Origin: Sphaeroforma arctica JP610
Taxonomy: Eukaryota
Reading direction: 5' to 3'
DNA: 41,264 bases
Assembly: GCF_001186125.1 (NCBI RefSeq)
Contig: NW_014039749.1
Span: 1 to 41,264 of the forward strand
In this document: positions 1 through 41,264 of the stretch, piece after piece
How the letters are laid out: each line of letters begins with the position of its first letter
Position numbering within the stretch: the stretch's first letter is position 1
Position numbers and translations under genes: made by a program
Notes under the pieces: generated by a model
Told to the model about the DNA's origin: nothing
Databases searched by the model: none
Seen by the model: only the letters and a program-made list of their open reading frames with translations

Positions 1-1082
1 ATATATTGATATATAATTTGAAGTACGTTGGAGTACGTATATGTCTATACGCGCCTATGGTAAGTTGCGAATATCGATGTGGCAGTACCGTCTATAGGCC
101 TCCACTTACGCTTGTAACATTACAACACGGTTGTGATTTTTTACATCTATGCAGCATGGCGCGTAAAGAAAATATAGCAACGTTTGAATTGGTGTTCATA
201 CTTCTGGAGACTCATAAAGCGATGAAGAGGAACTAGGGATAGAGCTTTTATTTTACGGTTCTGGAGTGTGGTATACGCGGTATTGCGACATGTATTTATT
301 TCTCAAGTCTCATAGTAGTATAATAAAGACGGTTATCCCACTGAAGACACCGAAATAAAAGCAAGTGCTTGTAGACCTCGTTTATAGTCACGCATGATGC
401 ACCTACTACTAAATACAGAGAGCGTCATATCGTCATCGCATAATAAATATACTACCATGTACCCGGGAAAAAAAAAACAAATAAAATATTTATGTAAAAA
501 AAAAAGGATGACACGTAATGATACTATTTATTATAGTGGCTGCTGATGGACGATGATACGAGATATTGCTGCAGGTGAGGTGATACATATCGATGCCATT
601 CTAGTGGTTCTACTACTAGCAGACCTAGTTTATATTTAATCATAGCCAACTGATAACACATTGATATATGTTCCTGTTTATTCTAGTGGTTCTACTAGTA
701 GACATGGTTTATAATTGATATATGTTCCTGTGTATGCTGCAACCCAGACGATTCTTTCGCCGTGAATTGCGCATTTACTTATTATTATTGACGTGTTTTA
801 CGCTGGAGGTTACCGCTGTAGGATTTTCCAGGTGTCAAAGCATGCAGTAGACCACACAAGTTTGGCGGTGGAGTGTATGTGTTCCGCTTTTATTAGTAAG
901 CCGTCGAGGTTGATACAGTCAGAATAAGCATACAGTTAAGCCTGCTATTACGTATTACCCGCAGAAAATGTCAAAATAAATGCGAGTTTCACCTAGTGTT
1001 ATAAACGCACATCGGCATGTATACATGACCGACAATAGGTCAGTCTAGAAATACAGCCCATGTGTCTTGTAATTATAACAAT

Positions 1083-2973
1083 ATGTCCAAGACTCCAGAA
1101 TACGGAAATCCACCTGACAGCACAGCTGATCTAGGGGGTGTATTTGAAGGCCTACCAGATGACGGGGATTCTGAAAATAGCGAACAGCGTATCTCCGCAG
1201 CCTCCAGACAGTCCCAAGCGTCCAATGCGTCGGAAGTAACACTCAAGGCTGAAGATGGGGATGCTGGTACCGATATAATAGGTACATCTGACAAGAACGC
1301 ACACGAAAGTGATACAGTGAGCGCATCTATTAGTGATGCACAAGAAAGTCGCAGTGTGAAGAGTGTATCATCCGGTAGTGGCAGAAGACTGCGCAATGTG
1401 CAGAGTGCCTTGAACATGCCCGTATTCGCTATGGGCGGCCAGATATTCTCGTACGATCACATGAGCCTGAACAAACTCAGTAGAGGGAATACGGTAGGTG
1501 ATGTAAACGCTGGTACACACAGAAAGAGGCCTCAGAGTGCTAAGGTATTGTGTGACACGAAGGACCGTGAAGTAGCGGGAGATGCAGCAGAGAGGACTGC
1601 ATTACCTCAGAGCGCAAATAGTATCAGCCGTAGTGCGAATACAAGAAAAGGAATACAACGCAAGAGCAAACCCGGAACACCGACGAATTTGGTGTTGAGT
1701 AGTGTGCACGGGAAGGGTGCGCAGGAGGATTTAACGGGTGGTTCAAGTTTTACTCAACACACTCCTGTTGGCACAGGTCATGATGCAGTACTAGGTGATG
1801 ATGACATTGACGTAGGTGTAGATGACACGAGCAGTCATGTATACGAGAAGGAAGTGGATAAATATACAGACAAACCACACGCACGCGAAATAGAAGAGAA
1901 TATACATGCCGATATAGCACACGCAAGCGACACGGAGATAGACGTCGGTGATGGTACGACAGAAGCTGTGGATGATGCTGATTTGGAGGTTAGAGCGATT
2001 GTGGGCGGTGAAGTGGAGGGACCAGTCCTGTCTACCACGACTGAGACAGAGACTGTGCCGGATACTGAGACAGCCAGCAAACCACCTAATACTGCGGAGG
2101 AGGATATTGAGACAACCGTTCAATCAAGTGAAGGTGTAAAGGAGGCTACAATCATCCAAGACACGGATACGACCGTTCAACAAAGTGATGATGCTAAGGA
2201 GGCTGAGAGCATTCCAGGTATTGAGACGGAAAATCAACCAGGCGAAGATACAAAAGAAGACAATACTATGCAAGATATCGAGACGACCGTTCAACAAAGT
2301 GATGATGTTAAGGAGGCTGAAAACATCTCAGATTTGGAGACAGAAAATCAACCAGGCGTAGATACAAAGCAGGACAGTACTATGCAAGATATCGAGACGA
2401 CCGTTCAACAAAGTGGTGATGTAAAGGAGGCTGAAAACATCTCAGATATGGAGACAGAAAATCAACCAGGCGAAGATACGAGGCAAGATGATACAAAGCA
2501 AGATATCGAGACGATCGTTCAACAAAGTGGTGATTTAAAGGAGGCTGACAACACATGTAACTCCGAGACTCTAGCAGTTCAACAAAGCTGCGATATTATG
2601 CAAACTGTCGATTTAGAAACAGAACAAAACGGCGATGATTCGAGGGATGCTGGGTCAGTGATGGACAAGCCTGACATTATTGCAGATGGCCGAGACAATA
2701 CGATAGAGGCGGCTGAGAGTGCTTGCAAGATTGCCCAGGCGGATACAAAGGCAGACGGGTCGGTTGAAGCAGTGTTGACTGAGGCCTCGGACCATAGTAG
2801 AGGTGAGGATCTGGGCGATACTGAGCATACTATAGATACCGAGGCTAGTGGGAGTGTGTTAAGTCTTACAGAAGGCGCCCAGCTTGTGGGCGGTGTACGG
2901 GGCTCGCAAGCGGAGAAAGATATGAGCTTGAACTTCGAACGACTCACCACCGATGAGCGGTCTACTGAAACAG
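1083..2973 (+). CDS. Formin exon 1: long acidic, low-complexity N-terminal region
   Basis: First ATG (1083) of the 645-aa ORF. The sequence is rich in D/E/T/S. Its donor CAG|GTACGT at 2973/2974 is phase 1 and joins exon 3734-3869 in frame. Confidence 0.8.
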
Positions 2974-5900
2974 GTACGTACGGTGAGAAGTTCTTGTAGG
3001 GATCAATGTGGCTTAGCGAGTAACATGCGTCAAGTTGCTCTTACTATGGGCTATTCTACTTACTACTCATGTACAGTGTAAATTGGGACATCGTAGTATC
3101 CCCCCCGAATTACCTGGCGATGTTCAGCTGCAGTTGTGTTTTGCTTGTGGTCAGTAGTCCGTATTTAGCTATAATATTTCTGTGACTTGTCAGTATTTTG
3201 TGCGTGTGAGAGTGTCCAATTTACAAGGCTATGGTCAGAGAGTTCATTTCCGGGTCGGTTGGCGATGTGGACTAAAACCTGTATAATCATTTTTGTGTTT
3301 CGGGTCCGAGTAAGCAGGCACGCGTGTATTGCATAGACTCACTTTATCACAGGCCTAATTCGTATTCCAAACGTGTATCTGTCTCGGTTGGCTGATATCA
3401 AGCGTTTCAAGCTATCGTACATACGGGCCTATAGTGGCTATGGGGAGACCTTATGAGTTAGATAAAAATTGAGTACATAAAAGTATATGGAGTGTATTGG
3501 AGATGCTATTGAACGCACGTGTGCCGGAAAGTAAGGTCATGCACGCTCGACCAGCAACTTCCGCACACATACCAATACGCGAATGGGCGGTGCTACCGAC
3601 AGCAATCACATGCATCAATACTTCGAACATGTTTAGTATCGTTGGCAATCCAATCCGTGAAACCCAAATGAGAAATACGAGAAGATGAGTACACAGTATA
3701 ATGGACATATGGTTCTCCACACACTCTGCATAGACGAGCTTGCGGACATACTAGATATGAGAGAAAGAGTACGTGCGGAGAGCGAATCAAGTGACGCTGA
3801 CTGGGTGAAGCTAGATGAGGAGATGAATGTGCCGACGATAGGAAATGGCAAAAAGGACAGGAAAAGCCTGTATGTACTGAAGTTATGCCCGTTTGTGAAG
3901 GTCGCATGCTTTTCTATGAATACATACTCTTCCGTAAAAGCCTATGGTACGAGCAATCTACTCAGTACTGTATAAGTCCTGCTTTGCGATCTGCGTGTTT
4001 GTTATTTTCTGAATACACAGATCAGAACCGGGCGCAAATGGGGATATACAAAGCCTGCATGCTTACCTTAAGAATATATATGCATTTTGAGGCGCATGCG
4101 TGTTAGTTTAAGTCGACAGACACAAGTTTCATCATTTTCTACGTTTTGATATACAACAGTACCGTCAGACAGATTAGTTCGGAGGTCCTGGGTAACGCTG
4201 TCGCCATTGGACCAGTTGAAAGGTAAGTATCCCCCTTTTTTTCGCACAGCACTTTCAATGGACTTATCAGTGGAAACAAAAAAAGGAGGGTTTCTGCTAT
4301 ATTCGCTCTTGCACAGACAGTCATTGAATACTTTTGAGTGCTTATATGTGTTCTACCAAGCTTCGTTTTAGCCATCGTGCACTCCAAATTCAATCGGAAA
4401 ACGTGCGAGGGAAACAGATCCTTCCAACAGGGTGCGTTGACTTGCCGAAACATCCCTCTAGGTGTCTTGGAAATAATTATGATTATAATCTTATCCGCAT
4501 ACGCGCACAGCTTTGGCGAAACCTTGCCCAAACGGCAGAGCAGTCTCGCTAGATATCTCAGCAGGGAGCACGAGCTGGAAGTCGGCGCAGCAGGCAAGCG
4601 AATATCGCTTGCATCACAAGTTTCAAACGATAGCGCAACCGATTGGCGGCGAAAAACCAAGGACCAGGTGTGTGGCAGATGTGTAGTATTCACCTGTTTT
4701 ACGAATTGAACTATGTTATTGTTGGATGGGATGGAGTATGGGTCTCTGGGTGTATGATCACCATTGTTGGAACACTGGAGCGTCTCTTATCCTTCTTGTT
4801 CTCCTTGCAGCTCCGTCGTGCCAACAGCGAAGTGGTCAAAGCCAGCAAAGGGCTGGGGAGCCGCCAACGGAGTGACACAACGAACGCTTCAAGTACATAT
4901 GACCAGATTGGCAGTGGTAGGAAGCAGTCAGTACCGTATGTCAAACAACAGTCATTCACACACAAACCGGCCACAACAGGTGCAGCATCTGGGTTGCACC
5001 GCACAAGCACACAGATGGCAGCCTCTGATTCCACAATGTCTGCTATGGATGCTGAGGCGAGGAAGCTCAGTAATCGTACCTTTGGCCAGCGTATCGGAGG
5101 CTCATTCAGGTGAGCCTTTTTTTGCAAGTGTATGGCTTCTAAATTGGCAGTGTTCTGAGCGTATACAGTAATACCAACGTCAATACAAAATGTAAACCTT
5201 CATATCTTAGTTTCCAAGTGTTTGCCAGGCCTCTTTAGTGGGCCATTAGGTACTGTTGTTGTATTGGACTTTTATTGCTTTGGCATACAACTACGTTCGT
5301 AGCATATATCACCGGATGTGGCCAATTATTCAGCAAACGTCAAGTGTATAAGACTGCTTTCATCGAAGTGTGTAGGAATATTCAATTTGAATTTTTAACC
5401 CCCAGTCTTAACAGAATTCAAAAGTCGGATCCAGCTATTGATAAGGAATTGCCAACTGGAGAGTTCACAGTACCGCGAACACGGAATATGTCACTAAACA
5501 TGGAGAGGACAGGGCAGGAGAACGATCTGAATATATCGGATGAAGCCATCCTCACAAATCCTGCGAGTATACTAAAACCAGTGGGAAACAGAGTCAGAAC
5601 CGATTCTTTATCTACCAAGAATCGCCAGACATCGTAAGCGTGCTTGTGTTGGATCTGGGACATTTCAAATGTGGTTTGTCGTGATGTATGGTGCGTGTAC
5701 TGGCTGCGAATATGTACAGGGGGATCGAAACAAATGATATTGTTTCTTCGGTGAGTAGGTCTTTGGAGCCAGTGCTATATGTGGTAGATTTGGAAACGCT
5801 TTATTTGCCCGTTGCAATAGCAGTGCTGGATTCAATTCACCATGTCAGCAGTTGCAACCGAAGCATACAATACTGACCGTTAAATCCCATTGATATATAT

Positions 5901-8900
5901 TTATATATGTGTCTGTATCGGGCAGAACTACGTCGAAAGGTCATGATGCGTTGATGAAGAAGCTTCAGGAGGAGAATGACCAACAGAAGGCACAAATCCA
6001 ACTCATGCAGATGCAGCTGAAGAAAATGGACGGTACAGGTAAGTGTGGGTTGCGTACGAATCGAAAGCGTGCTTTGCAATTTTGATCGGCTAATGATGTT
6101 AGTATCTTGCTGGGTGCACTCATTTGGTCACGTGAATTGTATGCGGCCGCGGGAGTGTACACATTAGCCTTGCGAAGCTCTGCGTTGCAAAGCATTGTAA
6201 ATTTGGATCAAGTTCTGCAGTTGGTAACACCTGACACGTAACTTCGTGCGCCTATTACATTCTTCATCCTTTATCCCATGCGCTTACAATTTGGCAACAT
6301 AACAGACAGCAGGAAGGACATCAATCTCAAGATAGAAAATCAACGCTTGGAGCGAGAACTCGCAGCGTTGAAGGTGAAGTACTCTGACTATTGTGACTAT
6401 TCTTACCACTTTGAGTCAATATTAATTCAGGAAGTACGCCGGAGGGTAACACTTTGTATCTGCTTGTTTTCTGGACAGCACGTGCATAGATCCACCGCGC
6501 ATTGCCCATTTGTCAGCCAGGCTGAGAGATCATTTGTGTACATCGATCATTTACATGCGCGTCTAAAGAACAAAAATAAATCGTTGAAACTCAATTTCTA
6601 GGAGGCCGCCGGGGACACAAATCTGTATGCGCTGGCAATGTCAGCTGACAGAGTCAAGTTGCTCGAGCAGGAGCAGGAACGGCGCCGGCACAACAAGCTG
6701 GGCAATGTGCAGTCCATCAATGTCACACTCAACCATGGTAGGTTTGTTCATGTATGCCGTAGATAAAGCCGTGTCTAAGACCAATGCATGTTGTCCGATA
6801 ACGATGTGTCTGCGACTATAGTATGTGTGATCCACCAATGCCATACTCTATCATGATATATCAGGTTATGTATGTGTCAGATATCGCTGTCTGGTGATCC
6901 ATCAATGCTGTCTGTTACCAAAACATGCGTGATCCATCAATGGCACACTCCATCATGGTATGTCAGATTATGTATGTGTCAGATAACGCTGAGTCAGGGA
7001 TCAATGCTCGTGCAGTCCCCAATGCCACACTCTATCATGGTATGTCAGGTTATGTATGTGTCGGATAACGCTGCGTCTATGATCAAGATTTGTGTAGTCC
7101 ATCAATGCCACACTCGATCATGACAGGTGTTTTGTGCACGGTCAGATCACCGAGGTGTATGTGTGTTTCTGGGTATGAGCCCATGTGTAGGTCGTCGTCG
7201 CAGAACAGTTCGTGTTCGCGTATTGCTTGCAGTCTGTCCAATCCAACTCATCGTGAGTGTGCTCAAACGGATGGATTGATTTAGTCGACGAATTCTGTTC
7301 GTATTTCTTGTCGTTCTCTGGGAAGCTGGATTTTTGTGGTGTACTTCTGGTGACCATAGGACAGTACTTCGCATATAGGACAGCGGGTGATATTTATCTA
7401 TGAGGGCAAATACCATTGAAACTGGTTTCAGCTGCTCATACCCCGGTGTATCAACGTTCCACACACTACAGATCCGTTAGCTATGGAGTCTCTGCGTGCC
7501 GGATTGATCAACTTGAAAAAGGAGAGAGACGATGCTGTGGCACACCTGGACAAGCTGAAATTCGAGTACGGTATCATAGAAGATATCTCCGAAATCGCAG
7601 GACCTTCAGGTACACCCGCGCCTTGTATGTGCGTTACTTGTGGGACTGTTAATATGAATAGCTGTGTGGCGTAAGTATCTATGGAGTCAGGTGGTTGTGC
7701 AGCACGCACTGCACAGTCCTGCAGTAGAGCATGTAGGTTATAACGGTGCTTGTGAATTAATATTTGATTTTCCAATGCCTGTCGTGGTGTGTGTTCGTTG
7801 CGTTTAGTTTACGTATGCTCTTATATCTTTGTGTTTTTTGCGTAAGGCGCGGACAAATATCATACATCTGACAGAGGGGCCACGCCCCACACAAAATGCG
7901 GTCGGTCGAGGACATGAAGCAGTTTGGTATGTCGTCAGAACAGTAATGTCTGCTCACTTGCCGTCCACGAAAGCAGCACGTTACCTGTCACGTGTTATTC
8001 TAACATGTCAATATGACTACATAGATTCAGCTAAAGGGATGACACCCGGTCAAGCACCAACAGGGGCAGCTCCAGGTAAGAATTATCTTCTAGATGCGCT
8101 TGTTAATGCGCGCACAGCAGTATATGTTTTCCCGTGTGCGTAATTCACTCCTCTATGGTACACCAATTGCCTTCAATATCTAAATCACCAAGCAAACAAG
8201 TCTGTTATACGGGTATATGGGCCATACAAGCTTATTGCACTTTTAACTCTCGGATGAAGGTGAGATATGTGGACACGTACATATGCTGCGGAAGCGTCCT
8301 ATGAGCCCTAAGCACATGTAGTGTATGTGCGCGAAATTGATGGGGGCGTGATATTTATAGCAGATTGGTATGCAAGTGCTCACAGATTACTTTATATGCA
8401 TATTGTAGTCAGACCATTTATGACCTGATCTATACGAAGATTGCACTTAATTCTTACAAGGCCCCGAGTCTTTGATTGTAAATTATTGCTGATGATGGTG
8501 TGTGGCAATGCTATAGCTCGGGGGATATGTCACCACGCATTCCAGAAAGTGGATTCACAATCGTGGAGGCCTCACAAATGTTTAGAAACCCTAAATTACC
8601 AAATATAGTTATTGAGTATATCCTACAGTAGACTCTAAAACAATCACTTTATTACATAAACTTCCTAATTTCTATAGAATCTTCAGTCTGCACAAAGCAT
8701 AGTACCACAATCATACCACGGTGTACGTATTTCAGTGTAGGCAGTTGCCATTAATCTCCTGGCTCAAGATATATTGTTGGTTAACCTGAGGCTTTTGTAT
8801 GCGATTGAATTGCATTGTGATGGCACGTTTGTAAAAGTTTATAATCAGTAGGTTACATCAAAGCATGTGCATGGTTGCCCCTGCCTTCATGATACACACA

Positions 8901-11900
8901 CGTCATCATCAGTAGATAATAATTCTCCATTCGATAAAGGCGATGGTGAATCACAGGATTCTGACATGCCATGCAATGATTGGACTTCAGTGAGTGTCTA
9001 TAGCTAACTAAACTCATACAAATATTTGATTGCTGCGCGCTGTCACCTCCTTCCCGAGAACAGCAACAAATGCACCACCACCACCACCACCGCCACCGCC
9101 GCCACCAAGTAAGTCAGGCGTTTTGACTTTATACTATATAATAACATGACTTCGTCGTCTATAACAATAGGGCGAAGCTATGTCTTTGTAACATGGATTT
9201 ATGGCGCGTGACTGTCATTGTCATTCTAAACAGCTCTTACTACTGAGCTGTCGATTGCCTCTCCAGCCCTTCCGTATGTACAAATATGAAGTAACCTTAT
9301 TTATACTCGGATATTTTCTAGATTGGTTGGACGTCCAATGTGCTTATGGCGTTGGTACCGGTATATATGAATCATTACCTACGGAAACTTTGCATACGAC
9401 TCAAAAACAGAGTGACGCCAAATGGAGATTTATTCACCATTGCAGAGCGTCTATATATGTAGTACTATATTGAGTTTCGGCTCATTGTAGCCCTCATTGT
9501 GCTTTCTGCTACAGCTTCCAACGCACCACCACCCCCACCCCCCCCTCCGATGTCCAACGCACCGCCGCCACCACCCCCACCACCAGGTATGGGATACCCT
9601 TCTGTGAGTTACGGTCAGTAGTTCCCGTGTAACTTCCTACCTAGCGTCGTTTGATCGCATCCATTCCTTGTTGACTTCGTTTCGCGCGTTTTAATTGATA
9701 TATGTGCTATGAGGACGACAGTTTACAATTGACCTCGTCATTTCGCAGTAGATGTCTATTGTGCGTGGTCTCTGATCGTTCCAAATCATGGTCCTGATGC
9801 ATACGTACTCAGCGTAATCGCTTTCACTTTCGCCCGCCTGCCCGCTTTAGCATCAAATGCACCGCCACCACCACCACCACCACCGGCGTCGAGTGCTCCA
9901 CCACCACCACCACCGGCGTCGAGTGCTCCACCACCACCACCACCGGCGTCGAGTGCTCCACCACCACCACCACCGTCACCACCGGCGTCGAGTGCTCCAC
10001 CACCACCACCACCACCACCACCACCACCACCCCACCCCCATCAGGTGAGAAGCCAGTTTGTACCTATATGCTTGTGTTTGTGGGTATCACTTTGTATTTG
10101 GATGTGTCTTTGTATGTATACATCAATGTATTTTTGTATGTGCAGTTTTTTTTGGCAAGACTTTCATCTAACTCAAATCTTTGTCTGGCCTTATGGCCGG
10201 CGGAGCTCCACTACCACCGCCTCCGCTTTCATCAGTATTCGTTGCGGACGTTATGTGCATATTCCAATGCATACTCTCTTTGAAGGTTGCAGGGAATATT
10301 GTGCAGGCTTCGAATGAATGGTCTTCTTCATTTCTATTCACTTGACACCACATGTTATCCTAGTTCGTACTAGCCTACTTGCGGATATACGATATCCCAG
10401 AAGCATTGCGCCTTTTCTGAGCTTTACGCAATTGCTTTAAACATCCGTACAGGAGTAGCACAGCCACCACCGCCACCGCCGCCACCACCAGCTTCTGGTA
10501 TGCAACGGGTTTAAGTGTACAGCTGAATCTCGATGTATAAATCCATGAGGGGTTGATCTATGCCTGAACTTATGTTTCTACTTGAGGCGTGTAATGGTGG
10601 GTGGTACATTTGTTTGTATCTGCTTATAAGTTCGGATTCTGGTTGGGGATACTCCTTACATCCCGGTAATGCCAAGCGTAAAAGCTTCCTGAAAATGATT
10701 TCGAACATCCATGGCTAAGGCGATGCTAAGTTGAATCAGCGTAATTTGTCTATCGATATCATAAGCTCTTCGTGCCTTTAATTATCTAATTAATTTAGGT
10801 AATAATATGCACTGAGACTGAAAGACTTAAAACTTTCTTCATTTCTTCCCATATTTCATTCTCGTAGGCGGTCCTCCACCCCCACCCCCACCACCCCCAC
10901 CCTCAGGTATGCTTACTTAATCTATTGCTTGCAACTATCGCTCGTATACATCCCTTTACTCATCAACCTGTTATTTCTGTTGTGACTACATATAAGTGAA
11001 CCTGCATAATATATGTATCTCGCAAACAGTGGTTGGCATTGCATTCGCATGCAGCTAGTGAGCTACTGCGGAGGAGAAGTGCGCCACAGGCTCTGTGTGG
11101 CGTGTCTCCACATTTCGATGTGGGTACTTCCTGTTGTAATGCCACTCCGCTGAGTTTTTATCTTCACAATTTGACATTTACAACTGTGCAGGAGGAGCAC
11201 CACCACCACCACCACCACCGCCGCCACCACAACCCTCCGGTAAGTCAGGGTAGCATTTGACAAACACACGAATAAATGTACACATGGTATCAGATGAATG
11301 TACACATAATCTCAGCTTATATCAGTTAGGTTTCCTAAGTGAAGTGTAAGCAATTCATTGTTGTGGACCTGCTGGCTAGACATAATGTAGCACCAAAGTT
11401 GTACCTTTAAAACACCACGCACGAGGTGGCGCTATTGCTGCTAGAATGCATTACAGCCAAACCCGAGTTTAGGTAAGTTATACGAGTGTGCTTACTAGAT
11501 CGTACCACTAACAAACACGCCACTAACAAAAACAGGAGGAGGTCCACCACCACCACCGCCGCCGCCACCACCACCACCACCGGGTAAGTAACATTCAGTC
11601 AAGAATTTGGTCCCATAATCTACAGATTTGATGTATATTCGCAAGAATTGGCTAGCACGCCGCACAGAATACGTCGAACGACTTCGTATGTGCCTTTAAA
11701 ACAACTCAATGATATGCAATTGGAATCACGCACGAGAATCGCTCACGTCGCGTATACTTTTATTCTTGTATGCAGGAGGAGGAGCCCCAGCGCCACCACC
11801 ACCACCGCCACCACCAGGTATTTTATGTTTTGATACGGTTTTGACTTTACTCCGGCGGGTTATATATAATAGCTACTTACCATTCACGCGTTTGTGTATA

Positions 11901-14900
11901 TCCGACCAAACGTATTGGTTTTCTTGGAAAACTCTATGTATTGCTGGAGTTGGTCTACCTTCTCTCCCACTACCACCATGTACGCACAAGTTGCCAAACA
12001 ATTCCATAGTCGCACATCAGCTTTACTGTTATAAGGTATCCGCAGAAGCTACCATCATTCACGTGTAAGTATTCACGGCACGACACACATATCATGACTC
12101 ATTTTGCACACACATCGCGTTCGTCGCTACACACAGGCGGAGGTCCACCGCCCCCACCCCCACCACCAGGTACGTGGGAATGAATTCATATACAATATGC
12201 GCCTCCTTGCTTCGGCGCCTTCAAGGCATTGCTCAAGCCTGTTCTCAGTAGTGCACATGCCTGCGTAGTCTGACGGAACTGCGCTTCCTTTTAGTGACAA
12301 CCACCTGTATGTTTTTTATTCCTACCCAGGAGGAGGCCCACCACCGCCACCACCGCCTCCAGGTAAATATTGTTTAGTCAACGAACTAGTCCCATCCGCA
12401 GGGTTCACCACGGTGTTGTATCCGTACAGCTGTTCATCTATGTGTCTAGCTAGAAACAGTGTCGTACCTGATTATCGCTTTGTCATGCGAGTTTCATACA
12501 ATGTTTCAATCGCTAGCGTGACTATCAACACGGTAAACATTCAGAACAATATGTGTATGCCTTCAGTAGACAATTATGCGTATTCCTCGAAAGGTACATA
12601 CCAATGCATGATTCTTATAGTTCACTGTCATGTTTCTGTTCCATACAGGAGGCGGCCCACCGCCACCACCACCACCGCCAGGAGGAGGACCTCCGCCTCC
12701 ACCCCCACCCCCAGGTATGAATGTGTCAGTCATATTCATCATATGCACAACAATTCCTGCACATATACCGGTTTTATATTTAAAAATATATAGGTATGAG
12801 TGATGTATGGCTACTCTCCCGGGTGCATCATACGCACGAAGGGCTCGACATGTTGCCACATGATATTGTCTTTAATATATTTCTATATGGCCAGCTACAT
12901 GAATATGAACTTTTGCATATTCCGAATAAGATCGTTACGGGTTTTGCACGCATGCTTTCGACAACGCATACGCCGCTGCCTTCACGGAACATATACAAGC
13001 GCATGAACCAAATAATCTCTATTGTGATACACTTCCCTGTTCCACTGGTAGGACAATTGTGCAACCTAGCCAGGTTGAGCTGCAAGATAAGTGCCTTACT
13101 TTTGCCAACGGCGTACTACTCTCTATTTACGTGGACTCATGCATCGATGTATATATCTTTTTTGGTTCCGAGACTCAAAAGTTAGTGTGAGGAGAGTTTG
13201 CCAAATTTCCAGGAAGCAAGAGATATCTCGAGAAACTTGTATTAATCATATCTTTGGTCTTGATTGATGCTCTTCAGGTGTCGGACCCCCACCGCCCCCC
13301 GGGGCGCCAGCCGCGCCGGCCGCGCCGGTTGTGCGTAAGTACTGTAATCGACCTGTTTGAATCATATGGGAGAGTTGTATGTGGGTGTAGAGTCTGCTCT
13401 CCAGTTCGTTGTCGGTCGTGCATGTGGTTGTTTTGATGGTTGTGGATGTGGTTGTGATTCCTACCCCAAAGTAGCTGGCGTGTATCTGCTGTCACAGCAC
13501 TGAAGGTGTGTCGTCACACCAACGGAAAGTGCTGTACTGTTTTTGACTTTCAAGTTGTGAATCAATTCATGGTGGATTTCGGTTTCTACAAATTGATATT
13601 GCAAATTTGTGTTATGATTAGATTCTATCTAGTCACGTTCACGGCTTTATAATCAGATAAAAAGAGGTACATGACTGCTTGCACGTATGGGGTATATCGC
13701 TTGCGCAGGCGTTGTCCTCGACTCGAGGACACGTGATGTAGAAGTGGCTTTTACCTAATTGCTAATTATTTGTCCTAATTATTTTTAGCCCTGAGACCAA
13801 AGATTGTACCAAAGAAGAAAATGAGAAGTCTGTTTTGGAAAAAGGTGGAGATGAACAAGCTTTCGCAAGACAAGTAAGTGATGTCTAGCGCAATGAGAGG
13901 CATCCAACCAGTCACGAAGTGAGCTCAAATTGCAATTGTGCACAAGTTGGCGGGTTATTCTTTGTTCTTAAGGTCAAGACCCGGTGCAGAATCATGACGG
14001 TTTGTCGTATACTCGCACCGTCGTACAAACGTATCCTTATCGTGTTCTGTCGCATTGTCGTATTGTTGTTTTGTTGGGTCGTCTTCCTTCTAGGCTGCCC
14101 TGCTTTCATACGGGTGTGAAGCCAGAGCCCCTTCTGCGCATCTCCTGCCATTACAGCCTACCTCTGGAGGCGTGTTCCTACTGGAACCATCTGAGATCAA
14201 ACCAGTCTCTCCTGCCCGGGTTGATAGAGTATATTTTCATCGTACTGCCGTGAAATTTGTTATAGCCGTGGTAGTTTTCACCATCTCAAATTCAAAATCG
14301 TATACATATCGACCGCAGAGACAATGTGTGGAAGCATGTGGAGGACATTCCTATCGGAAAGATTGAAGACGAGCTACTGAAGCTCTTTGCACAAGCAGCG
14401 CCGGTGAAGAAGGAACCGGTTAGTGCAATTGGGTGTTATGAAGTGTGGACTAAAATGTTGATAATAGTGATACAGTATTTGCATATAAGTAATCTTATAT
14501 GTTGAGAATAGCAAGACATATATATATTTCAGACACTTTTAGGTGTATATCGACATGTTTGGGCCAGCATCACCGTATATGTCATAAATCACCAACGAGA
14601 GATGCTATTGATACAAAATTATAGCAACATCGTACGTGTATATCGGATGCTGATGGGTGTCTTTGTCACCATAGTGAGACTAACAACACGGTATATGCAT
14701 ATCAGATACCTATTGTTGTATGGTTGATAGTAGCAGCGGGGTGCGTGCCTTCAAGGCACTGGTAAGTGTAGATCGTTATGTTGGTGCAAACAGCACGTTA
14801 CAGGCAGATCCGACATTATTAAGTGTAAATTCATATGTTGACGCTAGCAAATTGGCATGTGAATATCGGACGCTAGTTAGTTGTTATCTTGAGGACATTG

Positions 14901-17900
14901 CTTATACGACACGAACGAAACAGAGACTGTGGAGGTATATGAACAGGACACGATCAGCTATACCGTCTATGTATATCCGATACTGGGGAGTGTGTACATC
15001 AGCAACGTTTACTACACTGATGAGCGTGTGTATCGTAGTCATAGTACTCATATACGTGCCCCGGTCACATATTCTCGTGCAGAAAGCCGTGGAGGAAAAG
15101 CCAAAAGTGGCTCAAATATTAGATTCCAAGCGATCACAAGCCGTGGGCATTGTGATAAATAGTCTCCAGCGCAAAGGATTGGGTATCGATGAGGTGAAGA
15201 AAGCCATTCTCGAAGTAGATTCAGAAAAATTAGGGAACGATAATGTGCAACAAATAGCCTCCGTACTGGGAAAGCCGGAAGAATTGGCACAAATTAGGAG
15301 TCATGTGGGATCAAGCGATACACCTTTGGACCGGCCTGAACAGTACGCTTCGTGTAACTGTCGTTGTGTTAAAATATACATCTGAAGACGAAACAGGACA
15401 TTTTTTTGTGCTATTCTTTTGATTGTATGTGTTTGTACAATCATAAGTCTAGAAATGTGATTCGCAGAACGGGGTCAAATATACGTTTCGGAGTGCAAGT
15501 ATATAATTTACTGGGTGTGCATATCCACGATTTCTTGCTTGCGTCTTCACAGATACTGGTAGCAATAATTTGCATGTCATCATACCGGTAGTACGGCCAA
15601 ATATGCCCTTACTATAGGTACTTGAAAGGAATACGTTGGCAATAATCCATACTGCTGTACTCTTCTCTCGGTGTACTACATTGAGTGTGTCTGTACACAT
15701 GCAAGGCCGTGTGTGTGTGGTTGCAAGAAGTGCTGTGCGAGAGCGATGACACGTGCACCGTACTGTGCGCATGGGCACACTTGTTCTATGGGTTTACCCC
15801 TTGTTGTACGCAAATATTTATTTGTACACAAATATACTTCTGCATTGAGCTATGTAGACGTGTACAAATGGATTACAGGGTGCAGCGACAGTGTATTTGC
15901 TTGTTGTGGGTAATTTTACCTGTGACTGTGTTCACTCTCTGTCGTCTAGAAACAGTGCCATCACTATATGTGCCATGTGTCGTATGTGACGAGTAGAGCA
16001 TGTCTCATGCAATTAACTAGTTGTTTTATGACTGTTGTGTGCTGAAGATATGATTTTTCTTCTTCTATCAGGTTCCTACTGACTCTAGATGAAATACCGG
16101 CGCTAGAGGCATGGATGGAGTGCTGGAGATTCAAAAGTATATGGCAAGAGGAGCTCGATGAATGCGAGGGCAAGATCGACTCCGTCACCAAAGCAATACA
16201 CGTATGTCGATACGCATCTGTACCTAAAACAACGTATCCAAAGTACATGCCAACACAGGCGCCACACACGCTGGCTGTGAAACACGACAGAGATACTAAG
16301 CAATCGCTGAAACGGCATGGTGGGGGGGGGGGGGGGGGTTTTCATGTTGATATCAACACTGCGTGTTTGCATTCCTCCTTCTATTAAGTACATTACAAAG
16401 TATATTCAAATCCATACCCTCAGGCTATACGAGACAATGAGGCTATCAAAGAAGTGCTGGCTTGGGCCTTATGTATAGGCAACTACATGAATGGTGGCAC
16501 CAACAGAGGTCAGGCAGACGGATTTGCCATTGAGCTTATCCCAAAACTGGGAGATGTCAAAGTATGTCAATAGGGCCTGTTATCAGACTAGACGACCGAA
16601 ATGGTACTTCAAACTTTATTTTGTGAGCGTATGTGCGTTCCAACATGTGTTTTCATGCATTTATATCTCTGACACTAATAGTTGCTCTCGGTTATATTTA
16701 TTACTCCCATAGTACGCAGCCTTTATCTAGGGCATGTTAACTCGGCTCTCCATGGAGTGGTACCAATATCATGTACATGTTTATGACAGATAGTAATGTC
16801 TTCAATATGCACCTCCCTGAACTTCCCACACAAATTCGTATCGTCTGTACGGAACATTTGGTTACCAGTCAGCAGATCAGAAGACAACCCTGATCAGTTA
16901 CGTAATGTCAAAGTTATACTACAAGGGTATCGACATCAACGAGATCATCGATGCCATTGTCGCGAAGGGCCAGGCAGAGCCTCCGAAAATTCGTAAGTGA
17001 GAATACTGTACCATATTTGACCAAACAAGGACCTATTCCGGCTTTCTGTAGTGTCCAGAGTGTATCTTCTGGCCATACAGAGATACAAACTTGAACAGTA
17101 GTGAGACGCCGGTGCAAGGTTTGTTCACGGCTACTAGAGGGTACTTGTACGAATCGTGAAGAAGTGCTTCGATGTATATGGTCTATGTTGAAGTGTTCAA
17201 CGTTAAGGTAGCGCTGTCTTAAATTATAGTCCCAGAGATACGTGAACAGGGGCCTCTGCATGCCCACACTGACTCGGTTAAAGTATGTAGCACAGCAATA
17301 ATGGGAACACAAACATTCAGCGATCCTTGCACTGACCACGCTATAACAAGTTCGAGGTAGCACTGTTATGGCTAGAGGAAGACGCAGTGCCCGCTGTGGA
17401 AGTAAAGGCCATGTACTCTTGCAGATCTTAAACGAGCATTTGATTATCTGCTGCGTTGATATCACTATTGCAATCTACGGGTTATATGTGGAAGGATTCA
17501 CCCACACATGAGATGTATGACGAAATTGATCTGACGTTCACTTATTGATATGTCCTGTCGCTGAGCTGACTTTGACATTTTCCACTTCTCTCGCTCTACC
17601 ACCTGCTACTACAGCTTTCCCGTTACCGGCTGTGTCGATGTGTGAGAAAGGCGCCAGAATCAGTTTTGAAGACGTAACGAGCAATGTGGCCCAATTAGAC
17701 AAGCTTTTGAAAAGTATGATTTTCTTTTTTACTGAGCTCACAACTTTTCTCTGTTGGGAACCATCACTCTACCATAGGCGTCGATTCCGACCGTTGAATT
17801 GAAGACATGTTCGCCCTGGCAGGCTGTATAGTTTCTTGTGCTACCTCTGAACATGTTACACGCAATGGTCTTTAGTTAATTAGCATATCTTGAGGACGTA

Positions 17901-20156
17901 TCACCACTAAGCAGCTCGGCGGCTTAGATTTGAAAAGGCCGCTGAATAGCTAGTGCGGCAAGTGCGATACCATGCGTGCATCAAATCATGTATATGCAAC
18001 ATTGGTTCACCGTATGCACTGGTTGGTATCTTTTTGCTAACAGCGTTTTGCAACCCTCCCCTGACAACCCATAACAGATGCGAGCAACCGTGTGCCCCAG
18101 GTACAGAAAGCAATAGAGGCGGCCGAAGTTGTAGATGGGGCGCCCTTTGAGGAGAAATTGGCCAAATTTATGAATGAAGGTGGGTAGCACACCTGTCCCA
18201 CGTGTTTGTGTTTAGGCTATACGCAATACTTGCGTATAGCCTAGGCGCGCGTCTTGTTTGATAGAAACTACCGGTAGAAGATCTTTAATGATTTGTTTGT
18301 CTGTTAGTGTAGAATGGAGAGCTCAAACTCCGACTCCAGATGAACAAAGATATCGAAGTTGCAGGGAATCTAATCTAATTTATGAACCACTAGTTTGTAA
18401 GTGCAATCCAGCTTTATTTTACGGTAGCGAGCACTACGCTATATACTGTTGTTTTCAATGTTCAAATTTGGTTGAGTGAGTGTCGAATACAGAGACCAAA
18501 TCATATCGACAGTGTCCACTGTAGTACATCACGCACCATCGTTAAGCCGCATAGTTGTACGGCGCGTCGGTAATAGTTTATGGTTTGTGTGGAATAGAGT
18601 ACACCAGTGTTCTAGAGTACGCGGATGGTTTACTCTCGATATTTACCGTAGCTCAAAAAATGAAGACACCCAACTATTACCTGCACGCGATTGCGCTCAG
18701 TTCAAAAATACTCTCACAAATATTATCACGATGCAAACCAACGTAAATTGCCCTCCACAACGTGTTCCATTTAAACTTGAACACTATCTACTGTAGCGGA
18801 GGCCTCGTTTGATGAGGTGAAACAGGCGTTTGACAGCATCAAACAAGACATATACAAGCTGGCTATTTATTACGGTGTTCCAGATATGAAGGTATGTAGA
18901 TGGACTGGTGTGGGCGAGATTGAACTTTTGCACACGTGGATGTGCCGGAACAATGTATTTTTCTTTGCATACTGGTGCATTAGTTACCTCCCTTTATAGG
19001 CAGGACTGATGGTACTACAGTTCGAATTTATATTGACAGAGAAGCAAATACAGTTCGTTGCACGTACCCGTGGTCATACGGTTATTTGACATCCGTTTCT
19101 TCAAACTTTTCGTGAATTCATATGTCAAGTTGTTATACTTGTTATCGGCCAACTTTTCAGAACTATCACTATCCCACCCAATGATTAGGCGAAGAAGATG
19201 ACATCAGAAGAAATGATCGATCTGTGGTTGCCGTTCTTCACGAAGTGCAATGACGCCTGGGAAGCAGAGGAGAAGAATATATTGGGCACTGTGTAAGTGT
19301 CTTGAACTCAGCTAGTACATTATAAGAGCATCTCGGGCTGGTGTTTCTCTAATTCCGCACCAAATTCGTACACTGGTTTATTTACGCAAAGTAGTGGGCT
19401 CAAGTGCTAGAATGGTTTCTCTCAACTTAATCTCATTTACAGCAAAGCGAAGATTCTAGAAGAGAAAAGGCTGAAGAAAGAGGCGGTCGCTACGAAGAAA
19501 GCTGTGAAACCGTCGAAGACGGAGGGCAAGGAAGGCAAATTATCATCAATGGTGCGTGAACGCGCATACCGCACATATATTGTCTATATGCGGAAGATTT
19601 CCACCTTGTATATTTGGCCTCTGCTACGAATATACGAGTTCACGTGTTATACAGCTGGCTGATATTTACAGATGCTGATGATCTTCGTATGCGCTCACGG
19701 TACTACTTGAAGGTGGTGTGTACTTTAAGAAACTTCGTACATTGTGTATTCATGGGATCTTTACAGTATGTTTTGTTACCTGCCACTTTCGCAATACAGG
19801 GTAAGAAATTTGGCAGAATCGGGCGCAAAAAGAAAGGGAATGCTGAAGCTGGTTATGACCCAGAAAAGTTTGCTAAAAAGAATGGCCGGAAGCAGTCTCC
19901 TGATAGTTCGGTTCCAAATTCAATTGAAGATGTTTCTGGTAGTGTGAGCAGTGGTACTAAAGGAGTTGAGAAAAATATGAACAAGGACAAAGCAGATACC
20001 AAGACGAACGATGCCAAACAGAACGCTGGAAAGGAGACTGATAAAGGCAACAAAGATGGCAAAAATAGGAGACGCGGGAGCAGTTTCATACCCGATTCCG
20101 ATGCACTTACTACCCAGCCCGGACTGGTGCGTGGTATGTCGATGAACGATATTTAA
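1083..20156 (+). CDS. FMN: Formin, Fmn/Cappuccino subfamily (acidic disordered N-terminus, coiled coil, FH1, FH2, basic tail), 35 exons, ~1,898 aa
   Basis: Phase-consistent GT-AG exon chain: 1083-2973, 3734-3869, 4160-4222, 4511-4667, 4811-5109, 5415-5633, 5926-6038, 6306-6373, 6602-6737, 7472-7609, 8025-8075, twelve FH1 exons 9064-13334, 13789-13873, 14319-14418, 15083-15342, 16072-16201, 16424-16561, 16869-16992, 17615-17713, 18078-18179, 18797-18891, 19189-19292, 19443-19551, 19800-20156 (TAA). FH2 hallmarks: MRSLFWKKV, ILDSKRSQAVGI, LDRPEQFL, GNYMNGGTNRGQADGF, LIPKLGDVK, FPLP. There is one apparent 1-nt deficit, in exon 9851-10044. The symbol is subfamily-level. A short upstream exon ending at 574 (CAG|GTGAGG) is possible. 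Confidence 0.9.
2100..2590 (+). repeat. Coding tandem repeat: 114-bp (38-aa) unit built from two 57-bp half-units
   Basis: CAAGATATCGAGACGACCGTTCAACAAAGT-like starts at 2157, 2271, 2385 and 2499 (spacing 114), plus a half-unit at 2100. Peptide QDIETTVQQSDDVKEAENI/SDLETENQPGxDTKxDxTM. Confidence 0.9.
6707..7125 (+). repeat. Degenerate tandem copies of the formin exon 9 3' end and donor site
   Basis: GTGCAGTCCATCAATGTCACACTCAACCATG|GTAGG at 6707 recurs in variant form at ~6825, ~6927, ~7010 and ~7092. Confidence 0.8.
9064..13334 (+). CDS. FH1 (poly-proline) domain encoded by 12 small phase-1 exons
   Basis: Exons 9064-9108, 9515-9586, 9851-10044, 10453-10497, 10868-10906, 11192-11239, 11536-11583, 11776-11817, 12137-12169, 12330-12362, 12649-12714, 13278-13334. 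Each has AG/GT ends and encodes (G/A)xxP(5-13) tracts. Eleven of the 12 lengths are multiples of 3. Confidence 0.9.
10200..10235 (+). pseudogene. Decayed FH1-type pseudo-exon (GGAPLPPPPLSS)
   Basis: GC GGA GCT CCA CTA CCA CCG CCT CCG CTT TCA TCA G resembles the neighbouring FH1 exons. It has no AG acceptor and no in-phase GT donor. Confidence 0.5.
11947..11979 (+). pseudogene. Decayed 33-nt FH1-type pseudo-exon (GVGLPSLPLPP)
   Basis: Same length and layout as the 33-nt exons 12137-12169 and 12330-12362. The donor GTACGC is retained, the acceptor reads TGCTG instead of TGCAG, and several Pro codons have become Leu/Ser. Confidence 0.65.
13789..19551 (+). CDS. FH2 domain exons of the formin
   Basis: The spliced translation contains the lasso Trp residues (LFWKK, NVWKH), the knob KRSQAVGI and the post GNYMNGG..GQADGF..KLGDVK motifs. 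Confidence 0.95.
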
Positions 20157-20602
20157 ACACTTACCTTCAGATATCAATAAATCATAGTAAACTGAAATTA
20201 CATATGTAAAACACATGATATTTATGATTTTTGGAAAGTGTAGTCAGCGGCTGTACAAAAGGTCGCGTATTGCTAGAGATTTTTAAGTATCCTAGAAGGC
20301 TTCATACGATTGACTTGAGAGAGAAACATTCAGGCTACAAGTAGATGCAGTGGTTGTCAGCACGGTGTCCATGTCACGTATGTCAAATTACAACAGCTTG
20401 CAATTGCTGTGTCGGGTCTTTACTGAGATTGAGTCGCTTGACTTGACAGATGTAGGCCCTTTTACACCACATAGATATGTGTACCGACGGGCTTGCAACA
20501 GAGACTTCAATCCTGAACCGTGCGCCGTGTTTGATATATTTATGTGCGGATACATATATCTTATTTTTTTCACATAAAGAAAAACCCCCCATAAAAGTTC
20601 TA

Positions 20603-20868
20603 TTTTCAGGGGGTATGTCATAGCCTTCTGAAAATTAGACAGCTAAATACACGTACGGGACTTGTCCGTTCTCCCTTCAATTTTTACACCTTCTAGAGGG
20701 TCATCATGACAGCTATGTATGAAAAATTACATAGCGTCCTAAAAAAAGAGAGAGAAAAATAAGAGCCCTCGCTCTCTAAATAGTAGCAGAGAGTCCTACA
20801 TAGACCCAAAACATAGCCCCCTGAAAAAAAGAGAATCATAGCTCCTGTTTCTTTTTCAGGGGGCTATG
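20603..20868. repeat. Cluster of inverted CATAGCCCCCTGAAAA motifs, including a perfect 17-bp stem
   Basis: 20812-20828 CATAGCCCCCTGAAAAA is the exact reverse complement of 20852-20868. An imperfect inverted pair of the same motif lies at ~20603-20634. Confidence 0.75.
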
Positions 20869-21086
20869 CTAAATTGCCTTGCATAAACCCTAAAAACCTG
20901 TCAAATGACTAAACCCTGAAAACCCTGATGCGATGCTACAATTCCAAACGACACAAGCGACCTCTTCATGAAGTCGAGCCACGTACAACGACGTATTTAT
21001 TTTAAAAGTGTCAATTTGCGCGACGGGACAGCTCACAATTAATCGTCCGTTGTGTATGTGTGTACGATACCGGGTATCTGTTCACG

Positions 21087-24000
21087 ATGCTAGTTAGGAG
21101 CTATGGACGCATTCGCATGAACTATGTGCCATCATATATAAGATGCGGTATGGGAAGCCCAGGCGGACGAATGATCTCGTCGACAGGTCAAAGCTCGACG
21201 GAGACGCACACAGAATTTGAACAGCCGCGCTCGATCACCCAGCGACGAGACGAAAGCACACAGTACACCTATACTCCTGGAGAAGGCCAGGTATGTTCTG
21301 CCTGAAGTTGACTTCAATGAAAATCATAATTTTATCAGTCATAGGGTAGCTGTCAAGCTCATGGTATATCACGCATGAAGTCGGGCCTATCATTCAATGA
21401 TTGACCAGAATACTATGCATTCAGTGTAACTGTTTTTGAGCAGTGTGCTTGTATATATCTATGTTTTTGTTTATATGTATATTTCGTATATAAGAGATAC
21501 CAGTCTTTAGCGCTACGTGCGCACTACAGAATTTTACGCGTGACAAGTTTAATTCTCGGAACTGAAATCTCTGTCAACACTTCTATGTTCACAATGAAAT
21601 AAGTATTCGAAGTACGATTGTAAGATTACGTATTCACAGTCATGTAAAAGCCACAAGGTCTGAATGAAACTTAAGTTGTTTTCGAATGCCTGACTAATTC
21701 TGTTTAATCTCCAAGTATTCGGGCAATGTGAGTGTACAGGTTATAGGTTCTAGCGTCTGACTAATATTCTTCTATGTTCTGTCTATCAGAGCAAGGTGAA
21801 TGTAAAGCATCTCGGCTCCGCTGGAATTCAAGGCGGGGTGACTGCAATTAGGCAATTTCTTCAGACCACTTTTCTGCCAGCGGGATACCCGGAGAGTCTT
21901 GGTCCAGGGTATCTCACGTTCGTTAAATATCAGGTACGTTGCTTCATGCCTAGTATAGTTTTCTTGAGATACGATACTGGCGTTAAATATCAGATACGTT
22001 GCTTAATATTCTTCTCTGCTTGAAGGCGAAGTCTTAAATTCTGGATACCAGGTGGTAGACCTTCGGCTTATGTACTTTGACATTTGCACGATGATACTTT
22101 GTACTATTTAAAGCCATCCAGTTGTTCGGCATTTGATACTGATACTGGTGCGCGTCTATTACAAATATAGTTTCCATTAACACGTTGATTGAAAATATTT
22201 GGCAACCATGTTATTGCCTACTTATGTGTTTGTGCGCTATGCAGCCTTGATTGTGAACGGCATGCTTGCATCTCGGGTTCCTTTTCGCTTCGTAGCACTC
22301 GTATTGCCCGGGTTCCATGCTGATATTCTACAGTACATCCGCGTATGATATCACTCGAGTTGCATTGGCGTGTATACGTCTGAATTCCACTTATCACCCG
22401 CACATCGACGTAACTTCCAGGTTATTATTCCCTCATCAGTCTTTGCATCACGTAGCCTCGAGTGTAAACGGCGTGCTTGCGTCTACGTTTCTTTTGTACG
22501 GCGTAGGCCTAGGCGAGAGCGCAGCCCCTGTTGCCGGTGCTGTCAATTGGGTCCTAAAAGATGGGTTGGGCCAGATAGGAACTCTGATGTTTGGCAAATT
22601 GATTGGTATGAACTATGCGTCTTGTTCATAGCGCATACTCTCCCACTCTCCACTGCTATACTATTGGAAATTAACCGTAAATCGTGATAATGACATGCAT
22701 TCAGTGGATTTGCCGGCCACTCATGCTCCCTACCCACATCATAACCATTGGCAATTGATCGTCTTTTAACAACTCGTGTATTACTGTATGGATTTTTTTT
22801 GGCAGCTCACAGATTTGATCTGAACGCGAAGACTTGGTATCTGTCTGCATCAGTGATGCTGAACGTAGGTATGTTTGGCCCGTTTCGATGTAAAATACCT
22901 ACCGCTTCTATTTTTCAAGCATCAAAGATATCGGTTAGGAAACATTTGGTCATTCAAAAAGCGTGTAGTCGCTCATACAGATCGATTTTCTCTCTTGCAA
23001 TGGATCAAATATTGAGTGGCTGTACTTTTACTAAACTCCGCTGTTTCGTACTCTATACTTATTTAGGCGTGTATCTCGAGTTGTCAACATTCATGGCTCC
23101 CCACCACTTTCTGGTATTGGCTTCGCTCGCTAATGGAATAAAGGTACGAGGAGCTGCCATATCTTGATCACTGGGTTAAGTATCGTGAGCACGGTTTCTC
23201 CTTATGGTGCAAGCACAATATATGCTACGTTCGCAATCCACAGCGCGACAGTCGTTTTGCGACGTGATCGGGGTACTGCACGTTAGACACTTGAATATCC
23301 ACTTTCGATAGGAATGGAGTGATGTTGAGATGAATCTTGAGTGGAGGGTACCATGGTACCTATAGTACGTATCTATATTCATAGGGTTTAAACAGGAATG
23401 GGTGGAATGCTTCATGTACTATAGCAATATTGATAACGGATATTTGCGCATTTCCCGAATTGAACCACGCCTGTTTAATTTATACCCGATTTACATCCCA
23501 ACTAGCCTAGTAGTGATTACGCCGTATATTTTTGAATCGGCCTGTCACAATTTGTATCGATTTGCTAGGGGCTTGCTTGGATGGCGGGTGGTTCGACGCG
23601 CTCCGCCTTCAATGTAAGCTTTGCCAGGGCCAACAACATTGCAGACATCACTGCGAAGGCTACTGCTCAAACGATCACCGCGTCTCTCTTCGGTAATATT
23701 CTACAAAGCTATCTATAGTGTTCTGGTTTGTGCAGCGGTACACCGTACTTTTCTCCGTGTAGATTCAAGGGCCATGGTTACCCGACGTAGGACCACACAG
23801 TACGGCTATCTCCTTGTGCTCAAACAATTGATACTGCTTAACATCGCATCTGAAGTCTCACTATCTTTTATCAACTCAGGAAACCTTATCGGCGTGTACC
23901 TCTGTAGTCAAATCGGTCAATCGCTCCAGTATGCTGTGGCGGCATGTGCGATCACATCTTGCGTGCATCTGGGTGCGGGTATGTCTTTACATCCGAAGCT

Positions 24001-25852
24001 ATCAATGTTTTTGCGTTGGCGATAAACTTACAACCTGCATACTCTCTTCGAAAGCACAAGTGTATCTTATTTTGTATGAGTGTGTGAATATACTGCCGGA
24101 TTATTGTGTAATTCGTACACGTGTTTTAACTGTAAAGTATCCTTTTCTTAGCTAGTCGTTCGTAATATGCGCACAGGTTGCCGTTGCCGTTAGCACAACA
24201 GTGCCACAGCTACGGCACTGTGACCGCTGGGTATTGAACATGGGGCGAATGGGTTAGAGATAGTTTCTGATGATGTGATACTAAATACCAATACATAGTG
24301 AGATCCTTGTTTTTGTGTTGGGACCCCCTCTGGGGCCTAGTATGGCTCAACAACGATTTTGTAATGACTCGGGTTAGGTATACTCGTAACATATATTTTG
24401 ATTCTTGTACCAACATACACAGCTTATTGGTGCGTGCGAAACATTCCGCTGAGCACCTTAAACCCCAGCCGGTTGCAGCTTCTTACAGATAGATTCCTGG
24501 ACTATCGCCGCTCACGTATGACTAGTGCACCTGAAAACCACGATAAAGGTACCCGCGGGACAACTCAATTGGCTCTAATCTATACTGTTGTCACAAACTA
24601 CTTTTTGTTCCGCGTGAAGGGTTTCAATCAATGTGCCTTCGCATAGTTCTCGTTCATGAACTGCTTTTCTGCTTTCTATATTAGAATGGGATCAATGTAT
24701 GCTCAACAACAACGGATGCGACCAAATCTTGAAAATCGAGTAGTTGCAATAGTCTGACTGTATCTTTTTTTTATGGAATCAATACAATGTTGTCTGTCCT
24801 TTCCGCAGCTCTGCCAAACCCAACCGACTTGGCTTTAGAGGACCCAGCCGTCCATTTTCCGCGTGTGCAGGTACAATTGAGAATGAGTTCATTTTTCCTT
24901 TTAATTCAGACTAGTTTATCACTGTTTATGACGGCGATGCAATCGTGGTGGATCACTCAGAAATTTGCGATGATGAGATTTCCAGAATATTGCTATAATT
25001 TTAAATTGTTTGAACCCTACCTAAGTTGTCAATGAATGTTCCACTGTAGCGCGACCAACGATTCTTGCCCGCCATCTCCGTTGGTGTGGATGTGATAGAG
25101 CTCTGTGGAGGCTCATCGAAGAAATTAGACGAACTACTCCAAATATATAAGGATTTGCCTTATATTGCCTCTGTAGATGATGCTGACGGGTCTGTTATGC
25201 TGGTGTTCAAGGAGGACGCCACTCCCCATCAGTGTCTTCGAGGTATATTTGGCATGTTGAAGTTCGAATGTCTTTTGAGGGTCAATTTAGCTGAACATGC
25301 ATCGATGGTCGGCAAAGGGTTTGATACTTGAAGGGGTTATAAGTCCGCACGCAGATTTTCGGTTTATAATCCACTACAAATCAAAAATATTAAGCAGTTC
25401 ACTAATAGATCATCTCTGCTGCTCAGGGTACCTGAATGCATGCATATTAAGAGACAGCTCTCGACAATGCCAACGAATAGATCGAACACCTGGTATGTTA
25501 CTTTTGTGCCTGTAGCGGTGCATGTCGTGTTGGAATGCGTGTGCGATTTTGTTGTTGCAACTATACGGCTCGGCTGATCTCTTTTTGTCAATTTTTTCGA
25601 ATACCTTCGCTTGCATTGTTGTGATTAGACGTATCTATTGTGCTGAAATAGTGCACTTCACTTCACCTCACACACCATGAATGCTCTTTCTTAAATCGAA
25701 ACAAATACGGAGCAGCCAGCAGAGTACAACTACTCGAAGCGATAGAGGAAAGCACTGCTGCTCAGGCCGAATATGTTGCACAGCTTGAAAGTACTGGATG
25801 GCATTATAAGCGCTTACAAATAGAGATAAATTCGAATAGAGCTATGTGGTAA
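21087..25852 (+). CDS. RUSF1: RUS1 / DUF647 (root UVB sensitive, C16orf58-like) family membrane protein, 12 exons, 486 aa
   Basis: Exons 21087-21290, 21790-21933, 22440-22605, 22806-22868, 23067-23143, 23569-23692, 23880-23978, 24423-24548, 24809-24870, 25050-25242, 25427-25492, 25716-25852, with all phases consistent (1461 nt). Family motifs: FLPAGYPES, WVLKDGLGQIG, RFDLNAKTW, NNIADITAK, TLNPSRL and the C-terminal LESTGW...RAMW*. The symbol is family-level. Confidence 0.88.
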
Positions 25853-27221
25853 ATGATTGACAGCCCTAACTACTACACGAAGGTGTGGGGGTGTTGGGAT
25901 TAGCGGATGACAGACGCTAGAATCGGTCAAATGAGACATCTGCACGCTTTCCAGATATAAATTCGAGCTCGAGCTATGGTTTAAGAAGATTCGACATCAA
26001 TGACTTCCAAAGTGCTTATTTGCCAAGTTCGAGTGACTCGTTACACCTCTCAGTTGGCCAATTGTAAGAATGAATCTTCGCTTTACCCCGTTGTAACGCG
26101 TAAAGCTTGATGATCGATTCCCTTGTACGTCGGTAGCGATATTTACCTGTTGCGAAAAATTGAATGTAAGCGACTGTGCAGCCCATGTGAATCACGGCTC
26201 TCATGGCGTTTCCGAGCACCAACGAGTCGATGGGAGTCAAGGTGTCTTTTATATTGGAACACCTATCGATATGCACGGGGTTGTAGAAATCACACAAATG
26301 AGAAGGCCCTAAATCAAACGGATCACAATTAAAGAGCAATTGCATTCCCACCAAAGTTGTTTATCAAAATTAGCGGATGAAGATTATAAAAAGGCAATAA
26401 ATACTCGTGTAAATGATGTGCATGTTTGACCCACATACAGTCATATTACGAGGTGTATTTATATATTTAATAGTAGTAGCTAAGCCCTTAAGCTCATGAA
26501 TTGTCAGACATTTCTACTTCTGCGGCTTTGCTTGTGATGCATATGAGTGCCGTTGCGTTTGCTGATTTCAGGCCACTATTTTGTAGATCATGACTGGGAT
26601 TTCCCGGAGGGGTACAACTGATTCTCGTCACAGCTGATTCTCGTCAAGATATTCGTGTATGTGAACGAACCTACAGCACACACTGTTGTACGATAATAAG
26701 CTAACTGTCTGTTCCAGTCGTGTATTGGCGGTATGCACCCGATTACTTATATATATATATATATATATTCACATACACACTATTATATGTATTTGATAGC
26801 ATACATAGCAACACTGACAATACACCCAAGCTGATGAAGTGAGTGCGGCGCCCAAGTGTGTGGAGGATCATCGCGCATGGTGTTGATCGTCACGCTGTGT
26901 TCATTTTATTCTCGTACAGTTTGCTTGTTCCGAACGAAAAGCGGACAACGAAGCATAAATATGTATATGCATGTAATAATACTTGACATACATAGTTTAA
27001 AAGCTATAGTCTTGAATCAAGCAGACAAATGCAAATCTTATCTATTTAAAAAAAAAGAAAGAGTATTCTTTTTTTGATATGGTCAAGCTATGATAGAGAA
27101 ACGAACTTTGTTGACATTGAGTCGGACAATAAGATTGGATGCAACTTCATGATCATGCCACCGGCTCGTTCATATTAACAACGCCATATGAATCCTTTAT
27201 TTATTTTTAGATATTATATTG

Positions 27222-28124
27222 CTATAATTGGCCTACGAATCGTTCCGTGGGCTTTTTTCTTTTGGTGAATTTCGTTAATGAAGTAAAGATTCGCGCAACG
27301 CGGGCTGACCTACGTGGCGATTGGTTGATATACTCACAATCAACTAAATATCTCAGGTTATACCACTTCAAGTGTACGTGTTGCAATAAGTAGCGTATAG
27401 CTCCGTGCACTAGCTGGGATACCAGCATCGTGGGTCCAAGGGTGATTTCAACCACTTTTGATCGCCTTGTCTCTTTTTCAACTAAACTTGCATACAACTG
27501 TGGGGTTGTACTGATAGTGGACTGGTTACCTATTCGAACTATACAGGTTTCTGGATTAAGGCCTGCCTCTTCTCCCACACTGCCCCTTTCAATATATGAT
27601 ATGTTGCCATCACCTGTAAATGTAACTCCGATTTGATCGCTGAAACGTCTGTGGGCTTTGGAGACATGTTTCGGAACGTGAATAACATATTTTGAGAATG
27701 CACTCTGATCCACCAATTCTATGGTAAGCACAGATGAAGTGTCCAGCTGCTCATTCGCGTCTTGAATAACATCGGATACTTTATAAGCCAATGCTTCCAG
27801 AGACAACGCGTTGATCGAGGTCAGCTCGTCACCGAATCTGAGTCCTGCTCTAAAGGCCGCAGTGAATGTGTTGTCTGCGTTGTATCTTTCCACATAAGCT
27901 ATATAAATGGTATTCCCCACAAAAATAAGAAATATACCAAATGCCTGCCCGGCCTCTTTCTTCACCCTAACTTCTCGTCTTCTGGTGGAGAAAAATTCTT
28001 CCCGCCAGCTTGGGCCTTTCTCCCTATGAATTGAGGTATCAATACCGAAAGTATCAGCTATCACTTGTTGACTGTTTGTCCCTGTGTTTTTGGTGTTTAA
28101 GTATGCAAAACTTTGAGACTCTTG
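27222..28124 (-). CDS. Syntenin-like tandem-PDZ protein, single long coding exon, 5' end unresolved
   Basis: REVRVKKEAGQAFGIFL...AGLRFGDELTSIN (PDZ1, with the syntenin-type GLRFGD) followed by QIGVTFTGDGNISYIERGSVGEEAGL...IVRIGNQ (PDZ2). The frame is open to a stop at 28146-28148 with no upstream ATG. There is a likely acceptor ACCAACAG| at 28125/28124. Confidence 0.75.
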   Translation of the reverse strand, partial: QESQSFAYLNTKNTGTNSQQVIADTFGIDTSIHREKGPSWREEFFSTRRREVRVKKEAGQAFGIFLIFVGNTIYIAYVERYNADNTFTAAFRAGLRFGDELTSINALSLEALAYKVSDVIQDANEQLDTSSVLTIELVDQSAFSKYVIHVPKHVSKAHRRFSDQIGVTFTGDGNISYIERGSVGEEAGLNPETCIVRIGNQSTISTTPQLYASLVEKETRRSKVVEITLGPTMLVSQLVHGAIRYLLQHVHLKWYNLRYLVDCEYINQSPRRSARVARIFTSLTKFTKRKKPTERFVGQL

Positions 28125-28149
28125 CTGTTGGTATTTTATATTGCCTCAC

Positions 28150-28720
28150 TGGGGAGTGGTGTCGGGAGTCACTGCTGCCTCTGGTATTTGGGGTCTGGGC
28201 CTCTGGACCTCTGGGGCCCACCTTTGTCCATTGACCTTTAGAGAATAGAGAATTAGGGACTGAGAGTTGAGTGTGTGACTCTGTGCCCTGTTGACTGTGG
28301 AGAGCTGAGACTGTGAAAGTGTGAGTCGTGATTCGTGAAAGTGTGAGTCGTGATTCGTGAAAGTCTCTACAGAGTACAGCGTTTAGAGTACAGACTGCAG
28401 AGTGCAGTCTCTCTCTAGAGTAGTCGTAAAGTAGTGACATCTCACAGTGACACACCAGTCACCAGTCAGTCAGTCACCAGTCACCACTCCGAGTCAGGCA
28501 CTCCGACACTCGCCAGTTGGCAGGGGTGTGTGAGCCTGTGAGCCTGTGAGGCCGCCTGAGGCTGCCGGTGTCGGGCTGTCGCGGTGGGCTGTGGGCTGTG
28601 ACTGTAACTGGAGTCGTGACTCGTGAGTAGTGAGTCGTGAGACTTGACTTGTGTGTGAGGCTGTGACTGTGAGGCTGTGACTCTGTGAGTCGGTGACAGA
28701 CTGAAGTGTGAACTGTGACC
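28150..28720. repeat. Degenerate low-complexity array of GTGA/GAGTC/CTGTGA words
   Basis: Dense recurrence of these words, including a tandem 22-bp GTGTGAGTCGTGATTCGTGAAA duplication at 28319-28362. Confidence 0.7.
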
Positions 28721-28755
28721 TCTTTTTTACAGAAAGAGTTGCCTATTAGTATCGC

Positions 28756-29320
28756 GGATGACTTTATACGGCACTGGTGACAATAAAATCATTAGCCATC
28801 TCAGGTCCAGTTTCCTACCAGTCTCATACCTTTTTCGAGTTTACTTTGCTTTTTTAAGATGTAATAAGCGTGATTTTAGCCCATTTATTGCACTTGTTGT
28901 ATTAGTTCTTTGTCGGCCTCAAAGGAGAGGTCGACGTATGTTATTAGACACGAATAGTGTCAACTGTAAAACCATGGGCGAATCCGAAGCAATAGCTAAG
29001 ACAGAGGACGCCTATATACATGTCTCTAACTGCTAACATATGTCAAGCCCTTAACAGACAAGGACCTGACATAAGTGCAACAAATGGGTTGTATCCGCGC
29101 TACAATATCTAGCATTTAAGTCTAGCGCTTTCAGCCGACAGATAACAAACAAACCGGCAGAAAACAAACACATCTCACAAGTGCTTAAAATCACGCTAAT
29201 TACATTAATACCTATATTTAAGCAAATTAAACTCGAAAAAGTAAAAAGTACGAGACTGGTAAGAAACTGGGCCTGGGGGATTAATAATTTTATTGTCACC
29301 AGTGCCGTATAAAGACATTC
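28756..29320. mobile_element. MITE-like non-autonomous element with ~125-bp imperfect terminal inverted repeats
   Basis: Left end GGATGACTTTATACGGCACTGGTGACAATAAAAT; the reverse complement of the right end is GAATGTCTTTATACGGCACTGGTGACAATAAAAT. Similarity continues inward (CCAGTTTCYTACCAGTCTC, TTTTTCGAGTTTA, AGCGTGATTTTA). There is no coding capacity, and no target-site duplication was seen. Confidence 0.7.
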
Positions 29321-29782
29321 GTCGGCCGTTGGGACTTGGAGTGGGAGTCGGGCATATGCCTATTTTTCAAAAACAAATAGAATAAAAATATTTATGCATG
29401 TACTTTACAAAAAATATAAAGACAATGCATACAAAATGCTTACACCTGATTGAGTGATTGTGTATACTATTCAGAAGAGAGTTATACATTACCAAAACGA
29501 GTCTATCAATCGATCAATTATTGTAAACAATCAATTGTAATACGTATATTTGTACCAGCATCTTTTTCTCGGACTTCTATTCGTCTAAATAGTAAAAACC
29601 GCTATTATTGGCTTTATTACTATTTGTACAATGCAACAGTGAACAGCCCCAACTCTCAACTTCTCAAGTACCCAACTTTCAAGAGCATTGAGCAGTGAGC
29701 CCAGTTAGCCCACTCAGCCCAGTGAACACTGAAACTTGAAAGTGAACAGTCCGTCAGTTATAGCCTTCTAACCGACACTGCT

Positions 29783-29808
29783 CTGATGGGTCGAATTCGA
29801 CCCATCAG
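29783..29808. repeat. Perfect 26-bp palindrome
   Basis: CTGATGGGTCGAATTCGACCCATCAG equals its own reverse complement. Confidence 0.9.
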
Positions 29809-30814
29809 CCAATTGGGTTTTGATTAATCAGCCACAACAAATATTAATCGAATCAAAAGTCTTTTTTACTTAGTGTTCCTTGTAGTTCGGTTAAGGTATT
29901 TGATTTGTTATTTTAAAACAAAACAAAAAACAAAAACCATTGTGATTTGTGAGTGCATTCCATGCCAATCATGCTCATGACTCCAGCACAGAGTCGTACA
30001 ACAGGCAGATATTTACGTAGTATTTACATAGAGACTCTCCGAGAGAGCGAGAGAGTGTCTAAAACTAAATAGAGAGAGAGTACTCACTAGTTACAACTCT
30101 TCAAGAATATGTGCAACCAGCATTCCAGTATCACTCCTTTTTGATTTTGCCCTAAATAGAATCGTATTACTATTTTTAATTAAGGTATTGGCCAAAGCAT
30201 GTTTGCGCATTTGGTGCGTTTGACCAAGCGATTACCTGTGATGATAGAGAATAGTCACTTTTGACTTTTGAGATGATAGAGAATAACACCATTGAGGCAA
30301 ACAACACCAAATATTGAACGGAGGAACCCGGGAATTTTAATTTTTTTACCATAGAGATTGACCGAGAGGCGCAATAAAAATCTATTTCATAGGCCATGAT
30401 TCAAATGCCTTGTATTGACGATTAGTATATGACTAAACGTTGTAGGTTTAATCTCATCCCGATTGGACTATTGATTCAAAAGCTATAAGAGATTCCAATT
30501 TGTATCAGAACTCAAGAACTGGGTCAAAGTCAAACTTGGCACACGTAGAAGTCAAACTTGGCACACGTATCAAAGGTATCACAGGACACAGGCATTTGTA
30601 CAAAATACCACAGCGGCATAGTCTCCTAAATTGGACAAATACAAGCCTTATTTCGATACTTTGTTAAAAAAAACAAACAAAAAATACAACCCGGGAATAT
30701 CAAATCCACCAATCAAATTTCGTTTGCAATGCAAACCAAATCCGTACGAAAGTTTTTAATAAATAGATTTTTTAGAGGACGTATACGGTTTGCGCTACGA
30801 CGATGACGACAGAC

Positions 30815-31320
30815 ATGCTTGCATGCACACATACATGCACACATACATGCACGCATGCATGCACGCATACATGAACATGCATGCATACAGGAACGCAGGC
30901 AGGCACGCAGGCAGGCACGCAGGCAGGCACGCAGGCAGGCACGCAGGCAGGCACGCAGGCAGGCACGCAGGCAGGCCGTTTTTAACGCATTCATGCGTGC
31001 GTGCGAGACAAAATGCATTCACGCATTCAAACGTAAGCCGGTTTGAATTCATTTATGTATTTTTGCATGCATTCAAAACTAGATGAATGCATTCATAAAG
31101 GCATGAATGCATGTACGTATGCGTGCACACACATGAAAATTTGAATGCATTCGTGCAATGGTTCATGAATTTACGTATTTGAAACTGTATGCTTGTTTGT
31201 GTATGCTTTCAAAATTGCATGCATACATGCAGTTTTGAATGCATTCATACTTGTATACATGCAGTTTTGAATGCATTCATACTTGCATACATGCAAAAAT
31301 ATATGAATGCATTTTGGAAT
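30815..31320. repeat. (GCAGGCAC)n-type minisatellite with flanking ATGC/GCAT-rich repeats
   Basis: The 12-bp unit GCAGGCAGGCAC is repeated about 6 times at 30895-30975. It is flanked by degenerate CATGCA and GAATGCATTCA repeats. Confidence 0.9.
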
Positions 31321-31649
31321 GAATTTATGATAAAGCAAGGACGATCAACGAATAGAAATAATGGTAAATATCACAAAAAAACAAAACGATACTGACTACA
31401 GTTTACAAAAAGAACGACCGAATAAGCGCACTATAAGTAAGAGGTAAAGACTTCAAGCCAGGTACTGTATCATGCACATGAAACAACAATAATAAATCAC
31501 GGCTGGGAAGCCGCGGGGAATGCAAGCTTATTATCATAGGGAAAATTTATTTGTTCATATTCAGAAAAAGTACCATGTAAAAAGTAAAGTATTTCTCAAC
31601 CAGTACGGACTGTATTCAACAATACACGCTCTACACGCCCTATCACCAT

Positions 31650-32194
31650 AAAATACACACACGTACACGCTCTCACTCACACACACTCTCTTTTCACGCA
31701 CACTATCACACACACACTCTCTCTCTCATACTCACACTCACACTCACACTTACACTGACATTCATACTCATACACTCTTACTCTCACTCATATTCACACT
31801 CACGCACACATTCACATTCCCATTCACATCCACATCCACATTCACATTCACATTCACGCTCACACTCAACTTTCAGTCTCAGTCTTAGTTTCCCGCACAT
31901 ACATACACTGACACACATACACAGATACATACATACATACATATACACATAACCACAATGTTCTTTTAAATTTTGTCGTATGCATCGCTATGTATAAATA
32001 AATACATACATTTATATATATATGCATGCATGCATGCATACATAAATACAGCATACATAAATACATACATATATACATACATGCATGTATACATGCAGAC
32101 ATACAAACACAAATACATACACACACATACACAAACACACACAAACACGCACACACAGAGAAAAACGCACACACATATTCACACAGAGAGACGA

Positions 32195-32227
<33 letters not shown>

Positions 32228-32800
32228 AATATAAAATTCATATTTACATGCATACATGCATACATACATACACACATACCTAAATATAAGCATACATAAG
32301 CATGCATACATAAATACATGCATACATGCATACATACATACACACATACCTAAATATAAGCATACATAAGCATGCATACATAAATACATGGATACATACA
32401 TACATACATGCATGCATGCCTACATGGATACATACATACATGCTTGGATACATAAATACGTACGTACATACATACATACATATATACATACATATATATA
32501 TATATATATACATATACATATGTATGTGTGCGCGCATACATGCAGACATACGCGAACAAATACACACACAGACACACATACGTACATACATACATACACG
32601 CATACATATATACAAAAATAAATAATTTTAAATTCTGTACTATTCAGCGCTTTACGTTTCATGCATACATACAAAAATGCATGCATACATACATACCTAC
32701 ATACATACATACATGCATGCATACATGTGGACACGCAGACGCAAACACAATGATACATATACTCTCACACAAAAACACATACATGTGTATGTATTTATAT
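31650..32800. repeat. Compound CA / TACA / TA microsatellite
   Basis: Long runs of CACT, CATTCA, TACA and TA, with an internal duplication (CACACATACCTAAATATAAGCATACATAAGCATGCATACATAAATACATG at 32271 and 32341). Confidence 0.9.
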
Positions 32801-33281
32801 AGAAAGACATACACGCTTTGTCTAAATATATTTAGAAGGCTATGTTTTTATATTTCGATAAAATATTTAATAAAGGATACTCTAGCGGGGTCACAAATGA
32901 ACAAAAACTCATTTTGTGCCTATTAATTAGTTGTAAAGGGTCTCAAATGGGCAAACCGCGTTTCAAGCCGGATTTTTAAGCGTCACGAATGTTTTTTGGC
33001 GACAGACAAGAGATCGGTGATAATGTCAATAGAGACTTTTTTAAAAGATGAGCTTCCTTACCCCTATGATTGATTTTACGCCTTAAAAGACCCTACGCGT
33101 CCCAGCCGTGATTTATATATATATATAACAATTATATATGAGATCGGTAGTTCGGTACATACAATTTAATTAAAAATACATGGTACATATGTATCTACCG
33201 ACAATCCATTAACCATAACCTACATACCGAGCTCTGCTCATACCGCCTTCTTTATTTTTTAAAGAAAATATTGTTTCAGCT

Positions 33282-33720
33282 ACTTGCTTGCTGGCGCGTG
33301 TGAGATAGGATTGCTCACCATCCATCGTCCGATGAATCTACCTTCACTGCCGCCCTTCGCTTATCCACCTTCAGAATTAAAAGAAAATGTTTTATATACG
33401 TGTCAGTACCGTGAGAAAAGAGGTTTTATTCGCCGATTGCGTACTGGCGAATACGGCGACCAAACGCTCACCCTGCTTCATCACATGAATGCACCTTCAC
33501 TGTCATCCTTTGACAATTATTCTTATAATACATCTTTAGTATTAGAATGAAGTTTACACATGGACAGAACCGCGAGCAAACACTGCATGAATTTTTAATT
33601 TTATTTGGCTGCTTGCTTACTGGCGTAAGGGATGATTTTGCTAATCAGACCAGCCATCATCCGATGATTCCTGTATTGTATCAAATTTATACCTATCAGA
33701 ACCGCGAGCACACACTACAA
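33282..33720 (-). repeat. Three diverged tandem copies of the terminal acidic exon region
   Basis: Shared blocks include CAG(A/T)ACCG(C/T)GAG at ~33403, ~33565 and ~33697, CCATCRTCCGATGA at ~33322 and ~33654, and ACCTTCACTG at ~33340 and ~33493. Confidence 0.8.
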
Positions 33721-36700
33721 TATCATTGACAGCAAACAACAACAGAAGTACACGGCCACATCCGCATGCACGGAAAAACATTACAAATTTGCGCTCCAAG
33801 TGAAATGAACACGCAGCGCAAGTGCAAAGCGACAATAATTTGCGCAGCAAATTATAATGTGGCTACGTTATAGGGTAGTACTTGGCTGGATGACGAAGAA
33901 TAACCTGTAGTTGAAAAGCAAGAGGGGGAGGGGAGTTCGATCTCCATCCGATTGCGTGAACAAGAACACACAAGCACTACACTCACCATCTTGTTAATTG
34001 TGTCGTAGATGCTATTCGGGGGTATAGGCGATTTTGGTGCCTCCGACGGGAGGGGGCTGGTGGGCTTCAGCTGTTTACCTGTGCGTGCGCATGAAAGCTG
34101 ATTGCTTAGAACACTGTCAGGGTGTACAATATAATTGTATGTTCGAATAAATGTCGAAGTGTGATCTGAGACGAAATCATATGACTCTCGACGTTGATAG
34201 TTCCAACAGTAGTAGGGACCTATTTTCTTCTTCTTTAAAAAACGCATTAAAACCTATTCCGTAAGTAACCATTCCGACCATATCATCGTCTGATCAACAA
34301 TCCCCAGGTCAATCGGTGAGGAGCATACCACTCAACACTCTATCGCTTTGACAAATCCTACATACCCCGCTTGATGTCGTCTAAGAAACTTGATCCGCCT
34401 GCCGCCTTCGTCACGGGTTGGGTGTTCGTAGGCACTTGCTTACCTAACGCTTGTGCAGGTTTAGGCACAGCCGGGCGCGCGAGTTCTTCTGATTTTCTTG
34501 ACCTCGTAGTGACTGTAGAGACGCACGTGGAAACGCGCATAGCCAGAGCGGATGGCCATTTGGGTAATAAGTACATCAGCGTCAATACTCATAGGTAGAT
34601 GCGGCAACAGGAGATGGGTTCTTTGAATTATACAGGCAGGTGAGAATATTCTAGTCTACATATATAGCATACACATAATTTTAAGCACACGCGAAAGTAC
34701 GAGCATATATGGATACACGCACATACAGTTTGTGTTTACCTTGAGGTGAGGCTTGTGGGAAATTATACCTATCGGCGCGCTATGGGTGGGGACAGCTCAA
34801 AAAGATGGGAAGTTGTGAGTGCGAGTGCTCACAACTTTAGACAAAACTTTCATGCATACACAAAGATAGGTTCATACGCACACATGGGAATAAGTATCAC
34901 AGACACAGACAGATAAATTGCATATACCTATCGGCGCGCTATGGGTGGGGACAGCTCAAAAAGATGGGAAGTTGTGAGTGCGAGAGCACACAACTTTAGA
35001 CAAAACTTTCATGCATACTCATAGATAAGTTCATACGCACACATGGGAATTAGTATCACAGACACAGACAGATACATTCCATACATGTTCAAATTAGAAT
35101 CCAGCTTCTATGAATACCGGTGTGGCTGCTGCTATGAAAGTAAGTCCTCGGACAGTGTCAGTGCGAGTGCGCCCATCTGCAGACACGCATATAAGGAAGT
35201 ACATGTATACAGCCACACACACACACATATCAAGCCTGTACAGATACACACATACGTATATTCCATACACTTCTTCGACAATATACTAGTGGAGTACCAT
35301 ACCTGTGGGGGCGGCCACGGGAGGAGGCAATTCATCGGGGATGGACGGCGCGGGGGGAAGCACGTCCATATCATCCTCGTCGTCGGAAAGAGGGGGTGGC
35401 GGAGGAAGGTCGTCTAGGCTGATAGGTTCTTCCGCTGTATTGTGTAGGGGGTTCACATGTTTTGGATCCTCGAGCGTAGACATGACGCCGAAGCTGAAGA
35501 ACAGGCACACGGCTGTGCACAAGATGCCGTACTTGATGCCCTGTAATGCTTCCTCTGTTGGGAGCATATAAACAAAGTTTGTGTGAGAGTATTATTCGAC
35601 TGTTGATCGGTACGAGTGAATCTGATATAGTAAATATATACGTGCACATACGTGCGTCTTTGTGAGAAATATTGTGTGTATGGTTTCTATGGCAAGAAGT
35701 GACATACATACACGAATCTGCACCACAAGGTGATTGTGATAGGGGCTTGTTGTGCCAACAAACCACTTCAGCCAATATTGCCAGGACATATATTCTCTAT
35801 AGGTCATCGACCCATTAAAGGTAATACAGACATGCATGTAAGTATACATAAATACAAACGTAGGGCAAATTCATAGCTTCTTATACTGAACAGCTTGCAT
35901 CTATTCACATTCATACCTTTGTCATGGAAGAAGTGCTGGGTAGACTTGAGCACTCTTAGCACCATCGCCTGGTAGACACCGCAAAAGCCGAGGTAGATGA
36001 AGCCCATCAGCCGAGAGTCGTAGCACCAGGCCAACGTGCCCAGGAAGAACATACATGCGGTGGTGACTGTGTACATAAACCAGTGACCTGTGACGGAGTG
36101 TAGGGTTTAAGCGTGGGTCCTCGGTCGCTCGAGGATGTAGGAAAAGTGGACGTACGGAACCGAACGATCGTTATAATCGAGCAACAAAGGTTGAATAAGG
36201 ATAGGCATCAAAAGCCTATATCAATCGTGAATAGGAATAGGCATCAGAAGTCTATATCAATTAAATAGAGATATTCATCTTGAGTAACCCGAAACAGTTT
36301 CGTTGGAAGTGAAGTTCTAATATTCGACGATGCAAAGGTTGCTTACAACATGCTCGACAGTCGAAGAATTGTCCAAATGGCGTAGTATTTAGTGTATACA
36401 GAACATCAAACCAAATTGAGAACGTCTGATTTCTTTTGACTAACCAAACTTGTATACATTTCATACGGTGAAGTTCCTGATTGAATTTCAATAAGCAAAC
36501 AGGTAAGCCGAAAAACACGCACATGCACATGTGTATATGTATATATGTATATATATATATATATATAATATATTATATATACTATTTGTCTCTCTCTCGC
36601 ATATATATATATATATATACTATTTGTCTCTCTCTCGCGCTATATATATATTATTATATATATATATGTCTTGTCTCTCTCTCGCGCTATAAGTATANNN

Positions 36701-37148
36701 NNNNNNNNNNNNNNNNNNNNNNNNNNNNNNNNNNNNNNNNNNNNNNNNNNNNNNNNNNNNNNNNNNNNNNNNNNNNNNNNNNNNNNNNNNNNNNNNNNNN
36801 NNNNNNNNNNNNNNNNNNNNNNNNNNNNNNNNNNNNNNNNNNNNNNNNNNNNNNNNNNNNNNNNNNNNNNNNNNNNNNNNNNNNNNNNNNNNNNNNNNNN
36901 NNNNNNNNNNNNNNNNNNNNNNNNNNNNNNNNNNNNNNNNNNNNNNNNNNNNNNNNNNNNNNNNNNNNNNNNNNNNNNNNNNNNNNNNNNNNNNNNNNNN
37001 NNNNNNNNNNNNNNNNNNNNNNNNNNNNNNNNNNNNNNNNNNNNNNNNNNNNNNNNNNNNNNNNNNNNNNNNNNNNNNNNNNNNNNNNNNNNNNNNNNNN
37101 NNNNNNNNNNNNNNNNNNNNNNNNNNNNNNNNNNNNNNTATATATTAG

Positions 37149-37182
<34 letters not shown>

Positions 37183-37183
37183 G

Positions 37184-37214
<31 letters not shown>

Positions 37215-40200
37215 ATGCGTGTTTTAAAATGGTTAAAATAGTTAAGCGAACAACAAAGGTGTCAATGTCCGTCCGCGGGCACATGCAAAGGTAACGACCA
37301 CATGAATTGAGTAATATACAAAGTCAGATCAACGACCGTTCAGAGACTTACCTGAAATTTCCATGCATTGGTCATACTGATGGGATTCTATGAAGACAAA
37401 GTACACGAAGAAGGACAGGGCCGTCCAGATGATACCGTATACAGATCCCGTGCGAACCTATAATTAACAAGGGCCATATGATGCCAGATCCTCAAAACAT
37501 TTTCATACAGGTACCATGACACCGAAATTTGATGTCTCATATGAACCTATGGACAACGACGGGATCATGTGACGCTTGCTATCTATCTAAGATATACGTT
37601 CTTACATATATCGTCACAACAAGTATCGATATAGAATGTTTTCATGAGAGAGCTGAGAAAATACATCGAGGATGACAATTGCGTAACACACTCTGATATT
37701 TCCGCCAATTTTACTTTTAATACACAAAAAAAGAACAAGTGTGTCAACAAGAGAATGTGTCGGATCCGAGTGATAGCCCTATCAGATTCAAACCTCCCAC
37801 ACTCAGCAAATATGATTCGATACTCTGTACATAGAGCTAATCGGACGCGATAAACGTTTCATAAAATTGGAATCCGAACCTTTACACCATGCAGTAAAGA
37901 TTCCCTCTTACTTGCATACAGTAAAGATCCGCTCTTACTTGCATATCGCAGCAAAGGCAGGAAATATCTGATGCATATCTGATACAGTCTCTTGCGCTAT
38001 TTGATAGTAATAGTACAACGATCTACCAACGTTCCAGGATAGATCTTGAGATACACTAGACACAAAGATGAAGACCATACCAAATCAATGAACCCGGCCT
38101 GTGCAATGCCACGATCAATTGCTAGCGGAGTGGAAATCCCGAACGACTTCGCGTACAATGCTGACTGAATGGATGACCGATTCCACGATAATTTCAATGC
38201 GAGAAAAATTAGTAAATTCATTTATTCAGTGCTACATCGGATCTTTCAAAATTCGAAACATTTTGAATAGACTCATTGTATACTGTTGGATTTGTGATCT
38301 GTGATTTGTATACAATGGCGCAGAATGCGATAATCATCATCGCTACAAGCGGTCGGTGCACGTGGTTGTAGACAGTGCGTCACAGTCACAAACAACTTCA
38401 GTACCTTCGAAGTAATGGGCACCAAAACATAACACATACGGCGACGTTATAAAAGGTACATTTCCGGAGTCACGATACACCGGTATTATATCCAGAAGAT
38501 TCTTTGCCCATGGTTCCATTTATAAAACACGCACTAATTCCTGTACGTTCGTATACCACTCTTGTATCAAAGTGCTTACCAAGATGGCGAAGAAAGGAAG
38601 CGGTGCACATGCAACCCCAAGACCATTGATGAACACCCTGCAGTCGATAAAACAAGATCCACAGGATGAATTATGAATATAGTTGTACCAAAACACATTT
38701 ATGCGACGAGGGGGTTAAGGGCAGTAGCCGATGGAAGGGTGATATTGATCTGACATAGATAACATTGAAAATAATTTTCATAATTAAATTTTTATTATTA
38801 TTCAAGGACAATCTGAAGCTAACAATATACGTACTGAAATCATTAGCATCACATCAACCCCTCAGGGAGGTCAATGCGTATCGCATAGAAGAAATACATG
38901 CTATTCCTATTCATGCTCATGCCGCACAGGCATGCTCGCAATATAATTCCCCATGATACGAAAGTGTGCATTGGCAAATTGACTACAGAGCCCGACACGT
39001 GACAACAAACCAAGACGGGGAAGGACAGCTATGACACCGAGACAGTTGTGGGCCTGTAGATTGTTTGCAGGTCATATGAACATAGACGTCACAGAACACA
39101 AAGACGTATTTGACTCAGGTAGACGTCGAAATCACATTCAACGGAAGAAGGTACATACATCTAGCGTATTCCGCTATTCGTCAACATTCACCGTATTCGT
39201 ACACGTGCATATATCAAATGATAATCTCTCTATTATGCTCACAGGAATAGACAGCTATTCCGATTCATCCTAACAAACCTGTTTACGATGGGTCTTAGCA
39301 TTCGATCGATGTCCTGTCTGGCCTTCTTGGAGAATTCGGCTGCCAACTGCTTCGAAGTGATTCCGGCTGCCCTGAGTGCTTGGTCAGCTAGTAAGAAACA
39401 CGCAGGAATTAAAAATAAGATAATACAACCACTTCTTTATCATGCATGTGCTCGAGCATAGGTGTGGTTCAGTCCTACAATACAGCGTGAGCATACATAT
39501 AATGCATACACACCACAACAGTGGTATGGGGCACAAATACACACTCCACTGTCGCCATGATTATGTTACCGATATCCAAGTCCAAAAATGGAGCAGACAG
39601 AAATGTATTAGTACAGTTATACTTACTCGAGCAACAAAAGAGTACATACACCAAGCGCAGGGTACAGCTCATACGGCGAACAGCACAAGACGCGGCAAAT
39701 GCATGGTAACGTATAGAAAGCAGACACGACTCGGAACAAACACATCACCAACAAGGAAGCGCAAGCGTTTGCTACGTGGATATACCCAATCACTTCTAGT
39801 AGATCATATGTACTGGAACCATACCTTCGATCAAATTGCCCATCTTCATTTCTACCTCACATATTCTCCTTCCTTCAGCTTTGAGCGCCTGAATTTCGGG
39901 GTCAGTGTTCTGTGCACCACAAGCGGATTCGCAGAATCTATTAGCGTTGCAACACGAACGGAGACGCTCGAATCGCTCTAACGAACCGAGCTGATATTAC
40001 CTGCAGTTGTATCTGATCTCCTATCAATGTGAAATATTAGGTGAAGATACACATAGACGTTTACATACTATAAGTGCACTATGAATCTTTATCAACATAT
40101 ACTAATAAGTATAAGTACATAAACATATATATACTGTGCACAATTTTTTTCTTTCTACTTTATGGCATGGAATACGCTGGGATAGCGAAGAACAATAAGA

Positions 40201-40666
40201 AACAGGCGACCCCAACAACTGTTCAACTTCTCACCGGGAATAATATTCAACAACATCCGGTAAACGACTCTAGTTAGAAAACTAGTTCAAGTATCTATAA
40301 TCAACTGCAGTGACCATACTGTATTTTGTGATATTGTGTATGTACTTCTGTCATGTGAAAAAAGCACTTATTAAGTCATTATATATCTACCTCTCCCTCG
40401 TGCCAAGCGTAGACAACACGTATGTGCAGTCTCTGCTTCTGCGTAAACCGATCTTCACATGTAATACATCAACAATAATGAATGGGCGCAACGTGAAACG
40501 GCATGATGCACACGCACACATACCTGTAGAAAGTGTGGGAATTCGACATAAACAGAAAGCACAGCTCCAATGAAGAACAGTACCATCAACACCGACAGAT
40601 GTATTTTAGGAAGATCAAATAGACGTCGACCATTACCAAGTTTCTTCTGGCAGAAATGCACAAAAA
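33315..40666 (-). CDS. Multi-pass membrane protein with a C-terminal Pro-rich region and WH2-C-Acidic (WCA/VCA) module; 5' end lies outside the window; ~470-480 aa visible
   Basis: Phase-consistent minus-strand exons: 40666-40524, 39909-39861, 39387-39279, 38637-38580, 38164-38027 (or alternative donor at 38081), 37457-37352, 36087-35917, 35554-35303, 35176-35118 (or a 14-nt version from 35131), 34779-34740, 34512-34366, 34078-33987. These are followed by either 33368-33315 or 33904-33882 plus 33692-33641. There are 6-7 hydrophobic segments, then DDLPPPPPLSDDEDD, then SSFLDDIKRGKQLKPT...NSIYDTINKM-VDKRRAAVKVDSSDDGW*. Confidence 0.75.
34764..35074. repeat. Recent ~160-bp tandem duplication spanning a minus-strand splice acceptor
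   Basis: TATACCTATCGGCGCGCTATGGGTGGGGACAGCTCAAAAAGATGGGAAGTTGTGAGTGCGAG... occurs at 34764 and 34923 with few differences. Confidence 0.92.
36698..37138. other. Assembly gap (441 N) flanked by TA microsatellite
   Basis: N run inside an intron of the minus-strand gene. The flanking exons join in phase 1 without needing an extra exon. Confidence 0.99.
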
Positions 40667-40850
40667 CTGAGGTATTTGCGCGTAGGATGAAAAGATCAAT
40701 ATTAAAATCGATACAACTGTCAGGTCATGAAAACACATGGTAAGTAAGAATGTCATTGGGTGCCGATTAAACCACGAAAAAATCATTATTAGGTAATATA
40801 CACGAATGTAACATAGACAATCACAAAGCAGAACCGACAAACCGTTCTAC

Positions 40851-40948
40851 CTATATATATACATATAAGTATATATATATATATATATATACATTTATAT
40901 ATATACATAAATATATATATATATATATATATACATTTATATATATAC

Positions 40949-40985
<37 letters not shown>

Positions 40986-41024
40986 AATACATATATATAT
41001 ATATATATGCGTATACATATATAT

Positions 41025-41059
<35 letters not shown>

Positions 41060-41161
41060 CAAATATATATGCATATATATATTATATATATATAAACTTC
41101 TATATATATATATATATATATATATATGACAGTTTATATTTATATATATATATACAAAAAC

Positions 41162-41211
<50 letters not shown>

Positions 41212-41255
41212 GCATATATATATATAGATACACAAAAACATACATACATACACAA
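40851..41255. repeat. (TA)n compound microsatellite
   Basis: Long TA runs interrupted by CA and CATA. Confidence 0.95.
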
Positions 41256-41264
41256 ATAAATGTG

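Follow-up and report, generated by a model that had tools for sequence, protein, structure and literature searches.

A transcribed formin gene in Sphaeroforma arctica

We analysed a window of 41,264 nucleotides from Sphaeroforma arctica JP610 (contig NW_014039749.1, positions 1 to 41,264), the forward strand of which carries a transcribed and spliced formin gene. Outside the proline-rich FH1 region, its main elements are:

1083..20156, forward strand: formin gene, 35-exon model encoding 1898 aa with a single terminal stop when one unknown base is placed near 10030
7472..7609, forward strand: 138-nt phase 1-1 exon upstream of FH1, predicted coiled-coil-like; contigs in four of four runs
8025..8075, forward strand: 51-nt phase 1-1 linker exon; contigs in four of four runs
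13789..19551, forward strand: FH2 domain, 11 exons of mixed phase; PF02181 match and alignment with animal formins

PF02181 matched four of the five FH2 exon pieces, two of them above the curated cut-off (E 2e-11 and 2.8e-12), and in a local search the joined model aligned with animal FMN/Cappuccino formins at about 30% over about 430 aa (E 3e-61). The model also contains the conserved FH2 motifs lasso Trp and GNYMN. FH1 comprises 18 proline tracts over 226 aa (70% Pro), the last one lying 12 aa before the start of FH2. These results support the formin identity and the FH1 assignment made in a sequence-only reading of this DNA, and they place FH1 directly before FH2. FH1 tracts of formins bind profilin-actin, and elongation depends on tract number and on distance from FH2; judging from its domains, actin nucleation and profilin-dependent elongation are the predicted functions of the S. 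arctica protein.

Evidence for splicing came from contigs of four runs belonging to three studies, in which rare forms are dropped. The records carry no RNA label, and we took the runs as transcript-derived because the share of sequence words found in them (0.42) matches the predicted exonic share (0.421) and because their joints are of the GT..AG type. A candidate exon at 7847–7926 was rejected, as it contains an in-frame stop and contigs join across it.

Among the protein searches for orthologs, three returned no hits and one returned 50, with the best FH2 matches (42–48% on one exon) to FMN/Cappuccino formins, namely Branchiostoma FMN1, insect Cappuccino and formin-like proteins of molluscs and echinoderms; a pattern search gave 598 matches, none of them confirmed as an ortholog. 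The gene resembles this subfamily in having a long low-complexity N-terminus followed by FH1 and FH2. The GBD/FH3 and DAD domains of Diaphanous-related formins had no match in five N-terminal exon pieces or in the last exon, all scanned singly and hence at lower sensitivity. A Spire-binding C-terminal tail is a feature of the FMN/Cappuccino subfamily; the Pfam scan of the last exon gave no match. In a tree of 29 of the 51 FH2 rows, in which other formin subfamilies were without reference, the S. arctica FH2 was placed on a long branch outside the 25-row animal FMN clade (support 95/98).

Twelve mostly short phase 1 exons encode FH1

FH1 is divided among 12 exons, the lengths of which are exactly those given in the earlier reading, with AG/GT ends in all 12:

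9064..9108, forward strand: FH1 exon 1, 45 nt, 11 Pro; both joints in four of four runs after resolving a misplacement
9515..9586, forward strand: FH1 exon 2, 72 nt, doublet, 8+8 Pro; AG/GT ends and contigs
9851..10044, forward strand: FH1 exon 3, five tracts with perfect 30-nt internal repeats, assembled at 194 nt but likely 195; acceptor used in run X16
10453..10497, forward strand: FH1 exon 4, 45 nt, 9 Pro, with a weaker alternative acceptor at 10464; AG/GT ends, joints without contig cover
10868..10906, forward strand: FH1 exon 5, 39 nt, 10 Pro; AG/GT ends, joints without contig cover
11192..11239, forward strand: FH1 exon 6, 48 nt, 10 Pro; AG/GT ends, joints without contig cover
11536..11583, forward strand: FH1 exon 7, 48 nt, 13 Pro; AG/GT ends, joints without contig cover
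11776..11817, forward strand: FH1 exon 8, 42 nt, 8 Pro; AG/GT ends, joints left ambiguous by contigs
12137..12169, forward strand: FH1 exon 9, 33 nt, Gly3-Pro8; AG/GT ends and run X16
12330..12362, forward strand: FH1 exon 10, 33 nt, Gly3-Pro8; AG/GT ends and run X16
12649..12714, forward strand: FH1 exon 11, 66 nt, Gly3-Pro8 doublet; run X16, and an 8-letter loose end in run X18
13278..13334, forward strand: FH1 exon 12, 57 nt, 5 Pro and linker to FH2; contigs in four of four runs

All 18 plus-strand runs of at least five CCN codons in the whole 41-kb window lie inside these exons. As had been noted, most exons carry a single tract: nine have one, a further two have a pair each, and the remaining exon has five. 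The 66-nt exon contains the 33-nt unit twice, also as noted, and the 72-nt exon is likewise a doublet, of a 36-nt unit. The term micro-exon, which the earlier reading applied to all 12, is overstated: eight have at most 51 nt, the looser of the limits given in published abstracts, and none falls within the strict limit of 3–27 nt.

Each FH1 exon does start in phase 1 of its proline frame. The flanking introns are in phase 1 in 13 of 13 cases when one unknown base is admitted (p 6e-7) and in 12 of 13 as assembled (p 2e-5), against an expectation of one third, and the 21 other introns of the gene are spread evenly over the three phases (7/7/7). A chance origin of the uniform phase is excluded. 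The run of phase 1-1 exons begins two exons earlier than first described, with 7472–7609 and 8025–8075. Such uniformity needs no splicing purpose, since either exon duplication or the Pro/Gly codon make-up accounts for it.

Origin of the array

We consider it reasonably likely that the FH1 array is an old tandem duplication of exon-plus-intron cassettes, mostly constitutively spliced and predicted to form a long profilin-actin delivery arm. Neighbouring exon ends are more alike (110) than in random order (85.2 ± 6.6; p = 0.0003). Three consecutive exons open with the same Asn-Ala leader, the intron being in the same place with C as the next letter and no AG|G proto-splice context; a leader shared together with the register of its intron fits the duplication of both as one piece. 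Past the donor, the introns that follow 11583 and 12362 agree in register at 18 of 30 letters; among 231 control pairs the highest number of matches is 14, and p is about 0.01 after Bonferroni correction for 66 pairs. Finally, one intron contains what appears to be a dead unit:

10199..10235, forward strand: decayed intronic exon copy with a Gly-Gly-Ala-Pro start, two Pro-to-Leu changes and a Ser end, without working splice sites

For ten of the 12 exons this segment gives a better alignment than every one of the 254 other non-exonic tiles, and its splice scores are below 0. Whole introns did not resemble one another (across 78 pairs of FH1 introns, z averaged −0.03 and never exceeded 4; best z 3.2 under lenient scoring), so the case for cassette duplication rests on the exon ends and on one intron pair.

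This dissimilarity of whole introns would suit a different history, in which FH1 grew as one long exon before introns were inserted at CAG|G proto-splice sites (a model reviewed in PMC3488318, available in part), which Pro/Gly codons offer in phase 1 only. In the FH1 coding sequence 18 of 18 AG|G and 27 of 32 AG sites are indeed in phase 1, unlike in the rest of the gene. However, just six of the 13 introns lie at AG|G and eight follow AG, and the three consecutive introns placed before C in the same register do not follow the model. Nearly every tract boundary would require a separate gain, and neither the dead intronic exon copy nor the matching intron pair would be expected, so that we regard intron gain as unlikely.

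In the duplication scenario, cassettes would have been copied by unequal crossing-over, events that would leave only frame-preserving 1-1 units and make the uniform phase a by-product. The array would still be gaining units, as in the doublets and the 30-nt repeats, and losing others, as in the dead copy. Disordered regions are often built of symmetric exons through internal tandem duplication, according to the partial text of Schad et al. 2013 (PMC3632108).

Splicing across FH1

Contigs support seven of the 13 FH1-flanking introns, and all seven connect neighbouring exons; no exon-skipping joint was found among these seven, the other six introns being uncovered. Two apparent long joints, 8075–10464 and 9586–12658, are misplacements, the intervening letters being equal to exon 9064–9108 and to the start of exon 9851; exons 9064 and 10453 have an identical 24-mer in common. 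The absence of contig cover over 9851–11817 carries no weight either way because repeats were skipped there in contig placement. The strength of FH1 splice sites does not fall below that found elsewhere in the gene (donors 6.8 vs 6.4, p 0.50; acceptors 5.0 vs 4.3, p 0.73). In our reading, the usual transcript probably retains every FH1 exon, splicing being mostly constitutive.

These data bear on the possibility that the gene works as a splicing dial, regulated and stage-specific exon skipping setting the number and spacing of tracts and thereby tuning the elongation rate. Were the true length of the 194-nt exon 195 nt, skipping any of the 12 exons would leave the frame intact; the earlier claim that any subset can be skipped without a frameshift is valid at that length only. 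Replacing two Bni1 tracts slows elongation (partial text of PMC11773026); the skipped exons of one ichthyosporean show a slight excess of in-frame ones, 38.6% vs 30.3% (PMC6855841, in part); and Table 3 of PMC3632108, in the portion available, lists 1-1 exons as 21% of alternative and 11% of constitutive human exons, which speaks against a constitutive reading. One contig end of run X16 also lacks an explanation: exon 12137 is reached only 80 letters after a repeat of the 194-nt exon, whereas the all-exon path needs 283–382; this short end is in frame, and no exon subset reproduces its length. On the other side stand the seven joints without a skip and the strength of the splice sites. In addition, raised exon skipping is limited to bilaterians in what is available of PMC6142364, and the FH2 studied here falls outside the animal FMN clade. 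Since transfer probability drops with distance from FH2 (10.1101/263566, partial text), losing distal tracts out of 18 is expected to change little. Tract number was equal among long members in all five FMN-like clusters that have several of them, four of the clusters being named as animal and one unnamed. Skipping as a dial is thus improbable in our view; if true, it would mean direct splicing control of polymerase speed, of which our literature searches found no description.

The 194-nt exon

As assembled, the 194-nt exon breaks the reading frame, a point that the earlier reading overlooked: this exon finishes in phase 0 of its own proline frame, and the next one is read into a stop, at codon 1196. 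The break sits in a C-run at about 10030–10033, inside exon 9851–10044, and one unknown base near 10030 restores a clean 1898-aa protein. This run has four C, whereas the remaining FH1 coding sequence has 11 five-C runs and one further four-C run, which is in frame. A one-base assembly slip in the C-run very probably explains the odd length, as judged from the assembled sequence.

It is quite unlikely that the exon is correctly assembled and that either acceptor 10464 or skipping of this exon saves the frame, or else that the allele is truncated before FH2. Both rescue routes are free of stops, giving 1895 aa with 10464, a CAG acceptor, and 1834 aa with the skip. Nevertheless, the acceptor at 10453 lies upstream, comes first and is stronger (score 8.5, vs 3.5 for 10464), and use of 10464 would introduce His-Pro-His-Gln into a tract with neighbours that have Ser at their ends. 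Some transcripts do include the 194-nt exon, since run X16 connects 9586 with the beginning of that exon, and a truncated allele is at odds with an FH2 that is intact and transcribed. The decayed copy at 10199–10235 was also considered as a frame rescue and was ruled out by site scores and lengths. Should the one-base break be an assembly error, annotation will wrongly show the gene as truncated.

The same exon bears on the proposal that introns were kept because breaking up CCN repeats protects them from slippage. This one large exon holds the sole perfect long repeats (30 nt, 100% identical) and the pure CCA run of greatest length, with 11 codons, pure runs in the other 11 exons having 1–6 codons; but tracts lie whole within exons and introns shorten none, synonymous CCG, CCC and CCT codons (54 of the 160 Pro codons) already break the runs, and tract lengths differ (5 to 15), so that the idea has little support and we hold it to be very improbable. 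Recent repeats and the CCA run inside the 194-nt exon indicate that expansion still happens within exons.

Comparison with other systems and implications

The one-tract-per-exon layout is unusual; the symmetric-exon pattern is known in disordered repeat proteins. Schistosome micro-exon genes also have short frame-preserving exons. Calpastatin, MAP2, titin PPAK and collagen, as described in the accessible portion of PMC3632108, share with the FH1 array consecutive 1-1 exons, short disordered modules and neighbours that are alike; they differ in that the module here is a predicted profilin-binding polyproline tract in a catalytic arm, and formin FH1 is absent among the examples in that portion. 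Neural microexons (SRRM4 type, 3–27 nt), among them that of DAAM1, are similarly short and frame-preserving, but none of the 12 exons has 27 nt or less, and DAAM1 is described with one regulated exon. Chlamydomonas FOR1 also has a many-tract FH1, for which the authors weighed a count of 3 against one of 10 proline-rich repeats, "depending on splicing", and assayed constructs of both kinds (PMC6938247, in part); from the same partial text, it represents a choice of two gene readings rather than a one-tract-per-exon array, in an unrelated lineage. In our literature searches no formin came up whose FH1 is divided among small exons or alternative ones, and no FH1 exon array appears in the available parts of PMC555941, PMC2386819, PMC12159680, PMC13507409 and PMC4739763.

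The FH1 described here has 18 tracts of at least five Pro, whereas none of the 65 proteins examined has more than 11. Its long arm would deliver profilin-actin to the filament end bound by FH2. Tract number is likely tuned over evolutionary time as exons are born and die, rather than by splicing in individual cells. A natural FH1 of this size offers a test of elongation scaling beyond the 2–14 sites of the seven formins covered in the accessible part of 10.1101/263566. An FH1 arm that evolves through the birth and death of one-tract exons would allow formin speed to drift from one species to another.

Gene structure and features of the window

Exon lengths and splice signals agree with the sequence-only reading of the polyproline FH1 region: all 12 of its exons are present at the lengths described, with AG and GT at their ends. 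On the plus strand of the whole window there are 18 runs of at least five CCN codons, every one of them inside these exons. The main features are as follows:

1083 to 20156, + strand: formin gene, 35 exons
6933-7122: intronic tandem repeat, 82 nt, 2.3 copies
10199-10235: apparent decayed exon copy, a non-exonic CCN-rich stretch between FH1 exons
21790-25850, + strand: multi-exon RUS1-family gene (PF04884, E 7e-13; PF24160, E 9e-05)
27222-28145, - strand: syntenin-like PDZ protein, intronless open frame of 307 codons (PF17820, E 9e-09; Atlas score 0.94 to Syntenin-2)
about 33300-41000, - strand: multi-exon gene, probable membrane protein
34764-35083: intronic tandem repeat, 159 nt, 2 copies, 95%
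36699-37139: N gap, 441 bases

Two pieces of the 33300-41000 gene scanned against Pfam gave zero matches; a short acidic and polyproline patch lies near 35370-35420.

The exons directly downstream of FH1 match Pfam FH2 (four of the five FH2 pieces scanned). The joined FH2 shows about 30% identity over 430 residues in alignment with animal FMN/Cappuccino formins. A tree built from 29 of 51 rows, after removal of the 22 with <300 aa aligned, places it on a long branch separate from the clade of those formins. The density of introns, together with the adjacent syntenin-like PDZ frame, would suit a relative of animals. The window formin has 18 tracts, against a maximum of 11 among 65 proteins examined; comparable tract numbers occur in moss For2 and vertebrate FMN2. 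Its first exon (1083-2973, + strand, 1891 nt) is acidic and of low complexity, contains a 114-nt repeat (3.4 copies at 2169-2553) and yielded no relative when one was searched for. Elsewhere, an FH2 intron carries a run of 17 G at about 16322-16338, and two introns (about 12514-12560 and 14672-14723) have ~50 nt in common, which may be a small repeat element (z 5.1, the top value among 378 pairs).

Read in its own proline frame, the 194-nt exon (9851-10044) ends in phase 0, and the following exon then leads to a stop at codon 1196. In our models, adding one unknown base near 10030 opens a frame of 1898 aa whose sole stop is the terminal one; the alternative acceptor 10464 yields 1895 aa, and skipping of the exon 1834 aa. 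Judging from sequence, the break is probably a one-base assembly slip, because it falls in a four-C run whereas eleven five-C runs occur elsewhere in the FH1 exons, acceptor 10453 comes first and scores higher (8.5 vs 3.5 for 10464), the mended exon would end in Ser as do the next three, and transcript contigs from sequencing run X16 contain the exon.

Origin of the uniform phase

After the one-base correction, all 13 introns flanking FH1 exons are in phase 1; the rest of the gene is split 7/7/7. Two neutral causes suffice to explain this uniformity, namely exon duplication and a phase bias of proto-splice sites in Pro/Gly codons. If the array was built by duplication of exon-plus-intron units, its exons would necessarily be symmetric. 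Exon ends are more similar between neighbours than under shuffled order (p=0.0003), and three consecutive exons have a common leader, with identical intron register in a non-AG|G context. One intron pair, compared in register, agrees at 18 of 30 letters (p about 0.01 after correction; the best of 231 control pairs reached 14). Among about 35,500 non-exonic windows scanned, five of the six richest in CCN fall on the apparent decayed copy, which is a better alignment target than any of 254 control tiles for 10 of the 12 exons and has splice-site scores below zero. Counting against duplication, no whole-intron homology was found among FH1 introns (78 pairs, mean z -0.03), so the duplication events would be old. 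As for proto-splice sites, whose model is set out in PMC3488318, those of the AG|G type in FH1 Pro/Gly codons are all in phase 1 (18/18), but only 6 of the 13 FH1 introns sit at one.

Transcription and splicing of the array

Words sampled from 1083-8100 were complete in 15 of 24 listed runs, and in four others their share was 0.42, equal to the exonic share computed from the model (0.421). Run X20, labelled as another organism, contained 0.17 of them and may represent a relative with an ortholog. Contigs of the four runs (three studies), aligned to 7400-14500, showed zero depth in intron-only bins and GT..AG joints. Seven of the 13 FH1 introns have contig support:

8075-9064, 9108-9515, 13334-13789: in all four runs
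9586-9851, 12169-12330, 12362-12649, 12714-13278: in X16

Proline pieces aligned to look-alike exons were reassigned by contig letters and a 24-mer identical in exons 9064 and 10453. All seven supported joints link neighbouring exons, the six middle joints being without contig cover and contigs dropping rare forms.

The sequence-only reading had proposed that FH1 exon skipping tunes actin elongation, which appears improbable. Alternative exons tend toward weaker splice sites; FH1 donor and acceptor scores do not differ from those of other introns (p 0.50 and 0.73; scoring trained on non-FH1 introns only). Tract number is equal within all five FMN-like clusters having several long members. In favour of skipping, human alternative exons are enriched in 1-1 exons (PMC3632108, Table 3), and one X16 contig end (record 2) spans, in frame, just 80 letters between a repeat in the 194-nt exon and exon 12137, where 283-382 are expected. 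No subset of FH1 exons yields such a length; candidate explanations are a chimeric sequence, a shortcut by the assembler, a contracted allele and a form missing from the annotation. The number of FH1 tracts matters in Bni1 (PMC11773026), but transfer declines with distance from FH2 (10.1101/263566), the window tracts lying 12 to 227 residues away, and bilaterians are the only group with raised exon skipping (PMC6142364). In one ichthyosporean, exon skipping occurs in 12.3% of multi-exon genes; in-frame events are mildly enriched, and the pattern varies little over the cycle (PMC6855841). The further suggestion that introns stabilise the CCN repeats against slippage carries little weight, since every polyproline tract lies whole within an exon, non-CCA codons account for 54 of the 160 Pro codons, and perfect 30-nt repeats have expanded within the 194-nt exon.

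A literature search for a formin FH1 built as tandem symmetric exons found none, most subscription papers lying outside its coverage. The nearest case is Chlamydomonas FOR1, for which 3 or 10 repeats were considered depending on splicing (PMC6938247), and the window FH1 resembles a class already described in PMC3632108, disordered regions from tandem symmetric exons. The layout of this FH1 is real and unusual; most likely, it is an old exon-duplication array that is spliced as a whole.

Follow-up and report, generated by a model that had tools for sequence, protein, structure and literature searches.

The unicellular eukaryote Sphaeroforma arctica JP610 carries a gene for a seven-pass membrane protein with a proline-rich-WH2-C-A tail on the minus strand of contig NW_014039749.1, positions 1 to 41,264 of which were analysed (hereafter the window). 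The membrane domain and the tail are encoded by one transcript in one frame, and the tail motifs and their order are conserved family-wide. We consider it likely that the protein is a class I Arp2/3 activator, held in the membrane by a domain with the predicted fold of PAP2 lipid phosphatases and nucleating branched actin there without an adaptor. The best reading of the family is a new WASP-family subfamily, membrane-anchored through this domain. Among the refuting conditions named in the original prediction, none of those open to computational checking came true.

Gene structure and transcript

The features of the gene are listed in Table 1. GT..AG borders were found at 10/10 introns, and the 11 joined exons formed a single open frame corresponding to NCBI protein P0002 (SARC_08706), in which every peptide quoted in the original prediction was recovered. 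All 11 exons were present on one contig (1445-1577 nt, 0 mismatches) in 4/4 runs (X3-X6; 3 studies), with nine exon joints read directly in the contigs and the tenth, at an intron with an N gap, read from reciprocal loose ends of contigs. The RNA nature of these runs, none of which is recorded as RNA, was guessed, and they were taken as RNA because the contig joints skip GT-AG introns; the contigs are assemblies rather than single reads. The earlier proposal that the transmembrane and WCA exons share a transcript was thus borne out by one spliced, single-frame contig in each run, and the module was indeed split across exons, by introns of 287 nt (WH2) and 618 nt (C helix). The proposed gene span held for the exons in the window, but the gene starts outside it, with a further 53-140 nt of 5' sequence beyond the contig. 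The visible 30 nt of this sequence were read by hand as ten in-frame, mostly hydrophobic codons that align with helix 1 of the orthologue P0003, which has seven hydrophobic segments. The 6-7 segments originally noted therefore become seven helices, six of them entirely within the window. A decayed tandem copy in the last intron serves as the alternative last exon of the NCBI variant P0001, which leaves the C helix without its basic end; the copy was covered by no contig of the 4 runs, and contigs drop rare forms.

Table 1. Positions of the gene, its exons and the encoded motifs within the window
Feature	Position	Strand	Content
Gene body within the window	33315..40666	minus	11 exons, 10 GT-AG introns; encodes P0002 residues 4-435
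Exons	40666-40524, 39909-39825, 39387-39279, 38637-38580, 38164-38081, 37457-37352, 36087-35917, 35554-35303, 34512-34366, 34078-33987, 33368-33315	minus	
Additional 5' exon	beyond the contig		Start codon and most of helix 1
Exon	40524..40666	minus	Last part of helix 1; basic, probably cytosolic loop 1; helix 2 (40604-40545)
Exon	39825..39909	minus	Long, probably luminal or extracellular loop 2-3 with Cys67 (39861-39859), Arg64, Lys60
Exon	39279..39387	minus	Second half of loop 2-3
Two exons (38637-38580, 38164-38081)	38081..38637	minus	Helix 3 with invariant Pro129, loop 3-4
Exon	37352..37457	minus	Helix 4 (37445-37386), invariant Cys193 (37367-37365), start of SGHW
Exon	35917..36087	minus	C2-like His199 of SGHW, helices 5 and 6, C3-like [TS]Q-x3-H252-D253
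Exon	35303..35554	minus	Glu256, helix 7 (35531-35472), proline-rich/acidic region
Proline-rich and acidic region	35420-35307	minus	Within exon 35303..35554
WH2 motif	34059..34387	minus	Residues 381-394; split by 287-nt intron (exons 34512-34366, 34078-33987)
Central (C) helix	33345..34010	minus	Residues 411-426; split by 618-nt intron
Acidic tail	33315..33344	minus	Terminal Trp435 (33320-33318), stop codon
Decayed tandem copy	33600..33671	minus	3' part of last exon and UTR; within last intron

Predicted fold and orientation of the membrane domain

The membrane domain is predicted to be PAP2/FIT-like with both catalytic-type histidines, an assignment missed in the original prediction. Residues 21-280 were modelled by AlphaFold with pLDDT mostly >90 and compared with 48,161 chains. 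The best 11 rows all belonged to the PAP2/haloperoxidase superfamily (Z 8.4 to 5.8), led by PgpB (Z 8.4, rmsd 3.9, 172 aligned) and followed by the first unrelated row at Z 5.7; these values (Z <=8.4) are modest and lie in a range that, according to the tool, helical bundles commonly reach. For a second model, of a tail-less homologue, the 5 best rows were again all from this superfamily (best Z 7.0), with an unrelated row tied at Z 6.1. Foldseek, which had been proposed for identifying the domain, returned 0 rows at E<=1e-3 for either model when run against the PDB, with PgpB ranked 18 and 2. No Pfam family scored above cut-off in the membrane domain, with no PAP2 or FIT match in 34 proteins, and an NCBIfam scan of 31 members gave nothing meaningful. 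Pfam matches to DUF2953, Frag1 and 7TMR-DISM were short and sub-cut-off and were discarded. The family appears to be a PAP2-like membrane family so far uncatalogued.

Conserved residues match motifs C2 and C3: SGH stands at a helix start and is followed 53 residues on by H-x3-[ED], the C3 motif of PAP2 proteins having the form H-x3-D. Within SGH, S197 was kept in 33/34 rows and G198 and H199 in 34/34, and the whole G198-H199-W200 triplet was invariant (34/34); H252 was present in 33/33 rows, and position 256 was acidic in 33/33 (E 31, D 2). Loop 2-3 was marked by Cys67 (30/30), Arg64 (29/30) and Lys60 (23/29). A C1 motif (K-x6-RP) upstream of SGH occurred in 5/39 sequences only, out of register, and was absent from P0002, and the C3 arginine was replaced by an invariant Gln248, with no conserved Arg before H252 in the family alignment. 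The PAP2/LPT enzymes that matched best in fold (PgpB, LpxE, G6PC1, LPP1, SMSr, Aur1) share SGH and H-x3-D/E with the S. arctica family but differ in C1 and in this arginine, at 7-12% identity and rmsd 3.9-8.2. FIT2/FITM2, an ER acyl-CoA diphosphatase (yeast Scs3, Yft2), likewise keeps the C2 and C3 histidines and lacks C1, with a histidine spacing of 59 rather than 53; compared with FIT2, the S. arctica protein has an extra N-terminal helix (seven helices versus six), a 70-residue loop 2-3 and the WCA tail, and no Pfam FIT (FITM/Scs3) match. A further parallel is offered by the PLPPR/PRG proteins (PLPPR1-5), PAP2-type membrane proteins that remodel actin and have long tails in the cytosol; their catalytic residues are substituted and they make filopodia without Arp2/3 (PMC9520309), whereas the S. 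arctica family retains both histidines and has its own WCA.

The tail is predicted to face the cytosol, as the original prediction had anticipated, because the PAP2 fold would place it there. This orientation agrees with the basic loop 1 and with precedent: in FIT2 the histidines are luminal and both ends cytosolic (PMC7659722), and PLPP C-termini are cytosolic as well (PMC9520309). Further clues are an invariant cysteine on each of loops 2-3 and 4-5 and glycosylation sequons within loop 2-3 (10/29 rows). Immediately after helix 7, a stretch of 15 residues has almost balanced charge (2.25 K/R versus 2.04 D/E), and the net charge of loop 2-3 is positive, so charge alone leaves the topology unfixed. 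As for the membrane concerned, the FIT-like absence of C1 points to the ER and the PLPP/PLPPR precedent to the plasma membrane; a di-lysine ER signal was found in 0/22 members.

The WH2-C-A tail and its distribution

Both P0002 and P0003 carry a proline-rich region followed by a C-terminal VCA, the order that defines the WASP family, or class I NPFs (PMC3298513). Tails were scored with the WH2, C and acidic-Trp patterns published there, the C domain being given as three hydrophobics spaced by three, a basic doublet and a hydrophobic. P0002 matched the C pattern at 5/5 positions (I411, I415, V419, KRR, V426), with residues 411-429 forming a helix in the predicted model, and the WH2 pattern at 8/10 with a 4-residue linker; W435 is the last residue. 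The complete module originally described was thus recovered except that WH2 ends in LKPT, not in LK[K/R]x or LKK[TV]. In the Pfam WH2 check proposed at the same time, P0002 scored 14.8 bits against a cut-off of 23.1 (E 0.024); the other ichthyosporean-type protein, P0003, was also below cut-off (E 0.012), and among 32 other members 4 matched at E<=0.1, 0 of them above cut-off. The best PDB sequence match of a two-sequence profile was nevertheless the WH2-C region of N-WASP (E 4.8e-4), gap-free from WH2 to C, and a 34-row profile gave N-WASP at E 0.0016 and WAVE1 at E 0.044. The acidic end of P0002 has 3 D/E in the final 15 positions, the lowest count among 22 members, whereas most relatives end in Trp or Phe and have 5-9 acidic residues. 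With so few of them, the S. arctica member may be a weak activator.

Identity between P0002 and P0003 was highest in C (12/18), followed by A (5/9) and WH2 (6/14), against 9/41 and 3/14 in the flanking linkers. A word-indexed protein search gave 2 and 4 proteins only, whereas a profile search of 1.84 billion (1.84e9) proteins gave 42 members at E<=1e-3: 24 with tails of at least 100 aa, 12 with short tails without WCA and 6 fragments. The short-tailed members imply that the membrane domain can work alone. Among the 24 long tails, 20 had C and an acidic W/F end and 18 all of W-C-A (16/22 without the two query proteins), with thresholds (C>=4/5, WH2>=7/10) chosen after the tails were seen; an initial, cruder rule gave 12/24 and missed the query itself. 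Shuffled tails (n=300) yielded a maximum of 1 W-C-A tail, or 2 with the acidic end fixed. Conservation in islands excludes chance as the origin of the motifs, and so do these controls.

Named members come from Sphaeroforma, Hondaea, Mucochytrium and Protostelium, that is, from Opisthokonta, Stramenopiles and Amoebozoa, and the W-C-A order is kept in all three. The fusion therefore recurs in three eukaryotic supergroups, a spread missed in the original prediction; no member was found among named records of animals or fungi. Viral contigs yielded no relative, and neither did prokaryote genomes, which were searched with narrow two-sequence patterns; either negative is weak. The homologue L001 (protein P0013) encodes the membrane domain, two WH2, C and A in a single uninterrupted 652-aa ORF, and an SH3 or WW domain was present in some members. 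A tree of 29 rows, from which 14 sequences had been omitted because they were fragmentary or doubtful gene calls, required 4 changes of the WCA label, assigned by hand, on a weak backbone (58/53); a single gain with losses is thus indistinguishable from repeated gains, and tail-less rows are possibly truncated gene calls.

Alternative readings and proposed function

It is unlikely that the tail binds G-actin, and perhaps Arp2/3, with weak or no activation, the protein then acting as a tether at the membrane or competitively damping other activators. The short acidic end, LKPT with its sub-threshold Pfam WH2 score and the variant on record without the basic end of C would fit this reading, as would WHIMP, a weak natural activator (PMC10330494). 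Against it stand C as the best conserved segment of the tail, the stronger acidic ends of most relatives and the retention of the W-C-A order in three supergroups. Nucleation without Arp2/3 by tandem WH2 repeats, as in Spire or Cobl, is very improbable: 2-3 WH2 copies do occur in several members (P0007, P0008, P0013, P0015) and profile searches of the PDB gave weak Spire and Cobl rows, but the S. arctica protein has a single WH2, and C and A follow WH2 in 18/24 long tails.

Other readings concern the membrane domain or the gene model. That the tail is correctly read and the membrane domain is a seven-helix receptor, channel or metal-binding domain, unrelated to PAP2 and signalling to the tail, is rather improbable; the missing Pfam PAP2 or FIT matches, the modest Z scores and the seventh helix speak for it, and the concentration of the best 11 and best 5 rows in one superfamily, together with the C2- and C3-like motifs in near-FIT2 spacing, against it. 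We give hardly any credence to the fusion being an annotation artefact, or to a luminal tail with incidental motifs. Contigs are assemblies and the charge after helix 7 is neutral, but the joints were identical and in one frame in 4 runs of 3 studies, the homologue L001 is a single ORF, and the shuffle controls disfavour incidental motifs.

In the reading that we prefer, that of a membrane-held class I activator, helices 2-7 would assemble into a bundle of PAP2 type; His199 and His252 would face the lumen or the exterior, and the tail would extend into the cytosol. By analogy with known activators, WH2 would deliver G-actin, C and A would engage Arp2/3, and the proline-rich part would take up profilin-actin or SH3 partners. 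Control would likely be exerted via trafficking, clustering or partners, since no GBD or WHD head was found: WH1, GBD, WHD, WAHD, WMD and IMD had no Pfam match in P0002 or P0003 (E<=10) or in 32 relatives (E<=0.1). A suspected likeness of a Protostelium segment to the WASP autoinhibitory domain was unsupported by phmmer on the PDB. The membrane domain has about an even chance of catalysing phosphoester or diphosphate cleavage; it would otherwise bind lipid or act as a pure anchor.

The proline-rich region, WH2-C-A and terminal Trp are common to the WASP-family class I NPFs (WASP/N-WASP, WAVE/SCAR, WASH, WHAMM/JMY, WHIMP, WAWH, WAML), from which the S. arctica protein differs in its multi-pass membrane head and short acidic end. 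To our knowledge, it is their soluble head domains that define the eukaryotic class I activators described so far. Listeria ActA, a bacterial protein with a single-pass membrane anchor, lacks an enzyme-fold membrane domain. It activates Arp2/3 and assembles actin at a surface (PMC10330494), as is proposed here for the S. arctica protein. The original prediction recognised no such architecture among NPFs, and the literature searched likewise held no description of this membrane-domain/WCA family; the term 'transmembrane' is absent from a 2012 WASP-family survey (PMC3298513) and 'integral membrane' from a 2023 review (PMC10330494). By the rule given in the survey (PMC3298513), under which VCA with a new N-terminal domain makes a new subfamily, the combination found here qualifies as one.

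A wider reading can be put forward only tentatively. The family may be a WASP-family subfamily that is ancient but has been overlooked, its age possibly reaching back to the Amorphea/SAR split. In this view an active PAP2-type lipid enzyme on one membrane face and an Arp2/3 activator on the other would be joined in one chain, so that branched actin would be coupled to lipid state or to a luminal signal, and the protein could supply the Arp2/3 actin nodes starting Sphaeroforma cellularization. These nodes depend on Arp2/3 (PMC6855841); WASP has 0 mentions in the main text of that paper, and its supplements (12 files) contain none of three gene identifiers, other identifiers possibly having been used. 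If the preferred reading is true, sorting of the protein would by itself decide where branched actin forms, and a signal could pass across the bilayer through such a multi-pass activator. The protein would also be a candidate for the activator behind the Arp2/3-dependent cellularization of this close animal relative.

Gene structure and transcripts

Transcript evidence was taken from four sequencing runs of three studies, in which a word share of 0.21–0.27 suggested exon-only cover. Run contigs were compared with the gap-free gene sequence on either side of the intron interrupted by an N gap. All 11 exons were covered by one contig of 1445–1577 nt in each of the four runs, with 0 mismatches, which places the transmembrane and WCA exons in a single transcript, as originally predicted; every peptide quoted in that prediction was likewise present in the minus strand of the window. 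Nine exon joints in the run contigs skipped GT-AG introns, and the tenth, across the intron with the 441-nt N gap, was visible as reciprocal loose ends. All 10 introns were GT..AG at exact exon boundaries, and the joined exons formed one open frame identical to residues 4–435 of P0002, the NCBI protein of this gene (SARC_08706, partial, Sphaeroforma arctica). The run contigs held a further 53–140 nt of 5′ gene sequence, off contig NW_014039749.1, whose visible 30 nt, read by hand, comprised in-frame hydrophobic codons matching helix 1 of the orthologue P0003. The gene combining a membrane domain with a WCA tail is a real feature.

In the NCBI variant P0001, one of two decayed copies of the last exon serves as the splice target; an acidic Trp end is kept, and the C helix loses its basic end. 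Such a form, if genuine, would be a splice switch on activator strength. Two further intronic features were noted, of which the 98-nt piece is either a repeat or a gene fragment. The contig also carries a formin, a second actin nucleator, probably by chance, and a frame that is probably a tandem PDZ.

Features located in the window
Feature	Position	Strand	Remarks
Acidic, repetitive frame, 656 codons	1029-2999	+	0 Pfam matches
Formin gene	9733-16384	+	polyproline exons ~9733 to 13490; FH2 at 14684-15382 (E 1.4e-12) and 16046-16384
Root-UVB-sensitive (RUS) family gene	22296-25328	+	UVB_sens_prot, E 7.1e-13
Frame, 307 codons	27225-28145	-	PDZ matches, E 9.3e-9 and 0.008
Decayed tandem copies of last exon (n=2)	33466-33510 and 33600-33671	-	inside last intron
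Tandem duplication, 159 nt	34764-35081		within intron; 95% identical
Intronic piece, 98 nt	40383-40480		6 differences from its match in another contig, 4/4 runs

Fold and topology of the membrane domain

Hydropathy gave seven hydrophobic segments in P0003 and six in the 5′-truncated P0002. Invariant residues were C67 (30/30 rows), P129 (31/31), C193, G198, H199 and W200 (34/34) and L244, Q248 and H252 (33/33), with D253 (32/33) and E256 (31/33) near-invariant. No family passed the cut-off for the membrane domain in a Pfam scan of 34 proteins, and a Foldseek search with the domain models yielded no significant match. AlphaFold modelled the domain confidently (pTM 0.89 for a tail-less relative). 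When the model was scanned in full against 48,161 chains, the top 11 rows were all PAP2-superfamily, led by PgpB (Z 8.4, rmsd 3.9, 172 aligned) and including a second PgpB (7.8), G6PC1 (7.7), Aur1 (7.4), LpxE (6.8), SMSr (6.8) and LPP1 (6.2); the first unrelated row had Z 5.7. The top five rows of a second model were also PAP2 superfamily (Z 7.0–6.1), tied with unrelated rows. Although these scores are modest, fold and motifs agree, and the C2 and C3 histidines are kept while C1 is absent, as described for FIT2 in the accessible part of PMC7659722; the domain is therefore likely PAP2-like and resembles FIT. It is assigned neither to FIT nor to LPP.

According to the accessible parts of PMC7659722 and PMC9520309, FIT2 and PLPPs have six helices, luminal or outside histidines and a cytosolic C-terminus. 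If helices 2–7 match these six, the histidines would be luminal or outside and the tail cytosolic. This topology fits a basic loop 1 (7 K/R in 16 residues of P0003), the two invariant cysteines, which lie in loops of the same side, and the sequons that 10/29 rows carry in loop 2-3. Charge does not settle the topology by itself, being neutral past helix 7 and net positive in loop 2-3.

The WCA tail and its distribution

P0003 (CFRG8253T1), from its prefix presumably a Creolimax protein, was 45% identical to P0002 over the whole length. Identical residues clustered in the membrane domain (150/283), C (12/18), A (5/9) and WH2 (6/14), against 9/41 and 3/14 in the flanking linkers. The top PDB match of the two-sequence profile was the N-WASP WH2-C region (E 4.8e-4), aligned with 0 gaps between WH2 and C. 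Scored against the patterns in the accessible part of Kollmar 2012 (PMC3298513), P0002 fitted 8/10 WH2 positions and 5/5 C features, and Trp is its last residue. Two results count against the WH2-C-A reading: the Pfam WH2 score stayed under the cut-off, and the acidic end was the least acidic of 22 compared.

A profile search of 1.84 billion representative proteins (E<=1e-3) returned 42 family proteins, including 2 query clusters, the best-matching stretch of each including part of the membrane domain. Tails were at least 100 residues in 24 and short in 12; 6 were fragments. An acidic W/F end was preceded by a C helix in 20 of the 24 long-tailed members, and 18 (16/22 excluding queries) had WH2, C and acidic end, by thresholds set after the tails were viewed; an earlier rule had scored 12/24 as positive and missed the query itself. 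Shuffling (n=300) gave at most 1 full WCA tail, or 2 with the acidic end held fixed. Lookup of 20 of the 40 non-query clusters named Hondaea fermentalgiana, Mucochytrium quahogii and Protostelium nocturnum, which represent Stramenopiles and Amoebozoa; the studied gene adds Opisthokonta. One relative is encoded in a single 652-codon ORF, and several members have 2–3 WH2 copies. Among the relatives P0007, P0012, P0015 and P0023, tails carry added SH3 (P0012, Pfam E 5.9e-12), CCDC53-like (P0015, Pfam E 5.1e-12) or WW modules, the last in P0023 without WCA. Tailed and tail-less members were intermixed in the family tree (4 label changes, weak backbone). P0049, a P. nocturnum isoform, has a full WCA tail as judged by eye; its residues ~308–345, which follow helix 7 and precede the proline-rich part, look like the WASP autoinhibitory helical region, a likeness that gained no support when PDB sequences were searched.

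Proposed function

The most likely reading, which we hold with reasonable confidence, is that the membrane domain would anchor the protein in a secretory-pathway membrane, where the predicted cytosolic tail would load G-actin and activate Arp2/3. In S. arctica, Arp2/3 is required for the actin nodes that start cellularization (accessible part of PMC6855841). These nodes indicate where one might look and do not count as evidence for SARC_08706, whose gene identifiers were absent from the 12 supplementary files of that study. Literature searches, with poor coverage of subscription journals and with some results judged by title and the start of the abstract, found no description of this architecture; 'transmembrane' had 0 occurrences in the accessible text of Kollmar 2012 (PMC3298513), as did 'integral membrane' in that of a 2023 review (PMC10330494). 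PLPPRs are PAP2-type membrane proteins tied to actin, but without Arp2/3, in the accessible part of PMC9520309. The studied gene is a candidate for a new subfamily of the WASP family, one whose head would be a multi-pass domain with an enzyme fold.

Follow-up and report, generated by a model that had tools for sequence, protein, structure and literature searches.

A triplicated last exon and a candidate C-truncating splice cassette in a predicted membrane-bound Arp2/3 activator of Sphaeroforma arctica

The gene SARC_08706 of Sphaeroforma arctica, a unicellular relative of animals, lies on the minus strand of the window, by which we mean the whole 41,264-nt stretch of contig NW_014039749.1 analysed here. 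Sequence related to its last exon is found three times in tandem, which raises the question of which copies are spliced into the transcript and what kind of protein tail each would make. The initial annotation had proposed two alternative C-acidic tails that could tune Arp2/3 binding. One, route (a), would run from the end of the penultimate exon at 33987 through a micro-exon (33904–33882) to an exon at 33692–33641 in copy 1, and the other, route (b), directly from 33987 to copy 3. Copy 2, between them, was described as decayed.

NCBI annotates two products of the gene, on a model flagged as partial at its 5′ end. P0002 (435 aa) has the tail of route (b), made by joining 33987 to 33368, and a ‘variant’, P0001 (427 aa), has a tail made by a direct coding join from 33987 to 33670. 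The features of the gene are collected in Table 1. Contigs that we call RNA-like (see below) reach upstream only as loose ends at 36090. Hand-built 5′ exons at 40020–40001 and 39937–39910 were dropped, since the NCBI model fits the alignment with the Creolimax orthologue better. An assembly gap of 441 N (36698–37138) falls within an intron of the gene, and a dispersed repeat matched by many unrelated DNA-like and RNA-like contigs lies just past the 3′ UTR (32930–33040). A tandem duplication of 159 nt (34764–35083, 95% identical), with a diverged third copy near 35120–35260, lies in the intron that separates the proline-rich exon from the WH2 exon. The 159-nt duplication is bypassed in every spliced contig and is covered by low-depth unspliced contigs only.

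Table 1. Features of SARC_08706 in the window, in order of transcription
Feature	Positions	Strand	Evidence
Six upstream coding exons, membrane domain (about 40673–40524, 39909–39825, 39387–39279, 38637–38580, 38164–38078, 37457–37352)	37352–40673	−	P0002 mapped on the window; Creolimax alignment
Exon: His of SGH, two membrane helices, His of H-x3-E	35917–36087	−	RNA-like contigs
Exon: end of H-x3-E motif, last membrane helix, proline-rich region	35303–35554	−	RNA-like contigs
Exon: linker and WH2 helix	34366–34512	−	RNA-like contigs; Pfam WH2 E 0.024, below cut-off
Penultimate exon: WH2 end, linker, C-helix hydrophobes 1 and 2; phase-0 donor	33987–34078	−	Spliced in 7/7 RNA-like runs; aligns with N-WASP C helix
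Proposed micro-exon: acceptor looks good, donor weak	33882–33904	−	Bypassed in 7/7 spliced contigs
Copy 1 as used: 50-nt cassette exon with 9 codons and stop, 20 nt, then GTAAGC donor at 33620	33621–33670	−	X10 contig; P0001 ends here
Copy 2: decayed unit, in-frame acceptor 33534 and GTACGC donor 33444 retained, Trp to Gly	33445–33533	−	Sequence; bypassed in 7/7 spliced contigs
Copy 3, coding part of last exon: C-helix end (KRR, final hydrophobe) and acidic Trp end	33315–33368	−	Joint 33987 to 33368 in 6/7 spliced runs; P0002; Creolimax tail match
3′ UTR of last exon; AATAAA 33256, ATTAAA 33170	33151–33314	−	Contig ends 33151–33234; poly-T loose end 33151 in X10

Copies of the last exon and the junctions that join them

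The three repeat units (33712–33582, 33581–33419 and 33418–33256; 131, 163 and 163 nt respectively) have in common an intronic branch-site block, an acidic core and a 3′ UTR block. Their pairwise alignment scores were 73.5, 84 and 110, compared with shuffle means of 36–42, and none of 500 shuffles reached any of these scores, confirming that the last exon is triplicated as the initial annotation had stated. A DNA-like contig (run X1) covers 32900–34793 with no differences from the window, and the triplication is therefore not an assembly artefact. Routes (a) and (b) are both open in frame and translate as claimed. Copy 2 also reads as described, with its tryptophan replaced (by glycine). Five of the seven core residues are changed in copy 2, as against one of seven, an Asp/Glu change, in copy 1. 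Copy 2 would be a dead by-product. Copies 1 and 3 differ at 3 of the 21 bases of the seven-codon core, and all three differences are at third positions (chance 0.026, in a small sample picked after the fact). From this comparison the SSDDGW core of copy 1 looks constrained. The earlier suggestion of selection on the tryptophan motif is thus favoured by the position of the differences, and weakened by the size and post hoc choice of the sample.

Splicing was compared in 8 of 21 listed runs. Seven of these gave spliced contigs and are termed RNA-like from their spliced GT-AG joints, none being on record as RNA; the eighth is the DNA-like run X1. A contig retains a single path, with rare forms lost, so that inclusion levels do not follow from these joints. 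The junction from 33987 to 33368 was present in six of the seven spliced runs: X3–X7, which match the window exactly, and X11, from a relative that differs from it at 16 of 668 exon bases. Of the two sets of junctions put forward for checking in the initial annotation, that of route (b) was therefore recovered, whereas the path from 33987 to 33904 and on to 33692 was found in 0/7 runs. Neither the micro-exon, nor the acceptor before 33692, nor copy 2 was used in any of the seven spliced RNA-like runs. The lack of coverage over the micro-exon and copy 2 is informative only because contigs join across both, and rare forms could still occur.

The remaining spliced run, X10, represents a close relative (18 differences in 666 exon bases). 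Its main contig, at a depth of 86.4, skips 33986–33671 and 33620–33369, and has 51 letters between the flanking pieces. The cassette was placed from these joints and from a spacing as expected for a 50-nt exon, not from its own letters. The cassette so placed (33670–33621) has exact GT-AG ends, and was included in one contig from one of the seven spliced runs. As copy 1 is entered at 33670, left at the donor at 33620 and spliced to copy 3, it is an internal cassette in X10 and not a terminal exon. The cassette transcript is known from a relative, the five window-identical runs showing skipping only; NCBI annotates the coding join of the X10 cassette form for S. arctica (P0001). Copy 1 can thus be spliced in, as had been claimed, but from 33670, as an internal cassette and with no micro-exon. 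The splice event is real, and smaller than first proposed.

Composition of the two tails

The major tail, made by splicing to copy 3, contains a WH2-like motif, a complete C helix with the basic residues KRR, and an acidic end with tryptophan. Section 11 of PMC3298513 describes the C domain as three hydrophobic residues with a three-residue spacing, plus a K/R doublet and a last hydrophobe. A strict form of this pattern was passed by P0002 and by P0003, the Creolimax orthologue (45% identity), and failed by P0001. The tail of P0003 matches that of route (b), and since the orthologue ends alike, the route (b) tail would be the ancestral end. A two-sequence profile of P0002 and P0003 matched N-WASP over its WH2-C segment (E 4.8e-4), and the C helices lay in register. 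The profile match and the C-domain pattern together bear out the earlier description of the tail as C-acidic, in a WH2-C-A-like arrangement.

The remaining elements of the tail are less regular. Pfam scored the WH2 of P0002 at 14.8 bits against a cut-off of 23.1 (E 0.024); the helix-plus-LK pattern is present, and the motif departs at two positions, with Phe first and Pro in LKKT, from the WH2 pattern in the available sections of PMC3298513. Pfam scans of single exons gave nothing above the cut-off. A proline-rich region precedes the VCA segment (12 prolines in 30 residues of P0002). The acidic end with tryptophan occurs in both isoforms and in Creolimax, and is short and weakly acidic, with three acidic residues near the tryptophan. 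From its motifs, the major tail is predicted with good probability to activate Arp2/3.

The cassette adds just 9 residues, and copy 3 then becomes 3′ UTR. The resulting tail keeps the WH2-like motif and the acidic tryptophan, and is without the third C-helix hydrophobe, KRR and the final hydrophobe. We scored the possible tails with a C+A profile built on the 50 C-terminal residues of each of 18 further members of the family. Creolimax gave 20.6 bits and route (b) 17.3 bits, compared with at most 2.0 for the four other routes; the cassette form gave −1.3 and route (a) −0.2. With copy 1 dropping the C-helix end and KRR, the proposal of two full alternative C-acidic tails does not hold. The most likely product of the cassette is a protein truncated in C, and the splice choice, as predicted from sequence, is between a complete and a C-truncated tail and not between two tuned tails.

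According to the available text of PMC2175181, deletion of the five basic residues of this motif in ActA cripples nucleation, while binding to Arp2/3 persists in a mutant that has lost the entire region; similar behaviour is reported for N-WASP. As the basic C motif is lost from the cassette form, as in the ActA mutants, this form would be expected to bind Arp2/3 but to activate it poorly.

The membrane domain and its family

The N-terminal 295 residues of the protein are a membrane helical bundle. The hydropathy profile of P0003 shows seven helices; SGH immediately precedes the fifth of them and H-x3-E the last. Word-index protein searches yielded P0001 and P0003 as the only matches. A full profile search yielded 42 cluster representatives at E≤0.001, which have in common a membrane domain of 6–7 helices bearing the motifs SGH and H-x3-E/D. 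Twenty-eight of the representatives were aligned with P0002, making 29 proteins in all; the remaining 14 rows, most of them short, were omitted. Both C-x3-SGHW and L-x3-Q-x3-H occur without exception in this alignment.

A structure model of P0003 had a pLDDT of 80, mostly >90 in the membrane half; a model made from a two-sequence alignment had a pLDDT of 40 and was unusable. When the P0003 model was compared with 48,161 chains, the best 11 matches were all of PAP2 type (PgpB, G6PC1, Aur1, vanadium haloperoxidases, SMSr, LpxE and LPP1), with 144–194 residues aligned at rmsd 4.4–7.7 and Z 5.9–7.7, moderate values given that Z below 8 is within the range reached by helical bundles. The next match, unrelated, had Z 5.4. 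We take G6PC1, Aur1, LpxE and the haloperoxidases to belong to the PAP2/LPT superfamily. Foldseek gave PgpB at E 0.1 (probability 0.72) and no match at E≤0.001, and a 29-row profile searched against PDB sequences gave nothing under E 0.069. In the ESM Atlas there was no usable match for P0002, and P0006 matched only TMEM117 at 0.81, which is chance level. Among the matches listed, there was none to Pfam PAP2, FIT or Scs3p in the family.

The motifs provide a separate line of evidence. In the available text of PMC5798408, the LPT motifs are C2, which is SGH, and C3, which is H-x3-D/E with E in FITMs; C1 is absent from FITMs and SMS. The C2 motif SGH is invariant in 29/29 aligned rows, and C-x3-4-SGHW is found in 36/42 representatives, the rest being mostly fragments. 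SGH and H-x3-E/D are both present in 30 of the 31 testable rows (28 with E and two with D), C3 lying in the loop before the last helix. The C1 pattern of classic LPPs, K-x6-RP, occurs in 4/31 rows, scattered 91–177 residues before SGH, and in neither P0001 nor P0003, and the FITM motif K-x-N-O-O-N (loop 1/2) was found in 0/31 rows. The Z values for the fold are moderate, yet the SGH and H-x3-E/D motifs agree with it independently. We consider it probable, from the model, that the N-terminal half has a PAP2/lipid-phosphatase-like fold with both catalytic histidines. Since the SGH and H-x3-E loops are luminal in LPTs, the tail would be in the cytosol.

Acidic W/F ends were found in 21 of the 25 long members of the family, defined as having the second motif followed by at least 100 residues. 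Seventeen of the 25 also have a WH2-like match and ten pass the strict C pattern; these regex counts are rough, P0018 being a likely false positive and the WH2 of P0003 being missed by one pattern and found by another. Pfam WH2 was matched at E≤1 in 6 of the 29 aligned members (best 9e-5). Several family members have two or more WH2 repeats. A few members carry SH3, WW or CCDC53-like domains in a Pfam scan; by eye, such parts were assigned to P0007, P0012, P0015, P0016 and P0023. Two of 20 representatives checked bear an organism name (Hondaea fermentalgiana and Mucochytrium quahogii), and the acidic tail is present in both proteins. We take both organisms to be stramenopiles, and the UniRef suffix agrees for Hondaea. 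In a tree of 28 membrane domains Sphaeroforma groups with Creolimax and the tails are scattered over the tree, which is poorly resolved (10/25 branches starred; 14/42 rows left out as fragments or with a motif missing) and settles neither origin nor transfer.

The literature searched, outside which most subscription journals lie, yielded no description of a multipass or PAP2-like VCA protein or Arp2/3 activator. The available text of PMC10330494 (a 2023 review), PMC7112243 and PMC3748353 contains nothing on such membrane VCA proteins. A family joining a predicted lipid-phosphatase-like membrane domain to an Arp2/3 signal is apparently undescribed so far.

Standing of the splice choice and relation to known systems

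After tandem triplication of the last exon of SARC_08706, the major transcript skips copies 1 and 2 and ends in copy 3, and the tail that it encodes is conserved in Creolimax and more widely in the family. The major form would be a membrane-embedded class I nucleation-promoting factor, and from its predicted domains the product is most likely an integral-membrane protein of this class with a lipid-phosphatase-like domain. By the topology of the superfamily, the active site of the PAP2-like domain would face the lumen or the outside and the tail the cytosol. Copy 1, the spare copy, would act as an optional stop-carrying cassette, swapping the complete WH2-C-A tail for a C-truncated tail that likely binds without activating. 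The cassette form would keep actin binding and the tryptophan anchor and lose the basic C motif, and would be a weak or competing form. Junction-dependent decay follows a 50–55-nt rule. With its stop codon only 20 nt upstream of the last junction, the cassette mRNA would escape such decay. On balance, and with modest confidence, we lean towards this mechanism as a whole.

The chief rival accepts the host as a membrane-bound Arp2/3 activator but takes copy 1 for a neutral leftover, included occasionally through noisy splicing or a peculiarity of a single lineage. The cassette is skipped in six of the seven spliced runs, the signal of constraint rests on 21 bases, and the inherited GT donor and AG acceptor survive in the dead copy 2 too. 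The second recent tandem duplication (159 nt, 95%), in the upstream intron of the same gene, means that duplication here need not be selected. The available text of an S. arctica transcriptome study judges alternative splicing to be without a major role in the cycle, over which splicing changes little, although exon skipping is reported for 914 genes (PMC6855841). Against neutrality, the cassette path is the main contig in X10, the core has changed in one residue of seven in copy 1 as opposed to five in copy 2, and an NCBI product of S. arctica itself has an identical coding join. We regard a neutral copy 1 as rather unlikely, though a serious contender, and incline somewhat towards the cassette being a used switch rather than noise.

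Two further readings concern how copy 1 is reached and left. It could also be a true alternative last exon, entered at 33670 and with its own poly(A) site, in which case the protein would be the same as that of the cassette form. AATAAA at 33605 and ATTAAA at 33599 lie downstream of copy 1, and P0001 fixes the coding join only, not the 3′ end; but the sole copy-1 contig splices to copy 3, and a contig over 33620–33580 was found in 0/7 spliced runs, making such an exon improbable. Two full C-acidic tails, one of them through the micro-exon of route (a), would fit the open frame and the long pyrimidine tract of the acceptor at 33905. The micro-exon donor, GTACTA, is however weak and unlike the five verified donors, and the 22 bases proposed as the start of the copy 1 exon (33692–33671) align with the intron of copy 3. 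Moreover, route (a) is used by none of the seven spliced runs and by neither NCBI product, and its score on the C+A profile is below zero. We consider it very improbable indeed.

The preferred reading, an internal cassette that truncates the C domain of a membrane-bound activator, can be set beside several known systems. The SARC_08706 product resembles the class I nucleation-promoting factors of the WASP family in its proline-rich region, WH2-like motif, basic-cluster C helix and acidic tryptophan end. It differs in starting with a 6–7-helix membrane domain instead of WH1, WHD or IMD; Pfam WH1, WHD, WAHD, WMD, GBD and IMD had no match at E≤10 in the product. In the available text of PMC3298513 and PMC10330494, the N-terminal domains by which eukaryotic class I activators of Arp2/3 are defined are soluble ones. 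The same text of the WASP-family survey presents no transmembrane member, the word ‘transmembrane’ occurring 0 times in it, and treats a new N-terminal domain on VCA as a new subfamily (PMC3298513). By that criterion a multipass membrane protein ending in a WH2-C-A tail of its own would establish a new subfamily.

Aplysia WASP likewise has duplicated exons that alter the C domain, and these mutually exclusive exons are, in the available sections of PMC3298513, the sole alternative splicing in the WASP-family genes surveyed. The Aplysia gene swaps two WH2-C versions, whereas the SARC_08706 cassette truncates C and brings its own acidic tryptophan end. With one spliced case in those sections of the survey, a splice event removing the activating motif would be unusual. 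Listeria ActA is bacterial, with a single anchor, another motif order, no WH2 homology and no enzyme-like domain. It is likewise a membrane-anchored Arp2/3 activator, and its activation of the complex depends on a basic C-like motif more than its binding does (PMC2175181, available text).

In the PAP2/LPT superfamily, FITM/Scs3 is nearest by motif: in both families SGH opens helix 4, H-x3-E precedes the last helix, a Cys pair is conserved and C1 is absent (PMC5798408, available text). The SARC_08706 family is without K-x-N-O-O-N and, among the matches listed, without one to Pfam PAP2 or Scs3p, and has a WH2-C-A tail. We know of no WCA in PLPPR/PRG proteins. These animal proteins also pair a PAP2-like fold with long cytosolic tails (PMC9520309).

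The presence of an enzyme-like domain points to a direct connection of membrane lipids with actin branching. Cellularization in S. arctica depends on Arp2/3 for actin nodes and membrane invagination (PMC6855841, available text), which makes SARC_08706 a testable candidate for placing Arp2/3 at the membrane. In a broader and more speculative version, which we hold to be doubtful, the proteins would form an old eukaryotic family, present in Holozoa and stramenopiles, that combines an active lipid phosphatase or phosphotransferase with an Arp2/3 activator in one membrane protein. Such a protein would link outer-leaflet lipid chemistry to branched actin on the inner side, and the duplicate exon of Sphaeroforma would be a regulated switch from activator to competitor.

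Other genes were also observed in the window. An open frame of 656 codons (1029–2999, plus strand) is acidic and internally repetitive, with no Pfam match at E≤0.01. A gene of the RUS/UVB_sens_prot family lies at about 22300–25330 on the plus strand (E 7.1e-13), and a 307-codon open frame at 27222–28145 on the minus strand has a PDZ domain (E 9.3e-9). A formin gene, with proline-rich exons and FH2 matches (E 1.4e-12 at 14684–15382), occupies about 9700–17800 on the plus strand. The presence of this second actin nucleator 15 kb from SARC_08706 is probably due to chance.
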